A stretch of 64,000 bases of DNA from a virus: positions 23,607 through 87,606 of the IMG/VR virus record IMGVR_UViG_3300020152_000002. The stretch is one strand, 5' to 3'. The translations under genes and the position numbers were made by a program. Positions 1 through 64,000 of this stretch are shown here, piece after piece; within the stretch, counting starts at the first letter, position 1; the number at the start of each line of letters is the position of its first letter. The notes beneath the pieces were generated by a model. That model was not told where the DNA came from. It worked only from the letters and a program-made list of their open reading frames with translations, and ran no database searches.

Positions 1-2
1 CT

Positions 3-107
3 CTTGAGGCGTCGCAGGCTTCGCGCGCCGTTCGCGGCGCTTTCGTCGCGTGGCGAGATCGGAACGGCTGGCGGTTCTACCGCAACGGCCGCCGCATCGC
101 CGTCTAA
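3..107 (+). CDS. 3' end of an early hypothetical protein (truncated by window)
   Basis: Open frame ...AWRDRNGWRFYRNGRRIAV ending at TAA 105-107, inside the 22-bp repeat. Confidence 0.55.
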   Translation, partial: LEASQASRAVRGAFVAWRDRNGWRFYRNGRRIAV

Positions 108-118
108 CCCTTCACACA
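97..118 (+). repeat. 22-bp direct repeat copy 1 TCGCCGTCTAACCCTTCACACA
   Basis: Exact second copy at 965-986; both include the upstream gene's TAA. Confidence 0.9.
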
Positions 119-145
119 ACCGGAACCGCGAAAGGAAACCGGACC

Positions 146-334
146 ATGAGCAAGAGCTTTCATTCCCGCCTTCGGGACGCGCTAGACGACGCGCATTGCG
201 GCGAAGGCCGCTTGAGCACGGTTGAGCACTATCGGCTTAAGCGCGCCATGCGCGAAGCCAATATGCGCGGCCGTCAGTTTCAGGACGCCGAAGAACTCGC
301 CGAGTTCATCGCAGGCGGGAGGCGCTTTCAATGA
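146..334 (+). CDS. early hypothetical protein
   Basis: AAAGGAAA RBS before ATG146; ATGA overlap with next gene. Confidence 0.75.
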   Translation: MSKSFHSRLRDALDDAHCGEGRLSTVEHYRLKRAMREANMRGRQFQDAEELAEFIAGGRRFQ

Positions 335-975
335 GGCGCGTCGGAACCTTGGCGGAGGAATACCGCCGCAACCGTCAAACCGGCGCTTCCGCGCTTACCG
401 CCTATCAATGGGCGAAGTCCGCGCGCGAAACGTCCGCGTTCTGGTATCGCGCCGAAGGCGTCAGCAAATACAAAACCAGCTTTTGCAACGCGGACGGCGC
501 GGAAGTTTGGGAGATCGAAAGCAAGTCCGGCGCTATCCGCGCGGAAATCGCCATCATGCCGGATTATGACGGCGGGTTAGACTTCGATCACGGAACGGAA
601 GATTACGCGAGCTTCCGCCGTTACTTCCGCGAAACTGCCAAACTGGGCAAACACGCGGCGCACGTCGCGGCCGTCAAAGCCTTGCGGCAGTATGAAGAAG
701 ACCAGAAAGGCGAGAACAACGGCAGTTGCTACGGCGTCGCCGTCCGCGTCTTTCACAACGTCCCGCGCTTAGAGGCTGGCGAGCCGATAGGCGAGGACTC
801 GCTTTGGGGTATCTGCGTCAACGACGACGCGGAAGGCGAGCGTTATCTTTGGGAATGCGCCGCCCAAGTCTACGCCGAAGCAACTAGCGGCCTTTGCCGC
901 AAGATCAGGGACGCGCGCCGCGAAGCGTTCCGCGCCATCATGGCGGAAGCCTTCGCGGCTAACTTCGCCGTCTAA
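331..975 (+). CDS. early hypothetical protein
   Basis: 214-aa ORF translationally coupled to the previous gene. Confidence 0.8.
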   Translation: MRRVGTLAEEYRRNRQTGASALTAYQWAKSARETSAFWYRAEGVSKYKTSFCNADGAEVWEIESKSGAIRAEIAIMPDYDGGLDFDHGTEDYASFRRYFRETAKLGKHAAHVAAVKALRQYEEDQKGENNGSCYGVAVRVFHNVPRLEAGEPIGEDSLWGICVNDDAEGERYLWECAAQVYAEATSGLCRKIRDARREAFRAIMAEAFAANFAV

Positions 976-986
976 CCCTTCACACA
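965..986 (+). repeat. 22-bp direct repeat copy 2
   Basis: Identical to 97-118. Confidence 0.9.
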
Positions 987-1012
987 GTCGAGACAGACAA
1001 GGAAACAAGCCA

Positions 1013-2440
1013 ATGGCTAAGGTCTTCAATAACAGCATGGTCGCGCACGTTTGGGCGCAAGGCGAACAGCCGTCCGGCCGTTCGCATAACGGCAACTTCT
1101 ACTTTGACGGCCGTATCCTCTACTCATACGGAAGTCACTTCGCGGTTGGCGTCCGCATGAACAACGCGCAAGCCGTCCTGAACTCGGATAGCTATTCGAT
1201 CAGCACGACGGGAATGCAAAGCGACGCCAGCCGCGCGACTATCCATTTCGAGACAGTCCGCGTTCCGAAGCTACAGGACATCGCGCGAGACCTTTCTTAC
1301 ATCGCCAATAACGGCGTGAAGGGCGGCCGAAGCGCGGACGCCGTGGCGGCCGTCATCCGGCATATCGAAACTCACGCGGCGGCGCTGCAATACAGGGCGC
1401 GCGGCGCTTGGGATTACAGCAAGTCGGAATATCCCGAAGCTGGCGAGGCGACGGCGGCCGAAACGCTCTTGCGGTTCTGCGGCATTCCGAAGGCGCGAGC
1501 CGCAGCCGCGATCAAGCGCGGACTGGCGAGCGCCGAAAAGCGCGCCAAGGCGGAAGCGGCTGATCAGCGGAAGCGCGACAAGGCGGAAGCCGTCGCCTTC
1601 GCGGACATGACGCCGAATGAGTTTGACGCGGTTATGGAGCGGCGTTTTCACGTCCGGCCGTTCAACGGCAACCGTTCAAACGACATCTATCAGGCGGAGG
1701 CTTTGCAGCGCGTCAGCAAGGCGCTTTTCCGCATGATCAAAACGGCGAAGGCGGAAAAGCTATCCGCCGCGCGCCTTGGCCGTTTGAAGGCGCATCGCGC
1801 GGGAGTTCTCGCCACGCTCAAAGCCTATAACGACGACGCGGCGGAATACGTCGCGCGGCAACACGCCGAACGCTTCGCCAACTGGGAAGCGCGCTACACG
1901 GCCGCGAAGGATGACGCCGAACGGCTCGCCGTCTGGCGGACAAACGGCGTCAGTTCGGCCGCCTATGCGGAAGGCTCGCCAGAGCGCGCCAAGCTAGAAG
2001 CGGCGGAAGCCGAAGGGCGCGCGCTGGATAGCGCCGACAGAATGGCGAAGGAACGCGAGCAACGCGAAGCGTGGTTGCGTGGCGAGGGTCCGGCGCGCGT
2101 GTATCTGTCGGGACCGAACGGGACGGCGCTAGTTCGCCGCTCGCCAGACGGCGAACGGCTGGAAACGTCGCAGGGCGCGGACGTGCCTTGGGATCACGCC
2201 GTCAAAGCCTTCCGCTTCATCCGTCTGTGTGTGGAGCGCGGCGAAGGCTTCAAGAGCAACGGCCGAACCGTCCGCGTCGGTCACTTCCGCGTGGATGAGA
2301 TCACGGCGGAAGGCGACATGCGCGCCGGTTGCCATCGCTTCTCTTGGGAAGCCATGCGCGAGCTTGCGGAGCGTGAAGGCGTCTTTGAGCTTCCGCCGTC
2401 TGCGGAGGCAGTCGAGACGCGCGAAGGCGTCGCGCATTGA
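1013..2440 (+). CDS. early hypothetical phage protein (N-terminal VAHVWA...YSYGSHF domain, helical middle, C-terminal ETSQGA..GCH domain)
   Basis: AAGGAAA RBS; 475-aa ORF; motifs I recognise from phage early proteins. Confidence 0.85.
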   Translation: MAKVFNNSMVAHVWAQGEQPSGRSHNGNFYFDGRILYSYGSHFAVGVRMNNAQAVLNSDSYSISTTGMQSDASRATIHFETVRVPKLQDIARDLSYIANNGVKGGRSADAVAAVIRHIETHAAALQYRARGAWDYSKSEYPEAGEATAAETLLRFCGIPKARAAAAIKRGLASAEKRAKAEAADQRKRDKAEAVAFADMTPNEFDAVMERRFHVRPFNGNRSNDIYQAEALQRVSKALFRMIKTAKAEKLSAARLGRLKAHRAGVLATLKAYNDDAAEYVARQHAERFANWEARYTAAKDDAERLAVWRTNGVSSAAYAEGSPERAKLEAAEAEGRALDSADRMAKEREQREAWLRGEGPARVYLSGPNGTALVRRSPDGERLETSQGADVPWDHAVKAFRFIRLCVERGEGFKSNGRTVRVGHFRVDEITAEGDMRAGCHRFSWEAMRELAEREGVFELPPSAEAVETREGVAH

Positions 2441-2634
2441 ACGTCTGTGACAACGCCAGACGCGACGCGCATCTAATGGCGAGGCGGGAACGTGACCGCC
2501 TCGCCATGCAAGCGACGCTTAAGCAGGCAAGGGCGGCCGTCCTAAGCAGCCGTCAGAACGCAGGGGTTAAGGGCGGGTTAATCGGCCTAGCCGTTGCGGT
2601 CATAACGTGGCCTTTTAGTCACATGAAGCAGTAA
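2437..2634 (+). CDS. small hypothetical protein with C-terminal hydrophobic segment
   Basis: TTGA overlap with upstream stop; GLIGLAVAVITWPF; start may instead be ATG2476. Confidence 0.5.
   Translation: MNVCDNARRDAHLMARRERDRLAMQATLKQARAAVLSSRQNAGVKGGLIGLAVAVITWPFSHMKQ
2567..2581. promoter_or_regulatory. CtrA-binding box TTAA-N7-TTAA
   Basis: TTAAgggcgggTTAA matches the alphaproteobacterial CtrA consensus; TTAA is rare in this GC-rich sequence. Confidence 0.7.
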
Positions 2635-2652
2635 GCCAGTAGAGGCAGAGTA

Positions 2653-2698
2653 GAGCGCAAGTAATCGCAGCCAATGAGCGAAGCGGTTACTTGCGTTC
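2653..2698 (+). terminator. long hairpin closing the early region
   Basis: GAGCGCAAGTAATCGC / GCGGTTACTTGCGTTC, 16-bp stem with 2 G-U pairs; no clear U-tract. Confidence 0.5.
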
Positions 2699-3031
2699 AT
2701 CTGTTCAATGTCAGTTGAGCACAAGTAAGAGGGAAGATGAGCCAAGCATTCAAAACCCGAATCCCCCAATGGCACAGTAGAGCGGGGTTCGGCCGGGCTC
2801 GACAGCGAATGTGTCTACGCAACCCGTAAAATAGTTCAAAAAGGATCGCCAAAAGTGCAAAACAAGGCAGTCCTGAATAAAAAGCATGTGTTCGCTGTAT
2901 TTTAATCGCAGAATGCCCCAAATCGCCCTAATAGACCGCCTTCGAGCGCAGATTTTTCAGAAATAGGAGCCGAAAAAGCTCCAAATGCGCCAATCTGAAT
3001 AAAATCCCCGCCTTGCCCGGCCCAAATCGCC

Positions 3032-3060
3032 TTGACGCCGCAGCGTCCGGCAAGCATTTT
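3032..3060 (+). promoter_or_regulatory. sigma70-like promoter, probably giving a leaderless terS mRNA
   Basis: TTGACG-N17-CATTTT, 6 nt before ATG3067; no SD. Confidence 0.5.
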
Positions 3061-3066
3061 CGGCGC

Positions 3067-3765
3067 ATGTCCGCTCTCGCCCTCCAATCCGACGACTACA
3101 TGCGCGTCGAACCGCTCGGCCCCGCCGAGAAGGCGGAGATCGTAGACGCGCTCTACAAGCACTTCTCGATGCAGAAGGTCGTCGAAGCCACAGGCTACGA
3201 TCTGCGGCGGATTATGACCGCCATCGACGAAGACCCGGAGTTCTCGAACGCCATGGCGCTCGCCGAACGGCACCTGTCGGTGATCGGTGAGGACGAGCTT
3301 AAGCGCCGCGCGATCCACGGGGTCGATAGCGTCGTGGTCGCCAACGGCCGCGTCGTCTATCAGGTCGTGGACGGCGTTCGCCGCCCGATGGTCGAGACCA
3401 AATACAGCGACGCGCTGCTCAAGACCTATCTCGAAGCCAACCGGCGCGACAAGTTCGGTGCCAAGCTCGAAGTGACCACCACGCACAAGGGCGTCATCGC
3501 CCTGCCTGCGTTCTCGCCCGAGATGATGCAGCTTCTCTTGGCCGATGCCAGAGGGGAGCGCGTCGAACTGATCGTGGATCAGGAGATGGACGCCGAGGAC
3601 AAGCCGGAAGTGATCGACGCCGAATACAGCGTCGTCGGGGAAGCCGCCAACACGGACGCCGAGTTCGAGCGCGCCGATGATGAGACGATCCGTCAGCGCG
3701 TCCGGGAGATGACCCGCGAGACGGTCCCGGAGTCGGCCACGGAAGACGGCTTCGACATCCTGTGA
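3067..3765 (+). CDS. terS: terminase small subunit
   Basis: ELKRRAIHG...YSDALLKTYLEANRRDKF motif; lies directly upstream of TerL. Confidence 0.8.
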   Translation: MSALALQSDDYMRVEPLGPAEKAEIVDALYKHFSMQKVVEATGYDLRRIMTAIDEDPEFSNAMALAERHLSVIGEDELKRRAIHGVDSVVVANGRVVYQVVDGVRRPMVETKYSDALLKTYLEANRRDKFGAKLEVTTTHKGVIALPAFSPEMMQLLLADARGERVELIVDQEMDAEDKPEVIDAEYSVVGEAANTDAEFERADDETIRQRVREMTRETVPESATEDGFDIL

Positions 3766-5294
3766 AAATCCGGGTCTCGCCAGAGCTATACGCCGCCTAT
3801 CAGGCTGCGAAGAAGGCGTTCGACAACGCCGCGTGGCGTCCAAACAGCGTCGCCCAGTGCCTCGCCATCAACTGTCAGGAGCCCGAGCTACTGCTTGAGG
3901 GCAACCGAGGCGGCGGCAAGACGATCACGCTGCTGATGACCTACGCCGTCTACGTCGATAAGGGGTTCGGCGCGGCGTGGCGCGGGATCATCTTCCGTAA
4001 CACCTACAAGGCGCTGGAAGACATCATCAACCAGTCCAAAAAAGTGTTCTGGCGCATCTGGCCTGACGCGACCTTCAACGAGACGGAGCGTCTGTGGCGC
4101 TTCCCGAACGGTGAAAGCCTCAAGTTCTCGCAGTTCGCAACTCCCGACGACTATAACACATGGCACGGTCAGGAGTTTCCCTTCATCGGATGGGAAGAAC
4201 TGACGAACTATCCGACCGACGCCTGCTATCGGTCGATGATGTCGTGTAACCGCTCTAGCTCGCCGGGCATTCCGAAGATCATCCGCGCGACGACCAACCC
4301 GTCCGGTCCCGGCAAGCGGTGGGTGAAGAACCGCTGGCAACTGCCGACCATGCGGAACCAGTGTCTCGTCGATCTCAAGGACGAGGACGGTTACGAAGTC
4401 CCGAACAGGATGTCTCTGCACTTCAAGTTCGAGGACAACCTTGATCTGGTGCGCGTGGACCCGAAATACATGTCGCGGGTGCGGCAGTCGGCGGCGAACG
4501 CCGAAATCCGCAAGGCGTGGGTGGAAGGCGACTGGAACTCGAAGTCGGGCGGGTTCTTCGACGAGTGCTTCGAGCCGTCGATCCACATGATCCCGAAGTT
4601 CGTCATCCCGGAGGGCTGGAAGCTGTTCCGGGCTCTCGACTGGGGCTACAACGCGCCCTACAGCTACGGCGTCTACGCCGAGTGCCCGGAAACCACCATC
4701 GTCGATCTCGAACCCGAGCGGAAGATCATCAACGGCGTCGCGCACGACATCCCGCGCCAGATGTTGTTCATCAGGGGCGACATCGTGCGGGTGTTCGAGG
4801 ACTACGGCTGGGTGCCGACCAGTGGTCAGAACAAAGGCGTCCGGTTGTCACCGGCAGCGGCGGCCGAACGGTTCAAGATGCTCGAAATGAAGTGGGGCAT
4901 CCATAAGCTGATCAAGGGCGGCGTCGCCGGGGTCGATCTCTGGAACACGCAGACCGACGACAACGCCCCGATCCACCAGTTCGAGCTACGCGATCTCGAC
5001 ATGGACAAGGCAGACGTGAGCCGGGGTAGCCGGAAAGGCGGCCTGATGACGCTCGTCTCCTACCTAGAGAACGCGGTGCCCAAGGCAGTAGACGGGATGC
5101 GTCTTCCGAGGGAGAACCCGGCGCTGTTCTTCATCGAAGCCAACAACGCGCAGGCTCTACGCATCCTCTCCGAGATCACACCCGACCCGGAGAACCCCGA
5201 TGACTTCCACAAGGACGCGGAAGACCATATCATCGACGAAATCCGCTACATTCTGTCCCGGCGGGACCAGTCGGTCAGGCAGCATCACGCCTGA
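3762..5294 (+). CDS. terL: terminase large subunit
   Basis: Walker A GNRGGGKT, Walker B FIGWEE, TTNPSG motif, nuclease ALDWGY and EDHIIDEIRY. Confidence 0.95.
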   Translation: MKIRVSPELYAAYQAAKKAFDNAAWRPNSVAQCLAINCQEPELLLEGNRGGGKTITLLMTYAVYVDKGFGAAWRGIIFRNTYKALEDIINQSKKVFWRIWPDATFNETERLWRFPNGESLKFSQFATPDDYNTWHGQEFPFIGWEELTNYPTDACYRSMMSCNRSSSPGIPKIIRATTNPSGPGKRWVKNRWQLPTMRNQCLVDLKDEDGYEVPNRMSLHFKFEDNLDLVRVDPKYMSRVRQSAANAEIRKAWVEGDWNSKSGGFFDECFEPSIHMIPKFVIPEGWKLFRALDWGYNAPYSYGVYAECPETTIVDLEPERKIINGVAHDIPRQMLFIRGDIVRVFEDYGWVPTSGQNKGVRLSPAAAAERFKMLEMKWGIHKLIKGGVAGVDLWNTQTDDNAPIHQFELRDLDMDKADVSRGSRKGGLMTLVSYLENAVPKAVDGMRLPRENPALFFIEANNAQALRILSEITPDPENPDDFHKDAEDHIIDEIRYILSRRDQSVRQHHA

Positions 5295-5310
5295 TCAGCG
5301 TGACGGCGGC

Positions 5311-5340
5311 TTGAAAACCCATCCACCCCTCGCGTAGGCT
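5311..5340 (+). promoter_or_regulatory. late promoter (18-bp spacer)
   Basis: TTGAAA-N18-TAGGCT, 8 nt before the portal ATG. Confidence 0.6.
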
Positions 5341-5348
5341 CCCCGCCC

Positions 5349-6908
5349 ATGGCCCGACAACCCAAGTCCGTCGTAGACAATGCCCGGAGGCAGGCCCGCC
5401 AGACCAAGGCGGCGCTGGACCCCTCCACGCCTTCGCTCGACTACAAGGCGCTGCAAGGCGACTGGAACCTGATCTCGACGGTGCTGGGCGGCACGAAGTC
5501 GATGCGCGCGGCCGGGAAGTCCCTGCTGCCGCAGCACGAAGGCGAGAGCGATCTGCGCTACAAGGATCGCCTGAACAGCGCCACCTTCACGAACTACACG
5601 GCGCTGACGCTCGATCACTGGTGCGGCAAGCCGTTCTCGAAGCCCGCCGTCATCTCGAAGGACAGCGACCCCGACATCATCAAACTAGCGGCCGACATCG
5701 ACCTGTGTGGCTCCGAACTGACGGTGGTCCTGAAAGACTGGTTCACGAAGGGCATGGCGAAGCGCCGTGCCTACTGCCTCGTCGAGTATCCGAAGGTGCC
5801 GGATCACATTCGGGCTCGCGGCGTGACCTTGGCCGACGAACAGCGTCTCAATCTGCGCCCTTACTGGGTGATCATCCCGGCGGAGGCGATGATCGCGCCC
5901 CGCAAGGAGCGGGTGAACGGCGAAGACATCTTCACGAACGTCCGCTTCTACGACAACGAGACCTACTACGACGGTTTCGAGGAAAAGGTGCGGGTCCGCA
6001 TCCGCGAGATCGAACGTGCGGTCCTCGAACGCGACGAGTTCGGCGACGAAGTGAGCGTCGTCGTGCGGACGCGCCTTCACGTCAAGAAGGATCGCAACGA
6101 GTGGGACACGAAGGACTGGGAAACGGTCGATGCGCCGGATAACCTGATCACGCTCGTCGAGTTCGACACCGGCAAGCTCGAACTGCTCGATCTCGCCTAC
6201 CTGAACATCACGCACTGGCAGTCGGCGTCGGATCAACGCAACTGCCTGACCACCGCGCGCTTCCCGATCCTCGCGGCCAAGGGCGTCGCGGCGGATACGG
6301 TCGTGACCATCGGCCCCTACGCCTTCCTCGCGTCGAAGGACTCGAACAGCGAGTTCTACTACGTCGAGCACGGAGGCGCGGCGCTGGACGCCGGGCAGAC
6401 CGATCTCGACAAGCTCACCGAAGACATGGCGCTCTACGGGGCGGAGATGCTGAAACAGCGTCCCGACCGGGAGACCGCAACATCTCGGGTTCTGGACCAA
6501 GCAGAAAACACAGCCCCCTTGCAGGTGCATGTGTTCAACTTCATCAGCGCCGTCAACATGGCGCTGTATTACACCGCTCGTTGGCTGGACAAGCCCGAGA
6601 ACACGGTGGCGCGCATCGAGATGGATACTGACTTTGCGCTGTCGGCGGAAGCGACGCAAAAAGTCGATCACTTGAAGGAACTTCGCAAGTCGGGGGACAT
6701 TTCACGCAAGCAACTTCTCACTGGCATGAAAGAGGCCAAGGCTCTGCCCGACAGCTTCGACATCACCGCCAATGAGTCGGAGCTTGACGCGGAAGCCGAT
6801 GCCAAGGCCACAAAGGCGGCGGACGCGGCGAAGAAGCTGGCAGCCGCCAGTCCACCCAAACCCGCTCCGGGTAGTCCGGGCGGGAAGACCCCGGAGAAAG
6901 ACCAATGA
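5349..6908 (+). CDS. portal protein (DUF4055-like)
   Basis: LGGTKSMRAAG..LLP..Y..RL..A.F.NY and LLDLAYLNITHWQSASD motifs; follows TerL. Confidence 0.92.
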   Translation: MARQPKSVVDNARRQARQTKAALDPSTPSLDYKALQGDWNLISTVLGGTKSMRAAGKSLLPQHEGESDLRYKDRLNSATFTNYTALTLDHWCGKPFSKPAVISKDSDPDIIKLAADIDLCGSELTVVLKDWFTKGMAKRRAYCLVEYPKVPDHIRARGVTLADEQRLNLRPYWVIIPAEAMIAPRKERVNGEDIFTNVRFYDNETYYDGFEEKVRVRIREIERAVLERDEFGDEVSVVVRTRLHVKKDRNEWDTKDWETVDAPDNLITLVEFDTGKLELLDLAYLNITHWQSASDQRNCLTTARFPILAAKGVAADTVVTIGPYAFLASKDSNSEFYYVEHGGAALDAGQTDLDKLTEDMALYGAEMLKQRPDRETATSRVLDQAENTAPLQVHVFNFISAVNMALYYTARWLDKPENTVARIEMDTDFALSAEATQKVDHLKELRKSGDISRKQLLTGMKEAKALPDSFDITANESELDAEADAKATKAADAAKKLAAASPPKPAPGSPGGKTPEKDQ

Positions 6909-7588
6909 ACAAGACCCCCTACGTCGGCATGACTGTCGTCGTCCATGATCGCGGCCGTCCGCAGGCCGGGCGCGATGTCCACCCCGCCATCATCACGCAG
7001 GTCGTGAACGAAGGTGCGGGCACCATCGCCGTCCGCGTCCTGCCCGAACAGGGCGTGGACTACCCGATCAAGGCCATCAACTACATGCACGGCGACGCCT
7101 ACATGGAGGGCCTGTCGTGGCGCTGGCCCGAAGACCCGTCCAAGGTCCAGACCGGCGCTGGCGAGGCCCGCACCCCGGCTCCGCAGGACGTGGCGGCCCC
7201 GACGCCGGGCGACCACGAGCCCCGCACCGTCGCCGGGAAGGAAGTCGCCAAGCCGGGCGACGCTCCGCAGGCCGGTCAGTCCAGCGACGTGACGGGCGAA
7301 GGCTCGCTCGCGGCGCAGGACGGCAACGCCGACGCGGCGGAAGGGGAGGGCGGCGACGATCCGTTCGCCAACCTGACCGACACCCCGCAGGACGGCAAGA
7401 AGCCCGCTGACGGTGCCGACAGCGCCTCGGTCGCCAACGCGGCCGGGAACGTCGCCGACACCGCCGCCGGAGCCGACGCCAACACGTCCGACGCGACGAA
7501 GGGCAGCCTGACGGCCGCCTCGGAAGGCGCGCAGAAGGCGGGCGACAAGGCCGCCGACAAGAAGGACGACGGCAAGAAGGCCAAGTAA
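6905..7588 (+). CDS. hypothetical protein (folded N-terminus, disordered Ala/Asp-rich tail)
   Basis: GGAGAAAG RBS, strong codon bias. Confidence 0.8.
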   Translation: MNKTPYVGMTVVVHDRGRPQAGRDVHPAIITQVVNEGAGTIAVRVLPEQGVDYPIKAINYMHGDAYMEGLSWRWPEDPSKVQTGAGEARTPAPQDVAAPTPGDHEPRTVAGKEVAKPGDAPQAGQSSDVTGEGSLAAQDGNADAAEGEGGDDPFANLTDTPQDGKKPADGADSASVANAAGNVADTAAGADANTSDATKGSLTAASEGAQKAGDKAADKKDDGKKAK

Positions 7589-7599
7589 GCGTCTCGGAA

Positions 7600-7627
7600 G
7601 GCCGTCCCGGTTAGCGCCGGGACGGCC
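7600..7627 (+). terminator. hairpin
   Basis: GGCCGTCCCGG/CCGGGACGGCC perfect 11-bp stem, no U tail. Confidence 0.5.
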
Positions 7628-7651
7628 GACCACCCTCACGAGGACATCACC

Positions 7652-7840
7652 ATGGACCGTCTGGTTCGCATCATCTTTCTCATCGTTCTTCTCGCCGTCA
7701 TCGCCCTGTGTATCTGGCTACCGTCGCTGCTGCCGATGAACTGGCGCGCGGTCATCGGGTGGATCACGCTGTCCGGGGTCGGTATCGCGGCGGTGATCCT
7801 TCTCGTCGCGTGGAGCTACGCGACAGCCATGCGGTCATAG
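7652..7840 (+). CDS. small 2-TM membrane protein (holin-like)
   Basis: GAGGA RBS; two hydrophobic helices; immediately upstream of the peptidase. Confidence 0.6.
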   Translation: MDRLVRIIFLIVLLAVIALCIWLPSLLPMNWRAVIGWITLSGVGIAAVILLVAWSYATAMRS

Positions 7841-7849
7841 GAGCCGACC

Positions 7850-8455
7850 ATGAACCTGAACCCATTCGCAAACTGGAAAGCCCCCGGCGCGGCGAACGCC
7901 GTCCCCGGTGAAGGCCAGAAGGTCAATCCGGCCGCGCCGTTCGCAGCGGCCTATTGGATCGCGTGGGCGCTGCTGCAAGTCGGCACCCGTGAGATCGTCG
8001 GCCCGCGCCACTCCCCCGTCATCATGGGCTGGATCAGGGAACTCGGCGCGAAGGCGCTGGGCATTCAGGTCAACGACGACGAGACGCCGTGGTGCGGCAC
8101 ATTCGCCGCCATGGTGATGAAGATGGCGAGGCTGTCCATTCCGGCCATCGCCGTGAGAGCGTCCCAGTGGGGCAGGGCTGGAAACTGGGGCCGCGAACTG
8201 CTGGCACCGCGTCCGGGCTGCATCATGGTCTTCACGCGCAACGGCGGCGGTCACGTCGGCTTCTACATGGGGGAGACCCGGACGCACTTCCGCATTCTCG
8301 GCGGCAATCAGTCCAACAGCGTCAGCGAGACGTGGATCGCCAAGGATCGCTTGGCCGAAGGTGGGATGCGCTGGCCCAAGGGTGTGCCCCTGCCCGCCGC
8401 GCATCGCATCCATCTCAAGAGCGACGGCAAGCCCGCTTCGACCAACGAAGCGTAA
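7850..8455 (+). CDS. NlpC/P60-CHAP-type peptidoglycan peptidase (TIGR02594-like), probable endolysin
   Basis: DETPWCGTF catalytic Cys, GGGHVGFY, LGGNQSNSV. Confidence 0.88.
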   Translation: MNLNPFANWKAPGAANAVPGEGQKVNPAAPFAAAYWIAWALLQVGTREIVGPRHSPVIMGWIRELGAKALGIQVNDDETPWCGTFAAMVMKMARLSIPAIAVRASQWGRAGNWGRELLAPRPGCIMVFTRNGGGHVGFYMGETRTHFRILGGNQSNSVSETWIAKDRLAEGGMRWPKGVPLPAAHRIHLKSDGKPASTNEA

Positions 8456-8469
8456 AAGCCCTCTCGACA

Positions 8470-8499
8470 GATGCGGCCCTAGTCGTCTAGGGTCGCATC
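8470..8499 (+). terminator. hairpin after the peptidase gene
   Basis: GATGCGGCCCTAG/CTAGGGTCGCATC. Confidence 0.55.
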
Positions 8500-8552
8500 A
8501 CTTCATTCACCACCCCCGTTACGCACGGTTCAGATCAGGGTAAGCACTCCCC

Positions 8553-9374
8553 ATGGAAGACTTCTACTTCGAGGACAACGCGGAACTCCCGGAGGCGGAG
8601 TTCGAGAGCAAAGTCCCGGCGGACTTCCGCTTCGCCTACACGAAGGGCGACGGCGGCACCTACAAGCTGAACGACCAATACGCCGCCGCCGCCAAGCTGA
8701 TCGACGGCCGGGGTCGGACGCTCAAGCAGGCGAAGGCCACGAACCAGTCGGTCGGCCTCGAAAGCAAGCAGCGCCGCGAAACCCTCGAAAAGTGGGCCGC
8801 CGAGACCGGCTTCGAGTCGCCGGAAGCGGCGAAGGAAGCCATCGCCGCCATGCAGGAGAAGATCAACTCCAAGTCGGCGATCAAGCCGGAGGAAGTTCGC
8901 GCCGCCATCGAGAAGGAGTTCACCGGCAAGCTCGAAGCGTCCGAGAAGAAGGCGGAAGCCATGTTCTCGACGCTGGAAAAGCACCTGCGCGACAAGGACG
9001 CCCTGTCGGCCATCGCCGAGCACAAGGGCAACGCGAAGCTGCTGATGCCGCTGATCCTCGCGCAGACCAAGGTCGTGCAGGACGAAGACACCGGGGAGTA
9101 TTTCACCGCTGTCCTGAACGCGAAGGGCGAAGTCCGCGCCGGAGCGGACGGCGGCCCGCTGTCCATCAGCAAGCTCGTCGCCGAGATGAAGGAAGACAAG
9201 GACTTGGCGTCCGCCTTCGAGGGCTCGCAGAAGAACGGTGGCGGCACCGATCCGAAGCAGCAGCAACAGCGCGGCCCGCATCAGCCGACCAACCAGCAGC
9301 GTCGGGAAGGCGGCGAAGATCGCGCCCAGCGCGGCATCAGCAAGATCAGCGCGGGGCTCGCGCAACGCCGCTGA
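8553..9374 (+). CDS. capsid scaffolding protein
   Basis: Charged coiled coil directly upstream of the capsid gene; C-terminal KISAGL helix. Confidence 0.8.
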   Translation: MEDFYFEDNAELPEAEFESKVPADFRFAYTKGDGGTYKLNDQYAAAAKLIDGRGRTLKQAKATNQSVGLESKQRRETLEKWAAETGFESPEAAKEAIAAMQEKINSKSAIKPEEVRAAIEKEFTGKLEASEKKAEAMFSTLEKHLRDKDALSAIAEHKGNAKLLMPLILAQTKVVQDEDTGEYFTAVLNAKGEVRAGADGGPLSISKLVAEMKEDKDLASAFEGSQKNGGGTDPKQQQQRGPHQPTNQQRREGGEDRAQRGISKISAGLAQRR

Positions 9375-9409
9375 TCGAGGCTTGACGGCAAAATCGTTAA
9401 CGAGCCGAC

Positions 9410-9472
9410 TTGAAAACGGCCGTTAACCATGACAAGGATCAGGGCGCGCTCACAACGCGCCCTGTTTCGTTT
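9410..9472 (+). promoter_or_regulatory. capsid late promoter with CtrA half-site and adjacent terminator hairpin
   Basis: TTGAAA(9410)-N18-AAGGAT; TTAACCAT at 9423-9430; CAGGGCGCG/CGCGCCCTG followed by TTTCGTTT. Confidence 0.6.
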
Positions 9473-9473
9473 C

Positions 9474-9523
9474 CGGGGGGATACCCGGCGCAGGGAGCGG
9501 GACGGCACGGGGGGATACCCGGC
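9474..9523 (+). repeat. 16-nt direct repeat CGGGGGGATACCCGGC x2 in the capsid leader
   Basis: Exact copies at 9474-9489 and 9508-9523. Confidence 0.9.
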
Positions 9524-9567
9524 ATGTCCACAAGAGCGGTGAAAACCCCTTTCTGTGGAGACATCCC

Positions 9568-10509
9568 ATGGCGTCCGTGACGCTCGAAGAAGCCGGTAAG
9601 CTGGCGGAAGACCAACTCGTTCAAGGCGTGATCGAGGAAATCATCGACTCGAACCCCATGTTCGAGATTTTCCCGTTCGAGGGCATCGACGGCAACTCGC
9701 TGGCCTTCAACCGCGAGAACACGCTGGGCGACGTGCAGGTGCTCGGCGTCGGCGGCACCATCACCGCCAAGAACCCCGCGACGTTCACCCGCGTCAACGC
9801 CAACCTGACCACGATCCTCGGCGACGCCGAAGTCAACGGCCTCATTCAGGCCACCCGGTCGGGCAACGTGGACCAGAAGGCGCAGCAGATCGCGTCCAAG
9901 GCCAAGTCGGCGGCCCGCAAGTATCAGGACATGATGATCAACGGCACCGGCGTCGGTGACGAGTTCGTCGGCCTGCGCGGTCTGGTCGCCAACAGCCAGA
10001 AGGTCAACGCCAAGACGGCGGGCGACGACACGAACGGCGGCGTCCTGACGTTCGAGCTTCTCGACGAACTGCTGGACATGATCAAGGACAAGGACAGCCG
10101 TCCCGACTTCCTGATGATGTCGGCGCGTGAACGCCGTCGCGTTCAGCAACTCCTGCGCGCCATGGGCGGTGCGTCTCCGGCCGATGTCTACACGATGCCG
10201 TCCGGCGAGCAGATCATCGCCTACAACAACGTCCCCATCTTCATCAACGACTACATCCCGACGAACCTGACGCGCGGCAACCGTTCGGACGCCTCGGTCA
10301 TCTTCGCCGGGACGTGGGACGACGGCTCGCTGACCCACGGCATCTCGGGCCTGACCGCCCGGAACGCGGCGGGCATCAGCATCGTGGAAGTCGGCCAGTC
10401 CGAGACCAAGGACGAGGAAATCACCCGCGTCCGCTGGTATTGCGGGATGGCGAACTTCTCGCAGAAGGGCCTCGCCATGCTGCAATACGTCGTGCCGCCG
10501 ACCAGCTAA
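9568..10509 (+). CDS. major capsid protein (YuA-like, HK97 fold)
   Basis: MASVTL.E..KL..D.L..GVIE...PFEGIDGNSLAFNRE signature; GGAGA RBS; strong codon bias. Confidence 0.93.
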   Translation: MASVTLEEAGKLAEDQLVQGVIEEIIDSNPMFEIFPFEGIDGNSLAFNRENTLGDVQVLGVGGTITAKNPATFTRVNANLTTILGDAEVNGLIQATRSGNVDQKAQQIASKAKSAARKYQDMMINGTGVGDEFVGLRGLVANSQKVNAKTAGDDTNGGVLTFELLDELLDMIKDKDSRPDFLMMSARERRRVQQLLRAMGGASPADVYTMPSGEQIIAYNNVPIFINDYIPTNLTRGNRSDASVIFAGTWDDGSLTHGISGLTARNAAGISIVEVGQSETKDEEITRVRWYCGMANFSQKGLAMLQYVVPPTS

Positions 10510-10619
10510 GGCGGCTTGCGCCCACGGCGGGTCTGGCCCTATGGTCAGGCCCGCCGCTCGGGCGTTCTTTCGCGTTCGTGTAGGCTTTCAACCAACCCTC
10601 ATTGAGAGAGGCACCAGAG

Positions 10620-11204
10620 ATGGCCCTGTTCAAAGTGGTTCTGCAAAGCGGAGCCTTCACGACGCTGGGCGGCAACAACGCCATGATCGTCGAAGCGGAC
10701 AACGCCGCCGACGCCAAGGCCGCCGCCATGAACTATTCCGGCGACGACGCCGCCCCGTGGGATCAGGCGGTCGCCACCGAGATCACCCCCGACGCCACCT
10801 TCGCCGGGCTCCGGCTCGAAGTCCGCATCACGGCGGATGCGGACAACGGCTTCGACGAAGACGTGGTGATCGACTACACCGTGCCGGAAGGCGCGTCCGC
10901 CGATACCGTCGATGAGATCGGCGCGCTGCTGGTGGCGGAGATGAACGCTCACGCCGATCTGGCGGGCGTCACCTACACGTCGGGCTCCGACACCGTGACC
11001 ATCGTGGAGGCCAACAACGTCGGCCTGTCCGCAATCTCCGCCAAGGTCTACGCGACCGGCGCGGCCGGTGAATACGAAGTCACCGGCATGGCCCCCACGG
11101 TCGGCGCGGTCGGTCTCGACGCCTCGTCGGATCGCACCATCGTCCTGACCCCGCTGGGCAACGGCCGTCCGGTCGTCGTCACCGGCTACAAGACGGGCAT
11201 CTGA
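10620..11204 (+). CDS. capsid decoration / virion structural protein
   Basis: Directly after the capsid gene; own promoter TTGCGC(10516)-N18-TATGGT; beta-rich. Confidence 0.75.
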   Translation: MALFKVVLQSGAFTTLGGNNAMIVEADNAADAKAAAMNYSGDDAAPWDQAVATEITPDATFAGLRLEVRITADADNGFDEDVVIDYTVPEGASADTVDEIGALLVAEMNAHADLAGVTYTSGSDTVTIVEANNVGLSAISAKVYATGAAGEYEVTGMAPTVGAVGLDASSDRTIVLTPLGNGRPVVVTGYKTGI

Positions 11205-11212
11205 TACTGCCC

Positions 11213-11860
11213 ATGAAAGCCGAGAACCAATCCATGCTGATCGCGGAAGCGCAAGGTCAGCAGACAATCCAAGCCCTGTTCATGCAGACCGGGCCGAAGG
11301 AACAGGGCGTCATTCTCAACTGCCAGTTCGAGCGCGACCCGGAAGACGGCAAGCTCTACTACGTCTTCACCGGGACGGCCGATCACTACATGCAGTTCCG
11401 GTCGCTGATGGCCGACTACGCCGTCCGGCCGGTCCACGAGATCGAGGGCCACCGCCTGAACCCGAAGACGCACGAGGCCGCCGCCCAAGAAGCGGGCGAG
11501 GCCGCGCCGGTCGTGGACACCGCCCCGGCGGAGTCGAAGTCGGCGGCCGACACGGGCGACAACCCGCCGGAGCTTTCCGCCACCGAAGGCGAGATCGTCC
11601 GGCCCGAAGGAGACGCCGATGTCGCATCGGTTCACAGTCCCGGCCAACCTGCCGACAGCGGGCAATCCTCGCCCGCTCCGGGTGGTGAAGCCAGCGGGGC
11701 CAGCGCCGGGGATCACGCTGATGACCGGAGCGGACATGCTGGGGAACCCGGAGCTTCGGATCGGGGTGCCGGGGGAGAAGCCGCCGCCGCGAACGGTGCT
11801 GGCACCGTCAGCGGAGAAGTGAAGCCGGGCTCGGCGAGCGATCCGTTCGCTGACCTTTAA
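11213..11860 (+). CDS. hypothetical protein with disordered C-terminus
   Basis: 215-aa ORF in the head module. Confidence 0.75.
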   Translation: MKAENQSMLIAEAQGQQTIQALFMQTGPKEQGVILNCQFERDPEDGKLYYVFTGTADHYMQFRSLMADYAVRPVHEIEGHRLNPKTHEAAAQEAGEAAPVVDTAPAESKSAADTGDNPPELSATEGEIVRPEGDADVASVHSPGQPADSGQSSPAPGGEASGASAGDHADDRSGHAGEPGASDRGAGGEAAAANGAGTVSGEVKPGSASDPFADL

Positions 11861-11890
11861 CGCAGTCCTGAACACAGAGGGAGAAGGCCG

Positions 11891-12307
11891 ATGGCCTCGC
11901 TGATCTACAACAAGGCCATCGACGCGCTGGTTCGCGCAGGCATCAACTTCGCGTCGGACACCTTCAAGGTGATGCTGGTCACGTCCAGCTACACGCCGAA
12001 CAAGGACACCCACGAGGATCGCGCCGACGTGACCAACGAAGTCACCGGCACCGGCTACACCGCCGGGGGCGTCGCCACGACTCCGACGATCACGCTGGAC
12101 ACGACCAACGACCGGGTGGACATCACCTTCTCGAACGTCTCGTGGGCCTCGGCGACCATCACCGCTCGGGCGGCCGTGATCTACAAGTCCACGGGCACCG
12201 CCGCGAACGACACCCTGATCGCCTATGTGGACTTCGGCAGCGACGTGTCCTCGACCAACGCCGCCTTCGCCGTCACCTTCTCGTCGGCGCTGCGGTTCCA
12301 GAACTGA
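11891..12307 (+). CDS. putative fibre/filament subunit
   Basis: GGGAGAAGG RBS; TSSYTP..EVTGTGYTAGG..TITARAAVIY..LIAYVDFG pattern of small virion fibre proteins; strong codon bias. Confidence 0.7.
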   Translation: MASLIYNKAIDALVRAGINFASDTFKVMLVTSSYTPNKDTHEDRADVTNEVTGTGYTAGGVATTPTITLDTTNDRVDITFSNVSWASATITARAAVIYKSTGTAANDTLIAYVDFGSDVSSTNAAFAVTFSSALRFQN

Positions 12308-12340
12308 TCTAGCTTTCTCGGTTCCGGCCGGGATACGATG

Positions 12341-12378
12341 AAGGCGGGTAGGCTCCAATCGGGCTTGCCCGCCTTTTT
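12341..12378 (+). terminator. intrinsic terminator
   Basis: AAGGCGGGTAGGCTC/GGGCTTGCCCGCCTT followed by a T run. Confidence 0.75.
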
Positions 12379-12407
12379 CATTCACGCATCAGCATAGGGA
12401 GAGCATC

Positions 12408-15400
12408 ATGGCGGACTTGCCTGACGGCGATACGACGCTCTCCTATACCGGCTCGGCAGTCGAATACGACATCACCGAAGACGGCTTCATTCATTTCAAG
12501 CTGTGGGGCGGCGCTGGCGCAGGCGGCGGGTTTTTTAGCGCCACCAGTGCGAACGCCTCGAAGGGCGGAGGCGGCGGGTTTGTCAGAGGCAAGCTCGAAG
12601 TCCAAGCTGGCGATGTCGTCAAAATCGAAGTCGGGCAAGGCGGTCAAAAAGGCAACGGCAACGCGCAGGCATTCGGCAGCGTCAACGGCGACGCGGGCTT
12701 GGGTGGTTGGCCGGATGGCGGCAATGGTGGCAGCAACCCCTACTCCGTAAATGGCGGTGGCGGCGGATCGACCCGCCTCTACATCAACAACGTCCTGATG
12801 GCGGCCGCAGGTGGCGGTGGCGGATCGGGCGGGGTGGATGGTCGCGGTCCCGGCGCGGGCGGCGGCCTCAACGGCGCTGATGGTCAAGACCCTACAAACA
12901 CCGGCTGCGGCACGGGTGGCTCGCAGTTGGCGGGCGGCGTCAATGGTTTCGCTCCGGCGACCACGAACTATCATGGCGCGTCGCTTGACGGAGGCAACGG
13001 CTGGCCCTCTGGCGTGTCGTCGATCTCGACCAGCAGCGACGCAACCGGCGGCGGTGGTGGGGGCGGCTATTATGGCGGTGGTGGCGGCGGCCGTGCCGGG
13101 GGATATTGTTCGAGCGGCGGTGGCGGCTCTAGCTACGCGGACGCTTCGGCTACGGACGTTGTTCACGAGCAAGGATCGCTGCACCTAGCGGGAGGCAATA
13201 CCGACCCGGACTATGCAGCCGGGATCGGTGTCGGCGGCACGACATCGACGGTAACAACGTCGATCACGGCAGGCGGCAACGGTCGCGCTGTCCTTGAGTT
13301 CGCCAAGCCGCTCGACGTTTCAGAGCCGGTAGTGATTGGCTACTCGGGCGCTGCCGAAGTTTACGAAGTCCTCGAAGACGGCTTCCTTGAGATCAAGTCG
13401 TGGGGCGCTGGCGGCGGTGGCGGTATCGTTCACAGCAGCATTCAGACGACGGGCTATCGCACGGGCGGCGGCGGGTATGCGCGCGGCGTCCTGCCGGTGT
13501 CGGCAGGCGACATCATCCGCGTCGAAGTCGGGCAAGGTGGACGCCGCGCCGAGAGTGAGACGACAGGATCGGCAGGCGGTTGGCCGGATGGCGGGCGAGG
13601 CACCCAAGGCGCGTCTGGCGCTGGCGGGAACTTCTACCGTGGCGGCGGTGGCGGGGGCTCGTCGCGGGTCTACCTGAACGACGTGCTGATCCTCGTCGCT
13701 GGGGCCTCCGGGGGCGGCTGCCGGGGCTATGGCGGCGCTGGTGGGGGTGAGACTGGCGGGACGGCCTTCGGCGGGGCCACAGGCGGCTCCCAGTCGGCCG
13801 GGGGATCGGTCGGCGGGGCCTTCCTGCGCGGCGCTGACGCTCCGATTGCGCCGACGACCGGGGCAAGCTCGGGCGGCGGTGGGGGCGGCTACTATGGCGG
13901 CGGCTACGACGGTGACGATACGAACGTCAACGGTGGCGGTGGCGGGTCCAGCTATCGCAACACTTCGGTCGCTGCCTTCGGCGAAGTGGCCCAAGGCACG
14001 AATGGTAGCGCAGGCACGGCCGCGAAGACGGATGACCCGGATTACGTCGCCAACGCCGGTCGCGGTGGTCAGACCTATGCGGGTCCGGCGACAACGACGC
14101 ACGGTGATAACGGCCTTGTCGTCATCCGTGGAAACGACGGTGCAGACTATGCGCTCGTTCAGGAAGAACAGACTGGCATCGCCGCCACGGGAGCCTCGCA
14201 AGAGTGGGTGATCCCCGCGAATGGCGTGTTCAAGGCGGACATGTGGGGCGCAGGCGGTGGCGGAGCTTACTCCGGCCTCGTCGGGGGTCCATATCCACCC
14301 GGCGGCGCAGGCGGTCATACCTACGTCGAAGTGCCGGTGCTCGAAGGCGACGTGTTGCGCGTCGATGTCGGCAAGGGCGGTCTGCGCGGTCGCCAGCCGA
14401 ACAATCCAGCGGGAGGCGGTTGGCCGGATGGCGGCAGCGCCGGGAGCAACACGAGCAGTTCGTCCGCCTGCGGATCGGGCGGTGGTTCGACGCGCATCTT
14501 CGTCAATGACATCCTCGTCGCTGTCGCTGGCGGCGGTGGAGGCGGCGGCATTCCGGGTCGCGGCGCGACGCCGGGCGCAGGTGGCGGCGAGAGCGGCACA
14601 ACGTCAGTCGATAGTTCGTCGGCCGTCAATGCGGCCACGGGCGGATCGCAGTCTGCCGGGGGCGTCAATGTCTCCTACCCGACCGACGCGGGTTATCAGG
14701 GCGGATACCTTCAAGGCGGCAACGGTCGTCCGGCCGGGATCGCGGTCGGCACCGAAGACAGCCGTAACGCGGCGGGAGGCGGCGGAGGCTACTATGGGGG
14801 TGGCGGTGCTGGCCTGACCGGCAGCTACTTCCGCGCTGGCGGTGGCGGCTCGGGCTATGTTCAAGACGGGCTTGCCGGGGAAACGACGGCAGGCTCGGCG
14901 GGAGTTCCGCCAGAGACCAGCAACCCGAACTACCCCGGCGGCAACGTCGGTTACGGAGGCAACGGCACTGGCTCGCTGGGCACTGTCCAGAACGGCTACG
15001 ACGGGTTTGTCAGCTACTACTATGAACCGCTGTCCTACGTCGTTGGCGAGATCGGCACGGTCACGCGCAGCGGCGTCATCGACGCCACGGTTACAGGCGC
15101 GGTGGACAAGTCCGCCGACATCGGCACGGTGGCGATCTCTGCAATCACCGGGATCGGTGATGGCGGAACGGTCGTCAACGCGCTGCTGGGGCCTATCGAA
15201 GTCGCCATCACCGCGCCTATCGGTGTCGGCCGAGTGCAGAACGGGTGGGAAGGAGACTTGCCCGGCCCGGTGACGATCACGGCCCCCTCCGCCATCGCCG
15301 ATACGGCCGTGTATGCGATTGGCGGAATCGGCACCATCACGATCCTGTCCCTGATCGAAGGCGCTCCCGAACAGGAAGCCAACGTCGTCCTTGATCTCGT

Positions 15401-16655
15401 CTTCGAGTTCGACGGCGGGGTGGAGATCACGACGGAACTGGAAGCGTCGGCGACGGGGCTGGCGGCGCTCGACGGCAGCTTTGGCGATGCCGTTGTCATC
15501 GCGCCGGTCAACGGCTTCTATTCGTCGGAAGACCAAGACACCGAAGTCGAGTTCGGCGGTGAGATCGTCGTCGTGCCGCTGGAAGGCTACGCGGCGCAAG
15601 CCATCGTCGAGCCCGAGCTTCCCCACGCCTTCACCACCGAGAGCCTGCTTGAGGCGTCGGCGACCGGCGCGGCTGCGATCTCGGCGCGCATCAGCTTCAT
15701 CCCGGAGAACGGGCAAGGCGGGGGCGTCGGGATCGGCAAGATCGAAGCGACGCCTTCGACGCCGGACATGGAGACCAGCGGAGATGTCGGTCGTGTCTCT
15801 ATCGACCCGATCCTCGGCGTTGGTCTGTCCGGCGACGACGTGGTGCTGGCGGTCGGTATCATGCCGGATCGCGTGTCGCTAGAATGGACGAACACGAACG
15901 ACAATCAGGCAACCGGGCAGGGGGCGGCTTTCGCTGTCCTGAACGCTGGCGGAAGCTCGAACCCGGCTGACAACTATCTGTTCCGCGTCTGGCGAAACAC
16001 GAACATCGACGGGTCTGCGGTCGGCGCAGCAGATGTCACCGCCGACATCACCGCGACTGTCACCTTCGCGTCGCCTCAAGGCGTCACGGTTCGCGGGCAG
16101 AGCATCCTTGCCCCCATCGGAACGATCTTCGTTCGTCGGACCCTTGGCGGAGCCGGTGATGACCCGGCATTCGAGGGCGACGCGCTGGCGGGTGCTGATC
16201 TGGTTGACATGCCGGTCATCATCACGCCGCCGGAGAGCGAATACGGCGTCGAAGGCGAGGCGACCGGGCAAGGCCAACTGACCATCGTGATCCTGCCGCC
16301 GGAGGGCTCGGCGGACGTGGGGCAGGAGATCGGCTTCGATCTGCCCGGCCCCATCGTCCTGACGGCCCCGGAGGGCGCTGGCTGGACCGTGGACGCCGAG
16401 TCCACCGCCGAAGCGGACCTGACGGCCGTCGTGACCCTGCTGCCGCCCGAGGCGCAGCCCACGATCAGCCTGACGGTCGCCCTGCCCGGCCCCGTGGCCG
16501 TTTCCCCGGTGACGACGGCCTTCCGGGTGATCGCTACGGCCGGGACGGCGTTGTTCGTTCGGCAGGTGAGCGGCGAGGCCGTTTTCCGCCGAGTTGAAAA
16601 CGCAGTCGCGGTCGTAGAGGATAGGATCGAAAGAACTGCCGTCATCCGGGGCTGA
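12408..16655 (+). CDS. large fibre/adhesin with three tandem glycine-rich domains and C-terminal beta-strand repeats
   Basis: Three copies of WGxxGxGG..GGxGG..VGxGG..GGWPDGG..GGGGYYGGG; repeats such as DLPGPVTITAP and GIGTITILSLIEG. Confidence 0.8.
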   Translation: MADLPDGDTTLSYTGSAVEYDITEDGFIHFKLWGGAGAGGGFFSATSANASKGGGGGFVRGKLEVQAGDVVKIEVGQGGQKGNGNAQAFGSVNGDAGLGGWPDGGNGGSNPYSVNGGGGGSTRLYINNVLMAAAGGGGGSGGVDGRGPGAGGGLNGADGQDPTNTGCGTGGSQLAGGVNGFAPATTNYHGASLDGGNGWPSGVSSISTSSDATGGGGGGGYYGGGGGGRAGGYCSSGGGGSSYADASATDVVHEQGSLHLAGGNTDPDYAAGIGVGGTTSTVTTSITAGGNGRAVLEFAKPLDVSEPVVIGYSGAAEVYEVLEDGFLEIKSWGAGGGGGIVHSSIQTTGYRTGGGGYARGVLPVSAGDIIRVEVGQGGRRAESETTGSAGGWPDGGRGTQGASGAGGNFYRGGGGGGSSRVYLNDVLILVAGASGGGCRGYGGAGGGETGGTAFGGATGGSQSAGGSVGGAFLRGADAPIAPTTGASSGGGGGGYYGGGYDGDDTNVNGGGGGSSYRNTSVAAFGEVAQGTNGSAGTAAKTDDPDYVANAGRGGQTYAGPATTTHGDNGLVVIRGNDGADYALVQEEQTGIAATGASQEWVIPANGVFKADMWGAGGGGAYSGLVGGPYPPGGAGGHTYVEVPVLEGDVLRVDVGKGGLRGRQPNNPAGGGWPDGGSAGSNTSSSSACGSGGGSTRIFVNDILVAVAGGGGGGGIPGRGATPGAGGGESGTTSVDSSSAVNAATGGSQSAGGVNVSYPTDAGYQGGYLQGGNGRPAGIAVGTEDSRNAAGGGGGYYGGGGAGLTGSYFRAGGGGSGYVQDGLAGETTAGSAGVPPETSNPNYPGGNVGYGGNGTGSLGTVQNGYDGFVSYYYEPLSYVVGEIGTVTRSGVIDATVTGAVDKSADIGTVAISAITGIGDGGTVVNALLGPIEVAITAPIGVGRVQNGWEGDLPGPVTITAPSAIADTAVYAIGGIGTITILSLIEGAPEQEANVVLDLVFEFDGGVEITTELEASATGLAALDGSFGDAVVIAPVNGFYSSEDQDTEVEFGGEIVVVPLEGYAAQAIVEPELPHAFTTESLLEASATGAAAISARISFIPENGQGGGVGIGKIEATPSTPDMETSGDVGRVSIDPILGVGLSGDDVVLAVGIMPDRVSLEWTNTNDNQATGQGAAFAVLNAGGSSNPADNYLFRVWRNTNIDGSAVGAADVTADITATVTFASPQGVTVRGQSILAPIGTIFVRRTLGGAGDDPAFEGDALAGADLVDMPVIITPPESEYGVEGEATGQGQLTIVILPPEGSADVGQEIGFDLPGPIVLTAPEGAGWTVDAESTAEADLTAVVTLLPPEAQPTISLTVALPGPVAVSPVTTAFRVIATAGTALFVRQVSGEAVFRRVENAVAVVEDRIERTAVIRG

Positions 16656-16658
16656 TCC

Positions 16659-17030
16659 GTGGCTGATCTCACCAGCGTTCCTACTCAAATCGACTTCACG
16701 ATGCCGTCCGGCGACAGCCGCACGATCAAGGTCAAGTGCATCGGTTCGGATAAGTCGCCGTTCTCGTTGGCGGAAGCCAATCAGATCAGGTGGCAGATCG
16801 CGCGCTCGGTGCGCGGTCCTGCGATGCTGTCGAAAGACCTGTCCGAAGGCGTCGAGATCGTGCAGGATGGCGACGACTGGTATATTCAGGTGGAGATCGA
16901 CCCGGCTGACACCGAAGGCATGAAGGGCGACTACTATCACGAGTGCGAAGTGCGTTTCACGGATGGCGCAGTTCTCACTCCATTCGCGGGCGTCGTGACG
17001 GTCGTGGAAGACTTGGTGAGGGACACCTAA
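16659..17030 (+). CDS. small structural adaptor (BppU-N-like beta protein)
   Basis: GDSRTI.V...YYHECEV..DG.V.T...G pattern; closes the fibre module. Confidence 0.6.
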   Translation: MADLTSVPTQIDFTMPSGDSRTIKVKCIGSDKSPFSLAEANQIRWQIARSVRGPAMLSKDLSEGVEIVQDGDDWYIQVEIDPADTEGMKGDYYHECEVRFTDGAVLTPFAGVVTVVEDLVRDT

Positions 17031-17563
17031 TGGCGATCACGCTTCGCATCCAGAACGACACCGGCCGCACCGAGAACGCGAACAGCTACATCGACGTGGA
17101 GTGGTTTCAGGAGTATGCCGCCGAGAGCGGCTACGATGTCGAAGGCACGTTCGACGACGAGGAAGATCAGAAGGTTCATCTCGTCCGCGCCTTCCGCTAC
17201 ATGAACACCCGGTTCAACTACAAGGGCGAGATGACTGCCTACGATCAGTCGTCCGCTTTCCCGCGCTACAACCTGACGGATCGCAACGGCTACCTGATCT
17301 CCGGCGTCCCGCTCGCCGCCAAGCAGGCGCAGGCCGAGTATGCGTGGCTGTCGAAGACGCTGGACGGCGGCCTGAACCCGACCCCGACGCGGGACGCAAC
17401 CGGCGCTCGCATTACGCAGGTGAGCGAACGGGTCGGGCCGATCAGCGAGAGCAAGTCGTTCGCCAGTGGCGGGGCCTTCGAGATGCCGGAGTATCCGGTG
17501 CCTGACGGCATCCTTCGCGCTGCCGGGTTCATCGTGACCGGCGGAACCATCATTCGGGGATAG
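17030..17563 (+). CDS. head-tail adaptor (DnaT-like family)
   Basis: ANSYIDV...LVRAFRYM..F.YKG...Q...FPR...VP...KQAQAE...VGPISES. Confidence 0.85.
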   Translation: MAITLRIQNDTGRTENANSYIDVEWFQEYAAESGYDVEGTFDDEEDQKVHLVRAFRYMNTRFNYKGEMTAYDQSSAFPRYNLTDRNGYLISGVPLAAKQAQAEYAWLSKTLDGGLNPTPTRDATGARITQVSERVGPISESKSFASGGAFEMPEYPVPDGILRAAGFIVTGGTIIRG

Positions 17564-17565
17564 TA

Positions 17566-17961
17566 GTGTCGGAATACAGTTCCGCCATCGACCTAGCTGC
17601 CCGTCTGATCATCAAGAAGGGCCGCGAAGTCATCTTCCGTCACAAGGTGGCGGCACCGACCGATGGAACGCCATCGGGGGCGGACGATGAGCCGTGGAAC
17701 AAGGCTGACCCTAGCTGGCCCACGCAGAAGCTCAAGATGGTCTTTCTGGACTACGAGCAGAAAGAGATCGACGGGACCAACATCAAATCCGGCGACAAGA
17801 AGGTGCTGATGTTCGCCAAGGGCGTCAAATACCAACCGAACACGTCGGATCAGATCGTCGAGCTTCCGAAGCACGGCGGCAAGACGTGGAACATCGTCGA
17901 TGTCGATAAGCTGCAACCGGGCGAAGAAGTCGTCATGTATACGCTGCAAGTGAGGCGGTAA
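17566..17961 (+). CDS. head closure / stopper protein
   Basis: IDGTNIKSGDKKVL...W.IV.V..LQPG..V.MY.LQVRR. Confidence 0.8.
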   Translation: MSEYSSAIDLAARLIIKKGREVIFRHKVAAPTDGTPSGADDEPWNKADPSWPTQKLKMVFLDYEQKEIDGTNIKSGDKKVLMFAKGVKYQPNTSDQIVELPKHGGKTWNIVDVDKLQPGEEVVMYTLQVRR

Positions 17962-18458
17962 TGGCGTCCTATACACCCGCAGAAGCTCGCCGCTGGATTT
18001 TGAAGACCTTTCAGGCGACATGGGCCGACCCCGACAAGGGTTGGCGCGGTATCAAGGATGAGATGGGTGATCCGATCTCCTTGGCCGCCGAACCGCGTAT
18101 CGACTGGGAGAACGTCGAAGACGAGAACACGCCGGACGTAACAGAGCCGCATCTGTTCGTCTACGTCCGGCACTACGCTTCAAATCCGGCCACGGTTGGA
18201 GGCGAGACGCGCAAGATCGTGACCCGCCGGGGCTTCGTGCTGGTGCGGGTTTGGGTTCCTGCCGACAGTGGCTTGAAAACCGCCGACGCCATCAGCTACG
18301 TTGTCAAGACGGCTTTCGAGCGGAAGCGTGGCGTGGGTGCTGGATCGGGGATCATCTTCCGGTCGTGGCGGCCTACCGAAGCGGGTCCGCAGAAGAACGG
18401 CACCTTCCTGACCGTTTCGACGGTTGACTTTGAATACGACGAGATCACAGGGGTCTAA
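17961..18458 (+). CDS. tail terminator / completion protein
   Basis: IDWENV, RRGFVLVRVWVP..SG; lies before the tail tube gene. Confidence 0.75.
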   Translation: MASYTPAEARRWILKTFQATWADPDKGWRGIKDEMGDPISLAAEPRIDWENVEDENTPDVTEPHLFVYVRHYASNPATVGGETRKIVTRRGFVLVRVWVPADSGLKTADAISYVVKTAFERKRGVGAGSGIIFRSWRPTEAGPQKNGTFLTVSTVDFEYDEITGV

Positions 18459-18461
18459 CCG

Positions 18462-20342
18462 ATGGTCAACAAGGTTGACGCGAACTTCACCGGCCTGCGC
18501 TACGCCAAGGAAGTGCAGGGCCAGCCCGGCGTCCTGCCCGGCGAGGAAGGCAACTCCGGCTCGCCGATCTGGCTTGAGCTTGAGCCGAACAGCTACTCGG
18601 ACTTCGGCGCGGAAGTCACCACGACCGCCCGCTCGCCGATCACCGCCGGGCGGCAGAAGAAGAAGGGCCGCGTCACCGATCTCGACGCCAACGGCGGCTT
18701 CCAGATCGACTTCACCGGCAACAACATGGTGGACCTTCTGGACACCTTCATGTTCGCCGACTGGCGCGCTGCCGCCACCGTCACTCGCATCGAGAGCGTG
18801 ACCGGCGCGACCGACCGCTACACGAAGACCGGCGCGTTCGGCTCGGGCTTCGCGGCCGGTGATCTGGTCTTCGCGTCGGGCTTCGTGCTCGACGCCAACA
18901 ACGGGCTCAAGGCGATCTCCGCCGTCAACGCCGACTACATCACGGTCGGCGACGGTCTGGTGGATGAAGCCGCCACCGTGCAACCGGCCGATCTCGCCGG
19001 TTACGTCTTCGGCATCGTGATCGAAGCCGATGGCGACAACGGCTACGGCAGCGACGTGGAAGTCAGCTACACCGCCGAAGCGGGCGACGACATCGACGAC
19101 GTGGGCAACGCCCTCGTCGCGCTGCTGGCGGCGCACACCCCGGCGGTGACGGCGACCTACACCGCCGCCACCGATGTCCTGCAAATCGCCTCGGCGGAGA
19201 ACGCTGGTGACAGCGTGATCACCGCGACGGTCACGGACCCGCAGGGCTATGTGCAGACGGGCATGGCCCCGACCATCGAAGCGGCGACCGGCACCCCCGC
19301 CGACACGCGCGACGTGGACTGGACGGCCGCCGCGACCGCCGTGGACTACATCGAATACGGCAAGCTGCAACGCATCGGCGTTCAGTCCGCCGCTGGCGAT
19401 CTGGACGTTGACGCCGCCACCGATCCGCTGCACCCGGCGCTGACCAGCACGACGCTGGACTTCACCGACTACGGTCTGATCCCCGGTCAGTGGGTCTACA
19501 TCGGCGGCGACGCGGCGGGCACCCGGTTCACGAACGCCGGGAACAACGGCTTCGCCCGCGTCTTCTCGGTGTCGGCGAACCGGCTGGCGTTCGACAAGAC
19601 GCAGAACACGATGGTCAACGAGGCCAACGCCGCGCAGACCGTCCGCCTGTTCTTCCCGGACCTGATCAAGAACGAGGCCGACCCGGACCTGATCGTGACC
19701 AAGACGGTCCAGTTCGAGCGGAAGGTCGTCGTCGGCTACGAATACCTGATGGGTTCGCACGGCAACGAACTGACGATCAACATGCAGACCGCCGACAAGA
19801 TCACGGTGGATATGGCGTTCGTCTCGTTCGACGCCGACCCGACCGAGAGCCGGAAGCCGGGTTCGTTCCCGCCGATCCGCACCGCGCCGGAAGCGTTCAA
19901 CACGACCAGCGATGTCGTCCGCATCCGTGCGTCGAAGCAAGGCAGCGCCTCGCCGCTGTTCGGCTTCGTGCAGGAGATGTCGCTGTCCATCAACAACAAC
20001 GTCGAGCCGTTGAAGGCCATCGGCGTCCTCGGGGCCTTCGACGCCAGCATTGGCGACTTTGAAGTCACCGGGGACATCACGGCCTACTTCAACGACATCG
20101 AAGCGGTGCAAGCCGTCCGCAACTCGGACAGCCTGTCCATCGACTTCGCGCTGGCCTTCGACAACCAAGGCTGGCTGTTCGACGTGCCGCTGTTCACCGG
20201 CTCGAACGGGATGCTGAACGTGGAGAAGGATCAGGCCATCACGATCCCGGTGGGGATCGAGGCGGCCGAAGACCCCGATCTGCACACCACCCTGATCGTC
20301 TGCTGGTTCCCCTACCTGCCCTCGGTGGCGATGGCGAACTAG
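18462..20342 (+). CDS. major tail tube protein with an inserted extra domain
   Basis: DAN.TGLRYA.E...W..LEPNSYSDFGAE.TT.ARSPI..GRQ.KKG YuA-like signature; upstream promoter TTGAAA(18273)-N18-TACGTT. Confidence 0.9.
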   Translation: MVNKVDANFTGLRYAKEVQGQPGVLPGEEGNSGSPIWLELEPNSYSDFGAEVTTTARSPITAGRQKKKGRVTDLDANGGFQIDFTGNNMVDLLDTFMFADWRAAATVTRIESVTGATDRYTKTGAFGSGFAAGDLVFASGFVLDANNGLKAISAVNADYITVGDGLVDEAATVQPADLAGYVFGIVIEADGDNGYGSDVEVSYTAEAGDDIDDVGNALVALLAAHTPAVTATYTAATDVLQIASAENAGDSVITATVTDPQGYVQTGMAPTIEAATGTPADTRDVDWTAAATAVDYIEYGKLQRIGVQSAAGDLDVDAATDPLHPALTSTTLDFTDYGLIPGQWVYIGGDAAGTRFTNAGNNGFARVFSVSANRLAFDKTQNTMVNEANAAQTVRLFFPDLIKNEADPDLIVTKTVQFERKVVVGYEYLMGSHGNELTINMQTADKITVDMAFVSFDADPTESRKPGSFPPIRTAPEAFNTTSDVVRIRASKQGSASPLFGFVQEMSLSINNNVEPLKAIGVLGAFDASIGDFEVTGDITAYFNDIEAVQAVRNSDSLSIDFALAFDNQGWLFDVPLFTGSNGMLNVEKDQAITIPVGIEAAEDPDLHTTLIVCWFPYLPSVAMAN

Positions 20343-20377
20343 CCGGGCTTGCCAGCCTTCTAACGGCCGGATATGTT

Positions 20378-20407
20378 GAGGGCCGCCCTAGTCGGGGCGG
20401 CCCTTTT
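20378..20407 (+). terminator. intrinsic terminator adjacent to promoter TTGCCA(20349)-N17-TATGTT
   Basis: AGGGCCGCCC/GGGCGGCCCT followed by TTT. Confidence 0.75.
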
Positions 20408-20433
20408 CACGTCACCATCACAGGACAGTCCCA

Positions 20434-20940
20434 GTGGCGAAGCAACCAGCTTTCAACCCGTTCGCGCAGTATGAAGTGAACGAAGACCTTGAGACGGCGG
20501 GCGTCTGGCTCGTCGATCCGTTCCACCGTATGCGCGTCGCTCGCGCGGGCGGTCGGAACACGAAGTTCAACACGATCTACGAGGCGCTGACGAAGCCCTA
20601 CAAGCGCGCCATCCAGACGAAGACGCTGCCCAAGGACATCGACCTTGAACTGTCCCGCGAACTCTACGCGAAGGCGGTCATCACCGGCTGGTCCGTGGCC
20701 GAGATCGAGCAGAAGGACGGCCGCAACGTCGCCAAGCGCGATGAGAAGGGCGAGATCATCTGGATCGACGGCAAGATGTTCGACCCGGTGACGTTCGAGA
20801 TCATCGACGTGTCGGTGGAGAAGATCGTCGAGACCTTCCGCGTGAAGCCGGAGCTTTACAGCTACGTCGTCGAGCGCGCCAACGACGTGACCACCTTCCG
20901 CGACGAAGACGCGGACGAAGCCGACGTGGGAAACTCCTAG
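20434..20940 (+). CDS. tail assembly chaperone
   Basis: LETAGVW...RVARAGGRN..F pattern; follows the tail tube gene. Confidence 0.85.
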   Translation: MAKQPAFNPFAQYEVNEDLETAGVWLVDPFHRMRVARAGGRNTKFNTIYEALTKPYKRAIQTKTLPKDIDLELSRELYAKAVITGWSVAEIEQKDGRNVAKRDEKGEIIWIDGKMFDPVTFEIIDVSVEKIVETFRVKPELYSYVVERANDVTTFRDEDADEADVGNS

Positions 20941-21350
20941 CGTTCCTCGAATACCGCTTCAAATACGGGGACAACGAAAAGAGCATGATCGAGCAGTCAT
21001 TGCGGGGACACGGCAAGTTGCCGGACCCGATAATGAACGCTCCTGAACTGTTCCCTTGGTTGTCCCCGTATTACGACGCATTCGAGGAACTGGTGGGAGA
21101 GCGCCGGTTTGACGGGATGACCGGCGAACACAGTCCGATCCCGTGGACTGCCATCGACCGCTACGCCCTGCGGCACCGGCACGGCGTCGGACGTGATTTC
21201 CCGACTCTGCTGCGGTATATCCGGGAGCTAGACTTCAAGCACCGGAAGCTCATCCGGGACAGCAGGCCGAAGCCGCAGGATCGCGGCGGCAATAAGTCGG
21301 GCAAGCCCGCTTCTGTCCCCAAGAGAAGGCCGCCGCGTCGCAGAAGGTAA
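20928..21350 (+). CDS. -1 frameshift extension of the tail assembly chaperone
   Basis: Slippery G GGA AAC at 20928-20934; -1 frame is open through ATG20985 to 21350 (PIPWTAIDRYA). Confidence 0.85.
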   Translation, partial: GKLLAFLEYRFKYGDNEKSMIEQSLRGHGKLPDPIMNAPELFPWLSPYYDAFEELVGERRFDGMTGEHSPIPWTAIDRYALRHRHGVGRDFPTLLRYIRELDFKHRKLIRDSRPKPQDRGGNKSGKPASVPKRRPPRRRR

Positions 21351-21362
21351 TCGGAGGCGGCG

Positions 21363-21788
21363 ATGGTCTCGCGCGTAGGCTCAAACCAGTTCAGTAAGCG
21401 CCTGCGTCTCCGCAAAGAACAGTTCAAGGGCGCGTCCGAAAGGATGCTCAAGAACGCCGCCCGCGCCGCACTCGAAGTGATGGTGGCGAATACTCGGGTC
21501 GATACGTCGCGGGCCGTCTCCAACTGGATCGTTACCCGCGACGGCCCATCCTCTGACTTCATTCCTGCTTATTCGCCGGGCAAGAAGGGCTCGACGGCCG
21601 CCCTGTCCATGGCCGAAGCTCTCGCCATGGGGCGGGCCGAGATCGAGGCATTCGACATCAACGCGGACCTCGACTTGTTTATCACGAATAACACCCCGTA
21701 TCTTCGCTACATCGAAGGCTCTGCCCTTACTGCCATGGGGCAGCAGGCCGCGAAATCAGCACTCGTCGGGGCAAGACTGTTCAGCTAA
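21363..21788 (+). CDS. HK97 gp10-like neck/tail completion protein
   Basis: TRVDTSRAVSNW...LFITNNTPYLRYIE. Confidence 0.8.
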   Translation: MVSRVGSNQFSKRLRLRKEQFKGASERMLKNAARAALEVMVANTRVDTSRAVSNWIVTRDGPSSDFIPAYSPGKKGSTAALSMAEALAMGRAEIEAFDINADLDLFITNNTPYLRYIEGSALTAMGQQAAKSALVGARLFS

Positions 21789-24700
21789 TGGCCGAAGAAG
21801 TCTTCAAGGTCAGGTTTACGCAGGATGGCGCAAAGGAGATCGTTCGCTCCTTTGACGACTTCATCCGTGGAGCCGATACTGCGGAGGAAGCCGCACAACG
21901 TCTGGTCAAGGCGACCAATGACGTGCGCCGGTCTGCTGACCCGGCCCAGCGAGCCTACGACAAACTGGCAGGGTCGATGCACACCCTGCGCCGCGCTGAA
22001 CAAGCCGGTATCATCAGTGCGGGAGAACGGGCGCGTCTTCAAGATCGCCTGACCATCACGTCGCAGGCCCAGCTTCGGCCAATCGGTTCGCTGATCTCGA
22101 AGATCGGCGAGGAAACGCGGGCGTGGGGGCGGTCGAACGTCGAGCGTCAGGCGACGCTCCGCACGATCAGTCAAGTCGAGAGCATGATGCGTCGCGGCAT
22201 TGCCGTGACCGATCAGGAGCGGGCTGCGATCCAGCAGGCGAACACCGCCTACTATCGGAAGCGCGAGAGCCTGCGTGAAGTCGCCGAAGCGGAAGCGGCG
22301 GCTGCCGCTGCCGCGAAGAAGTCGGCGGCGGAACAGGCGACGGCGACAAACCGGATGATCCGGGAAAACGCGCAACTGCTGTCGTCCTACGAACAGACCT
22401 ATCGCAACTCCGGCAACGCCGTCGAGAGCGCCATCGCCAAGCAGAACGCCGCCATCGCCAGCGCGGCCGACGCCTACCGCCGTGGCGTCATCAGCGGTGA
22501 GCAGCTTGTCGAAGTCGAAGGCCGCATCCGTCGTCAATACGAAGAGGCCATCGACCCGACCACGCGCATCGCCCGGTTGACGCGGGAACGCGCGCAGTAT
22601 CTCACTGGCCTCGCCAACAGCGGTCGCAATCTGGCGCAGGTGGAGCGCGAGCTTGCCCGGCTCGACGCGCAGGGGATCACGGTCGGCCAAGCCCGCATCC
22701 GGCAGCTTCGCCAAGAGGCGCAGGCGGTGGATCGTCTGCAAAATGGCTACGAGAGCATCGGCCGACTGCAAACGGTGTTCAGCCGGGTTCTCGGCGGTGT
22801 CGGGCTCGGCATGGCCGCTGCCTTCTTCACGCGGTCGCTCGACGACGTGACGACCTACAACAACCGGCTGCGGCTGGTGGCGACTTCGCAGGAGAACGCG
22901 AACCGCCTGTTCGACGAGGCCGTGGGCATCGCCAACAGGTCACGCTCGGCGCTGGGCGACGTGGTGGAGGCTTACGGCCGGATCGCGCGCTCGACCCGTG
23001 AACTGGGACTGTCCCAGCAAGACGCCCTGAACATCACGGAAGCCGTCACGAAGTCCTTCCGCATCTCCGGCGCGTCCATTCAGGAAGCGTCCGCATCGGC
23101 GGTTCAGTTCGGTCAGGCCCTCGCGTCGAACCGACTGGGCGGTGATGAACTGCGCTCGATCCTCGAACAAGCGCCGCGTCTGGCGCAGGCCGTCGTGGAT
23201 GGGATCAACCTGCTGAACTCGACCGATCCTTCGACGCTGCCCAAGGCGCTGCGGGATGAGATCGCCAAGACCGGCCGCATCTCCATCGGCACGATGCGTC
23301 AGATCGCCAAGGAAGGTCTGCTGACCAGCGATGTCGTGGCCCGTGCGGTGATGACGCAGCAGGGCGCGATCAACAGCGAGTTCGCACGGACGATCCCGAC
23401 CATCGCCGAGAGCTTCGTCGTTCTCAAGAACAACTGGCTGGCCTTCCTGAACGACTTCAACAAGGGGTCCAGCGTCGCCGCGATCATCGCGGGCGGCGTC
23501 ATGCTGATCGGTCGGAACCTTGAGACCATCATTCCCATCGCGGCGACGCTCGCTGCGATGATGGCGACGGTGTTTGTCGTCAAGACCATTCAGGACTTCG
23601 TGAACGTCATCCGGGCGGTGCCGGGGTGGATCGGCGTAGCCACGGCGGCGACACAGGCGAACACCGTGGCGACCGGCGCGAACACCGGGGCTATCACGGC
23701 GCAGTCCGGCACCCTCGGAACGAACACCGCCGCCATCATCGCCGAGACCGAAGCTCTCGCCGCCAACAGCGCCGCCCAAGGGGCCAACGCCGGAGCCCGC
23801 GCAGGGGCCGGTGCGGCTGCCGCTGGCGGCCGTGTCGTTCAGGGCGGGGGTGCTGCCGTCAACGCGGTCGCCAACGGCATGACGGCGGCTGGCGTGGCCG
23901 CTGCTGCCGCCGCCCCGCGCGTGACCCTGATGCAGCGCGCCACGTCGGCCCTCGGGATGGCTGCGCGGGTGACGCTCGGCTTCGTTCTGGCGCTCGCCGC
24001 CGGGGTCGGCACCTTCGTCCTCGCGGCGGCTGCCGGGCTCGGGCTGGTGATCGGCCTGTGGGCGCTTCTGCGCGACAGGACGGAAGACGCGACCGAACAA
24101 CTGCTGATCTACGGAGAAGGCGCAACGCAGAAGGCGATCAAGGGTCAGGTCGGCTTCTTCGATGTCGCGCTTGGTCTGTGGGATACGCTGTCCGGCAAGG
24201 TGGATGAAGTTTCGCAGTCCCAGTTGCAGCACCAGCAACAAGTCCGCGATCAAGGCATCACCGCCGCGCAGGAACGCACCGAAGCCGAAATCCAAGCTGA
24301 ACAAGAGCGGCTGGACGCCAGCGCCGTTGCTGCCGCGAGCACGATGTCTGTCTACGCGCAGATGAATGAGGGTATCATCAAAGACTTCATCGGCATGGTC
24401 GGTGATCTGGTCCGTGGCGCGACCTACATCAGCGAGACTTTCGGAACGGTGTTCAACTGGATCGGGGCCGCAGCCTCGAACATGGTCAACGCCATCGGTC
24501 AACGGATCGCCCAGTTCTACAACCGCTTCGTTCTGCCCATCGTGAACCAAGCCGCCCGGTTCGGCATCGGCAGCGGAGGCACGGCGCTGTCCGAAGCGAA
24601 CAACCAGCAAGACCTTGGCGCTGTCTGGCGGCAGGGCGACCGCAACGCCGTCATGGCGGCCGGTCAAGCTGGCAACGCCACCGAAGAACTGCTGGCCCGG

Positions 24701-26770
24701 TCGATCCTGTCTCGCGCTGCCCGCTCGCAGGGTGCCGGACGCGCCGGGCTTGAAGGCCCGACCACGCCGACGCTCACCAGCCCCTCCGGCGGAGATGACG
24801 CGCGCCGTCGTAACCGCGAGCTTGAAGAAGCCCGCCGTCGCTACCGTCAGCTTCGGGATGAACTGGACCCTCTCGCCAAGATCACCGACGACTACGCGGC
24901 CGATCAGGCGACCCTCAACGAGGCCCTGCAACGCGGCTTCATCACGGCGTCGCAACACGCCGACCTGATGGGCCGCCTGACGGCGCGCTACAATGACGCC
25001 ATCGACCCGCTGTCGAAGTATGTCCGTGAGTCGAACGCCGAACTGGCGATCCTACAACTGTCGGTCGGCGAGCGCGAACTGGCGACGGCGATCATGGAGC
25101 GTGAGCGTTCCGAGCGGGAGCGCCTGCGCCGCGACCTGACCGCCGACGAGCGCGCCCGGATCGCCGAGATCGAAGGAATGCGGATCGCGGCCGAGCGCCG
25201 GGCGTCCATGGTGGACGGCATCATGGACGCGGCCCGCGCCCGTGAGATCGAGCTTGGCTATCTTGGGCAGACGCCGCAGATGATCGAAGCCGAGCAGCGC
25301 GCCCGTGGCTATCTCGACGAGGCGCTGCGGAACAACGTCGAAGGGGCGCAAGCCCTGTTCGAGCAAGCTGTCCAGCAAGAGCTTGAGTTCATCCGTCTGC
25401 GTGACGCCGGTCGTCGCGTCGATGAGATGTATCTGTCCATGACGGAGAGCAGCCGGACGCTGGCGCAGGACACCGCCGCGCTGAATACGCTGTTCGGTCA
25501 GGGTCGTATCAGCCTCGAACGCTATAACCGCGAACTTCGCAATCTGGCGCTCAATGATCTGGCCGAACAGACGGGCGGCGGCGCTGGACGTGAACGCGCG
25601 ATCCTCAATCTCAAGAACCGCACGGAGGACATGGCGTCCGGCGTGGAGACGGCGTTCAACAACGCCTTCCAGTCGATTGAGGACGGGTTCGCCGGGCTGT
25701 TCGCGGGTGCCGAGTTCGACGCCTCGCAACTGTTCAGCAACATCGCGTCCGACGCCGCGCGCATCTTCTACAGGGCTGCCATCGACCCGCTCGTCACGCG
25801 GCTTGGTCAGCAGGCCGGGCTTGCCGGGTTCGGCGACAGCGCGCAAGCGACGGCGGCTGCCGCTGCCCAGCAACAGCAGATCGAGAGCGCCCGCACGGCT
25901 GTCGCCGCGCAGGGGGAGCAAACGCGCGCTGCCTTGGCCGGGCTGACGGCTCCTACGCAGATCAGCGAAGCCGCCACGACGCAGGCTGGCGTGGAAGCCG
26001 CCCGGACCACCGCCGCGACGACGGGCGTCCAGACGCGCGCCGCGCTCGAAGCTGCCGCCCAGCCGGGGCTCGTGTCGGCCGCCGCCGGACAGCAGGCCGC
26101 TATCGAGACGGCCAAGACGGCGGCCACGGGCACGGGCGTCGCCACCCGCGTCGGGATCGAGGCTGGGGCGCAGGGAACGCTCGCCGGGGTCAAGGCTGGC
26201 GACGTGGCCCTGCATACCGGCGCAGAGACGGCGAAGACGGCCGCCACGGTCGCCGGAGCCGCCACCCGCACCGCGACCGAAGCCTCGGCCGCTGCGACGA
26301 CCAAGGGGTTGTCGATCACCAGCGCCCTCACCGAGATCGGGGCCAACGCTGTGAGGGCCGCCACGGGGGCCTACGCGGCTATCGCGGGCATCCCGGTCGT
26401 CGGGCCGGTGCTCGCGCCCGCTGCGGCTGCTGCGGCGCTCTACGGGGTCTACGCGCTGGGCCGGAAGATGTTCTCGGCCGAGCAGGGCTTCGGCAGCGTC
26501 CCCTATGACGGCGCAGTCACCGAACTTCACAAGGAAGAAATGGTGCTGCCCGCCAAGTATGCGAACCCGCTGCGTGACAATCTGGTCAACGGCGACGGCT
26601 TCGGCGGCGGTGAACAGGCTCCGCCGGAAGTCAACATCGACCAGCAGTTCGTGAACGTCCTTGACCCGGCGGCCATGGTGGATGCTATGGAGTCGAACCG
26701 TGGCGTCCGCGCCGTGCTCAACATCATTCAGTCCAACCCCGAAGCCATCAAACGCGCTCTGTCGGTGTAA
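21788..26770 (+). CDS. tape measure protein
   Basis: 1660 aa, Ala-rich helical; QFGQALASNRLGGDELRSILEQAP motif. Confidence 0.95.
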   Translation: MAEEVFKVRFTQDGAKEIVRSFDDFIRGADTAEEAAQRLVKATNDVRRSADPAQRAYDKLAGSMHTLRRAEQAGIISAGERARLQDRLTITSQAQLRPIGSLISKIGEETRAWGRSNVERQATLRTISQVESMMRRGIAVTDQERAAIQQANTAYYRKRESLREVAEAEAAAAAAAKKSAAEQATATNRMIRENAQLLSSYEQTYRNSGNAVESAIAKQNAAIASAADAYRRGVISGEQLVEVEGRIRRQYEEAIDPTTRIARLTRERAQYLTGLANSGRNLAQVERELARLDAQGITVGQARIRQLRQEAQAVDRLQNGYESIGRLQTVFSRVLGGVGLGMAAAFFTRSLDDVTTYNNRLRLVATSQENANRLFDEAVGIANRSRSALGDVVEAYGRIARSTRELGLSQQDALNITEAVTKSFRISGASIQEASASAVQFGQALASNRLGGDELRSILEQAPRLAQAVVDGINLLNSTDPSTLPKALRDEIAKTGRISIGTMRQIAKEGLLTSDVVARAVMTQQGAINSEFARTIPTIAESFVVLKNNWLAFLNDFNKGSSVAAIIAGGVMLIGRNLETIIPIAATLAAMMATVFVVKTIQDFVNVIRAVPGWIGVATAATQANTVATGANTGAITAQSGTLGTNTAAIIAETEALAANSAAQGANAGARAGAGAAAAGGRVVQGGGAAVNAVANGMTAAGVAAAAAAPRVTLMQRATSALGMAARVTLGFVLALAAGVGTFVLAAAAGLGLVIGLWALLRDRTEDATEQLLIYGEGATQKAIKGQVGFFDVALGLWDTLSGKVDEVSQSQLQHQQQVRDQGITAAQERTEAEIQAEQERLDASAVAAASTMSVYAQMNEGIIKDFIGMVGDLVRGATYISETFGTVFNWIGAAASNMVNAIGQRIAQFYNRFVLPIVNQAARFGIGSGGTALSEANNQQDLGAVWRQGDRNAVMAAGQAGNATEELLARSILSRAARSQGAGRAGLEGPTTPTLTSPSGGDDARRRNRELEEARRRYRQLRDELDPLAKITDDYAADQATLNEALQRGFITASQHADLMGRLTARYNDAIDPLSKYVRESNAELAILQLSVGERELATAIMERERSERERLRRDLTADERARIAEIEGMRIAAERRASMVDGIMDAARAREIELGYLGQTPQMIEAEQRARGYLDEALRNNVEGAQALFEQAVQQELEFIRLRDAGRRVDEMYLSMTESSRTLAQDTAALNTLFGQGRISLERYNRELRNLALNDLAEQTGGGAGRERAILNLKNRTEDMASGVETAFNNAFQSIEDGFAGLFAGAEFDASQLFSNIASDAARIFYRAAIDPLVTRLGQQAGLAGFGDSAQATAAAAAQQQQIESARTAVAAQGEQTRAALAGLTAPTQISEAATTQAGVEAARTTAATTGVQTRAALEAAAQPGLVSAAAGQQAAIETAKTAATGTGVATRVGIEAGAQGTLAGVKAGDVALHTGAETAKTAATVAGAATRTATEASAAATTKGLSITSALTEIGANAVRAATGAYAAIAGIPVVGPVLAPAAAAAALYGVYALGRKMFSAEQGFGSVPYDGAVTELHKEEMVLPAKYANPLRDNLVNGDGFGGGEQAPPEVNIDQQFVNVLDPAAMVDAMESNRGVRAVLNIIQSNPEAIKRALSV

Positions 26771-26775
26771 TCATC

Positions 26776-27717
26776 ATGTCGTGGATCACAGGAACAGCTA
26801 CCGATCTGAAAGACCTTCTTGAACAGGTCAAGGATCATGCCGTCAGCGAGGGGTGGACTGTCCATTACTCGACCGGCGGTGCTGCGCCGAATACCGACAT
26901 GTGCTTCTTTGAAGGTCCGGGTTACGGCAGCGGCTATGAATGCTACTTCGGCATTCGCACGTTCGAGAACGCTCCGAACAACCACTACTGTCTCGAACTG
27001 CGCGGACAGACGGCATATGACGGCGCAAAAGGCTGGGCGGATCAACCCGGCCGGTCGCCGAACACGACGTTCACCCGCCTGTGGAATGGCACGATGACCT
27101 ACTGGCTGGCGATCTCGGATCGCCGGATGCTGCTGATCGTCAAGTGCTCGAACACCTATCATTCGCTCTACGCCGGGTTCTTCAACCCCTTCGCCAATCC
27201 CGTCGAATACCCCTATCCCATGTATATCGCGGGCGACGCCCCGGATGTCGGGCCATTCGGTGCGACGGACGTGAATGCGCGCTCGGTGGCCTTCCCCGGT
27301 CGCGGTGGAGCCTACATGCGCGATCCGGCGGGGAACTGGCGCGTGGTCGCCGTCTGGAACGATGACGAGAGCTTCGACTTCCAGCGCGGCGCGACCGGCG
27401 TCTTCACCGTCTGGCCCTACCTGTCCTACGTCACGAACTCGGACAACCCGGTGAACCAATACGCCTACCCGCCCTACGCTCGGGCGGAGGCGCTGCCGGG
27501 CGTCAGCGACAGCATGTTCATGTCGAACTGCTACATCATCGGCACCGATGACGAGGCGGGCGTCATGGGTGTGCTCGAAGGTGTCTACTGGGTGCCCGGC
27601 AACACGATCTCCGCCGAACAGCAGCTTACGGTGGACGGCAACACCTATCGCGTCTTCATCGCCATCTCGCGGTCGGTCGAAAGTCCGTCGCAGTTCTACG
27701 CCGTGAGGGAGGCGTAA
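26776..27717 (+). CDS. tail-tip / side-fibre structural protein
   Basis: YHSLYAGF..P...P.EYPYP.YIAG, GVLEGVYWV; follows the tape measure gene. Confidence 0.75.
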   Translation: MSWITGTATDLKDLLEQVKDHAVSEGWTVHYSTGGAAPNTDMCFFEGPGYGSGYECYFGIRTFENAPNNHYCLELRGQTAYDGAKGWADQPGRSPNTTFTRLWNGTMTYWLAISDRRMLLIVKCSNTYHSLYAGFFNPFANPVEYPYPMYIAGDAPDVGPFGATDVNARSVAFPGRGGAYMRDPAGNWRVVAVWNDDESFDFQRGATGVFTVWPYLSYVTNSDNPVNQYAYPPYARAEALPGVSDSMFMSNCYIIGTDDEAGVMGVLEGVYWVPGNTISAEQQLTVDGNTYRVFIAISRSVESPSQFYAVREA

Positions 27718-27718
27718 C

Positions 27719-28750
27719 ATGTCTTTCCAAACCGGCACCTTCGATAACACCGACACGTTGGCGGATGTCTTCGCGCTTCTGGCGTCGTTCGCGGGCTCGA
27801 ACGACTGGACGGTTCATACGTCCACTGGCATCGACTTCCACGCTTCGCAGGACGAATGTCACGTCAGCCTCGTAGGCACCACCACGAGCACCATGAACGA
27901 CCAGTTCGGGCCGTCCGGCAGCGCGACTACCCCGGATCATCGCATCAACGGGCGGCTACGGGCTACCGCAGCGGCCTACAGCGCCTCGGACGTGACCGGC
28001 AACAACGGCCGGGTTGTCTCGAATGACTGGACGCCACCCTACGCGAACTACTGGCTGTTCTCGAATGCAGACGGCGAAGCCCCCTACATCCATCTCGTCG
28101 TGCAGCGCGCGGACGGCCGCTTCAACCATCTGTCGTTCGGCGTGGTCGATAAGAAGGGTGCTTCGTATACCGGCGGTGCATTCCTTCACGGCACCTACTG
28201 GCAATGGGGCTTTTCCGCCAACACGGAGAGCGGAGGCGCGAACGGCTCGAACCTGTCTACCGCCGCGCATCTCTATTTCGGCTCCCTGAATAACCAGATC
28301 AACTTTGCCGGGCATAATATCTTTCTCGGCGACGTGGACGCTGATCTGATCATTCACAACAATACCGTCGTCAACTTCACTCGCGGTAAGCTGGCCCCGC
28401 TGTTCGACGCCACGAAGTCTCTGGCGGGGCATACTTCGTCGGTCTATGCGCGCTGGCTTGGCCCGTTCTTCCATCTCGGCCCGCATCCGATCAACGGCGT
28501 AACGCCGCTGATGGAAGTTCCGGTCATGCGCTTCAACACCGAGAGTTCCCGGCTGCAATATCTCGGCTCTCTACCGGACTGGCGCTATTGCTCGATGATC
28601 GGGCGCGATGAAGGGGAGACTGTCAACTTCTCGTCCGATGAGTGGCTGATCTTCCCGCTCAAACGCGCCCTGCCATGGAACCCGGAACCGTTTGCCGCCA
28701 AGAGCGTCACGTCCGGCCCCTACGGTGTGGCGATCAAGAAGAACGTCTAG
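27719..28750 (+). CDS. tail-tip / side-fibre structural protein (related to the previous gene)
   Basis: MSFQTGT...L..FA...W; YIHLVV...FNHLSFG; LG.LPD.R. Confidence 0.75.
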   Translation: MSFQTGTFDNTDTLADVFALLASFAGSNDWTVHTSTGIDFHASQDECHVSLVGTTTSTMNDQFGPSGSATTPDHRINGRLRATAAAYSASDVTGNNGRVVSNDWTPPYANYWLFSNADGEAPYIHLVVQRADGRFNHLSFGVVDKKGASYTGGAFLHGTYWQWGFSANTESGGANGSNLSTAAHLYFGSLNNQINFAGHNIFLGDVDADLIIHNNTVVNFTRGKLAPLFDATKSLAGHTSSVYARWLGPFFHLGPHPINGVTPLMEVPVMRFNTESSRLQYLGSLPDWRYCSMIGRDEGETVNFSSDEWLIFPLKRALPWNPEPFAAKSVTSGPYGVAIKKNV

Positions 28751-28753
28751 GCC

Positions 28754-30490
28754 ATGAGCATCGGCCGGAAGTTCAGCGAGCCGGTCACGGTCTACGATGC
28801 CTACGGGCGTCCGACGCCGGAGCCTGTGCTGGTCCATGCCTCCGTCGCCGAAGCGTCGGAGCGTTTCGCGTTCGCGGGTGACGGCGTTCTTGAGACGCCG
28901 ACCGACACCCCCTACGCAGGCATCGGCATCCGGTTCGTCAGCAGCTTCTTCGGCACCTACTATAACCGCGTCTACGCCATTCCGCGTTCGCTGGCGTTGG
29001 TCGATCCTGACAACGGCGATCCGAACACCTTCTACCTGTGGAACGCCTCGTTCGAGACGGTTGAACTGACCGACATCGCGGCCTCGGGAAACACGGGCCT
29101 GACGCTCTCGTTCGATGTCGGTCTCGTTCTCGACGAGATGGTCCTTGGGGAAGTCGCGGTGATCGTCACTCCGGCTGCCCCCGTGGCCGCCGATGCGGAC
29201 TACAGCTTCACCTTCGACAACGGCTTCGTCGCGCCGTTCTTCGTGAGCCTGCTGCGGACGAACCTGCTGTTGCTCGCACCCGAAGTGCCGGTCAACCAGA
29301 CCCTCGAATGGAAGACCAACATCCTGACCGCGCGTGACGGCACCGAGCAGCGGTTCGGCGTTCGCCAGCTTGCCCGCGAGAGCCTGTCCTACAAGTTCAT
29401 CTACGAGAGCACCGATCAGGAGCGCGAAGTCTACGCGCAGTTCTTCGCAAAGGGCGGTGAAGTCTTCTCGGTTCCGATCTGGCATGACCCGATCCGCCTG
29501 ATGGAGGCAGCGACCGCAGGCGCGACGCAGGTGAAGATCGACACCGCCCGCTATGACGTGGGCGCTGACGATCAGCTTTATATCGAGCACGATGACGGCT
29601 CCTACGAGATCGTGCGGGTCGAAGCCGTCCAGTTCGACGGCACCACCATCTCGCTTTACACGGCGCTGCTGGCGGACGTGCCGACGACCCGTCGCATTTA
29701 TCGGGTGACGACCGTCTATCTGCCTAGTCGGCCGACTCTCCGCCGGGGAGCATACCAGCACCTTGAAACGACGCTCGACCTTCGGCTGACGACCGCCCGC
29801 GAACTCTATACCGGCGACGCCGTGGCCGTTGAGATCGGGCAGACGACGCAGCTTCGGGATCGGGTGATCTCGTCCACGGTCTATACGCTGGGTGGCGTTC
29901 CCATCATGCACGGTCGTCCTCTCGTTGAAGGCACCGTCGATGAGAGCTTCGACTGGAACTACGAAGTGCTGGACTACGAGACCGGCGTGTTCGACCAGAC
30001 GACACCGCTGGATAAAGCGGCTGTCACCTATGAGCGTATGTTCTACGCGCGCTATCCCTACCAGAAGTTCTTCTACAACTATGCCATGGACCACATGCAC
30101 GGCCAACGTCGGCCAGTGTGGCTCCCGACGTGGCAGCAAGAACTCAATGGTCGCGTCACCAGCGCCATCGGGACGACGGTCATCATCGGCGACGAACGCT
30201 ACTTCGACGACTTCCCGGCCGACAGCAGTCACCGGGGACTCTGGTTCCGCTGGACACAGGGCTGGCTTGCCCGGCGCGTGGTCGCGGTCGCCAAGGACGG
30301 GGAGGGCAACACGGTCGTCGAGATCGAGCCCGCCCTGCCCCTCGACTTCCCGGCAAGCCCGCCTTATCAGGTTGGGTTCCTCGTGCTGGCGAGGCTCGGG
30401 TCCGACGAAGTGCAAATCGAGCACCGGGCGGCCTATAGTCTGCTGAACATGACGTTCCAGTCCACGAACAGCACCGACGAAGGGGTGTAG
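28754..30490 (+). CDS. distal tail / baseplate protein with N-terminal Ig-like domain
   Basis: TLEWKTNIL.A.DGTEQR; G.RRPVWLPTW; ARL.SD.V.IEH. Confidence 0.8.
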   Translation: MSIGRKFSEPVTVYDAYGRPTPEPVLVHASVAEASERFAFAGDGVLETPTDTPYAGIGIRFVSSFFGTYYNRVYAIPRSLALVDPDNGDPNTFYLWNASFETVELTDIAASGNTGLTLSFDVGLVLDEMVLGEVAVIVTPAAPVAADADYSFTFDNGFVAPFFVSLLRTNLLLLAPEVPVNQTLEWKTNILTARDGTEQRFGVRQLARESLSYKFIYESTDQEREVYAQFFAKGGEVFSVPIWHDPIRLMEAATAGATQVKIDTARYDVGADDQLYIEHDDGSYEIVRVEAVQFDGTTISLYTALLADVPTTRRIYRVTTVYLPSRPTLRRGAYQHLETTLDLRLTTARELYTGDAVAVEIGQTTQLRDRVISSTVYTLGGVPIMHGRPLVEGTVDESFDWNYEVLDYETGVFDQTTPLDKAAVTYERMFYARYPYQKFFYNYAMDHMHGQRRPVWLPTWQQELNGRVTSAIGTTVIIGDERYFDDFPADSSHRGLWFRWTQGWLARRVVAVAKDGEGNTVVEIEPALPLDFPASPPYQVGFLVLARLGSDEVQIEHRAAYSLLNMTFQSTNSTDEGV

Positions 30491-30493
30491 GTT

Positions 30494-31294
30494 TTGACGT
30501 TCCTCGCTGACGAGACCAGCGTAGACAAGGGGCAGCCGATTGAACTGTATAGGTTCGTCGGCTCTCTGGACGTTTATACCTACACGTCTGGCAATCGTCC
30601 GATCACCTACAACTCCGAAGTCTACCGTCCGGTCCCGATGCAGCGCAGCGAGATCAAGCTGGGCGACGTGACTGAACGGAACGAGTTGAAGGTCACAATG
30701 CCGATCAGCGTAAAGCTGGTGCGTGATTATGGCTTCGACATTCCGCCGCCTGAACTGACGCTTTCCATCTTCCGCGTTCACGGCGTCAGTGGCGCGATCC
30801 AGCCGTGGTTCCGAGGCAGCGTCGTCTCAATCACCATGGAGGGCAACAAAGCCTCCGTGGCGATCCCGTCGATCTTCTCGGCTTACATGTCGTCCGAGTT
30901 CCCGAACATCATGTATCAGAGCCAATGCAACTGGCCTCTGTATTCGCCGGGCTGCGGCGTGAACCGCGACGACTACCGGCTGGACACCGTTATCAACGCC
31001 ATCATCGACGAGACCAAGATCGTCGTGGAGGACGCGGCTGACTACGCGAACGGATGGTTCAAGGCAGGTGAAATCGTCACGGCGCAGGAGCGCCGACTGA
31101 TCGTCGAGCACAGCGGGTCTCAACTGACCCTGAACTATCCCTTCCGCTCGATGACGCAGGGCATGAATGTCACGGCCTACGCCGGGTGCGACCACAGCAT
31201 TCAGACGTGCCACGAGAAGTTCGACAATCTGGTCAACTTCTTCGGGTTCCCCTACACGCCATCTCTCAACCCCTTCCTCGTGGGGCTGCGCTAA
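30494..31294 (+). CDS. tail hub protein (BR0599/gpL-like, Cys-containing)
   Basis: PIELYRF; QCNWPLY..GCGV; AGCDH....C..KF.N..NF.GFP. Confidence 0.88.
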   Translation: MTFLADETSVDKGQPIELYRFVGSLDVYTYTSGNRPITYNSEVYRPVPMQRSEIKLGDVTERNELKVTMPISVKLVRDYGFDIPPPELTLSIFRVHGVSGAIQPWFRGSVVSITMEGNKASVAIPSIFSAYMSSEFPNIMYQSQCNWPLYSPGCGVNRDDYRLDTVINAIIDETKIVVEDAADYANGWFKAGEIVTAQERRLIVEHSGSQLTLNYPFRSMTQGMNVTAYAGCDHSIQTCHEKFDNLVNFFGFPYTPSLNPFLVGLR

Positions 31295-33333
31295 TGTGGA
31301 TTGCTCTGATCGTCGCGGTCGGGTTCTTCCTGCTGGCGCAGTTGATGATCCCGACGCAGAAAGCGAAGGCTGGCACCTTCGACGACTTCGACTTCCCGCG
31401 CATCGACGACGGGTCGCCGGTCTACTACATCGCGGGTCGCGTCAAAGTCGATAGCGCAAACCTGCTGTGGTATGGCGACTTCTCATCTAAGCCTATCAAG
31501 AAGAAGTCCGGCCTGTTCAAGAAGTCCACGGTTGGCTACAAATACTTCCTCGGTTTCCAGCTTGGCATCTGCCTCGGGCCGGGCGTGAAGTTGCTGCGCG
31601 TCTGGTTCGGGCAGGAAGAACCCGGCTACGTCAACACGGGCGGCAATACCGGCGGCTCCTTCACGATGAAGGACGAAGACGCTTTCGGCGGCGAGACCGG
31701 CGGTGGCGGCTACGATCTGCAATGCACCTACTATCCCGGCTCATCGACGCAGACAGCCGATCCTTACCTGCAACAGCATCTTGATCTGGTGCCGGGCTGG
31801 CGCGGGCTCGCCTATCTGGTCATGCACGGCTACATCGGCAACTCGACGAACCTGCAAGCTGTGTCCGTCGAAGTCGAGCGTGTCCCGGACCCGCTGGGCC
31901 TCGGGCCGAAGGCGCTCATCGGCACCGAAGGCGACGTGAACCCGGCGAACGTCATCTACGAAATGCTGACCAACAACTTCGGCGCGCTGGGCATCAATCC
32001 GGTGCGCCTGAACGTGGCGTCGTTCGTCAGCGCCGGGAACATCTTCTTTGACGAGGACGAGGGTATCAGCGTCGGCTTCGGCGGTTCGACCGGCAAGATC
32101 GCTGATGCCTTTGCCGACATCCTGCGTCAAGTCGATGCGACGATGTATGACGACCCGGTGGACGGTCAGGTCTATCTCAAGCTGCTGCGGCCGGACTACG
32201 ATGTCTCCGAACTGCCGGTGCTCGACGCTTCGTCGATCATGGAAGTCGCCAGCTACGCGATCAACCTGTGGGGTGACACGAAGAACAAGGTCCGCGTGAC
32301 CTACACCGACCGCTCCCGGAACTACAAGAACGATGCGGTTGCCGTGGCCGAAGACATGGCGAACATCGCCTTCCAAGGCAACGAAGTGAAGCCGTCTACT
32401 TCGGAGTATCCGCACGTCAAGCGGTCGGCCCATGCCGCGCGTAAAGCCACCCGCGATCTGGCGATCCTCTCCACTCCCATCGCCAACATCCGTCTCACGT
32501 CTCTGCGTTTCGAGATGGGCCTGCGTCCCGGCTCGCCGGTCAAGATGAGCTATGGCGAGTATGAGATCGAGCAACTGATCCTGCGCGTGAAGTCGGTCAA
32601 TCTCGGCGATCTGACGAACAACCGTCTCGTCATCGAACTTACGTCCGACAAACACGCCCGGTCGCTGACGATCTACGGTGTTCCGGGTCCGTCGCTGTTC
32701 GAGCGCCCTGTGCTGTCGGCGCAGTCGATCACCGTGGCGAAGACGCTGGAAGCGCCGATCTGGTTTGTGCGCGCACAGGACGACATCATTGACGAAGAAG
32801 CGCCTCGCGTGATGGCGCTGCCGAAACGGCCGTCCGGCACCCAGCAGGCGTATCGTCTCTACGCCAAGGTCGCGGGTGAAGCTGCCTACGAAGAAATCGA
32901 CAGCGAAGTGGCCTACCCGGAACACGGGACGCTTCACGCCAACTATCCGCTTTCCTACGCCTACGACAACACCGTGGGCCTCGAACTGGCGACGCTCGAC
33001 GAGCCCGACGTGTTGACGCAGGCGACGGTGGCGCAGATCACCCAGCAGGGCGTCAACCTGATCCTCGTGGACGACGAGATCATGGCGTTCGAGACCTACG
33101 AGACGAACGGCTCCGGCCGGTATGTGCTCAAGGGCGTCCACCGGGCCTTGCTCGATACCGTCCCGGCCGCGCATAGTGCCGGGGCGAAGGTGGTCTGGCT
33201 GACGGCCGACAACGTGGGGACGCGCGAGTTCGCGGTCGGCGACGACGTGAGCCTCGTGCTGGCGTCTATCGCCCCCCGTGGCAGCCAGAACGAGACCACA
33301 GGCGTCACCATGTCCGTTCCGGGGGAACTCTGA
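31294..33333 (+). CDS. central tail-tip protein (gpJ/GTA-like)
   Basis: FDFP..DG.PV; LLWYGDF; GYKYFLG; NPA..IYE.L; DDEIMAF; GV.RALLDTVPAAH. Confidence 0.88.
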   Translation: MWIALIVAVGFFLLAQLMIPTQKAKAGTFDDFDFPRIDDGSPVYYIAGRVKVDSANLLWYGDFSSKPIKKKSGLFKKSTVGYKYFLGFQLGICLGPGVKLLRVWFGQEEPGYVNTGGNTGGSFTMKDEDAFGGETGGGGYDLQCTYYPGSSTQTADPYLQQHLDLVPGWRGLAYLVMHGYIGNSTNLQAVSVEVERVPDPLGLGPKALIGTEGDVNPANVIYEMLTNNFGALGINPVRLNVASFVSAGNIFFDEDEGISVGFGGSTGKIADAFADILRQVDATMYDDPVDGQVYLKLLRPDYDVSELPVLDASSIMEVASYAINLWGDTKNKVRVTYTDRSRNYKNDAVAVAEDMANIAFQGNEVKPSTSEYPHVKRSAHAARKATRDLAILSTPIANIRLTSLRFEMGLRPGSPVKMSYGEYEIEQLILRVKSVNLGDLTNNRLVIELTSDKHARSLTIYGVPGPSLFERPVLSAQSITVAKTLEAPIWFVRAQDDIIDEEAPRVMALPKRPSGTQQAYRLYAKVAGEAAYEEIDSEVAYPEHGTLHANYPLSYAYDNTVGLELATLDEPDVLTQATVAQITQQGVNLILVDDEIMAFETYETNGSGRYVLKGVHRALLDTVPAAHSAGAKVVWLTADNVGTREFAVGDDVSLVLASIAPRGSQNETTGVTMSVPGEL

Positions 33334-35378
33334 TGGAAGGCCGGGCTCTCCGCCCCTACCCGCCTGTCGTCGTCAGCTTTGACGGCGAGCTTGCGCCTGC
33401 CTCCGTCGAAAACCTGACGCCCATCGTCGTCGAGTGGAAGCGCCGAGATCGCCGCAAGCAGATCATCGCCCTGCCGAGCGATCCCGACGAGGATGTTGAA
33501 AGCGGCACCGAGTTCTGCGTTCGTCACGGCCCGCCCGGCTTCCAGACGGTCACTGTCCTCGGCACAGCGTCCGAGACCAGCGGCGACTTCAATCTGGACT
33601 TCGCGGGTTACAGCCGCATCGAAATCTTCGCGCGGCGCGACGGGTATGAGAGCACGGCATTCGTCTTCGACACGACGGCGGAGAACGGGGCTGGGGCCTC
33701 CGTCGCCGGATTGCTGGGCACCGTGGCCGTCACTGGCGCTGTCGAAGGCGCTGTGACCGTTCAGGTCGAAGCCGAACTGCCGACCATCGACATCCAGTTC
33801 ACGGAGCCGGTGGAGCTTGAAGTCGAACTGCCCGAAGCGATCACCGTCACGCCGGTCGAAGGGTCGGTGGACACTATCGTCGAGATCACCGAGAACTTCA
33901 TCATCGGCGTGTCGTCGCTGCTGGAAGTTACGGTAGACATCAGCGTTGAAGCCGCAGGCGACATCGGCACAATCACGGCCACGGTTCCGACTGTCACTCT
34001 TGAGGCCGGAGCCGACAAGGTGGCGGGCACGGGCATCTACGCCTTCCCGGCCGTCGTGCTCGATGAAGTCCTCGGGTTCGCGGAGGGTGAGATCGTCGAG
34101 CCGACAACCACCATGGCAACGCCGATTTGGGGCAACAACGGGCGCATGGCGGGCAGCGTTCCGTTCTCTACGGGCAGCGTCACGCGCTACGTCAACCCGC
34201 TGGGCCAGTTGCTCCCCTACGCCGACTTCGCCTACACGCCGCATACGACCGAAGGCGCTTGGCGTCATCCGATTGGCGCGGACGGAACGCTGGACCGCCT
34301 CAACATCAACGTCTCGGCTAACGGCCGCAGTTCCGACACCGTGTTCACGCTGACTGTCAACGGTGTCGATACGACGCAAACTGTGACTGTCGGCGGGGGC
34401 GTGACCGGAGACGTGCTGACCGCTGGTGATCCGGTCGCCGTGGTGGCTGGCGATCTGCTGGGCCTCAAAGTCGTGACCGGCGCAGGCGGTGGCACCCTGT
34501 CGCTGGCCTGCACCAGCATGTCGTTCGAGGCAGACGAGGGAGTGGTCATGCACCACTCCATGATGGGCGATCTCGCCATGAACCAAGCGCCGTCCACGGG
34601 CGCGCGGGGCGGCCCGATCCATGGCACGGTCGAAGGCAACAGCTTCGGCGAGTCGTGGGATGGTTCGCCGATCTCGTCGGGCAACAACTATTCCGCCCGT
34701 GTCCACACCGCAGGCGTTGTCAGCCGTCTTGTCGTTTACGTTCCCACGAACACGTCTTCTGTGGATCAGACGTTCACGCTCTGGAAGAACGGTGTCGCAA
34801 CCGACCTGTTCGTGACTATCCCGGCGGGCACGACAGGACAGTTCTCGAACAACGCCGACGAGATCGCTGTCGAGCCCGGCGACAGGCTTCATTATCGACT
34901 GGTAGCGACAGCAGGCGGCGGAACAGGGTCGTCCCGGTTCGGCTGGGCACAGTGTATCATCTCGCGGGATGTCGCGGCCTACGACGTGTATGTCGCGCAG
35001 CGAGCATCCGATACGCTGCAAGGTTATAGCGGCTCGCAGCACTTCTTTGGCCTTGCGCTCATCAACCCGAATACGAGCGACAACGACACTGGCAGCCACA
35101 CTCGTCAAAACCTGCCAGTTGGCGGCGTCGTGGACAAGCTGTGGGTGCGTTACAATCACTCGGGCGGCGGCACGTCAGGATACAGCTACACGCTGCGTAA
35201 GGGCGGGGCCAACACGGCGCTGGCGGCGAACGCCCCGGCGAGCACCGGAAGCGGCACGGCGGAAGATACGACGCACACCGTCAACTTCGCGGACGGCGAC
35301 CGCGTGTCGGTCGGCTTCCAAGCGGAGTCGTTCAGCCAGTGGCCGCAGGCATGGGGCTTCACGGTCTCGGCCGCCTGA
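33333..35378 (+). CDS. tail fibre / receptor-binding protein (possibly frameshift-fused to the upstream gene)
   Basis: Begins GRALRPYPP..W.RRDR; beta-strand repeats, then three repeated beta-sandwich modules. Confidence 0.75.
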   Translation: MEGRALRPYPPVVVSFDGELAPASVENLTPIVVEWKRRDRRKQIIALPSDPDEDVESGTEFCVRHGPPGFQTVTVLGTASETSGDFNLDFAGYSRIEIFARRDGYESTAFVFDTTAENGAGASVAGLLGTVAVTGAVEGAVTVQVEAELPTIDIQFTEPVELEVELPEAITVTPVEGSVDTIVEITENFIIGVSSLLEVTVDISVEAAGDIGTITATVPTVTLEAGADKVAGTGIYAFPAVVLDEVLGFAEGEIVEPTTTMATPIWGNNGRMAGSVPFSTGSVTRYVNPLGQLLPYADFAYTPHTTEGAWRHPIGADGTLDRLNINVSANGRSSDTVFTLTVNGVDTTQTVTVGGGVTGDVLTAGDPVAVVAGDLLGLKVVTGAGGGTLSLACTSMSFEADEGVVMHHSMMGDLAMNQAPSTGARGGPIHGTVEGNSFGESWDGSPISSGNNYSARVHTAGVVSRLVVYVPTNTSSVDQTFTLWKNGVATDLFVTIPAGTTGQFSNNADEIAVEPGDRLHYRLVATAGGGTGSSRFGWAQCIISRDVAAYDVYVAQRASDTLQGYSGSQHFFGLALINPNTSDNDTGSHTRQNLPVGGVVDKLWVRYNHSGGGTSGYSYTLRKGGANTALAANAPASTGSGTAEDTTHTVNFADGDRVSVGFQAESFSQWPQAWGFTVSAA

Positions 35379-35437
35379 CTAGAAATCTGATGCGCCGGGG
35401 TGGTAGGTTCGGCGATCCTTGCGCCCCGGAAGCTGCC

Positions 35438-35944
35438 GTGCCCCGCCCGAACTCGCTCACGAACTGGATCAAGCTGCCCGTCGATCTCAAGCGGGTCGGC
35501 GAATGGATCAGCATGTTGCGCGATCTCGCGGCTCTGCTGTTCATCCCGTTCCTGTGCCTCTACGGCGCGATCATGGTCTATGTCCTCGTCCGGTTCTTCG
35601 GGAACCCGGAGCGGCCGGAGAGCGTGGTGCTGGCGGTCGTGAACTATCTCGGCGCGGCGCTGGTCGGCCTGTGCGTCCTGATCGGGCTGGGCGTCCTCTG
35701 GCTTCAACGCCGGAACATCCCGACCATGACGATCACGACGCCCATGGGCACCGTCAACATCGGCTCTGGCGACGCCGCACAGGCCGGGCTTGCCGGAGCG
35801 GTCATCGACGCCATCACCCCGCCTGACGCGCCCTCCGTGGCCGCCGCTGCGGCCGGTGGAGCACCCCCGCCGTCCAAGCCTGCGGCCACGGCTGCCGCCG
35901 ACGCGGAGTTCGAGCCCGAACCGCCCGCCGGAGGGAAGTCCTGA
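35438..35944 (+). CDS. 2-TM membrane protein (holin/antiholin candidate)
   Basis: Two TM helices; promoter TAGAAA(35380)-N18-TAGGTT; start uncertain. Confidence 0.6.
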   Translation: MPRPNSLTNWIKLPVDLKRVGEWISMLRDLAALLFIPFLCLYGAIMVYVLVRFFGNPERPESVVLAVVNYLGAALVGLCVLIGLGVLWLQRRNIPTMTITTPMGTVNIGSGDAAQAGLAGAVIDAITPPDAPSVAAAAAGGAPPPSKPAATAAADAEFEPEPPAGGKS

Positions 35945-36495
35945 TGCTGAACTGGATCGCAGACCGCATCTTCGGGCCGCTGTTCGACGGCCTGCTGACG
36001 TGGGCACCGTGGCTCTGGCTGGCCCTGTGCGCCACGGTGGCGCTCTACCTCTTTTTCGCCATGCCGCTCGTGTTCAAGCGGCGCTGGCAGGCCATCGTCG
36101 CTGCCGCCGTCGTCGGGTTCGTCGCGCTGTGGGTGTGGCAACACTTCGACGAGTTCGCAGACTTGAAGCGCCAGAACGACGAACTGGTTCAACAGAACGA
36201 AGAACTCGAAGGCCGAGTGGACAATCTCGGTCAAAGCATCAGCAACTATGAGACCGCAGTCGGCAATCTCGAACGTCGTCAACGTCAGATCAGAGCCGAG
36301 ATCACCGCAGCCCGACAAGGGCTCGACAGTGAGACCATTCAGAGGGAAGTCAACAATGATCCGGGGCAAGCTGCTGTCGATCTGTCTGATCGCTGGAATA
36401 GCTTTGGCAGGATGTCAGACGAGGCCACAAGCGGGTTCGGCCGTCCAACGGCTTCCGCTACCGGCCCCAGCGCCGACGCAGACGCAGGAAGTTGA
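35944..36495 (+). CDS. i-spanin (Rz-like)
   Basis: N-terminal TM segments plus a coiled coil; overlapped by a lipoprotein gene. Confidence 0.75.
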   Translation: MLNWIADRIFGPLFDGLLTWAPWLWLALCATVALYLFFAMPLVFKRRWQAIVAAAVVGFVALWVWQHFDEFADLKRQNDELVQQNEELEGRVDNLGQSISNYETAVGNLERRQRQIRAEITAARQGLDSETIQREVNNDPGQAAVDLSDRWNSFGRMSDEATSGFGRPTASATGPSADADAGS

Positions 36496-36670
36496 GTGGG
36501 GCATCCTACAGCCGGGGGAACAGCCGTCAGAGACGGTCGTTACCCTCACCTTGCCCATGTTTGATCGTCTCGTGTCCAACGAAGCTGAACAGTTGCGTTG
36601 GATCAAGGAAGCTGTAGAACAGCTTCGCTACTACAGAGGCGAACAACCGGGGGCCACGCAGCAGCGATGA
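36356..36670 (+). CDS. o-spanin (Rz1-like lipoprotein)
   Basis: MIRGKLLSICLIAGIALAG-C lipobox, Pro-rich linker, overlaps the i-spanin. Confidence 0.8.
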   Translation: MIRGKLLSICLIAGIALAGCQTRPQAGSAVQRLPLPAPAPTQTQEVEWGILQPGEQPSETVVTLTLPMFDRLVSNEAEQLRWIKEAVEQLRYYRGEQPGATQQR

Positions 36671-37134
36671 CCAAGCCTATGATCCTCGTCCACTTCGATC
36701 ACTTCCGCGAGACCTTCCCGTTTCGGGCTCTCGAATGGCTGATGGCCGTCGTCCTGATCGGGTGGGGCCTTGTGCTGCTGCACCCTGACTACTCGGCCGA
36801 TCAGTCCGCGTGGGCGAATACGCTGTTCGCTCACGTCTCGTCTCAACTTTTTGGTCAAGCCTGCCTCGTCGTAGGCTTGATTAGGTTCACCGCCCTGCTT
36901 ATCAATGGTCTGTGGTGGAGGACGCCGTTTGCACGTCTTGTAACAACCTTCGCCGCCAACTTCCTGTGGGTCGCCATCGTCTTCGGGCTGGCTGCGTCGG
37001 ACACGTTGAATACTGGCTGGGCTGTGTATCCCGCCTTTGTAGTCGCCGAGTTCTATAACGCCTTCCGTTCCGCCGACGACTCCCGCAAAAGTTGGCTGGA
37101 ACGAAAGGCAGCGCGAGTTGGACGGTCTCGATAA
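36667..37134 (+). CDS. 4-TM membrane protein
   Basis: R.LEW..A, ALLING.W..TP..R pattern. Confidence 0.75.
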   Translation: MTKPMILVHFDHFRETFPFRALEWLMAVVLIGWGLVLLHPDYSADQSAWANTLFAHVSSQLFGQACLVVGLIRFTALLINGLWWRTPFARLVTTFAANFLWVAIVFGLAASDTLNTGWAVYPAFVVAEFYNAFRSADDSRKSWLERKAARVGRSR

Positions 37135-37525
37135 GCTCCCGGCATGGATACAGGTCGCGGTCTTTCTTGGCGTCCTGATCGCCACCACCGTCGCCTCTGC
37201 CTCCGGGTGGATGCGCGACAAGTGGTTTAAGCGCCCATCCTCCGCCCCCTCGCCTACGCTCCCCACGAAAGATGCCGTCGTGATGTCGGCCGCTATCGCG
37301 GACAGTCAGGCCATCAACAATCTGGCTACCGGCATCAACCGGCTCGTGGACTTCCTTGAACAGGACCGCGAAGATCAGGAGCGCAGGGACCGCGCCCTGC
37401 GGACGTGCATCCAAGAGCTTCTGGACAGCAACGACCGGGTGGCGGGGCTCTTGAGGCAGGCCCTCCATCCGTTCGGCTTCGGCGGCGTCGCCCGGCCGGG
37501 GGACAGGCCGCCGGACGGCTCTTGA
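37118..37525 (+). CDS. N-terminally anchored membrane protein (holin-associated)
   Basis: One TM helix plus coiled coil. Confidence 0.65.
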   Translation: MDGLDKLPAWIQVAVFLGVLIATTVASASGWMRDKWFKRPSSAPSPTLPTKDAVVMSAAIADSQAINNLATGINRLVDFLEQDREDQERRDRALRTCIQELLDSNDRVAGLLRQALHPFGFGGVARPGDRPPDGS

Positions 37526-37614
37526 CGGAACGGCCGGGCCGTGGGATAGGGAGATCGTCTAGGCCGGGCTGCGCGCTCGTTCTTGGTCATGTGGGAAGCC
37601 AACTCCTGTGACGT

Positions 37615-37674
37615 TCAGCCCCGCCGGTCTTCGGATCGGCGGGGCTGATGCGTTTTCGGGCTTGCCCGATTTTT
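37615..37674. terminator. tandem hairpins at the convergence of late and replication transcripts
   Basis: TCAGCCCCGCCGGTC-TTCG-GATCGGCGGGGCTGA, then TCGGG-CTTG-CCCGA-TTTTT. Confidence 0.8.
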
Positions 37675-37957
37675 AAGCGTCGTCCCCGTAAAGCAGGATC
37701 ATGTAGTTGTCACCGTGGCACCGCTTCGGTTTACAGTGGCAGACCAAATCCCTTCCGCGCAGGTATTCCAGCCAAGCAGGGTTCTCGGCGGCACGGTTAC
37801 GCGCATATACTAGGTGCAGATCGCAGACATCATCGCGGGTGGTTCCATGGACACCGATGACGAAGGGATTGCCGTAGGCCGTCCCTCTGTCGATACACAC
37901 CGCGTCGGCCGGGTAGCCGTCACGCTTCATGTTCAAGACGCGAGGGCGGTCAGCCAC
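37673..37957 (-). CDS. DUF4326 family protein
   Basis: IDRGTAYGNPF...LRGRDLVCHCKP.RCHGD. Confidence 0.85.
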   Translation of the reverse strand: MADRPRVLNMKRDGYPADAVCIDRGTAYGNPFVIGVHGTTRDDVCDLHLVYARNRAAENPAWLEYLRGRDLVCHCKPKRCHGDNYMILLYGDDA

Positions 37958-38555
37958 CGGCTCGCTGTCCTTGACCGAACCGAAACCGCGACCGGCTGTC
38001 GATGAAGCCCTCGTCTTGCAACAGGGCCTCCACGGGCGACAGAGCGATGGCGTCGATTCCGGGCGTCGCCTCTGCCAGCAGATCGGCGTAGGCCCCCGCC
38101 ACGGTCGGCCGGGCCAGCAGATCGTAGAGAGCCCGCACCGTGGCCGCATCCCGGCGAGGAACAGCCGGGCAAGCTCGGGTCAGGATGCAGCGCCGGTCCA
38201 GCGTCTCGTGCGTCACAGCGCCCCTCTCGGGCAGGCTGGGCAGGAACAGGCCGGGGACCAGCCAAACGCGCTCCACGCAGCCGATCAGGGCATAGCTGCG
38301 GCCACCTGCCAGCCACCGCTTCTGCCCCCACTCCCGCTGCCCGCGCTCGAACCTGATCTCGCCTCCGGCGATCCGCTTCCGGGGCTGGTGCAGCAGCTTG
38401 GTCTCAAGGTGGAAGGAGCCGCCGTCATAGCAGCCTTCGATGTCCGGCGTCGCCTTGCCGACGACGTTCTCTACACGCTGGGCGTGGAACTTGGGACTGC
38501 TGAAATCTGGATGGCGCTTAAGCCAGTCCCACAGGATGCCTTCGGACGACGCCAT
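37950..38555 (-). CDS. PD-(D/E)XK nuclease (VRR-NUC / resolvase-like)
   Basis: SE..LW; RVEN..G.ATPDIEGC...HLETK; Q.EW...R..AGG. Confidence 0.8.
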   Translation of the reverse strand: MASSEGILWDWLKRHPDFSSPKFHAQRVENVVGKATPDIEGCYDGGSFHLETKLLHQPRKRIAGGEIRFERGQREWGQKRWLAGGRSYALIGCVERVWLVPGLFLPSLPERGAVTHETLDRRCILTRACPAVPRRDAATVRALYDLLARPTVAGAYADLLAEATPGIDAIALSPVEALLQDEGFIDSRSRFRFGQGQRAGG

Positions 38556-38559
38556 GGCG

Positions 38560-39129
38560 TCACCGCGCCGCGAACCAGTCGGCGTAGGACATGTCCCGGT
38601 CGATCTGCTGGAACACCTTCGCGTAGATGAACTGATACAGGTGCTTTTGCAGCGTGACGCCGATGTCGTTGATCAGGTCTTCGACGCCGGTCAGTTCATC
38701 CACCTTGAAGTCGGTCGGAACGCGCGGCTGTTGACCGGGAACGCGCAGGCGGAAGACGAAGCCGCCGTTCTCCTTGATCAGATCGGCTTCGTTCTGGTGC
38801 CGCACGTCGTCGCAGATGATCAGCGCCTTGGACTGCCCCGCCATGACGAACTGTTGGAGCCACAGGTTTCCGTTCGTCAGGTCTCGGGCCACCTTGCCGA
38901 TGCCCTCCATGAACTGACGCGGCGACGCTCCGCAGAGCGCCGGGTGCGGCTGTTCCTTGAGGACGGGATCGCGCAGGACTTCCATCGGGACGCCGAGCAC
39001 GACCATGATCTCCCTGATCTTGTCGGCGAACGAGATGCAGGTGAACCCATGGCCCTGCGTGAAGTAGTGCGACAGCGTGGTCTTCCCGCTGCCGACGTAT
39101 CCGGCGATGCCGATGATCAGGCGCGACAT
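38560..39129 (-). CDS. deoxynucleoside monophosphate kinase
   Basis: IIGIAGYVGSGKTT, SFADKIR, SPRQFM, DDVRHQNEA. Confidence 0.9.
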   Translation of the reverse strand: MSRLIIGIAGYVGSGKTTLSHYFTQGHGFTCISFADKIREIMVVLGVPMEVLRDPVLKEQPHPALCGASPRQFMEGIGKVARDLTNGNLWLQQFVMAGQSKALIICDDVRHQNEADLIKENGGFVFRLRVPGQQPRVPTDFKVDELTGVEDLINDIGVTLQKHLYQFIYAKVFQQIDRDMSYADWFAAR

Positions 39130-39138
39130 GACGATCCC

Positions 39139-39486
39139 TTACGGCAGCGGAACTTCGACGGGCTTGTAAACTCCGTCTTTCCGGTCCCACTTGAGGACTT
39201 GCAGCCGGGGGCAGTCGGTCAGGCTGTAGACGACGATGGCGGCGAGACCGCACAGCACCGGATCGCCGCTGAACACGAGATAGTCCACTTCGGCGTTGAA
39301 CTCGGACAGCTTCTCGTTCAGCAAGTCCAGTTCGTCGCGGCCTTCCAGTTCCTCCATCTGCTTCTTCGTCGCAGGCAGCAAGAAGTGGACAGCGCCGTAG
39401 GGATACAGCGACGAGTAGTCGTGGCTGGCGTAGGTGCCATCCTTCTGCTTGTAGCGGCTTTCTTGGACGACGAATACTCGTGACAT
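39139..39486 (-). CDS. hypothetical phage protein
   Basis: VFVVQE...YG...F.L...DYLVFSGDP...VLKWDR...Y pattern. Confidence 0.75.
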   Translation of the reverse strand: MSRVFVVQESRYKQKDGTYASHDYSSLYPYGAVHFLLPATKKQMEELEGRDELDLLNEKLSEFNAEVDYLVFSGDPVLCGLAAIVVYSLTDCPRLQVLKWDRKDGVYKPVEVPLP

Positions 39487-40949
39487 TAGACGTATGACTC
39501 CTGTAGCAGTCGCTTCAACTCGACGAGGCCCGTGCCTGCGATCAGGTCTGCTACGTTGATCTTGTTTGAGAGAGCGTTGAGGATGTAGCTGTCGATGCTA
39601 TTCAAGCCGATGATGTCGATTAGGTCAACGGGGAGCTTGCCGATTTGGGTGCCCCGCTCGCTCGCCTGATCGCGCTGGATCAGGTCGAAGGTGTGCGACC
39701 CCCAAATGATCGTGTTGCAGAAGGACAGGTCGCCCCCGACGCCGCCGGACAGGGCATGGCCGAAGATGACCTTCTTGGTCTCGCTCCGGCCGAAGTCGTA
39801 GATCGTCTGGATATGGCTGCCCCCGGATTTGCCGTGGACTTCCGAGAACCCGATGTCGGCCGCCTCTAGCAGCTTCCGCATGACATCGAACTCGTAGTGG
39901 TATTGAAGCCATATGATGACCTTGCCCTGCGCCTTCTCGACTTCGTTCATTATCAGATTGAAGCGAGGGTTTTCTTCCGGCGGGACCAGTTCGATCAGCC
40001 CATCCGTCTTCGTGATCAGGAAGCCGCTGCCTACCTGCTGTAGCTTCTGGAAGAACACGCCGCCGTCAAGGATTTCACCGTCAAGGACGGGGTTCTCTTG
40101 CAGCGTGTCGTAGACCTTCTGCTGCTTGTCCGTCATCTCGAACAAGCGTTCGATGTTCAGGGGCTTGTGAAGCTCCGGGACATCTTCACGACGCAGCACG
40201 GTAGTCCACTTCTCGATCCGTCGCGTCAGTTCTTCTTCGTTCTGCGGCCCGAGGAACTTCACATACGGACGGCCTGCCCGCGTCTTCGTAACTTCCCACA
40301 GACCGAAGTAGTTCTTGAACTCCTCATACGTCGTGAAGCCGAGCGCCCCCTTCTCAAGAAGCTCGAACTCGCTGTAGGCGTTCATCGGGTTGCCATGGAT
40401 CGGCGTCCCGGTCAGCAGCCGCTTATACTCGCACTTCGCCGACACGCCACGCGCGGTGATCGTCCGCTTTGATCCGGGCTTCTTGAAGTCGTGCGCCTCG
40501 TCGAAGATGACGAGGATGCGCCCGGCGTGGCGTTTGATGAAGGTGACGAGATAGGACTTCGCCGTCTCCGTCCGCAGCGCCGTCGAGTTGATGGACAGTA
40601 TCTTGAGATCGTCGCGGTTCAGGCACAGGTGTTGGAACTTCGCCAGCACCCCTTTCTGCTTGGCCTTGGCCGCCTTGTAGATCATCGCGTCGTAAGGCAC
40701 CGCCATGTGCGTCGGCAGTTCCTTGAGCACCCAGTTCTCGTGAACGGTGTTCGGGGCGATGATGATGACGCCCGTGATCTCGCCGATATGGTAGAGGAAG
40801 GCGGCCTCGTCGAGCGTGACCTTCGTCTTGCCTGTCCGCATGGTCCAGAAGCGCGCCCGCGCCTTGGCCGTGCGATACCGCATGAACTCGGTCTTCTGGT
40901 GGCCCCACGGTCGCGTTTTGAAGGGGAGTGGTCCGGGTCGCAGTTTCAC
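39486..40949 (-). CDS. SNF2-like superfamily 2 helicase
   Basis: MRTGKT, IFDEAH, LLTGTP, QASER; GTGA overlap with the polymerase stop. Confidence 0.9.
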   Translation of the reverse strand: MKLRPGPLPFKTRPWGHQKTEFMRYRTAKARARFWTMRTGKTKVTLDEAAFLYHIGEITGVIIIAPNTVHENWVLKELPTHMAVPYDAMIYKAAKAKQKGVLAKFQHLCLNRDDLKILSINSTALRTETAKSYLVTFIKRHAGRILVIFDEAHDFKKPGSKRTITARGVSAKCEYKRLLTGTPIHGNPMNAYSEFELLEKGALGFTTYEEFKNYFGLWEVTKTRAGRPYVKFLGPQNEEELTRRIEKWTTVLRREDVPELHKPLNIERLFEMTDKQQKVYDTLQENPVLDGEILDGGVFFQKLQQVGSGFLITKTDGLIELVPPEENPRFNLIMNEVEKAQGKVIIWLQYHYEFDVMRKLLEAADIGFSEVHGKSGGSHIQTIYDFGRSETKKVIFGHALSGGVGGDLSFCNTIIWGSHTFDLIQRDQASERGTQIGKLPVDLIDIIGLNSIDSYILNALSNKINVADLIAGTGLVELKRLLQESYV

Positions 40950-43060
40950 TTCCGATACCGCAAACCTTTCCAGCCTTCCGCCGTGATGGGGAAGCCTTCT
41001 GCCCACTTCGGCAGGATACACATTAGGGCCTCAAACTCGGCCACGTCGCCGAGCCCGATGGGGCATTGCGTGACCAGTTCGTCGTGAACCGTCAGCAGGA
41101 CTTGATACTTCGTGTGCTTATAGACGGTCCACATGGCGTAGCCCATCAGGTCGCGGCAAAGCGCCTGCACGATGTTCTCGACCAGCTTACCGCCGTAGGT
41201 CTTCGTCCGCTCCCACTTCTTCGTGACGCTATTGACTTCTTCATACGTCAGGACAGTCTTCATCTCTCCTTCGCGGAAGGGCGACGGTTCGCTCCGAAGC
41301 TCGGGATACGGGTAGGGGATGAGTCGGCCACTGGGGAGGCGGCAGAACAGGAACCGATTGGCGCGCTTGTAGGCGATCTTGTCGTTCACCCAAATCGTCT
41401 GTCCGGGGTTCATCATGGCTTCGATGGCTGCCCGCTCACAGGCATACCAGAAGTCCACGACCGGCTTGTGCTTCGTCCGGTATCCCGTCACAACGCGGTC
41501 AGCGAACTCAATGTCCATGACCAGATCGACCTTGGCGGACGCGAACGCCTTGTTGCCGTAGTCCACCATCTTGTTCTTGCCGAGACCGTAGCCGCAGCCA
41601 AGGATGCCGACCTTGCCGACCTGACGTTCCGGTCCAAACAGCGCCTTCGCTTCCTTGAGCGTTCGGCCGGACAGGAAGGACTTCCCATAGATGTCCTCCG
41701 CCATGTCCAGATAGATGTCGCGGTTCTTGTCGCGGAAGATGTCAAGCCCGCGCTGATGGTTGCACACCCAAAAGAGACCGCGCGCCTCAATGGCGTTGTA
41801 GTCGGCCGAAACCAACTCCATCCCCGGATCGGGCACGATGGCACCGCGCAGAGCCTCCGAAAACAACTGGAACAGATCGACGGCATCTTCGCCTTCGATC
41901 TGGAACTCGTCTTCAAGGTCTGTGATGTCGTCAGCGCCAAGGATGCGCTCGATGGTGGCTTCCATGTCTTTGATGGAGCCACGCGGTAGGTTCTGCGGCT
42001 GGAAGCCCGCCCCGGACCAGCGAGAAGTCCGGCTTGCCCCGGCGTAGACCAGCATGTCCCGGACCCGGTTCCCGGCCGTCAGGCGCTCCATGATCGCCTT
42101 GTATTTGGCGGTGGAGGCGCGGCCCGCCCGGCGGACCAGCTTGATCACCGCCAGCACATGCTCCGGGATGTCGTCGGGCATGGCGATCAGGGCGTCAAAC
42201 GTCGCGGCCTGCGTGTTGTCCAGTTCCAGACCGTTCGTGTTGAGCCATTCGAGAAGCGCCTGCCTGTTGGTCGCTTTCGGCACCTGCCCGTTGGTCCGCC
42301 GGTTGATCTCGGCGTTCGCGCTGTTCTTGAGATTTTCAAGGTGCGCGATGGCGGCCTCCACGAACGTCCGGTCAATCGGGAGCCCGTGTTCGTTGATGTC
42401 TTGGTCGATCTTCCAAAGCTCTTGTTCGAGCGGCATCAGATCGAGCAAGGAGTGCGAGAAGGCTTCTTCCGCGAGCACGTCTGTCTCGCAGTATTTGAAC
42501 AGGCGCAGGAACTCGTCGCGCGACCCCCACCACTCACGCGGATCGTTCTTCGACGGCTTACGCGGCTTGCACAGCTTCATCATCAGCTTGTGGCCTTCCT
42601 TGTCCTTCTGGACAGGAAGCCGCATGACGATACATGCCTTTTCGAGAGCGCGCGGAAGACCGTAACTGGATGCCTTGGCCGATGAACAGCGCCATTGGCT
42701 GCGTGGGATGTCAGGCCACAGATACTCTTTGATCATTATAGCGCGCCAGACCGCCTTCTCCATCATGGCGTTGTGCGCTTCGATCAGGCCGCCCGCTGCG
42801 ATCCACTCGAACAGTTCGGTCGGCTCCGGCGTGGGCTCAATCCCGAACTCCCGGTAGATGTCCGGTATCCACGTCTTGACCATTCCCTGCGGCCAATGGG
42901 GCAGCCGGTAGGACATGCACAGCGGTTGCGTGGAAGGGTCGGTAGCGTAGCGCCACGGGCCTACCTTGGGCAGGTTGATCCGGCTGCGCGTCTCGAAGTC
43001 GATGGTCGCGCGCGGCGGGTTGCCCTTCCCGGTGCCAGTGACCATCTCCTTCGTAATCAT
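40946..43060 (-). CDS. polA: DNA polymerase family A with 3'-5' exonuclease
   Basis: IDFETRS, AHNA, YCETDV; SADYNAIEAR; RQVGKVGILGCGYG; TVHDEL. Confidence 0.95.
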   Translation of the reverse strand: MITKEMVTGTGKGNPPRATIDFETRSRINLPKVGPWRYATDPSTQPLCMSYRLPHWPQGMVKTWIPDIYREFGIEPTPEPTELFEWIAAGGLIEAHNAMMEKAVWRAIMIKEYLWPDIPRSQWRCSSAKASSYGLPRALEKACIVMRLPVQKDKEGHKLMMKLCKPRKPSKNDPREWWGSRDEFLRLFKYCETDVLAEEAFSHSLLDLMPLEQELWKIDQDINEHGLPIDRTFVEAAIAHLENLKNSANAEINRRTNGQVPKATNRQALLEWLNTNGLELDNTQAATFDALIAMPDDIPEHVLAVIKLVRRAGRASTAKYKAIMERLTAGNRVRDMLVYAGASRTSRWSGAGFQPQNLPRGSIKDMEATIERILGADDITDLEDEFQIEGEDAVDLFQLFSEALRGAIVPDPGMELVSADYNAIEARGLFWVCNHQRGLDIFRDKNRDIYLDMAEDIYGKSFLSGRTLKEAKALFGPERQVGKVGILGCGYGLGKNKMVDYGNKAFASAKVDLVMDIEFADRVVTGYRTKHKPVVDFWYACERAAIEAMMNPGQTIWVNDKIAYKRANRFLFCRLPSGRLIPYPYPELRSEPSPFREGEMKTVLTYEEVNSVTKKWERTKTYGGKLVENIVQALCRDLMGYAMWTVYKHTKYQVLLTVHDELVTQCPIGLGDVAEFEALMCILPKWAEGFPITAEGWKGLRYRK

Positions 43061-43377
43061 CGCGGCGTAATGACCACCTGCGCGCCCGGCGCGACTTCCA
43101 GTCGCACGTTCCCGTCACGGGGCTCCACTTCGGCCACCGTGCCGCTGCCGACGTATTGCTCGCCTCGGAAGAAATCGGCCTTGCCCGGTTCTGTGGCGAC
43201 GATCCGATACAGGCCCGGCATCCGGGGGCGGCCGTCTTGGAACACCTGCACATGGCCCGTCCCGGCGACAGAGAGCGCCGTCCAGCGGCTTTCCGGGGCA
43301 CTGGCGCAGGCAGACAGGGCGAGGGCCGCGAGCGCGGCGCACATGCCGCCCAGCCTAGCGGATGTCGAACGGATCAT
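43057..43377 (-). CDS. small lipoprotein
   Basis: MIRSTSARLGGMCAALAALALSA-C lipobox; overlaps the polymerase start. Confidence 0.6.
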   Translation of the reverse strand: MIRSTSARLGGMCAALAALALSACASAPESRWTALSVAGTGHVQVFQDGRPRMPGLYRIVATEPGKADFFRGEQYVGSGTVAEVEPRDGNVRLEVAPGAQVVITPR

Positions 43378-43735
43378 CGTCTGTGACTCGATCACTGTAG
43401 TCGTCCTCCCTCGGCTCGTAGGTTTCACCGTCGAGATCGCGGCCGTCAAGCCGAAGCTCGATGTTGCCGACCGCGATGTCTTCCGCTTCCAACTCGGCCT
43501 GCGACTTCTTCATCCGCGCCAGCACCTTCTTGAGGACTGCCACGTCGAGCCCGTAGTCGCGGGCCTCATTCCAGATGTCTTTGAGATCGTCCTGCAACAG
43601 AGCGATCTCGGTCATCACCACCTTGGCCCGTTCGATGAACTCGATGGACTTCTCGATGGGGTCGAACGGCTCCCCTGTGAGTTCCTGCCCGCGCAGAAAG
43701 GACAGGCTCTCGTCGTCGAAGAAGCCGCGCGCCAT
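43355..43735 (-). CDS. gapR: GapR-like nucleoid protein (DUF2312)
   Basis: FIER...EIA.LQDDLKDIWNEA..YGLDV..LKKV...K. Confidence 0.8.
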   Translation of the reverse strand: MARGFFDDESLSFLRGQELTGEPFDPIEKSIEFIERAKVVMTEIALLQDDLKDIWNEARDYGLDVAVLKKVLARMKKSQAELEAEDIAVGNIELRLDGRDLDGETYEPREDDYSDRVTDDDPFDIR

Positions 43736-44275
43736 TTAACCCTCGAAGCCCTCGGGGGCGTGATACTGACGCCACGGTATCCACCGCCAGAACCGGGCAG
43801 GGTCCGTCTCGTTGTAGTCGTCGAACTTCCAGAAGCCCCAGTCGCGGGCCTTGGCGTTATCCCGTAGGACCAGCGTCACGACCCGGCGCGTATGCAGCTT
43901 CGTGATGAGGTGGGCGTGAGTGGCGGGACGATACCGGACACCCATCCAGCCGATACGATCCACGACGTATTCGCCGCTCGGCCGCACTCCGTCATGTCCG
44001 TCTTCGCGCTTCTCCATGACGTGAGAAGTCTCGGTATAGCCGCCGAACAGGATGATGGTCCAGAAGCTCCACGGATGGTCGTGGAACTCGCGGTCAGCGT
44101 CAGGACGGCCTAGAATGTGCAGGTAGAGCCTGCGCCACTTCCACCAGCCGAACGGCGTCAGGTGGAACCGGATCATGTAGGACGGCTTACCGCGACCGAT
44201 CACTTCCATGAAGGGTCGCCAGTGTCGCGTCGGGCTCTTGCCTGTCCGCTTTTCAGTGCCGGTTTGATAGGTCAT
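43736..44275 (-). CDS. cupin-fold hypothetical protein
   Basis: LHILGRPDADREFHDHPW.F.TIIL.GGY.E...H...WGFW. Confidence 0.75.
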   Translation of the reverse strand: MTYQTGTEKRTGKSPTRHWRPFMEVIGRGKPSYMIRFHLTPFGWWKWRRLYLHILGRPDADREFHDHPWSFWTIILFGGYTETSHVMEKREDGHDGVRPSGEYVVDRIGWMGVRYRPATHAHLITKLHTRRVVTLVLRDNAKARDWGFWKFDDYNETDPARFWRWIPWRQYHAPEGFEG

Positions 44276-44296
44276 GTGATGATGCTCGTGATTGAA

Positions 44297-44332
44297 GAAA
44301 AGCCCCGGCAGATCACTCCGCCGGGGCTCTCC
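44297..44332 (-). terminator. terminator after the SSB gene
   Basis: AGCCCCGGC/GCCGGGGCT with an A run on + (U tail on -). Confidence 0.65.
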
Positions 44333-44359
44333 TTCCGCGTGATGGCCCCGGAGAGAAGC

Positions 44360-44995
44360 CTACAGTTGGAACTCGTCGGCACCGTCGCCCGGCATGATGC
44401 CAGCGGCCGGGTCGTCGAACGCCATCTCGTCGGCGGTGAGATCGCCGAAGTCCTGCGCGATGGTCGGGCCGACGTTGCCGAAGGGCTGGCCGTCCGAAAT
44501 CTTCATCACGTTGTGCAGGTTGAAGCTGACGCCCTTGTTGCCGCTGTTCGAGTAGGCCCACGTCGAGACGGTGGCCCGGACGAAGCACCCGGCGTAGAGT
44601 TCCGACGCCGGGATTTCGACCTTGGCGACGTTCGCCAGACCCGGCTTGTATTGCGACGCGGCGCGGAAGAACTCGACGCCTTGGCCGTAGCCCGCCGTGT
44701 TCGGCTTCTCGATGCCGTTGCGGATCGGGTTGCGGAAGGTCGGCAGCAGGCGCTTCGTGGTCGGATCGAACGCGGTGTCGCCGAACTTCTCGCGCATCTG
44801 CATGGCGACCGCCATCTTGATCTTCTTCCACCGCTCCACGTCGGCGGGGGAGAAGTCGGCGGGGGTGAACAGCAGGGTGCAGTTGAAGGTCTCGGCCCCT
44901 TGGGAGCCTTCCATCTTCGACGGCTTGTCCAGCGAGGGGAACGACAACCGCGCCAGCGGGGTCGTGTAGATAACGGCTTGCTTGGTCTCGACCAC
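44360..44995 (-). CDS. single-stranded DNA-binding protein (DUF2815 / gp2.5-like)
   Basis: RLSFPSL..P; NPIRNG; LYAGCFVRA; Y.NSGNKGVSF.L.N; acidic tail. Confidence 0.88.
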   Translation of the reverse strand: MVETKQAVIYTTPLARLSFPSLDKPSKMEGSQGAETFNCTLLFTPADFSPADVERWKKIKMAVAMQMREKFGDTAFDPTTKRLLPTFRNPIRNGIEKPNTAGYGQGVEFFRAASQYKPGLANVAKVEIPASELYAGCFVRATVSTWAYSNSGNKGVSFNLHNVMKISDGQPFGNVGPTIAQDFGDLTADEMAFDDPAAGIMPGDGADEFQL

Positions 44996-45074
44996 AGCGC
45001 GCTCCTTGTAGCAATGACGCAGGGCGACGCCCCGCAGGATGATCACCGGGACGACGCCCCGGCCGATCAGGATG

Positions 45075-45446
45075 CTAGGACTCGCGGCTCACGGCGTCAA
45101 GGGCACGTTCGATGTTGGTCAGGTTCGGCATCTTGCCTTCGGCGAACACATGCCGCCAGAACTGCGGCACCCGCGTATAGTCGCCGGACCACTTCGCCTG
45201 AATGAGCACCTTGGCCGACGATCTGATGCGCTCGGGATCAAGCCCGGCGATCATGCAGATCGCCTCAAACTGCCCGTCTTCATCTTCCTCGATAAACCAT
45301 GCCTGCGCTTCGCGGACAGCTTCGGCGTGAGCTTTTTTGCTGGCAGGGATGTTCGTGAAACCCAGCGCATCACAGATAGCGCGAATGACGACGTGCCGCA
45401 TAGGGCTCCGCCAATCCTCCACAATGCTATCGCCCGGCTCCGACAT
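45075..45446 (-). CDS. small helical phage protein (possible regulator)
   Basis: VVIRAICDA...A.AWF.....F..IC..AGLDP..IR pattern; TTAACCAC just upstream. Confidence 0.65.
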   Translation of the reverse strand: MSEPGDSIVEDWRSPMRHVVIRAICDALGFTNIPASKKAHAEAVREAQAWFIEEDEDGQFEAICMIAGLDPERIRSSAKVLIQAKWSGDYTRVPQFWRHVFAEGKMPNLTNIERALDAVSRES

Positions 45447-45486
45447 TCAGCGTGGTTAACACGCCGTTGGCGATCCGACTAGAGGG

Positions 45487-46974
45487 CTACAGGATGTCGA
45501 ATGCGTCACCGGCCGCAGGCCCTTCGATCATCAGGTCCGAAGCGTCCAGATCACCGAAGGCGGTCATCGGAACTTCGGGCCTGTCATCGTCCAAGGGGGC
45601 CAGCGTGTAGGCTCCTTCCGGCTTATAGACGTGATCGCCCTGTTGCAGGATCGGTTCGATGATCCGCCAACGCTCTGCGCCCAGCTTCTTAAGCGCGGCC
45701 GACGACTTGAGCTTGAGATCGTAGATGTCGGTCGGCTTCAAGCCCGCCTTCATCAGGTCGTTCGCGGCGGCCTTCTCATCCCGATACTTTCGCTTCGTGT
45801 CCTTGCGGACGACTTTCTGACCCGGAGGGACGCGACCGGCGAGCGCCTGTTCGAGCGCGTATTCCTCCACCGCCTTGATCGTGCTCTCAAGGATGGGGAT
45901 GAACGCCATGAACCGGCCCAGCGTCTCGGGGTCGTTCGTGATGTTCTTGACAGCGGTTTCGACGATCTGCTGCGGCATTCCCAGTTCCTCGTCTGACAGG
46001 TCGTAATGATCGACCTTCGACATCTCCGTGAACTTCCCGGTGATCCGGGGGCACTTGATCTTGCCGGGGCAGAAGAAGCACCAGTCGCCGGTCTTGAGTT
46101 CGGCCTTCGGGTCTTCCGTCCGTTTGGCGGCGGCGATCAGTTCGTCCCGGTAGTCCACGAGGATTTCTTCGACCGGGTAGGTCGCGGCGCGCACAGGGCC
46201 GTCCCGGTGGCTCGCGCGAGGCTGGACGACGACCGTGACGACTTCGGCGGGCACCATGTCCTTGAGGACGCTCATCAGCGCCTCGCGCGTGACGGCGTGG
46301 AACTTGATCGCTTCGGTGGCGCATAGTTCGAGCAGCGCGCCCAGCCCGTAGTAGCGAAGCTGCGTGTTGTTCTTGATCTCGACGACCTTGCCGCGACCGT
46401 GCTTGTAGTCGATGACGATGAGACACTTGCCGGGCACGAAGATACAGACATCGTTCGTGCCGAACATGCCGGGGTAAACCATCCCTAGATCGAAGGACTT
46501 CTCGATCAGCAGTTGCGGCTCGACGCCGAACGTCTTCCGCGCCCAGTCGATATAGTAGTCCACCGTGTCCAGATATAGTTGGACAGCGCGAACGAACGCT
46601 TCGTCGATCTTGAACGCCGGGTTCTTCGCCCACAGCAGTTGACCGTCGTAGAAGATCGTCTGTTCACCGTCCGGTATCTCGGGCTCGGTCTCGAACAGTT
46701 CGCCGTCGAGATTGATCCACTGGCCCTCGAACACGTCGGCCGCCAAATCCTGCGCCAGACACAGTTCGCCGAGCGCGTGAGCGGCCGTCCCTTCCATGGC
46801 GTAGATGGACGACTTGTTCGGCATCCCCTTCGACATGGCGATGCTGCCGGGGCAGTTCATCCACCGCTCGGTGCCGGACGCGCCCAGCATCGAGTGCAGG
46901 CGCTCACCGGGGCCTAGCTCCGGCACGTCTACGATCTGGTCGCCGTAACCCTCCGGCAGGTAGATTTCGGTCAT
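45487..46974 (-). CDS. DUF2800 Cas4-like PD-(D/E)XK exonuclease
   Basis: HS.LGAS...RW.NCPGS; EGTAAH; FGTND; IDYKHG; NTQL.YY; WCFFC..K..C. Confidence 0.9.
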   Translation of the reverse strand: MTEIYLPEGYGDQIVDVPELGPGERLHSMLGASGTERWMNCPGSIAMSKGMPNKSSIYAMEGTAAHALGELCLAQDLAADVFEGQWINLDGELFETEPEIPDGEQTIFYDGQLLWAKNPAFKIDEAFVRAVQLYLDTVDYYIDWARKTFGVEPQLLIEKSFDLGMVYPGMFGTNDVCIFVPGKCLIVIDYKHGRGKVVEIKNNTQLRYYGLGALLELCATEAIKFHAVTREALMSVLKDMVPAEVVTVVVQPRASHRDGPVRAATYPVEEILVDYRDELIAAAKRTEDPKAELKTGDWCFFCPGKIKCPRITGKFTEMSKVDHYDLSDEELGMPQQIVETAVKNITNDPETLGRFMAFIPILESTIKAVEEYALEQALAGRVPPGQKVVRKDTKRKYRDEKAAANDLMKAGLKPTDIYDLKLKSSAALKKLGAERWRIIEPILQQGDHVYKPEGAYTLAPLDDDRPEVPMTAFGDLDASDLMIEGPAAGDAFDIL

Positions 46975-48215
46975 TTGCCCTGTGCCCTTACCAGCGTCAC
47001 GCGCTTGGCCGCCCTCGTGAGGCCGGTGTATAGCCACTCTTTGTAGTTGCTGCCCGTCCAGTCGTCTAGGACGACGACGCTATCCCACTGGCTGCCCTGC
47101 GACTTGTGGACCGTCATGGCGTAGCCATAGGTCATCACGAGCGCCTGCGGTGTGCCGGACAGCATGGGCGTCCAGTGCTTGTCGAACTGGGGACGGCCTT
47201 CGAGTAGCGGATTGAGATGGATGAGCGCCAAGAACGGCTTGATGCTCGGATCGTCGAGCGACTTGATATGCGCCCGGTAGAACTGGTTGCCCTTCGTGTC
47301 GGCGAAATGCTCGCACTTGAGGACTTCCCATTGAGAGCCGTTCATCACCCCGACTTCGTAGTTGTTCTGCAAGCAGATCAACTTCTCGCCGGGTTCGAGC
47401 ACCTTGACGCGGCCTTTGAGCTTCCGCAGCGCGTTGTTCACCTGCGTCCGCATCTTGTTCGTGCCGCAGAGAACTTGGTCGAACTCGGCGTATTCCGCCA
47501 GCGACATCTTATCGACGATGGCGCTGTCCCCCATCTTCCCGTAGGGCAGTCGGCCGCCGTTGCGGACGTGGGTGGCGAGGCGCAGGACCGGGCTCCCGGC
47601 CGCCTGCCGGTGGACCTGCGTAAGCTCGATGTCGGCCGTGTAGCCCGGCGGGAAGAAGAACCCGGTGCCCATGATCGGCGGAAGCTGGCAGGGGTCGCCC
47701 ACGGCGAGCACAGGGAAGCCGTAGGACAGGGTGTCCTCGCCCAAGAAGCGGTCCACCATGGACACTTCGTCGAGCCCGAACGCCGTGGACCCGTGGAACT
47801 CCGATCCCAGCCGCTTGACGAAGCCGGGCGTCTGCATCGCCAACCGCATCTGTTCGAGCTTCGCTTCCTGCGTCGCCCGATCTGCGGGGTTGGTCATCGT
47901 TTCCAGCTTGGCGAGTTCTTCGCGGTAGTGCTTCACCGACGCACCGCGAGGCTCGTAGATCGTCTTGTGAATGGTCTCCGCCCCGTCGCACCCCTTCGAC
48001 CGGAGCACCATGGCCGCCTTCCCGGCGAATGCCATGAACTGCAACCGGCGTGACGTGCGCTTCTTCACTTCCTTGAGGATCGTCGTCTTGCCGGTCCCGG
48101 CAGCGCCGATCATTCGCATCACCTGCTGCTTGCGATCATAGGCGTAGTTGTCCAGCCAGTTGACGATCTTCGTCACGGCGGCTTCTTGAACTGGATCGAG
48201 CGTGATGTCGGCCAA
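46971..48215 (-). CDS. RecD/Dda-like SF1B helicase
   Basis: GAAGTGKTT, TIHK, DEVSMV, GDPCQLPP, YAMTVHKSQGSQW, LYTGLTRA. Confidence 0.92.
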   Translation of the reverse strand: MADITLDPVQEAAVTKIVNWLDNYAYDRKQQVMRMIGAAGTGKTTILKEVKKRTSRRLQFMAFAGKAAMVLRSKGCDGAETIHKTIYEPRGASVKHYREELAKLETMTNPADRATQEAKLEQMRLAMQTPGFVKRLGSEFHGSTAFGLDEVSMVDRFLGEDTLSYGFPVLAVGDPCQLPPIMGTGFFFPPGYTADIELTQVHRQAAGSPVLRLATHVRNGGRLPYGKMGDSAIVDKMSLAEYAEFDQVLCGTNKMRTQVNNALRKLKGRVKVLEPGEKLICLQNNYEVGVMNGSQWEVLKCEHFADTKGNQFYRAHIKSLDDPSIKPFLALIHLNPLLEGRPQFDKHWTPMLSGTPQALVMTYGYAMTVHKSQGSQWDSVVVLDDWTGSNYKEWLYTGLTRAAKRVTLVRAQGK

Positions 48216-48247
48216 GGTGGCTCCGGCAGGGCATGTGAGAAAAGCGT

Positions 48248-48285
48248 GAGGCCCGCAACCTACGCTGCGGGCCTCCGTTGGTCAA
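48248..48285 (-). promoter_or_regulatory. sigma70-like promoter overlapping a terminator hairpin
   Basis: TTGACC-N17-TAGGTT on -; GAGGCCCGCA/TGCGGGCCTC. Confidence 0.6.
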
Positions 48286-48300
48286 CCGGGCAGGGCGCGA

Positions 48301-48915
48301 TCAGTCGCGCTTGATCGGCTCGCCCTTGTAGTTGGTCTGCACCTTTTCGGCGCTGGCTGCGCTGTCGGCGGCAGCTTGCTCCGCCTGCCGATCTCGGCCC
48401 GCTTCGGTCGCCGCGTCCGGGTTGAAGCCGCCGGTCTTGTTCAGGTGCCGAACTTCCAGCTTGGCGATGTTGCCAGCCATGGCCTCCGACAGAGTGAAGT
48501 CGCAGGCACGAGCGAGCCGCGCCAGATACCAGAGGATGTCGCCGACTTCCTCTTTGATGTTGGCTGTGTCGAGTTCGTCTCCGCCGAACAGCGACGACAG
48601 AAGGTTGTCGCCCAGTTCCAGCGTTTCGGAGATGACGCCGATGATGCCGTGCGCGACGGGATCGCTGAAGTTGACCCCGGCGTTGAAGCGGACGGCTTCG
48701 GGATCGCTTTCGTAGCTCGCCAGCTTGTCAGCGATGCCCTCCGGGGCCTTGGGGCCGTAGACCAACAGCTTCTTGCAGGCGTTGATGTCCGGTTCGTATC
48801 CCCGGAGTCGCGTGAGGATGCCGTAGAGCGCGGTCGGCGGCACCAGATCAAGGTGCATGACCGTTCCCTCCGGCGCAGTCAGCGCAGCGCGGGCTTCGTA
48901 TTCTCGGTTGTCCAT
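48301..48915 (-). CDS. MazG-like nucleotide pyrophosphohydrolase
   Basis: HGIIG..SE..EL.D; IKEEVGDILWYLA; NIAKL..R. Confidence 0.85.
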   Translation of the reverse strand: MDNREYEARAALTAPEGTVMHLDLVPPTALYGILTRLRGYEPDINACKKLLVYGPKAPEGIADKLASYESDPEAVRFNAGVNFSDPVAHGIIGVISETLELGDNLLSSLFGGDELDTANIKEEVGDILWYLARLARACDFTLSEAMAGNIAKLEVRHLNKTGGFNPDAATEAGRDRQAEQAAADSAASAEKVQTNYKGEPIKRD

Positions 48916-48943
48916 GGGGGTGATGTCCTGTGAGGCAGACGTG

Positions 48944-48973
48944 AAAAAGGCCCCGGATCGCTCCGGGGCCTTC
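48944..48973 (-). terminator. intrinsic terminator
   Basis: AAAAAGGCCCCGGA/TCCGGGGCCTT. Confidence 0.75.
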
Positions 48974-49024
48974 TCACGCTATGCCCTGACGGCCGGAGCC
49001 GTCAAGGGCGCAGGCGCAGGGGGA

Positions 49025-49444
49025 TCAGACCGACAGGTCGCCGCCGCCCGCCGCCGGAGCGGCCGGAAGCTGGATGACGATGGCGTTCTCGTCCGGGAAG
49101 GTCTTGAACTCGGCCTTGCCCGCGTTCTCGATGGGCAGGGCGGACGACATGATGTTGACGCTGGTCTTGCGCTTCGGCGAAGTCCAGCGGACGAGGAAGT
49201 CGCCCTCGCCGAACTTGACGAGCAGCTTGCCCGCGAACTTGTCGGTGCCCGCCGTGACGGACGCCTTGAGCTTGCCGTCGATCTTGTCGGCGGTCAGGCC
49301 CAGCGCCTCCATCACGTCCTCGCCGAACGTGATCTGGTTCTGGCCCTTCTTGAGCCGGGCGACGCGAACGCCTTCCAGCTTGCGGCCCAGCGGATTGCCG
49401 CCGCGCTTCGGAGCGAGGGTGGTGCCGGTGAAGTTGAGAGCCAT
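49025..49444 (-). CDS. basic hypothetical protein
   Basis: AAAGGAG RBS; promoter TTGACG-N17-TAAGCA (49538-49510); strong codon bias. Confidence 0.8.
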   Translation of the reverse strand: MALNFTGTTLAPKRGGNPLGRKLEGVRVARLKKGQNQITFGEDVMEALGLTADKIDGKLKASVTAGTDKFAGKLLVKFGEGDFLVRWTSPKRKTSVNIMSSALPIENAGKAEFKTFPDENAIVIQLPAAPAAGGGDLSV

Positions 49445-49560
49445 GTGGGTCTCCTTTCGTGACTGTTTCTGTTGAAACCCCGTGAGGGGTCGTCCTGATG
49501 ACGGTGTGATGCTTACGCACCTAAAGAAGCACCGTCAACTCCTTTTTTCCGTCGCCCCGA

Positions 49561-50178
49561 CTAGGACTTCGGCAGAAGGTTGTAGAACTCGACGATCTTC
49601 TCGTCCGGCACTTCCGACGCCTTCTGCGCGCCGACCTTCACCAGCGCCTCACGGGCGACGGCGAGCCGCGCCTGATCCTTCTTGGCGATGATGTCGGCGA
49701 CGATGGCTTCCGCGCCCTTGCGAGCGTCGGCGACGGACAGCGTGGTCTCGGCGGCCTCGAAGCCCTCCATCATGTCCCCGGTGCCGATGTCGTCGAGCGA
49801 CAGTTCCGAACCCCCGGCGTCGGCGGCCGGTTCTTCGGACATCGCGGCCATCAGATCGGCGTCGGACATGCCGCCCGAAGCGTCCCCGCCCGTGGCCGCA
49901 GCCGGGGTCTCGGCGGCAGCAGCGGCAGCGGCGGCAGCCTCGTCGGCGGCGATCTGTTCCTTGGTCCGGCGAGTGCGCTTGGGCGCTTCGGCGGCCGGGG
50001 CGGCAGCGGGGGCCGGGCTCGGCGAAGAACCGGCCGCGCCCGAGTTGACGGCTGCCGATCCTTCATCGTAGGTTCCGGTCGGCGTCAGACGAGCAGCGAG
50101 GGCCATCCTCTCCGCCAGTTCGACACGTTCACGAAGCTCCGTGAGGGGCATCGACAGGATGTGTTCGCTGGTATTCAT
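49561..50178 (-). CDS. hypothetical protein (KRTRRTKEQI motif, C-terminal helical domain)
   Basis: AAGGAG RBS; promoter TTGACG-N17-TACTGC (50248-50220). Confidence 0.8.
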   Translation of the reverse strand: MNTSEHILSMPLTELRERVELAERMALAARLTPTGTYDEGSAAVNSGAAGSSPSPAPAAAPAAEAPKRTRRTKEQIAADEAAAAAAAAAETPAAATGGDASGGMSDADLMAAMSEEPAADAGGSELSLDDIGTGDMMEGFEAAETTLSVADARKGAEAIVADIIAKKDQARLAVAREALVKVGAQKASEVPDEKIVEFYNLLPKS

Positions 50179-50250
50179 GGGTGGTGAAACTCCTTGTGAA
50201 GCGTTGATGATGCGATCACGCAGTAACTCAAGCACGTCTCATCGTCAACA

Positions 50251-52761
50251 ATGACCGCAGCAGGATCGAACAAGCTCCCCCGACCATCCGCGTTGAAGCA
50301 GTATGCGGATGCGGGGTGGAAGTTCGTCCCATTGCACCACTGGGCTGAAACCCGGAAGCTGCCGCCGACACCGAAGCACCCTCAAGGTCGCACCCTCGAA
50401 CTGGGCAAAGCGCCCATCGGGAAGGCGTGGACGAAACACGGAGTCGATCTCAAGGCGGCCACGGCCCACGCCAACGCAGGCAAGAACGTCGGCGGCATGA
50501 TCCCGCCCGGCTGGGCGGTGATCGACGTTGACCCTCGGAACTTCAAAGGCGAGGACAATAGCTGGGAACGCTTTCAGGCTGATGTCGGGCTTGACCTGTC
50601 TAAATACGCGGCGGTCAAAACTGGTTCCGGCGGCTGGCACGTCTTCACGCGCATCCCGGAAAACTTCAAAGGCGTCGTCAAGATCGAAGCCTACCCCGGC
50701 ATCGAGTTCAAGCAGATCGGCGTTCAGGTCGTCGCGGCCGGTTCGATCCACCCGAAGACGCAGGGCTACTACGAGTGGATGGACAGCACGGTCTCGCTCG
50801 CCGAGACGGCATACGTCCCCGACAAGGTGCTCGAACTCTACAAGGTCACGCGCCCGCTGATCTCGGGATCGCAGGGCGGCGACACATGGGGCAGCCTGAC
50901 CGTCGATCAGATCGAAGAAGGTCTCGGCCTTCTGGACCCGACGCAGTTCCAATCTCACGACGACTGGTTCGGGCTTATGTGCTCGGTCCACTGGCTGTCC
51001 GGCGGCGAAGCGCGGCAGCAGTTCGTCGAGTGGTCCGCGCAAGACCCGTCTTACGCCGACCAGATGGAACACGTCGCAATGCGCTGGGACACCCTTGGCC
51101 GGGGTGCGGCGTCCGCGCAGTTGGTCGCGCGTGGCGGACAGTTCTTCAAGGCGCTCAAGCAACACGCCGGGGTGGAGCCTCACGACGGCCGGTTCGCGCT
51201 CAAAGTGGAGCGCGCCTTCACCGATCTGTCGCCGGAGGAACTGAACGAAGACCTGAAACTGATCGGCGCGAAGAACGAGCGCGTCCGCGAGGAAGCCTAT
51301 CAGTCCGCCGAAGCTATCGTCGATGCGCTGAACGAGAAGCACTTCGTGCTGAACTATCGCGGTAAGACGGTCATCGGAACGAAGCGCCGGGTCGAAGAAA
51401 AGAACGGCGTCTACGACAAATACGAGTTCCAAGACGCAGCCAGCTTCAAGCTGTTCTACTCGAACCAGAAGATGCCGGATGGCGTCAGCTATGGCGAGTA
51501 TTGGTTGGCGGCCAAGCACCGTCGCACATACGACGGCTTCGACTTCCGGCCCGACGAGCCGCCCGGCGCGTATCGCACGATGTCGGGTGAACTGATCCTG
51601 AACCAGTGGACCGGCTTTGCCATCCAGCCCGCGCCGGGCGACTGGTCCATGTTCGACGATCTGCTGCTGAACATCATCTGCGGCGGCGATCAGATCAAAT
51701 ATCAGTTCCTCTTGAACTGGTGCGCGCACACCTACCAGAAGCTCTCGGGGCCGGTCGGCGTCGCCGTCGCGCTCAAGGGGAAGAAGGGCACCGGCAAAAC
51801 GTCCTTCTGGAAGGTCTGGTCACGGCCGTTCGGTCCTACGCACTCCATGACGACCGCCAAGATGGAGAGCGTGTTCGGTCAGCACAACGGTCGAATGCAC
51901 GCAAAGATCGCTGTCGGGTTGGAAGAAGCCTATTTCGCCGGGTCGAAAATGGCGGAAGCTCAACTCAAGGATTTGATCACAGGCGATACGTTCGGCATCA
52001 ATGAGAAGTTCCTGCCGGAATACGCGCAAACGAACCATACCAAACTCGTCGTGATGACGAACGACGACTGGGCCGTCCCGGCGACAGAAGACGAACGGCG
52101 GTATTTCGTTACGGAGACCACGACGGGCCGGAAGGATGATCACACCTTCTGGACTGCCTTCAACGAGCAGATGTATGAGAAGGGCGGCTGCGAAGCGTTC
52201 TTCTACGACATGCTCCGCAGGGACATCAGTGGCTTCAACCCCTACCGAGACGTGCCGCGCACCGAGGAACTACTAGGCCAGATCGAGATTACGCGCGGCC
52301 CGATCATCGACTGGCTGCAAGAACGCATGACGTTCGGAGAATACGGCTTCGGCTATGCGTGGTCGAGCAGTAAAGGGTGGGCGGTCCCGAAGGCTGAACT
52401 TTGGGAAGACTTCAAGGCGTGGCAGATCAACTCCCCCCGTGGCCGATACGATAGCTCGATCCGCTCGCAGAACCAGTTCACCCGAGAGCTTAAACGGGTG
52501 ATCCCCGAGGAACTGTTCAAGGCCACCACGGCGATCCCGCCGCCGGAGTATCAGGCGTCCGTGAAGACCTACGCGGCGACGATCAACGGCACGACCTACC
52601 ATCTCTCAAACGTGTTCCGCTTCCCCTCGTTCGACACCTTGAAGAATGCTGTCGCGGCGAAGTATGGGATACACTTCCAAGAGATCGACCTGTCGGACAT
52701 TGAGATCACCGACGCGGACGACATATCAACATTCAGCATCGACGAGTGGGACATTCTATAA
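50251..52761 (+). CDS. primase-polymerase / PriCT-2 / SF3 helicase
   Basis: VIDVDPRN, KTGSGGWH, HDDW...V..WS, GKKGTGKT, LEEA, TNDDWAVP..DERRYFV. Confidence 0.92.
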   Translation: MTAAGSNKLPRPSALKQYADAGWKFVPLHHWAETRKLPPTPKHPQGRTLELGKAPIGKAWTKHGVDLKAATAHANAGKNVGGMIPPGWAVIDVDPRNFKGEDNSWERFQADVGLDLSKYAAVKTGSGGWHVFTRIPENFKGVVKIEAYPGIEFKQIGVQVVAAGSIHPKTQGYYEWMDSTVSLAETAYVPDKVLELYKVTRPLISGSQGGDTWGSLTVDQIEEGLGLLDPTQFQSHDDWFGLMCSVHWLSGGEARQQFVEWSAQDPSYADQMEHVAMRWDTLGRGAASAQLVARGGQFFKALKQHAGVEPHDGRFALKVERAFTDLSPEELNEDLKLIGAKNERVREEAYQSAEAIVDALNEKHFVLNYRGKTVIGTKRRVEEKNGVYDKYEFQDAASFKLFYSNQKMPDGVSYGEYWLAAKHRRTYDGFDFRPDEPPGAYRTMSGELILNQWTGFAIQPAPGDWSMFDDLLLNIICGGDQIKYQFLLNWCAHTYQKLSGPVGVAVALKGKKGTGKTSFWKVWSRPFGPTHSMTTAKMESVFGQHNGRMHAKIAVGLEEAYFAGSKMAEAQLKDLITGDTFGINEKFLPEYAQTNHTKLVVMTNDDWAVPATEDERRYFVTETTTGRKDDHTFWTAFNEQMYEKGGCEAFFYDMLRRDISGFNPYRDVPRTEELLGQIEITRGPIIDWLQERMTFGEYGFGYAWSSSKGWAVPKAELWEDFKAWQINSPRGRYDSSIRSQNQFTRELKRVIPEELFKATTAIPPPEYQASVKTYAATINGTTYHLSNVFRFPSFDTLKNAVAAKYGIHFQEIDLSDIEITDADDISTFSIDEWDIL

Positions 52762-54923
52762 TGACCAACAGCAACTACCTTTCTGGACCGTCCACTCGGG
52801 CGCAGGTGGTGACACGCCGCACCTACAATCGCCCGCTCGACGAAGCTGGGGGCATCTTCGAGACGTGGGAACAGACGGTGGATCGCGTCATCGGGCACCA
52901 GCGGTGGCTGTGGGAGCGCGCTGTCGAGCGGGAACTGACGCTCGAAGAAGACGCCGAACTGACGGTTCTGCGGAAACTGATGGTCGAACGCAAGGTCACG
53001 ACTTCGGGTCGCACCCTCTGGCTCGGCGGGACCAACATCGCCAAGACGCGCGAAGCGTCGCAGTTCAACTGTTCTTTCCTGCGCGTCGAGACCGTCAGCG
53101 ACATCGCGGATGGGTTCTGGCTGCTGTTGCAGGGCTGCGGCGTCGGATTCGAGCCGATCACCGGCGTCCTGAACGGCTTCGCGTCGGAAGTGGAGCTTGA
53201 GATCATCCCTTCGACGCGCACCGAGAAGGGCGGACGCGAGACCAACAAGGAGACGTTCAAGAACGGCGTCTGGACCATCAGCATCGGCGACAGCGCAATG
53301 GCGTGGGCCAAGGCTGCGGCCAAGGTGCTCGCCGCCAAGCGCCGCGTCCGTAAGCTGGTCCTCGACTTCTCCGAGATCAGGCCCGCCGGGCTGCGCCTGA
53401 ACGGTTATGGCTGGATCAGCAGCGGCTACGAACCGTTCGCCAAGGCCATGACCGCCATCGTCGATCTGATGAACCGGCGCGTCGGGCAAATCCTGTCCCG
53501 GATCGACATTCTGGACGTGATGAACCTGCTGGGCACCACCCTGTCGTCGCGCCGGTCGGCCGAGATCGCGGTGATCCCGTGGGTGGACCCGGAGTCCGAG
53601 CCCTTCGCCGTCGCCAAGCGCGACTACTTCGCCTACTACGGCCGCGACCACTTCTCGAAGGACGAGCGCAAACCCGTCCCGGTTTATGGCTCCGCCGACC
53701 TGTCCGGCGAGCCGGTGCGTCACTTCCAACCCGGCGCACAGATCATGCCGTGGGGCAGCGAAGAAGACGGCGCTATCCTCGTCGGCGAGAACGAATGGGT
53801 TAGCGCGGCCGACGTGTATCAGCCGTATATCCAGCGCGCCCAGTCCAACAACTCGCTGATCTTCTACGACCGTCCGACCCGCTATGAACTGTTCTACGTC
53901 TTCGACCTGATGGCGAAGGGTGGCGGTTCTGAACCGGGCTTCATCAACGGCCGTGAAGCGCACCGCCGGGCTCCGTGGTTCAAGGGCGTCAATCCCTGCG
54001 CCGAAATCCTGCTGGGCAACAAGTCGTTCTGCAATCTCGTCGAGACCGACGCCGGGAAGTTCAACGGCGATCTGGAAGGGCTGCAACAGGCCCTCTATCT
54101 GGCGGGCCGCGCGAACTACCGTCAGACCTGTGTCGATCTGCGCGACGAAGTGCTGCAAGCCTCGTGGCACGAACTGAACACCTTCCTCCGCCTCTGTGGC
54201 GTCGGCCTGACCGGCATCGTCCGCTGGGAGGGCCACAACGACCCCGAGCAAATCCGGCTGTTGCGTCAGGCAGCGCAGGAAGGCGCTCACTCCATGGCCG
54301 ATGAACTGGGCCTGACGCGCTCGAAGGCGATCACCACGATCAAGCCGTCCGGCACCCTGTCGAAGATCATGGACACGACCGAAGGCATTCACCGCCCGCT
54401 CGGCCGCTACGTCTTCAACAACATCAACTTCTCGAAGTTCGATCCGATCATCCCGCGTTTGAAGGCGGCTGGCTACAAAGTCTTCGACAGCCCGGTTGAC
54501 GATACCGCCGTGCTGGTCTGTTTCCCTGTCTGCTATGAAGATGTCGATTTCGACGTGGTGGACGGCAAGGACGTGAACCTTGAGACTGCCGTTCAGCAGT
54601 TGGAACGCTACAAGCTGTGGATGGACAACTACGTCGATCACAACTGTTCCATCACCATCAGCTACTCCCCGGACGAAGTTCCGGCGATCATCGACTGGCT
54701 GCTGGAAAACTGGTCCCACTATGTCGGCGTGTCCTTCATCTACCGCAACGATCCGACCAAGACAGCGGCCGATCTCGGCTACCAATACCTGCCGCAGGAA
54801 GTCGTGACGCGGGAAGTCTACGAAGACTATCTCGCCATCCTGTCGCCGCTGGACTGGACCGGCACCGAGTCCTTCGACGAGATCGCCGATCCCTGTTCGA
54901 CGGGAGCCTGCCCGATCAAGTAG
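52761..54923 (+). CDS. nrdJ: class II (B12-dependent, monomeric RTPR-type) ribonucleotide reductase
   Basis: RRTYNR, SGRTLW.GG, FNC, RRSAEI, NPCAEI, FCNL, TTIKPSGTLS, C-terminal CSTGACPIK. Confidence 0.93.
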   Translation: MTNSNYLSGPSTRAQVVTRRTYNRPLDEAGGIFETWEQTVDRVIGHQRWLWERAVERELTLEEDAELTVLRKLMVERKVTTSGRTLWLGGTNIAKTREASQFNCSFLRVETVSDIADGFWLLLQGCGVGFEPITGVLNGFASEVELEIIPSTRTEKGGRETNKETFKNGVWTISIGDSAMAWAKAAAKVLAAKRRVRKLVLDFSEIRPAGLRLNGYGWISSGYEPFAKAMTAIVDLMNRRVGQILSRIDILDVMNLLGTTLSSRRSAEIAVIPWVDPESEPFAVAKRDYFAYYGRDHFSKDERKPVPVYGSADLSGEPVRHFQPGAQIMPWGSEEDGAILVGENEWVSAADVYQPYIQRAQSNNSLIFYDRPTRYELFYVFDLMAKGGGSEPGFINGREAHRRAPWFKGVNPCAEILLGNKSFCNLVETDAGKFNGDLEGLQQALYLAGRANYRQTCVDLRDEVLQASWHELNTFLRLCGVGLTGIVRWEGHNDPEQIRLLRQAAQEGAHSMADELGLTRSKAITTIKPSGTLSKIMDTTEGIHRPLGRYVFNNINFSKFDPIIPRLKAAGYKVFDSPVDDTAVLVCFPVCYEDVDFDVVDGKDVNLETAVQQLERYKLWMDNYVDHNCSITISYSPDEVPAIIDWLLENWSHYVGVSFIYRNDPTKTAADLGYQYLPQEVVTREVYEDYLAILSPLDWTGTESFDEIADPCSTGACPIK

Positions 54924-55001
54924 GTGCGAGGGGCTTGAAAATCCCCTTCACCGTCCCGCCTACTGACAGCGCCTCCGGCCTCTTGCCGGGGGCGTTGTGC
55001 C

Positions 55002-55253
55002 ATGGGGACCGCTATGATCGACACGCCGACCAAGAGCCGCCTGCGCCGGTTTTTCGACCGATGGGAGGAACAGGTGGACCGCTGGGCGATGAGCCCGTGG
55101 ACCAGCCTCCATATCTGGACCTTCGGGGTGCTCTGGATCGTCACCGAGGCCCTGCGCGGGAAGATGATCGGCTGGGATGGCGTCGCCACGCTGGCGGCGC
55201 TTGAGATCGCCCTGTCTATTCGCAGGCACCAGCGACGACACGATCCCGGTTGA
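55002..55253 (+). CDS. small membrane protein
   Basis: Two hydrophobic segments; start 55002 or 55014. Confidence 0.55.
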   Translation: MGTAMIDTPTKSRLRRFFDRWEEQVDRWAMSPWTSLHIWTFGVLWIVTEALRGKMIGWDGVATLAALEIALSIRRHQRRHDPG

Positions 55254-55280
55254 CAGCCTCCGGCCGCTCCGGCATACAGA

Positions 55281-55610
55281 TCGCTCGTCGTGGCCTTCCA
55301 GCCCGTTGCGACACGGAACTGGATCAAGACGAGCGAGGCGGTTGCCGGACACGAAGCCGGAGGCCCCGAGCACAGGATCAGGGACGAGCCAAGTAGCCCT
55401 GATCTGACACTCCACCCGTCGCCCTCTACGGAGCGCGGTTCGGGAGAGTGGAGACCGGGACGGGACGACGACGGACTGGGCGAAGGGACTGCAAAGCCTC
55501 GGACCCCGACACGAAGCTCTCCCGTCCGGTTTCGCCCTCGCAGCCGGGCTACAATAGGCAGCCAGACATACGAAGCCCCGGTCGTCCGCAGACGCCGGGG
55601 CTTCACTGTT
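55281..55610 (+). ncRNA. candidate structured non-coding RNA
   Basis: TTGACA at 55250 plus GCATACAGAT; at least 5 stems; repeated GACACGAAGC; terminator hairpin at 55572-55604. Confidence 0.6.
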
Positions 55611-55650
55611 TCTCGGGCTTGCCCGATTTCTTCACGCAGTCCTGATCAGA

Positions 55651-55794
55651 TCAGTCCCGGCGCTGCGACGACGGCTGTCCGGCGTCGGGGGCCTTCGTGG
55701 GGCGGGTCTGGTCGGCGGCCGAAGACCGGCCGCCCTTGCCGCCGGACTTGTTCTGGACCTTGCCGGGATCGGCGCGGGTGGGGTTGTCTGCCAT
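55651..55794 (-). CDS. 47-aa basic peptide
   Basis: GGAGAGGAAG RBS; MADNPTRADPGK... Confidence 0.55.
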   Translation of the reverse strand: MADNPTRADPGKVQNKSGGKGGRSSAADQTRPTKAPDAGQPSSQRRD

Positions 55795-55931
55795 GATCGT
55801 CTTCCTCTCCGGTAAGCCGCCTAGCGCGGCCGTGGAGAGGCAACGCGGGATCGCCCGGCCGGTTGCAGCAGAAAGGCCCCGCAGATCGCTCCACGGGGCC
55901 TCCCTTGGCCGTCGATGCGGCTGCCGGTGCC

Positions 55932-56228
55932 TTACGCGCCTTCGGTCTTCACCGGGCCGCCCGGCAGGAAGACATAGGCGTCCAGATTGTCCTTGAGCGG
56001 ACCCGCCGACAGGTCCGAGACCTTCGTCACGGTGTCGAAGTAGCTCTCGCGCACCGACGAATCGACATCGGTGCCGGTGGCGACGTTCGACAGGGCGGTT
56101 CCGGCGGCGGCCTTGATCTGCGCGTCGGTCTGCGCGTCGTCGCAGTTGATGAGGACGGCGCGGACGCCGTTGACCATGGGGGTGTGCGCGGCGTTGCTGC
56201 GCGAGACGAGATACAGGGCTTCGGCCAA
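55932..56228 (-). CDS. displaced virion structural protein, paralogous to the N-terminus of the decoration protein
   Basis: GGAGAG RBS plus TTG start; late-type promoter TTGAAA-N18-TATGGT; ALYLVSRSNAAHTPMVNGVRAVLINCDD resembles ALFKVVLQSGAFTTLGGNNAMIVEADN. Confidence 0.7.
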   Translation of the reverse strand: MAEALYLVSRSNAAHTPMVNGVRAVLINCDDAQTDAQIKAAAGTALSNVATGTDVDSSVRESYFDTVTKVSDLSAGPLKDNLDAYVFLPGGPVKTEGA

Positions 56229-56398
56229 GGGGTTCTCTCCGGGGCTGGCGATGAAGGTCCGAGCACCATACGGGACCGTGGAGCCCCTTTTCAAGTCGAA
56301 GCCCCGCCAAGCCGGAGCCGGGCGGGGCCTCGTCGGGTGATGGCGTCAACCGAGCCTCCTAGAAGGCCCGGCGACGCTACTCACGGCCGGTCAGGGTG

Positions 56399-57358
56399 TC
56401 AATCGCCCTGATCGTCTTCTTCGGCCTCGCGGCGGCGCTTTTCTTCGCGCTCCTTAAAGGCTTCGATCCCGAGTTCGATGGTGTCGCGCAGCTTGTCCTT
56501 CTGGACCGCGTATTCGGCTTCCTTCTCGGCCCATTTGTCCGGGTCCACCAGATCGTTGACGCGATCCCGGATCAGTTGGTCAAGCACGGACGGCCGGAGC
56601 GCGTCGAGTTCCCAGCAGGTGCGGCCGAACTTCCTGATGTAGTCCGGCGATCTGCTGTCCTTCGGCTTCGTCGGGTTCGGCGGCGGGCCATACTGCTGCA
56701 CCTGATCCATGTTCAGGGCGATGCGCCGGACTTCGACATCGACGCCCTGATGCTCAAGGAACATCGTCAGGCGGTCGTCGTGATCCCGCGACATGTCGAT
56801 GCCGCTGGGATCATGGTCGCCGAGATAGAGCAGGACGCAGTTCCGGCCACTGTAGGACGCTTCCTCGAAGCGGTTGGCCGCCGCCCATTCCTCGGACTGC
56901 GACATGTATCCGCGACAGGACATGTAGGGCACGTCGAGTTCCCAGCAGGGCCGCTCGATCACGCCCAGCAGCGCGTCCTTCTCGATCCAGACTTCGACGT
57001 AGTTGGGCTGGTTCTCCCACATGTCGATGTTGAACCACTTCTTCGCGTCCCGCAGAAAGTCGAAGTGTCCTTCCTCGCCGTTCCAGTGATCCTTGCCGCG
57101 AATGAACCGCGTCTTGTCCTCGATAGCGTCCCACGACACGAGACCGGCCAAACGAGCATTGCTGATCGTCTCGCCGAGCCGGTTGTAGGACTGTTCCGAG
57201 TTCGGGAAGTAGTTGAGCGTGATGAACTGGTAGTAGAGTTGGCGCAGCGTCAGCTTGTAACCCTGCGCCTCGTAGTTGGCGATGATCTCGTTCGCCTTCT
57301 CGATCAGCTTCAACGACTTCTCGGCGAAGCGTTGTTCCTTGTATGCGATCAGTGTCAT
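56399..57358 (-). CDS. Topo VI-A/Spo11-like (Mini-A-type) WHD plus TOPRIM protein
   Basis: LTLRQLYYQ (candidate catalytic Tyr), VEVWIEKDAL, RGY.S, YLGDHDPSG, WELDAL. Confidence 0.8.
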   Translation of the reverse strand: MTLIAYKEQRFAEKSLKLIEKANEIIANYEAQGYKLTLRQLYYQFITLNYFPNSEQSYNRLGETISNARLAGLVSWDAIEDKTRFIRGKDHWNGEEGHFDFLRDAKKWFNIDMWENQPNYVEVWIEKDALLGVIERPCWELDVPYMSCRGYMSQSEEWAAANRFEEASYSGRNCVLLYLGDHDPSGIDMSRDHDDRLTMFLEHQGVDVEVRRIALNMDQVQQYGPPPNPTKPKDSRSPDYIRKFGRTCWELDALRPSVLDQLIRDRVNDLVDPDKWAEKEAEYAVQKDKLRDTIELGIEAFKEREEKRRREAEEDDQGD

Positions 57359-58326
57359 TGGACCGGAGCCTCCCCGACGACTTCAAAACCCATGCGTTGA
57401 AGATGCTCGACGAGCCGCTTCTTCGCCAGAGCCGCGTGAGCCCGCAGCCGCTCCGAACCCTCAAGGATGCCCCGGAAGGTATGGTAGCCGCGCATGTTGG
57501 CGTGGAAGTCGCCGCAGGCGCACGGCGTGACCTGATGCTCGAACGGCGACATGTGTTTGCTGTCCAGCAGGCGATCCGCCAGTTTGATGTCGTCTTCGAT
57601 CTTCGGCTTGCCGCCGTCGTGCGTGTTGTAGCTGACGCGAGCGCAGCGGGCGGTGCTGATTTGAAGCACCATGTATTCCCGCATATCGACAGCGTTGGCG
57701 AACTGGCGACGGCACTGGTCCGTGTTGTGCGCCCACAGCGTCTCGGCATAGATGCCGACCAGATGCCGGTCCTCGTCGGTGACGTAGGGCAGGTGCCAGT
57801 CGTCCGGTCCCAGCAGACGCGGGGTGCTGCCGTCCATGGCGATCCGCATGGCCCGCGCCAGCGCCGCGATCTCGGGCTGGGCGTCCTTGTGATCGCGCAG
57901 AGCGTAGAAGTTCTCCCACTCCGTCGCCGTGACGATGACGGAGATATGCGCCCACGGCTCAAGGACGCGGTTGGCGATCTGCTTGTGGATGCCCAGCGCG
58001 ATCAGCGCCTCGGCGGTGACGACGGCGGCCTCCGCTCCCTTGAGCCAGACCGCCTTGGCGCGCTCCGCCGTGGCCGCATCCACGTCCTGATCAGCCTGCA
58101 TCCCCTTCTGGTTCTGGCCCCACGACACCGGCAAGGCCGGATCGTTGATGATCGCGTTGATGATCTTCGTGACCGGGATGGCGCGGCTGCTGCTGGCGTT
58201 TCGGCTGAACACCCGATGCGTCATAAACTCCGCATGGATGAACCGGGGATACAGTAGTTGCAGCGTCGTGACGCGAACGCCCTGCGCGTTCAGGCTGTCG
58301 GCGATGACCTTGGCCGTGATGGTCAT
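57355..58326 (-). CDS. thyX: flavin-dependent thymidylate synthase
   Basis: RFIHAEFMTHRVFSRNASSSRAIP, KQ.ANR.LEP, AQPEI, ARCARVSY, H.SPFEHQ. Confidence 0.92.
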   Translation of the reverse strand: MTITAKVIADSLNAQGVRVTTLQLLYPRFIHAEFMTHRVFSRNASSSRAIPVTKIINAIINDPALPVSWGQNQKGMQADQDVDAATAERAKAVWLKGAEAAVVTAEALIALGIHKQIANRVLEPWAHISVIVTATEWENFYALRDHKDAQPEIAALARAMRIAMDGSTPRLLGPDDWHLPYVTDEDRHLVGIYAETLWAHNTDQCRRQFANAVDMREYMVLQISTARCARVSYNTHDGGKPKIEDDIKLADRLLDSKHMSPFEHQVTPCACGDFHANMRGYHTFRGILEGSERLRAHAALAKKRLVEHLQRMGFEVVGEAPVQ

Positions 58327-59120
58327 TGATCGCCCCCGGCGCGCTCCCGGTTGGCCCACAGGTCGTCGATGATCTCGCGCTTGACGGCGATCATCGCTTC
58401 CGACCCTTCGGCCGTGTCGAGCGGCACCTGACGATGCGTCTTCACGGCCAAGCGGGTGCCCGGCTTGATCCAGCGGCCGGTGACGACGAGTTGCTGCTGG
58501 TCGTCCGGCACGATGGCCTCGCCCGGCTTGTCGGGGTGCGAGCGGGCGAAGGTCCACTCCACGTCGTAGGTGAACTGCCGACGTTCGCTGTCCCAGTCGT
58601 CCGAGATCAGATGGGCGTTGGCGAACTTCGCCATCAGCAGCGACAGGGCGCGCTCGGCGGTGTCGGCGACGGCGTAGGGGCTCTCGGCGAGCGACTGGAA
58701 GCCCGGCCCGATGGCGAGGAAGCTGCCGGTGTTCAACGGCGTCCCGGTGCCCTCGTCGATGTCCGGCCGGTAGGTGACGGTGAAGCCGTTCTGACGGATG
58801 TCGAGATACGCCTTCATCCACGCATAGAAGGTGTGGAAGTTGGACAGGATGTCCACGAGGAAGGCGGCCCGTTCCGGCGAGCCCGGACTGTTGCCGGTGA
58901 ACAGCGTGACCACGCCGTCCTCACCTTCGCCCGACAGGACACCGGCCACGGTGTCGAGCGCCTTGTCGCCGAGATGTTCCTTCGTCAGTTCCGGGGCGCG
59001 CTGGAACTGTTCGATGGGCATGTGGAAGGGCGAAAACCGCGCGTTCGGGTTGCCCTGCGTGAACGCCTGATAGCGCGCCAGCAGCGCGTCGAGACCGGCG
59101 TTGTTCTGATTGAAGTCCAT
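58323..59120 (-). CDS. hypothetical protein
   Basis: GGGGAG RBS; coupled to thyX. Confidence 0.8.
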   Translation of the reverse strand: MDFNQNNAGLDALLARYQAFTQGNPNARFSPFHMPIEQFQRAPELTKEHLGDKALDTVAGVLSGEGEDGVVTLFTGNSPGSPERAAFLVDILSNFHTFYAWMKAYLDIRQNGFTVTYRPDIDEGTGTPLNTGSFLAIGPGFQSLAESPYAVADTAERALSLLMAKFANAHLISDDWDSERRQFTYDVEWTFARSHPDKPGEAIVPDDQQQLVVTGRWIKPGTRLAVKTHRQVPLDTAEGSEAMIAVKREIIDDLWANRERAGGDQ

Positions 59121-59222
59121 GTGATCGGTCTCCCCTACTGTTGAAACGCGGAAGGTATTTTCAGCCTTCCAGTTTTGAGTTCATACCTGAAAATGCAGAA
59201 GGTCTTTTTCTGCGAACTGTTG

Positions 59223-59666
59223 TCAGTGCAGCTTGCTTCGCCGATCTGCCTTTTCGCGCTGCACCTTCATGTGCGCTGCGACGGCGGCATTGCGTTGTGC
59301 GATCTGCGCCTTGAGGCGCGTCTTCATCGCGGCTGCGATCTCGGCGGTGACTTCATCCTCCGCCTTGATCTGGACCTTGCCGCCGGAGATGGCGTCGGCG
59401 GCTGCGTCGATGGGGATGTCCTTCGACATGACGCTGCCAGACCCGGCGAACCCGACCGTCAGCTTTCCGGCGTTCTGGCCTGCGGCCGGGGGCTGGAAGT
59501 TGACCATCGGCTGCGGTGCCAGCAGGCAGAGCAGTTCCACGGTGTCGGGTTCGAGCTTGCCGGTCAGCATCAGTTCCGTCGCGGCGACGAAGTGGATGCT
59601 CTCGCGCGGGTCGTGCATCTTGTCCGGCGCGAACCGATACGGGTCTTCTTTCGTGGGATTGTCCAT
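59223..59666 (-). CDS. hypothetical protein under a late-type promoter
   Basis: TTGCCA-N18-TATGGT at 59736-59707. Confidence 0.65.
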   Translation of the reverse strand: MDNPTKEDPYRFAPDKMHDPRESIHFVAATELMLTGKLEPDTVELLCLLAPQPMVNFQPPAAGQNAGKLTVGFAGSGSVMSKDIPIDAAADAISGGKVQIKAEDEVTAEIAAAMKTRLKAQIAQRNAAVAAHMKVQREKADRRSKLH

Positions 59667-59752
59667 GGTGCCTGTGAAGCTGGCGTTGAAAGGCGGGTGA
59701 GGGAGCACCATAACCGGGCAAGCCCGGCTATGGCAACCCCCTCGCAGGCCCG

Positions 59753-60433
59753 TCAGCCCTCGCAGGAGCCCTCGGTCTCGGCCGCCGCGCTGGTGGCCTC
59801 GCCGCAGGCTTCGCGGCGCTCGTCGTCGAAGTCGCGGTCGGCGTCGGGGCGCTCCATGTCCGGCTCGTCCGGCTCGGCGGCATCCTCGTCATCGCTGTCC
59901 TCGAACTCGGCGTAGGCGGCGTCGTATTCCTCCCACGCCTTCACGGCGGCGTCGTATTCTTCTTCCTCGCTGTCCAGTTCTTCGAGCTTCTGGCGCAGGT
60001 CGGAAGCCGCCGTGTCGATCTCGTCGGCCGCCGACTCGCAGCCATCGGCGCGCTGTTCGAGAAGCTGTCCGCTGTCGCCCTGTTGCAGACCCTCGGGCAT
60101 GTTCTCGAACTTGTCGCGCTGTTCTTGGCCGAGTTCACGCAGGCGTTCGGCGACGGCTTCCAGATCGTCCGGGATCGAAGCCCAGTCCGGCGTGTTGGCG
60201 GTGTCGTTGATCGCCTTCTCGATGGAGGCCAGATCGTCGTCGAAGATGCTGTAGAGCGCCGACTTGAACTCGCTCTGCGTCAGTTGCGACCGCGTGGGGC
60301 GCGTCTTCGAGCAGATTTTCGGGCCGCCGCGACCGCCGACCATGAAGGCCCAGTGGTAGTAGCTGTCGCCGACTTCAATGCCGTAGCGCGGGTTGGCCTT
60401 GCGGGCGGACTTGACGAAGTGAACCTTGGGCAT
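59753..60433 (-). CDS. hypothetical protein with acidic coiled coil
   Basis: AGGAGG RBS; promoter TTGACA-N17-TAAAGA; VKSARK..I.VGDSYY.W; NMPEGLQ. Confidence 0.85.
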   Translation of the reverse strand: MPKVHFVKSARKANPRYGIEVGDSYYHWAFMVGGRGGPKICSKTRPTRSQLTQSEFKSALYSIFDDDLASIEKAINDTANTPDWASIPDDLEAVAERLRELGQEQRDKFENMPEGLQQGDSGQLLEQRADGCESAADEIDTAASDLRQKLEELDSEEEEYDAAVKAWEEYDAAYAEFEDSDDEDAAEPDEPDMERPDADRDFDDERREACGEATSAAAETEGSCEG

Positions 60434-60495
60434 GTGATGGGCCTCCTGTCTCGGTGGATAACGATGACCCTCTTTACGCAGTCCACAACACGCTG

Positions 60496-60708
60496 TCAAC
60501 AACGCGAACGAAGTTTTTCTGCGGCCTTCTTCGACGCCACATACAGCGGCATTGTAAGGGGGCTTATCGAGTTCACCGCGCACGTCGCTGCCATCTTCTT
60601 GCACTCGGCTTCAAGGTGCTCGACGATCTGCGCGACCGTATCGCCACCGATCAACCGCGCACCGACGACGTAGCAGACGAAGTTCGCAGCCCTGTCAGCG
60701 TCGGACAT
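60496..60708 (-). CDS. hypothetical protein
   Basis: Coupled ORF in the - strand operon. Confidence 0.55.
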   Translation of the reverse strand: MSDADRAANFVCYVVGARLIGGDTVAQIVEHLEAECKKMAATCAVNSISPLTMPLYVASKKAAEKLRSRC

Positions 60709-61085
60709 CAGTCGAACGCATCAAATAGGCGGGCGGCATCTGGCGACACGTCCGTCCGTGGCACAGCATCACCACCTTGCCCTCCAAGAGCATACGGTCG
60801 ATCTCCGCCTCCATGGCCGCTGTCTTTCCGAACCGGCCGTTCGTCGAGCGGCCGAAAGAAGGCCCATGGGTTGATGATCTCGGATCGCCGCCAGAAGAAC
60901 CGGGTTGCGGGTCCGGGGACTTTGATCCCGTAGGCGAAGCGTTCATCGGTGGCAGTCCACATGACAAGATAGGCGGCGCTCATCTCACGCGCCTGTTCGA
61001 CCGTCACGTCATACAGACGCGGGCACAGGCTGTCGTCCGCCTGCGTGGCCGGATCAGGGGTGTAGAAGATCGCGGTGCCCAGCAT
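60708..61085 (-). CDS. hypothetical protein
   Basis: Coupled ORF in the - strand operon. Confidence 0.6.
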   Translation of the reverse strand: MLGTAIFYTPDPATQADDSLCPRLYDVTVEQAREMSAAYLVMWTATDERFAYGIKVPGPATRFFWRRSEIINPWAFFRPLDERPVRKDSGHGGGDRPYALGGQGGDAVPRTDVSPDAARLFDAFD

Positions 61086-61086
61086 C

Positions 61087-61548
61087 CTACCACCCAGCCC
61101 TATAGACTTCCACGCCCGCCGCCGTGGCCTGCTGGATCATGTTCAGGGTGCCCTCGGTGCCGGGGAAGGCGATCACCAGCTTACGGGCGTCCCGGATCGA
61201 CCGCAGGACCGCGAGCATCTGCGTGTTGCGGACGATCCCCGCCCGGCGTCCCTTGCCGTCCCAGTCGGCCTTGAGCACCTGTCCGGGCAGGCCCCGGCCC
61301 TTCCGCCATTCGTCGGCCAAGGTGTCAGCGCCCGGCGCTCCCCCGGTGATGACGACGGACGGGAAGCCGCGAGCGATCACCAGACCGTCGAGCGTCTGGT
61401 TCAGCAGCGTCACTTCCCGGTGCGCCCGGTCCATGTCGGCGGCGCTGTAGCGGTCGCTGACGACGCCGAACTTCCGGCCGCCGCAGACCAGCCAGCGTTC
61501 CGGCTGCCCGGTATCGACTTCGATCCCTGCGATCACGAGCTTGGTCAT
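61087..61548 (-). CDS. SLOG family protein (DUF2493 / YspA-like)
   Basis: LVCGGR; VITGGAPGADTLA; ADW...G.RAG.VRN..ML; AFPG..GT.NM. Confidence 0.88.
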   Translation of the reverse strand: MTKLVIAGIEVDTGQPERWLVCGGRKFGVVSDRYSAADMDRAHREVTLLNQTLDGLVIARGFPSVVITGGAPGADTLADEWRKGRGLPGQVLKADWDGKGRRAGIVRNTQMLAVLRSIRDARKLVIAFPGTEGTLNMIQQATAAGVEVYRAGW

Positions 61549-61955
61549 GTTTTCGGTGCTCCTGTCAGTTCGAGCTTCAAGATCAGCACTTCCACCTTGG
61601 CGCGGATGCCCTGCCCGATCTCGGTGTTAGACCCTTCGTATTTGTCGCGCATGTCCAGTAGTTCCTCCATGCTGAACGTGATGTCCGGCACAGTGATCTT
61701 GACCGGCCGAGCGGCACGTTGCGCTTCCTGCTGTTCGCGCAGAGTCGGATCGTTCTTGTGGTTCTCCGTGATCCGCCTGCTGATCTCGAAGATGTTGGTA
61801 GGGTCTCCGCCTTCGGCTTCGATCTCGCCGCGAACCATCCGTTCTTCGACCATGCGCCAGTAGCCCAGCTTTCCGCGCAGGTGCTTTTCGTCCTCCCGCT
61901 CGTAAGCGAACAGGCGGCCGTTCAGCGTGTCGTTCGGATGGTATGCGTCAGCCAT
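61545..61955 (-). CDS. hypothetical protein
   Basis: Coupled ORF starting MADAYHPND. Confidence 0.7.
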   Translation of the reverse strand: MADAYHPNDTLNGRLFAYEREDEKHLRGKLGYWRMVEERMVRGEIEAEGGDPTNIFEISRRITENHKNDPTLREQQEAQRAARPVKITVPDITFSMEELLDMRDKYEGSNTEIGQGIRAKVEVLILKLELTGAPKT

Positions 61956-63087
61956 GCGGGCTCGCCGTGACGCGGTGATACTGTTCGACGTAACCAAGAC
62001 TGCTGTCGCCGCGCTCGTGGCCTTCGATCCAGAGCCGCCAGCGATACTTCTCCGCCATGGGATCGTAGAACCGCTCCCACTTCTCGCTGACCTGTTCGTC
62101 GGCGGTGCGCCAGTGACCCCGGACTTCGTGACGGCGGTTGTGCCAGCCGCCAGCCCGGCCGCGCAGATGGTCATTGATGTCCCTGATCCGGCGGCGCGAC
62201 GACGGCACTTCCACGGTGATGATGGACGTGGACAGGAACGGCCGCTGTTCGACGCGAGGCCGAGCGTGGCCCTGACGGCGGTAGGGGACGTAGCGCACCG
62301 GGACGTGGTTCAGGAGCGCCAGCGCCGCGATCACGAAGCGCAGATCGAGCGACTGTTCGATCAGGCTGTCCCGCATGATCGTCACCCAGTCGTAACCGCG
62401 ATCCCGCGAGTGCGCCAGCCACAGTTCCTCGGGCTCGACGCTGCCGGTCTCGAACAGGGCATTGTCGCGGACATCGCCAAGGTCGCCGAGATTGTATTCG
62501 TCGTCCGGCTTCATCAGGCCCCACGCCACCGCGTTCGAGACGCCGAGATGGTTCCCTCGAACGATGGCGTCCTGATACGCCTTCGAGGCGCGCGGGTTCG
62601 GCGTCAGGCGCAGCTTGTTGGTCATGGTCGTGACCGTCTGCGACACCGGGAACATCGCCGCTCCGATCTCCGAAGTCGGATCGGTCGGGTCTTTCATCTT
62701 GCCCAGCGTCGTGATGCGGAAGACGCCTTCGACCGGGTTGCGATCCAGCAGGTAGCCGACGCGCTCCGGCTTGCCGAACACCGGCCGGTCGTGCGGGATG
62801 CCCTTCTTGGTCAGCCAGCGGTCCAGAACCCGGTAGTCGTATTCGATCCACATGTAGGGGTAGGGCAGCCGCGCCAGCGACCGATACCCGTCCAACCGGC
62901 GCTCCGTGGCCGGTTCCTTGGGGTCGCCCTTGAACGCCATGTTGGCGATGATCTCCACCGCCTCGTCATCCAGCGTGAACGCACGAGCCTGACGGACAGC
63001 GCCTCGGTAGAGACGCCATTCCTTCTCGGCTTCCGTGCGCCACCAGAAGGCGTTCAGAAGGTCCAGATCGAGAGGGGGCTTCTTCAT
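61948..63087 (-). CDS. hypothetical phage protein with C-terminal R.H.VRGHWR..W...H.RG motif
   Basis: 379-aa ORF coupled to the helicase. Confidence 0.8.
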   Translation of the reverse strand: MKKPPLDLDLLNAFWWRTEAEKEWRLYRGAVRQARAFTLDDEAVEIIANMAFKGDPKEPATERRLDGYRSLARLPYPYMWIEYDYRVLDRWLTKKGIPHDRPVFGKPERVGYLLDRNPVEGVFRITTLGKMKDPTDPTSEIGAAMFPVSQTVTTMTNKLRLTPNPRASKAYQDAIVRGNHLGVSNAVAWGLMKPDDEYNLGDLGDVRDNALFETGSVEPEELWLAHSRDRGYDWVTIMRDSLIEQSLDLRFVIAALALLNHVPVRYVPYRRQGHARPRVEQRPFLSTSIITVEVPSSRRRIRDINDHLRGRAGGWHNRRHEVRGHWRTADEQVSEKWERFYDPMAEKYRWRLWIEGHERGDSSLGYVEQYHRVTASPHG

Positions 63088-64000
63088 CAGAAGCGCACCC
63101 GGTTACGGTCGGCCTCGGTCTGGACGCCGCGCACTTCCACGAGCGTCTGCTTGGCGCGCGTGACGGCGACGTAGATCAGGTTCCGTTCTTGCTCCACCTG
63201 CCACGCCTGACGGGCGAACGGCGACGGCATCAGTTCGTCGCGGCCCAGCAGGAACACGCGGTTCCATTCCAGACCCTTCGAGCGGTGCGCCGAGCACAGG
63301 ACGATCATGTTGCCCGCGTTCGTCACGTCGTCGGCGAAGATGCCGTCGATCATCAGACGCAGACCTTCCACCGTATCCACGCCGGTCGCCTTGGCGCGCT
63401 CGATCAGGACGAACAGAGTCTCCACCTGATCGTCGATCTGATCAGCGCGTTGCTCCTGCTTGTTCTTGATCGCCTTCTCGATCTCCTTCCGGCGGTAGCT
63501 TTCCAGCTTGTCGGCCAAGGCGTCGAGCGTCTTGATCTTCCACTTCCCGGCGAGCGTCGAGAGCCCTTGGCCGACCGCCCGACCTTCGATCTTCGCGGCC
63601 TTGCCGTCGCGCACGAACTGGAAGAAGGCGCGGACCAGATACTTGTTCTGGCGGCACAGCACAGCGTCACCAGCTTGCACGGTGGCGAAGAAGTCCGCGT
63701 CGTAGTCCATGGTCAGGACTTCGCCTTCGGGAGCGGTCTCGTGGGCCGTGATATGACCGACCCAGTTACGGGCGTGTTCGACGACGGCCTTGGGGCAGCG
63801 GTAGGTGACAGTCAGCGGCATCCGGGCGCAGTTGAACTCGCGCTCGATGATCGACAGGCTGTCGTTGTCGGCACCCGTGAAGCCGAAGATCGCCTGATGC
63901 GGGTCGCCGACCGCGACCAGACGGCCGCCGGGCTTGAGCATCTTCTTGGCGAGGGCGCGACGGGTCGGGTTCGTGTCCTGCGCCTCGTCGATCAGCACCC
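63087..64000 (-). CDS. UvrD/Rep-like SF1A helicase (N-terminus outside window)
   Basis: IDEAQD, VGDPHQAIFGFTGA, TYRCP, AHRSKGLEW, YVAVTRA. Confidence 0.92.
   Translation of the reverse strand, partial: VLIDEAQDTNPTRRALAKKMLKPGGRLVAVGDPHQAIFGFTGADNDSLSIIEREFNCARMPLTVTYRCPKAVVEHARNWVGHITAHETAPEGEVLTMDYDADFFATVQAGDAVLCRQNKYLVRAFFQFVRDGKAAKIEGRAVGQGLSTLAGKWKIKTLDALADKLESYRRKEIEKAIKNKQEQRADQIDDQVETLFVLIERAKATGVDTVEGLRLMIDGIFADDVTNAGNMIVLCSAHRSKGLEWNRVFLLGRDELMPSPFARQAWQVEQERNLIYVAVTRAKQTLVEVRGVQTEADRNRVRF

Follow-up and report, generated by a model that had tools for sequence, protein, structure and literature searches.

The window analysed here, a stretch of 64,000 nucleotides, comprises bases 23607–87606 of the 87,606-base genome of a phage that we describe as a soil Brevundimonas-type siphophage. 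The preliminary description took the beginning of the window for leading or terminal DNA; position 1 itself, however, is not a genome end. It marks where the window was cut, arbitrarily, from a record assembled as a circle, 23.6 kb from the start of that record; positions upstream of it are given below as negative numbers. The window opens inside a hypervariable cassette of seven small genes (56–475 aa), described here as early genes, which lies between a 1.24-kb intergenic gap and the small terminase subunit gene (terS) and is spanned by a zone free of CACC/GGTG. ORF1 (59 aa, membrane-like) and ORF2 (81 aa) are located directly upstream of the window start; the ORF1–ORF3 region is syntenic with DELTA_1–4, and none of these three ORFs has a match in Pfam or PHROG. 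The features in the window are:

1–3270, no strand: window part of the CACC/GGTG-free zone, 0 sites against 35.8 predicted from the site frequency elsewhere in the window; no 3–5-mer has a longer gap in the genome
1–3082, no strand: window part of a block of about twofold depth, a putative direct terminal repeat (contig depths of the source run)
1–107, plus strand: 3′ part of cassette ORF3, 56 aa, whose full extent is L003 5937–6107 (ORF list and translation)
146–334, plus strand: cassette ORF4, 62 aa, no family match in Pfam or PHROG; DELTA_5 has the same size and position
331–975, plus strand: cassette ORF5, 214 aa, no family match in Pfam or PHROG (ORF list and translation)
1013–2440, plus strand: cassette ORF6, 475 aa, conserved phage protein, phrog_7247 (E 1.4e-57)
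2437–2634, plus strand: cassette ORF7, 65 aa, membrane-like, counterpart of DELTA_8
2635–3066, no strand: conserved, AT-richer non-coding spacer before terS (alignment with relatives)
3067–3765, plus strand: terS, phrog_4044 (E 7.5e-17), with the DELTA_9 annotation
3271–3289, no strand: first CACC (3271) and first GGTG (3279, 3286), alignment columns 882–900

Among relatives, no part of the cassette varies more than ORF5 (12–49% identity). ORF6 is a homologue of phiCbK gp008, with 346 homologues found; its model (pLDDT 84) has a phiCbK protein as the best BFVD match (E 2.4e-11), and a search of solved structures gave no match. Sequence and structure searches with the cassette proteins yielded no match to an annotated PHROG or Pfam family, nor to a known anti-restriction protein. 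The spacer contains an exact 13-nt word, AATCTGAATAAAA (positions 2992–3004), which recurs in the intergenic gap. The gap itself carries arrays of TTAA-type boxes and is rich in CtrA boxes, which have been described for the relative phage Delta (PMC9437464).

The absence of CACC/GGTG from positions 1–3270, noted in the preliminary description from the letters, holds in the computed count, which is zero and does not reach the expected rate. Elsewhere the word is used freely, as was also claimed (342 CACC and 322 GGTG in the window, 878 sites genome-wide). The accompanying statements on other words are borne out as well: CCGGG first occurs at 2793, CCCGG at 3016, GGCCC at 3019, and GGGCC at 7108, while CGGCCG is frequent (14 copies in 1–3270). 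The complete CACC/GGTG-free stretch measures 3,758 bp (genome 23119 to 26877, window −487 to 3271; the zone itself occupies genome 23120–26876, window −486 to 3270) and ends 204 bp into terS; the second-largest gap in the genome is 953 bp. For both strands of the zone, base composition predicts 42 sites, a dinucleotide model 17.8, and a maximal-order Markov model 7.7. When every 3-, 4-, and 5-mer that has at least 60 sites in the genome is compared, strands collapsed, this gap is the most extreme (log10 P about −13.4; next word −6.8). The ban is regional: outside the zone the genome has 877 sites, where base composition predicts 983.

Synonymous-codon permutation, preserving the proteins and the zone's own codon pool, gives a mean of 10.6 CACC/GGTG and a minimum of 3 (n = 2,000), whereas one is observed, a count reached in none of the 2,000 trials. 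Hence, amino-acid and codon usage, which the preliminary description had named as a possible source of the depletion, fails to account for it: the absence is confirmed as real and extreme. The same block also holds the longest gaps for CCSGG, GCCCG, GGGCC, GTCCA, and ACGAG, and many degenerate words with expectations of 12–20 are likewise absent, showing that the vocabulary of the zone is unusual overall; this, together with the Markov expectation of only 7.7, counts against a purge of defence sites.

Comparison with relatives shows depletion in the cassette to different degrees. One CACC/GGTG is present here, 11–15 in five isolates against 26–32 expected, and five in the metagenomic relative L011 against about 29; under codon permutation the depletion in the isolates is weakly to clearly significant (p 0.004–0.06). 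Sites kept by all five relatives are lost here via single-base changes, for example by a synonymous change of ACC to ACA or by GTG to GTC in terS. Immediately beyond the zone, sites are gained relative to them at ORF1 codon 3 and at 3279 and 3286, the two GGTG missing from the five relatives, while the CACC at 3271 is kept in all. The longest gaps of the relatives fall in the same block for other words (AGATC, GCAGC, TCGAA, CACCC, GGCAC); differing banned words per phage would be the expected product of host-specific arms races. Isolates whose terS-to-portal DNA is 97–100% identical have cassettes only 8–50% identical.

On the sense strand of the cassette the five isolates together have 14 GGTG against 65.6 expected and 51 CACC against 91.4, and this asymmetric depletion hints at an RNA-level or orientation-dependent reader. 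In the present phage both orientations are purged (0–1 against about 21; 0 against about 22), and so they are in L011 (2 against 16.5; 4 against 15.3). The polarity of 51 CACC to 14 GGTG (expected 91 to 66) was also considered as a Type III strand bias, bearing in mind that the phages share ancestry, that exceptions exist, and that the hosts are without a known Type III enzyme; strand-bias evasion of Type III restriction of the T7/EcoP15I type, in which an asymmetric site keeps copies of one orientation only and so has no inverted pair, is named in PMC10644984.

Sequencing depth sets the same region apart. The depths are taken from a single metagenome, probably the assembly's own source, as one mean per Logan contig, the contigs carrying no read starts. 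A 3,655-bp contig at window −572 to 3082 (L003 5428–9082) has depth 489.6; along L003 the left flank shows 229.9 and 212.8, the block 400, 687.6, and 489.6, and the right flank 257.6 and 262.7. The block extends left across the gap to about window −1770 to −1530, as estimated from the mixed contig L003 3941–4818, and its right edge falls somewhere in the spacer before terS. The roughly doubled depth that a segment present twice per virion DNA has in T5-like phages is thus seen here, at contig-level resolution and in one run. The CACC/GGTG-free zone overshoots the depth edge by about 190 bp, which can be chance, about two sites being expected there. The doubled depth could also stem from another phage in which precisely this block recurs between flanks less than 85% alike.

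The terminal or early position proposed in the preliminary description is therefore supported in part. In its favour are the depth (489.6 against 213–263), the adjoining promoter gap with CtrA boxes, and the ORF6 homologue in the phiCbK repeat; against it stand the restriction digest of Delta and the sites in the gap. The AflII/PciI digest was interpreted by Mascolo et al. as circular permutation (PMC9437464), which counts against a terminal repeat, although in our view an identical fused band might arise from a collapsed repeat. Gill et al. recognised the phiCbK repeat as a block of 2.2-fold coverage that begins and ends abruptly, and warned that collapsed repeats look like circular permutation (PMC3556154). 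As to the gap, it carries 13 CACC/GGTG although it lies inside the same double-depth block. In its left part GGTG is about fourfold enriched, with ten of ten sites in 434 bp in one orientation, and in all seven phages a run of GGTG on the top strand is followed by a run of CACC on the top strand, with one or two exceptions each. Within the putative repeat the ban is thus confined to the cassette side, which counts against leading DNA; the gap sites fit that reading only with the cassette end leading and with a pause in entry close to the gap.

The best explanation, which we hold tentatively and at slightly less than even confidence, is that the zone belongs to T5-like first-entering DNA that has been purged of a defence site. 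The CtrA-box gap, the seven-gene cassette, and the spacer before terS would form a direct terminal repeat of roughly 4.2–4.9 kb, with the physical ends of the DNA at the edges of the depth block, and this repeat would enter the cell first, cassette end leading, as in T5 and its relatives. Only repeat DNA would be exposed at first to a host DNA-targeting defence reading a short asymmetric word that contains CACC/GGTG, and selection would have cleared every copy from the zone, mostly by synonymous or conservative changes. The other 84 kb may retain about 880 copies owing to later entry or to shielding by early products, a protective role in which the cassette proteins would be the candidates. 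The relatives would be under the same pressure, weaker and partly with different words, and fast cassette turnover may result from it. We know of no restriction enzyme with CACC as its whole site.

T5, BF23, and other Tequintavirus phages have a long direct terminal repeat with small early genes, mostly of unknown function, similar to the cassette here. At the end of the T5-type repeat lies a long non-coding region rich in repeats (PMC10644984); in T5 this inner border contains DnaA boxes, and here the same order of small early genes and a long non-coding repeat-rich border is found, with CtrA boxes in the 1.24-kb gap. T5-like phages are restricted only if sites fall in the first-step-transfer repeat (PMC10644984), recognition sites being tolerated elsewhere only. 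The corresponding pattern, absence from the segment and common use elsewhere, is seen here for CACC/GGTG (0 in 3,758 bp against 878 genome-wide), CCSGG, GCCCG, GGGCC, GTCCA, and ACGAG, but for CACC the gap part is not free. The T5 repeat is about 10 kb long and bans single 6-base sites, whereas a 4-base asymmetric word and several others are banned here over a shorter putative repeat. Two-step entry of T5 depends on the pre-early proteins A1/A2, and a similar mode of entry is putative here; profile and structure searches revealed no cassette protein that resembles the T5 pre-early proteins in sequence or fold. Both the phage lineage and the host clade (Caulobacterales) are unrelated to those of T5.

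T7 also avoids motifs in its leading region. Among Autographiviridae, sensitivity to Type I systems is decided by a motif in the DNA that leads; for Murciavirus and Mme2I, motifs matter only when they lie in the highly variable early region that enters first and encodes anti-defence genes (PMC12455610). Autographiviridae, however, are podophages with transcription-driven entry facing a Type I defence, and the present phage is a siphophage. A parallel in gene content is phiCbK: the ORF6 region has 71–75% DNA identity to phiCbK-like repeats, and gp008 (4070–5122) lies within the terminal repeat (1–10287), downstream of the CtrA-activated gp005 promoter. An ORF6 homologue, CtrA-binding sites, and CtrA-regulated promoters are thus common to the 10.3-kb repeat and the block described here. 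Word usage in that repeat deviates in a like manner (CACC 71 against 132, CACCA/TGGTG 3 against 30, GATC 37 against 96), although as depletion and not absence, and in a genome about 2.5 times larger and otherwise unrelated. A literature search and the available part of PMC3556154 gave no report of site avoidance in the phiCbK repeat.

If the leading-DNA reading is true, the T5 strategy of keeping the first-entering repeat without defence sites is found in a second phage lineage, an unrelated one; the fast-changing small cassette genes are candidate new anti-defence proteins, in hosts where CtrA controls that DNA; and the published view of the type phage Delta as circularly permuted would need revision. 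The words to seek in Brevundimonas and Caulobacter methylomes and defence systems are CACC/GGTG, CCSGG, and GGGCC, together with GCAGC and AGATC from the relatives. Regional word bans may flag leading ends and early genes of uncultured phages from sequence directly. A wider proposal, which we consider unlikely, is that Delta-like Brevundimonas phages are not circularly permuted but have a terminal repeat of about 4.2–4.9 kb and two-step T5-like entry; that the CtrA-box gap would act as a cell-cycle sensor and an entry-arrest or regulatory border; and that an orientation-dependent (Type III-like) defence widespread in Caulobacterales would have CACC/GGTG as its core and would have shaped both the cassette purge and the polar site order in all seven phages.

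A constraint on RNA or transcription, keeping GGUG and, for this lineage, CACC as well out of the block's early transcripts, is improbable. A host endoribonuclease (an abortive-infection or toxin–antitoxin toxin) or pairing with the CACC of the 16S rRNA 3′ end could be the cause, but no RNase with a GGUG or CACC site is known to us. Such a constraint would suit the isolates, where sense GGTG is down four- to sixfold in the cassette and CACC less than twofold; with divergent transcription from the gap, both ordered site runs would be sense CACC in seven of seven phages. It also requires no fixed order of DNA entry and agrees with the published circular permutation of Delta. However, both orientations are purged in this phage and in L011, the ban extends over the 430-bp non-coding spacer, CCSGG and GGGCC/GGCCC are banned on both strands, and several gap sites lie upstream of a rightward promoter-like element and so, by our reading, are untranscribed.

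The zero might also be the tail of a compositional dialect, which we regard as improbable too: a gap-and-cassette module swapped by recombination, with an about threefold lower CACC baseline and no reader of the word. In the dialect the codons GTG, ACC, CCC, and CTG are scarce and GCG, CGC, and GAA abundant; compared with terS, terL, and portal, the zone uses 10% vs 36% GTG, 21% vs 44% ACC, and 4% vs 36% CCC, with GC3 of 0.75 vs 0.84. The many unrelated degenerate words missing from the zone, the two- to sixfold enrichment of CGCG, GCGC, and GCGGAA, the position of the block in a recombination hot spot, and the similar GATC and CACC deficits of the phiCbK repeat all point the same way. Nevertheless, the same codon pool, when permuted, still expects 15.1 GCCCG and 10.8 GGGCC besides the CACC/GGTG given above, and the observed lows were never reached in 2,000 trials. 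Starting from the 11–15 sites of the relatives, we calculate that the Poisson probability of zero sites is about 1e-5 to 1e-6. Point changes remove sites at otherwise conserved positions, while sites are gained just outside the zone, and a dialect leaves unaccounted for why the codon bias itself points away from the banned words.

Still less probable is a factor of the phage's own that reads the word, either in a context-specific DNA modification kept off the host-transcribed early genes, or as a cis signal for packaging or entry arrest built of oriented GGTG in the gap. The enriched, uniformly oriented GGTG of the left gap, in a site order shared by seven of seven phages, would agree with it. 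On the other hand, searches of the genome for the three main DNA methyltransferase families and for TGT/DpdA gave no hit (0 of 1 record for each), the ThyX-like synthase annotated in a relative phage corresponds to ordinary dTMP synthesis, and Delta DNA is cut by AflII and PciI (PMC9437464). With about 880 copies elsewhere, clearing 3.7 kb cannot keep a 4-base cis signal unique. Genome-wide palindrome avoidance, known from phages, is extreme here too, although the CACC/GGTG ban is regional: 50 of the 64 six-bp palindromes are absent, and GTAC, AATT, CCWGG, and CTCAG are absent or nearly so. We read this as general reliance on site avoidance, and the near-total loss of palindromes argues for unprotected DNA. 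The Chi/AddAB variant of the preliminary idea is unlikely, because Chi protects DNA.

Direct counting in the window finds 342 CACC and 322 GGTG sites but none before position 3271; directly after this site-free zone, sites follow at 3271, 3279, and 3286. The preliminary description, which noted the absence from positions 1–3270 and read the segment as first-injected or terminal-repeat DNA, expected a few dozen sites there, and the density over the remaining window indeed predicts 35.8; its side remarks on CCSGG, GGGCC, and frequent CGGCCG are all correct by direct count. The window (bases 23607–87606) is cut from inside a single-contig phage genome of 87,606 bases, hence it does not begin at a genome end. 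Counted over the full genome, which carries 878 CACC/GGTG sites, the site-free stretch spans 3,758 bp (genome 23119–26877, window −487 to 3271); the second-largest site-free gap is 953 bp. Base composition predicts 42 sites in the zone, dinucleotides 17.8, and the maximal-order Markov model 7.7. Among the gaps of all strand-collapsed 3-, 4-, and 5-mers present at least 60 times in the genome, that of CACC/GGTG ranks as the most extreme (log10 P about −13.4). The next most extreme gaps, those of CCSGG, GCCCG, ACGAG, GTCCA, and GGGCC/GGCCC, all fall on the same stretch.

The zone belongs to a locus whose layout is kept across this phage, assembled from a soil metagenome, and the five cultured Brevundimonas siphophages to which its genome is about 80% identical (Delta, Leszy, Poludnitsa, Fanboy, and BabaJaga). 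It extends from codon 4 of cassette ORF1 to 204 bp inside terS.

Layout of the locus, from left to right
Long block of small genes, leftward, running up to the non-coding gap
Non-coding gap, 1,237 bp in this phage, full of TTAA-type boxes
Cassette, rightward, seven ORFs in this phage (59, 81, 56, 62, 214, 475, and 65 aa)
Spacer, 430 bp, conserved, between the cassette and terS
terS, terL, portal, and structural genes, right of the spacer

The Delta gap is described as 1,312 bp long and densely packed with CtrA-binding sites; CtrA binding to it has been demonstrated, and a small gene there is repressed by CtrA (Mascolo et al., PMC9437464).

Codons GTG, ACC, CAC, GGT, and CCC are rarer in the cassette than in terS, terL, and portal, and this codon shift itself points toward avoidance of CACC/GGTG. 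Codon or amino acid composition is not the cause: when synonymous codons are shuffled among the seven ORFs, leaving the proteins and the codon pool of the zone unchanged (2,000 trials), 10.6 ± 2.4 CACC/GGTG are obtained (minimum 3) against 1 observed. The same permutation yields 15.1 GCCCG/CGGGC, 10.8 GGGCC/GGCCC, and 6.8 CCSGG, none of which is observed. The overall vocabulary of the zone is odd, which speaks against reading the missing word as a host-defence site; that the zone is written in a compositional dialect of its own is an unlikely explanation.

Genome-wide, palindromes are avoided to an unusual, near-total extent. Six-base palindromes are absent in 50 of 64 cases, compared with 297 of 4,096 hexamers overall; GTAC, AATT, and CTCAG never occur, CCWGG occurs once, and ACCTC/GAGGT is found 3 times against 90 expected. 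Tolerated palindromes are CGGCCG (182 copies), GCGCGC, CGCGCG, CCATGG, and TGATCA. Delta behaves alike, with 46 of 64 six-base palindromes absent. A search of the genome for DNA methyltransferases of the three main families and for TGT/DpdA finds none; a lack of sites thus seems to be how this phage copes with restriction. An asymmetric four-base word is clearable from 3.7 kb, but not from 87 kb of coding DNA.

We placed contigs of the source run (one run, probably the source of the assembly, with one mean depth per contig) on L003, the segment at genome positions 17607–27606.

Mean depth of source-run contigs along L003
1–769, depth 229.9
762–3967, depth 212.8
3941–4818, depth 400
4789–5254, depth 687.6 (46% GC)
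5428–9082, depth 489.6 (one contig of 3,655 bp)
9057–9489, depth 257.6
9460 onwards, depth 262.7

Depth over the gap and the cassette is thus about double that of either flank. On the right, the block ends within the spacer that precedes terS, somewhere in about L003 8650–9082; on the left, arithmetic on a mixed contig puts its edge close to the left end of the gap (about L003 4230–4470). In the flanks, no second contig of comparable depth is found in the source run, the sole variant having depth 11.8; in runs X2–X4 the block has a depth under 8, too thin for strain comparison. A headful pac series as the source of the depth block is rejected: its far edge would be fuzzy and its depth below twofold, whereas the next contig, L003 9057–9489, is already at flank depth. 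The IMG/VR label "direct terminal repeats" concerns overlapping contig ends, i.e., a closed assembly, and is not taken as evidence for a physical repeat. An exact 13-nt word, AATCTGAATAAAA, has one copy in the gap (L003 4753–4765) and one in the spacer (window 2992–3004), the spacer copy being nearly kept in the five isolates, minus one A of the A-run. These copies (L003 4753 and 8992) are rejected as the edges of the repeat, since contig L003 3941–4818 would then by arithmetic have a depth near 250, not 400.

The 10.3-kb repeat of phiCbK was itself detected as a sharply bounded block of 2.2-fold coverage, and a genome with collapsed repeats is noted to look circularly permuted (Gill et al., PMC3556154). 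Against a terminal repeat stand the contig-level resolution of our depths, taken from a single run, and the AflII/PciI digest of Delta, interpreted in its description as circular permutation (Mascolo et al., PMC9437464). The paper of Friedrich et al. makes no statement on termini (PhageTerm, termini, terminal repeat, and packaging each have 0 occurrences). The present case would probably correct the published type of genome end.

The five isolates' cassettes contain 11–15 CACC/GGTG against 26–32 expected from their flanks (codon permutation, p = 0.004–0.06), and L011, a more distant metagenomic relative (69% ORF6 identity), has 5 sites against about 29. Since depletion is weaker in these relatives, the ban is a graded family trait, complete only in this phage. 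At positions conserved in all five relatives, the alignment shows single-base changes here that remove the site in terS (ACC to ACA and GTG to GTC), and several further such changes in the spacer. Just outside the zone, this phage has sites not found in the relatives, one at ORF1 codon 3 (CAC-C) and two GGTG at window 3279 and 3286. Other words are strongly depleted in the relatives' blocks: Leszy and Poludnitsa share the depletion of ACCC and AGATC, to which Poludnitsa adds CACCC and GGCAC; in BabaJaga, Fanboy, and Delta the depleted words are GCAGC, TCGA(A), and AGATC, and in L011 CACCC. The longest gaps of these words cover the gap and the cassette. ACGAG/CTCGT has normal density elsewhere in Delta-like genomes and is nearly absent from all six Delta-like cassettes (0, 1, 0, 0, 1, and 1 copies against about 8–10 each; our own cassette taken as window −493 to 3066). 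The cassette is the most changeable part of these genomes: in Leszy and BabaJaga, both isolated from one sewage source, the terS-to-portal region is 97–100% identical and the cassette only 8–50%, hence the gap-plus-cassette block is exchanged or rewritten as a unit.

The gap, within the same double-depth block, holds 13 CACC/GGTG, a further point against a defence site. Sites at L003 4271–5513 (window −1729 to −487) are polar, with 10 GGTG on the top strand followed by 4 CACC; the GGTG run occupies L003 4271–4704 at about 23 per kb. In 7 of 7 phages, the sites of the block are ordered by orientation, with top-strand GGTG running through the left part of the gap and top-strand CACC after it, and both orientations are mixed in the flanks. 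Also counting against the defence reading, depletion in the isolates is far stronger for sense GGTG (14 vs 65.6 expected) than for CACC (51 vs 91.4). Such polarity could come from a Type III-like DNA reader that depends on orientation, from divergent early transcripts being constrained at the RNA level, or from a cis signal made up of GGTG. As an explanation of the zone, an RNA-level constraint appears improbable, and a factor of the phage itself slightly more so. Chi avoidance is rejected, as Chi protects DNA.

Our tentative reading, somewhat short of an even chance, is that the zone is T5-like, first-entering terminal-repeat DNA purged of a host-defence word; the order of entry, the defence, and the role of the cassette are all presumed. 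It rests on the layout of the locus, which matches that of T5 and BF23, and on their first-transfer restriction rule. As described for these phages, the terminal repeat carries pre-early genes and has at its inner end a long non-coding region with repeats and host-protein boxes, and restriction acts only with sites inside the first-transferred repeat (PMC10644984); a similar rule is described for the leading region of some Autographiviridae (PMC12455610). The zone would then be the outer, gene-bearing part of the right-hand repeat copy; the repeat would enter the cell first and alone be exposed to a defence reading a CACC/GGTG-containing word, the remaining genome entering later or under protection. 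Exposure confined to the repeat would explain why the ban is regional rather than global and why density returns sharply to normal, even with site gain, at the zone edge; lineage-specific banned words and rapid cassette turnover would also be accounted for. Among the titles surveyed in the literature on Caulobacter/Brevundimonas methylome motifs, nothing concerns CACC.

Site avoidance confined to first-entering DNA is already known in kind. New here are the phage lineage and host clade, the complete ban of a four-base word over 3.8 kb, several co-banned words, lineage-specific word sets, and the link to CtrA-controlled DNA; in the part of the literature searched, we found no report of such avoidance for Delta-like or phiCbK-like phages. 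Word usage in the phiCbK repeat is shifted in the same way, though more mildly: compared with the next 40 kb, positions 1–10287 are depleted in GATC (37 vs 96), CACCA/TGGTG (3 vs 30), CCGATC (1 vs 22), and CACC (71 vs 132).

The seven cassette proteins have no match in Pfam, and in PHROG only ORF6 (475 aa) matches, to a family without assigned function. The AlphaFold model of ORF6 (pLDDT 84) has 0 Foldseek matches to solved structures at E ≤ 0.001; VIA-align reaches at best Z 7.7, only to generic helical bundles over residues 180–285. The model matches only uncharacterised viral proteins, the best being a phiCbK protein. At the DNA level, the C-terminal part of ORF6 is 71–75% identical to a gene within the repeats of 13 phiCbK-like records; its phiCbK counterpart is gp008 (4070–5122 of repeat 1–10287), downstream of the gp005 promoter, which is described as activated by CtrA (Mascolo et al., PMC9437464). 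Protein search places P0002 (87% identity) and P0017 among the closest relatives. In IMG/VR, a scan with the single protein finds no ORF6 relatives; profile scans find 4 loci in IMG/VR and 4 in JGI metagenomes; one contig is common to both, two loci are the two CcrBL10 repeat copies, and the rest are short.

A sigma-70 consensus scan of L003 4200–9300 returns 0 promoter-like sites; TTGACT...TAGAAC near L003 5343, which we take to be promoter-like by eye against the Caulobacter consensus, has no tool support. Minor sequence variants are seen in the source run: a contig with 49 differences (depth 11.8) replaces L003 9057–9489, and another variant (depth 16.2) lacks 66 bp at L003 5314–5381 (window −686 to −619), in the promoter-proximal part of the gap. 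Within the cassette, a 41-nt repeat (78% identical) beginning TCGCCGTCTAACCCTTCACACA is found at window 97–137 and 965–1005, the first copy covering the ORF3 stop codon and the ORF4 leader, the second the ORF5 stop codon and the ORF6 leader.

What the first reader, a model, noticed from the sequence alone, without database searches (positions are those of the whole stretch)
55250..55632. Promoter- and terminator-bounded ~330-nt structured ncRNA with repeated GACACGAAGC motifs
Seen in sequence: TTGACA (55250) overlaps the stop of the upstream gene and is followed by GCATACAGAT. A dense run of stems follows: TCGCTCGTC(55281)/GACGAGCGA(55328) enclosing TCCAG/CTGGA and CCGT/ACGG; CCGG-ACACGAAG-CCGG; GGATCAGGG/CCCTGATCT; CTCCAC/GTGGAG; ACCG-G-GACGGGA/TCCCGTC-CGGT. 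It ends with the hairpin GAAGCCCCGG..CCGGGGCTTC and a CUUG hairpin plus T-rich tail. GACACGAAGC recurs exactly at 55348 and 55508, with variants GACACGGAAC (55310) and GACATACGAAGC (55565). Competing pairings exist (CGGGAGAG 55441/CTCTCCCG 55517; GGGCGAA 55478/TTCGCCC 55531). No ORF with a convincing RBS covers the region. Inference: a phage-encoded RNA presenting a repeated motif, acting as a protein sponge, anti-defence or antitoxin mimic, or conformational switch. I do not recognise it as a known family.
Basis: partly seen in the sequence, partly recalled or inferred. Interest (0 to 1): 0.8.

Follow-up and report, generated by a model that had tools for sequence, protein, structure and literature searches.

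The report
Unclassified structured RNA gene in Brevundimonas phages
Between two converging gene blocks, this Brevundimonas phage carries a roughly 345-base gene for a folded, non-protein-coding RNA that its relatives preserve by compensating base changes, that matches no catalogued RNA family, and whose job is still unknown.

Summary
Window 55254-55645 is a gene-free gap between converging genes of an 87.6-kb Brevundimonas-type siphophage. The same gap is unannotated in 5 of 5 GenBank relatives (Delta, BabaJaga, Fanboy, Poludnitsa, Leszy) and occurs on one metagenome contig.

The fold is conserved through compensatory changes. In the 5' domain 10 of 36 pairs changed on both sides, and 7 of 47 in the central domain. 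0 of 500 shuffles reached either count. Indels are not multiples of three and substitutions show no codon periodicity. No Rfam family reaches its threshold, and ARAGORN finds nothing.

A + strand RNA is favoured by an invariant TTGACA, two tandem terminators and an excess of G-U pairs, but no discrete transcript was shown.

The "competing" pairings can form in all seven sequences.

My best reading is a trans-acting, compactly folded RNA that binds protein. That function is inferred only.

Side finding: Leszy carries a 125-nt inserted domain. It shares 28 identical bases with an unannotated structured gap in the tRNA/tmRNA cluster of Caulobacter jumbo phages.

The parts
55002..55253 (+). Upstream 83-aa ORF (relatives start at the ATG at 55014, giving 79 aa). 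Two hydrophobic stretches, no family. Always sits directly before the RNA.
   Evidence: 9 protein clusters, 70-89% identical. No Pfam or PHROGs family. The RNA follows it in 7 of 7 loci seen.
55250..55255 (+). -35-like hexamer TTGACA, invariant in 7 of 7 sequences. In the relatives it lies after the stop codon.
   Evidence: Putative only: the promoter scan reports no site.
55273..55278 (+). Weak -10-like hexamer CATACA (CATAAC or CATTGT in relatives), 17 nt after the -35.
   Evidence: It fails the scan's criteria.
55281..55336 (+). P1: long three-tier hairpin with a CCU bulge and apical loop UGCGAY.
   Evidence: Helices 1-3: 22 pairs, 7 of them changed on both sides, 96-100% of cells paired.
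55345..55360 (+). P2: 4-bp hairpin with an 8-nt loop RCACGAHG. This is the first 'GACACGAAGC' copy.
   Evidence: helix 4: CCGG/CCGG becomes GCGG/CCGC in the metagenome contig. The loop letters differ among relatives.
55373..55406 (+). P3: hairpin with a 13-nt apical loop AYGAGCCAAGUAG. GAGCCAAGUAGC is invariant. Leszy's 125-nt domain is inserted right after it.
   Evidence: helix 5 (2 of 10 pairs changed on both sides).
55408..55450 (+). P4: hairpin with internal loops, capped by a C(UACG)G loop at 55427-55430.
   Evidence: helix 1: 16 pairs, 2 changed on both sides, 97.5% of cells paired.
55451..55533 (+). P5: long-range helix (55451-55473 with 55512-55533). It encloses a 4-bp helix (55477-55480 / 55505-55508) and a hairpin (55485-55500) capped by GCAA at 55491-55494 (GAAA in Leszy).
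   Evidence: helices 2-4 (3 of 18 and 1 of 4 pairs changed on both sides).
55534..55549 (+). P6: short hairpin GCCY/RGGC.
   Evidence: helix 5: C-G, U-A and U-G are all seen at one pair.
55478..55537 (+). Alternative helix GGGCGAA (55478-55484) with UUCGCCC (55531-55537). It cannot coexist with P6 or with the base of P5 unless it forms a pseudoknot.
   Evidence: 7 of 7 pairs can form in 7 of 7 sequences. The first pair reads G-C, G-U or A-U.
55441..55524 (+). Second alternative pairing, CGGGAGAG (55441-55448) with CUCUCCCG (55517-55524).
   Evidence: 7 of 8 pairs are invariant in all sequences and the first pair is broken in 6 of 7. No covariation either way.
55551..55557 (+). Conserved unpaired ACAAYAG.
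55572..55612 (+). Terminator 1: 10-bp G+C-rich hairpin followed by a U-rich stretch. Likely bidirectional; in the Delta group a T-run also follows it on the - strand.
   Evidence: stem kept through changes on both sides.
55613..55633 (+). Terminator 2: TCGGGCTTGCCCGA followed by TTTCTTC.
   Evidence: the only terminator-like site in 54800-56000.
55646..55798 (-). Converging 50-aa basic ORF. It is the last gene of the long leftward module.
   Evidence: 66-74% identical in the 5 relatives; no family.

Best explanation
Window 55279-55633 (+ strand) is a gene for a roughly 345-nt non-coding RNA. It folds into six helical elements (P1-P6) and ends at two tandem intrinsic terminators.

Shown: the fold is under selection across four sequence lineages, and the region is not protein-coding.

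Inferred, fairly strongly: the + strand is the functional strand. The RNA is made by the host polymerase, either from the TTGACA promoter or as the tail of the 83-aa ORF's message.

Inferred, weakly: it acts in trans as a compactly folded RNA that binds one or more proteins, as scaffold or decoy, rather than as a short base-pairing regulator. The invariant apical loops (13-nt GAGCCAAGUAG loop, CACGA loop, UGCGA loop) and the ACAAYAG strand would be the contact surfaces. The UACG- and GNRA-capped hairpins would be folding elements. The P3/P4 junction is a permissive site for an added domain, as in Leszy.
For: Homologs: 5 of 50,697 phage records match at 81-82.5% identity, all Brevundimonas siphophages, plus 1 metagenome contig. 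The gap is unannotated in all 5 records.

Covariation: 10 of 36 pairs in the 5' domain changed on both sides, 98.1% of cells are paired, 0 of 500 shuffles reach either value, and slid controls give 0-1. The central domain has 7 of 47 such pairs, 95.3% paired, 0 of 500 shuffles, slid controls 0-3. The full-length RNAalifold fold has 109 pairs, 13 of them compensatory.

Conservation: the RNA is as conserved as the neighbouring genes (83% against 82-86% versus Delta). The central domain reaches 89%.

Not coding: there are 15 gap columns, with indels of 1, 2, 4 and 125 nt. Substitutions by codon position are 19/27/19 and 33/35/30. No frame is open in all homologs.

Strand: 35 G-U cells against 4 A-C cells. 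431 of 446 cells are standard pairs on + and 400 of 446 if read on -. The alifold energy is slightly better on +. TTGACA is invariant, and two terminators have U-tails on +.

Single copy per genome. The 12-nt complement of the P3 loop is absent from the phage genome even with 2 mismatches, which argues against a phage mRNA target for that loop. Leszy tolerates a 125-nt, strongly folding insertion (z -5.85) at a helix junction. GCAA changing to GAAA in Leszy keeps a GNRA loop. Delta's annotation lists no phage RNA polymerase, so host transcription is expected.
Against: No transcript ends or abundance are known. In two soil metatranscriptome runs, contigs identical to the window cover the RNA and the neighbouring genes at similar low depth (about 5), which could be DNA carry-over or ordinary phage transcription.

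The promoter scan finds no site and the -10 is poor. The - strand folds equally well as a single sequence, and the strand statistics were computed on a structure derived from the + strand.

Only four effective lineages exist, so covariation counts rest on few events. Nothing identifies a protein partner. Host mRNA targets could not be examined.

Conserved alternative pairings fit a switch at least as well as a rigid scaffold.
Confidence: 0.5

Rival explanations
1. Base-pairing regulatory RNA aimed at host (Brevundimonas) mRNAs, using ACAAYAG or an apical loop as the seed.
For: Stand-alone RNA with its own terminators and invariant unpaired stretches. No phage target exists for the P3 loop, which leaves the host as the possible target.
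Against: About 345 nt with six helices is far larger than typical seed-pairing sRNAs (recalled general knowledge). No host genome could be reached, so nothing supports any target.
Confidence: 0.15
2. Cis-acting end-of-operon element. It would be a long structured 3' UTR of the primase-RNR-ORF83 operon that stabilises the message and, with the bidirectional hairpin, insulates the two converging transcription units.
For: It sits exactly where rightward and leftward modules meet. There is no terminator between ORF83 and the RNA. The -10 is weak. Terminator 1 reads as a hairpin on both strands.
Against: About 290 nt of covarying helices with invariant loops lie upstream of the terminators. That is far more than termination or 3'-end protection needs. 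TTGACA stays invariant although it is non-coding in the relatives.
Confidence: 0.15
3. Conformational switch (ligand-, protein- or temperature-sensing). It would toggle between P5/P6 and the alternative helices 55478/55531 and 55441/55517, perhaps gating read-through into antisense transcription of the leftward module.
For: Both alternative helices can form in 7 of 7 sequences. One shows G-C, G-U and A-U at its first pair. The same 3' strand also covaries with P6 (helix 5).
Against: No + strand gene lies downstream. Two tandem terminators suggest constitutive stopping. The alternatives are mostly invariant, so they carry no real covariation signal. The only riboswitch-like match, c-di-GMP-I at 17.4 bits, fails its own helix test.
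Confidence: 0.1
4. Replication-origin transcript: a structured primer or R-loop RNA for the phage origin, in the manner of plasmid RNA II (recalled analogy).
For: It lies between the prim-pol/RNR genes and the topoisomerase/ThyX genes. The central part of the transcript has several G runs.
Against: Strong terminators would release the RNA. The region is G+C-rich with no AT-rich unwinding stretch, and GC skew shows no turn there. Strand-specific G-U pairs point to a free RNA fold.
Confidence: 0.05
5. Not an RNA at all: either a small protein gene or a DNA-level site (cruciform, recombination or packaging site).
For: One + frame and one - frame are fully open across the gap in this phage. The reverse strand folds as well.
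Against: No frame stays open in all homologs, indels are 1, 2, 4 and 125 nt, and there is no codon periodicity. 35 G-U cells against 4 A-C cells would be mismatches in a DNA cruciform or on the other strand.
Confidence: 0.03

Closest known systems
Large phage-associated structured RNAs of unknown function, such as GOLLD and ROOL (named from recall; both are Rfam families)
   Same: Phage-borne, stand-alone, several hundred nucleotides, many covarying helices, no known job.
   Different: No Rfam family reaches threshold anywhere in the 64-kb window. No such family is among the 10 sub-threshold rows at E<=10. This RNA is shorter, known only from one small phage clade, and the genome has no tRNA genes beside it.
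c-di-GMP-I riboswitch aptamer (Rfam RF01051)
   Same: Three short conserved stretches line up in this phage: GGCGAA, GCAAAGCC.CGG and AGCCGGGCU.
   Different: 17.4 bits against a threshold of 35. One hairpin is 6 nt where the model has 19. The second model helix is not kept in the Delta group, where the 3' strand instead covaries with a local hairpin. No downstream gene to regulate.
Small phage RNAs at gene junctions, such as P22 sar RNA (RF00262) (biology recalled)
   Same: Short phage transcripts ending at a strong hairpin between opposing genes.
   Different: The 20.1-bit match (threshold 43) covers only terminator 1 and its flank. Those RNAs are under 100 nt and act by antisense pairing (recalled). 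Here about 290 nt of fold lies upstream and does not overlap the converging gene.
phi29 packaging RNA (pRNA) (recalled)
   Same: A phage-encoded, host-transcribed structured RNA that works as part of a protein machine in a prolate-headed phage. It is an example of the scaffold mechanism proposed here.
   Different: No pRNA row appears at threshold or among the 10 sub-threshold rows. Delta-type phages have both terminase subunits. No evidence links this RNA to virions.
Unannotated 348-nt gap in the tRNA/tmRNA cluster of Caulobacter jumbo phages (RB23, C1, C2, J4, BL47, two Bertelyvirus records)
   Same: It shares with Leszy's inserted domain 28 identical bases and the same layout: a long outer stem of different sequence plus three hairpins. 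It is strongly structured (z -6.1) and has no Rfam family.
   Different: The rest of that gap does not match models R1 or R2 of this RNA (best 10.6 and 7.0 bits, neither in the gap). The window's own RNA lacks the domain.

Membership tests
Any Rfam 15 family | Covariance-model score at or above the family's gathering threshold | tested here: not met
   0 matches in the 64-kb window. 10 sub-threshold rows at E<=10; the best are 23.5 bits (threshold 100), 20.1 (43) and 17.4 (35). Leszy's version also gives nothing.
c-di-GMP-I riboswitch (RF01051) | Score at threshold, and both model helices conserved in homologs | tested here: not met
   17.4 of 35 bits. The second helix is not formable in the Delta group, where the strand pairs locally with covariation.
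c-di-GMP-I riboswitch (RF01051) | Binds c-di-GMP and controls a downstream gene | not testable with these tools
   No + strand gene follows. Binding needs an assay.
tRNA / tmRNA | tRNA-like acceptor and T arm (plus tag reading frame for tmRNA) | tested here: not met
   ARAGORN finds 0 genes in the window. No tRNA or tmRNA row in Rfam scans.
Repeat-array RNAs (type III antitoxin-like or repeat-mimic decoys) | Tandem or multiple copies of one conserved unit | tested here: not met
   No tandem repeat. One 13-nt two-copy direct repeat whose letters differ in all relatives.
Independently transcribed bacterial-type ncRNA gene | Own promoter | tested here: inconclusive
   TTGACA is invariant in 7 of 7 sequences with a CAT-containing hexamer 17 nt later, but the scan reports 0 promoter-like sites.
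Independently transcribed bacterial-type ncRNA gene | Intrinsic terminator at the 3' end | tested here: met
   Hairpin at 55613-55626 with a T-rich tail, preceded by the 10-bp hairpin at 55572-55604, which is kept by changes on both sides.
Independently transcribed bacterial-type ncRNA gene | A discrete transcript exists | tested here: inconclusive
   RNA-library contigs cover it and its neighbours alike at depth about 5. Contigs cannot show transcript ends or strand.
Conserved structured RNA | Base pairs kept through compensatory change beyond controls | tested here: met
   10 of 36 and 7 of 47 pairs; 0 of 500 shuffles reach either; slid controls give 0-3.
Protein-coding gene | A reading frame kept among homologs, with third-position bias | tested here: not met
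   no frame open in all 5 loci checked, indels not in threes, substitutions 19/27/19 and 33/35/30.

The most novel reading that the evidence does not exclude
The RNA is the first seen member of a hidden set of large, tertiary-folded stable RNAs of Caulobacterales phages (a ribozyme or the RNA core of a ribonucleoprotein). These RNAs would exchange peripheral domains. The domain inserted in Leszy is the same module that sits in an unannotated RNA inside the tRNA/tmRNA arrays of Caulobacter jumbo phages, which hints at a role in translation or RNA processing.
Probability: 0.12. Interest if true: 0.8.

Novelty: new variant of a known kind. Interest (0 to 1): 0.55.

Why it matters
Bacterial and phage RNAs longer than about 300 nt with many covarying helices are few. 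Those whose function was later solved turned out to be ribozymes, ribonucleoprotein cores or unusual assemblies (recalled general knowledge).

This one sits in a culturable system: phage Delta on Brevundimonas subvibrioides, a relative of the Caulobacter cell-cycle model. That makes it directly testable by deletion, Northern blot and pull-down.

It also shows that current phage annotations (5 of 5 GenBank records) leave a conserved RNA gene blank. The Leszy/RB23 link suggests RNA domains move between unrelated phage RNAs.

The limits are real. The family is known from one small clade and no function is shown.

Tried and rejected
Searches for wider homologs all failed.
- An 18-mer found 0 stretches in IMG/VR.
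- A 14-mer gave 118 or more stretches, all chance. nhmmer over the 128 loci L008-L135 gave a best E of 0.55.
- A gapped 24-base pattern found 0 in metagenome, genome and viral collections.
- blastn against plasmids gave no match.
- The neighbours' proteins occur only in the same 5 phages.
- ORF83 found nothing in IMG/VR alone or as an alignment, and 1 locus in JGI metagenomes.

Model searches: R1 matched 0 of 10 more distant viral records that carry a relative of the nearby topoisomerase-like gene. R2 matched 0 of 2 of them, while hitting its own genome, Delta and Leszy at E 1e-30 to 1e-35. Those loci also lack the converging gene layout.

Five further ORF83 protein clusters from Logan/ENA (P0002, P0004, P0007-P0009) probably carry more RNA variants.

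Expression: 20 runs were listed and 4 were laid. RNA-library contigs cover the RNA and its neighbours at similar depth, so they give no evidence for or against a discrete transcript. Uncovered stretches mean nothing there.

GC skew shows no origin-like turn at the site.

Ideas rejected: c-di-GMP-I; a glycine-riboswitch-like 12.5-bit row; tmRNA/tRNA; a tag-like reading frame (lost in the Delta group through a 2-nt indel); repeat sponge; coupling to RNR type (the window has class II, Delta has class I, and both have the RNA).

Host genomes could not be searched.

Literature:
- The Delta genome paper PMC9437464 does not mention this gap (passages found by term search, plus section 18 read).
- PMC10070969 reports no ncRNA and 0 tRNAs for Leszy and Poludnitsa (passages only).
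- The viral structured-RNA catalogue PMC10690425 lists motifs of 29-151 bases that needed at least 3 IMG/VR regions (passages only). Its supplementary tables are closed, so overlap cannot be excluded.
- The searches found no description of this RNA.
Full report
WHERE IT IS. The window is bases 23607-87606 of an 87,606-bp virus record with direct terminal repeats (a 127-bp terminal repeat). The finding lies in a 392-bp gap, 55254-55645. On the left is an 83-aa ORF on the + strand (55002-55253). On the right is a 50-aa basic ORF on the - strand (55646-55798).

Upstream on + are a prim-pol/helicase-type protein (836 aa) and a class II, B12-type ribonucleotide reductase (725 aa; Pfam; 45% identical to an annotated nrdJ). 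Downstream on - are a 120-aa ORF and a 319-aa protein annotated 'DNA topoisomerase' in Delta.

In phage Delta's published map, genes 56-59 run rightward and genes 60-119 leftward. The gap is therefore the meeting point of two converging modules.

THE OBSERVATION. The + strand folds better than all 100 dinucleotide shuffles (z -4.0). So does the - strand (z -4.3). The scan finds one terminator-like site, 55613-55626 on +, and no sigma-70-type promoter. GACACGAAGC occurs twice in the genome, both times here. No tandem array exists.

RELATIVES. blastn against 50,697 phage records finds 5, all Brevundimonas siphophages of 85.6-87.2 kb (Delta, BabaJaga, Fanboy, Poludnitsa, Leszy), at 81-82.5% identity over 90% of the query. 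In each record the stretch is an unannotated gap of about 370 bp (about 500 bp in Leszy) between homologs of the same two small ORFs.

A protein search with the 83-aa ORF found 9 clusters at 70-89% identity. Only one of their contigs could be fetched, a JGI metagenome contig (L136). It carries a more divergent copy of the RNA: 77.6% identity overall and 70.7% in the 5' domain.

That gives four effective lineages: the window, the Delta group of four, Leszy, and the contig.

The RNA is as conserved as the flanking genes (83.4% against 82-86% versus Delta). Its central domain is more conserved, at 89%.

IT IS A CONSERVED FOLD, NOT A GENE FOR PROTEIN. RNAalifold on six full-length sequences predicts 109 pairs, 13 of them kept through changes on both sides. 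With the seventh sequence added, I tested two sub-alignments against controls.

In the 5' domain, 36 pairs show 98.1% of cells paired and 10 pairs changed on both sides. 0 of 500 shuffles reach either value, and slid controls give 0-1 such pairs.

In the central domain, 47 pairs show 95.3% paired and 7 pairs changed on both sides. 0 of 500 shuffles reach that, and slid controls give 0-3.

Examples of the changes:
- TCCAG/CTGGA, TCCGA/TCGGA and TCCGG/CCGGA.
- CCGT/ACGG to CCTC/GAGG.
- CCGG/CCGG to GCGG/CCGC.

The caveat given with the tool applies. Related sequences can beat column shuffles without structure, and four lineages are few. The slid controls and the number of independent helices with double changes make chance unlikely.

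Against coding:
- The alignments hold 15 gap columns, with indels of 1, 2, 4 and 125 nt.
- Substitutions by position modulo three are 19/27/19 (versus Delta) and 33/35/30 (versus the contig).
- No frame is open in all five loci examined. One + frame and one - frame are fully open in the window, as expected at 64% G+C.

WHICH STRAND. On the + strand-derived structure, 431 of 446 cells are standard pairs. Only 400 of 446 would be if the - strand were the RNA. There are 35 G-U cells against 4 A-C cells. This test is biased towards +, because the structure was predicted on +.

Folding each strand's alignment on its own gives a small advantage to + (-54.5 vs -49.2 and -42.1 vs -39.6 kcal/mol).

Independent of folding, three observations favour +:
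- TTGACA is invariant in 7 of 7 sequences, and in the relatives it lies after the stop codon.
- A CAT-containing hexamer follows after 17 nt.
- Two successive hairpins carry U-rich tails on +.

The first hairpin also reads as a terminator on - in the Delta group. That would stop the leftward operon before it enters the fold. I rate + at about 85%.

ANATOMY (window coordinates):
- P1 55281-55336: three stacked helices, a CCU bulge and loop UGCGAY.
- P2 55345-55360: loop RCACGAHG.
- P3 55373-55406: 13-nt loop with invariant GAGCCAAGUAGC.
- P4 55408-55450: capped by C(UACG)G.
- P5 55451-55473 with 55512-55533: encloses a 4-bp helix and a hairpin capped by GCAA (GAAA in Leszy, so a GNRA loop is kept).
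- P6 55534-55549.
- Unpaired ACAAYAG 55551-55557.
- A variable linker.
- Terminators at 55572-55612 and 55613-55633.

THE REPEATED MOTIF IS NOT CONSERVED. The two exact copies in this phage correspond to GCACGACG and GACATGAAGC in the Delta group and Leszy, and to GCACGATG and GACACGAAGC in the contig. The 'variant' at 55310 is half of a covarying stem, and the one at 55565 lies in the variable linker. Only CACGA / CAYGA is shared. The sponge-by-repeats idea therefore loses its basis.

THE 'COMPETING' PAIRINGS ARE CONSERVED. GGGCGAA (55478) with UUCGCCC (55531) can form in 7 of 7 sequences. Its first pair reads G-C, G-U or A-U. The same 3' strand also covaries with P6 (helix 5). The 5' G also covaries with the 4-bp helix inside P5 (helix 3).

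CGGGAGAG (55441) with CUCUCCCG (55517) is invariant for 7 of its 8 pairs, so it is uninformative.

With the base of P5 the first alternative would form a pseudoknot whose one-base linker looks strained (my inference). Otherwise it is a second conformation. I cannot decide between these.

WHAT IT IS NOT. No Rfam family reaches threshold in the window or in Leszy's version. ARAGORN finds no tRNA or tmRNA.

The best thematic near-miss is the c-di-GMP-I aptamer at 17.4 bits against a threshold of 35. It lines up three short conserved stretches in this phage only. Its second helix cannot form in the Delta group, where that strand instead pairs locally with covariation.

The 'sar' row covers only the terminator.

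The RNA is single-copy and was not found in any of the following:
- plasmids;
- IMG/VR, JGI metagenome contigs and 185,579 species genomes, by exact pattern;
- ten more distant viral records that share the topoisomerase-like gene.

It is therefore not tied to that gene. It is not tied to RNR class either: the window has class II and Delta has class I. It has always been seen with the 83-aa ORF (7 of 7 loci).

HOW IT MOST LIKELY WORKS. Shown: a selected RNA-type fold with invariant loops and terminators.

Inferred: Delta's annotation lists no RNA polymerase, so the host enzyme would transcribe the RNA.

The following features are those of compactly folded RNAs that work through shape and protein contacts, not of short seed-pairing regulators (my inference, from general knowledge of such RNAs):
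- its size;
- six helices;
- UNCG- and GNRA-type caps;
- a 13-nt invariant loop with no complement in the phage genome, even with two mismatches;
- tolerance of a whole extra domain at a junction (Leszy).

I therefore favour a trans-acting protein-binding scaffold or decoy. I put about 85% on 'conserved structured RNA' and about 30% on this mechanism. The rivals are a host-directed base-pairing RNA, a cis-acting operon end or insulator, a switch, and an origin transcript. They are listed with their tests.

EXPRESSION. One search found 20 public runs that hold part of the stretch, 6 of them on record as RNA. I laid contigs of three RNA runs and one DNA run. In two small soil metatranscriptomes, contigs identical to the window cover 55063-55432 and 55496-56210 (55133-55432 and 55526-55905 in the second run), as well as the neighbouring genes, at depth about 3-6. 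This shows presence in RNA libraries only. Contigs give no ends, no strand and no level, and DNA carry-over is possible.

SIDE FINDING. Leszy's RNA has 125 extra bases between P3 and P4. They fold on their own into a long stem bearing three hairpins (z -5.85).

A 28-base stretch of the insertion is 100% identical to a site in seven Caulobacter jumbo-phage records (RB23, C1, C2, J4, BL47 and two Bertelyvirus records). In RB23 the site lies in an unannotated 348-nt gap between two tRNA-Met genes, next to a tmRNA called by ARAGORN.

That gap folds strongly (z -6.1) and has no Rfam family. Its 3' part has the same layout as the Leszy insert, but with a different outer-stem sequence. This is the pattern of a shared RNA module rather than a transposon end.

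Models R1 and R2 do not match the gap. The 20-base core is absent from IMG/VR. What the module does is unknown.

NOVELTY AND SCORE. I found no description in the two genome papers on these phages or in five other literature searches. A viral RNA catalogue whose supplements I could not open lists only motifs up to 151 bases that recur in IMG/VR, where this RNA has no relative.

It is a new RNA family of a known broad kind: a phage-encoded structured non-coding RNA. It is real and testable in a culturable system, but narrow in distribution and without a demonstrated function. Interest 0.55.

Noticed in passing
L004:2158-2282 (phage Leszy); insertion point equals window 55406/55407: A 125-nt, independently folding domain (z -5.85) is inserted in Leszy's copy of the RNA. 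The other five phages and the metagenome contig lack it.
   Followed up: yes
L145:1234-1581 (Caulobacter phage RB23, MZ574433.1 145496-145843): An unannotated 348-nt gap lies between two tRNA-Met genes, next to an ARAGORN tmRNA (L145:546-978). It folds very strongly (z -6.1) and has no Rfam family. It shares 28 identical bases and the domain layout with the Leszy insert. It is probably an undescribed stable RNA of Bertelyvirus-type jumbo phages.
   Followed up: partly
G000:C1:22001-23000 (just left of the window): A 1-kb stretch has only 46.7% G+C in a 63.6% genome. It probably corresponds to the 1.3-kb CtrA-site-rich intergenic region described for phage Delta (PMC9437464).
   Followed up: no
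window 55799-55931: The non-coding stretch upstream of the 50-aa ORF (- strand) is more conserved than the genes around it: 88-93% over 75-108 nt versus Delta, Leszy and the contig. It holds a G+C-rich hairpin and is likely a promoter or terminator unit.
   Followed up: no
window 52746-54923 versus L003:363-3175: This phage has a single class II (B12-type) ribonucleotide reductase where Delta and its kin have class I alpha plus beta subunits. The module was swapped while the flanking primase, the 83-aa ORF and the RNA stayed.
   Followed up: partly
window 55646-55798 (-) and 55002-55253 (+): The two small ORFs flanking the RNA have no Pfam or PHROGs family. One is a 50-aa basic, glycine/serine-rich protein. 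The other is an 83-aa protein with two hydrophobic stretches. Both co-occur with the RNA in every locus seen and are first candidates for partners.
   Followed up: partly
G000:C1:10993-11027 (-): A 35-nt stretch is 83% identical to the RNA's terminator region. It is probably just a similar terminator hairpin.
   Followed up: no
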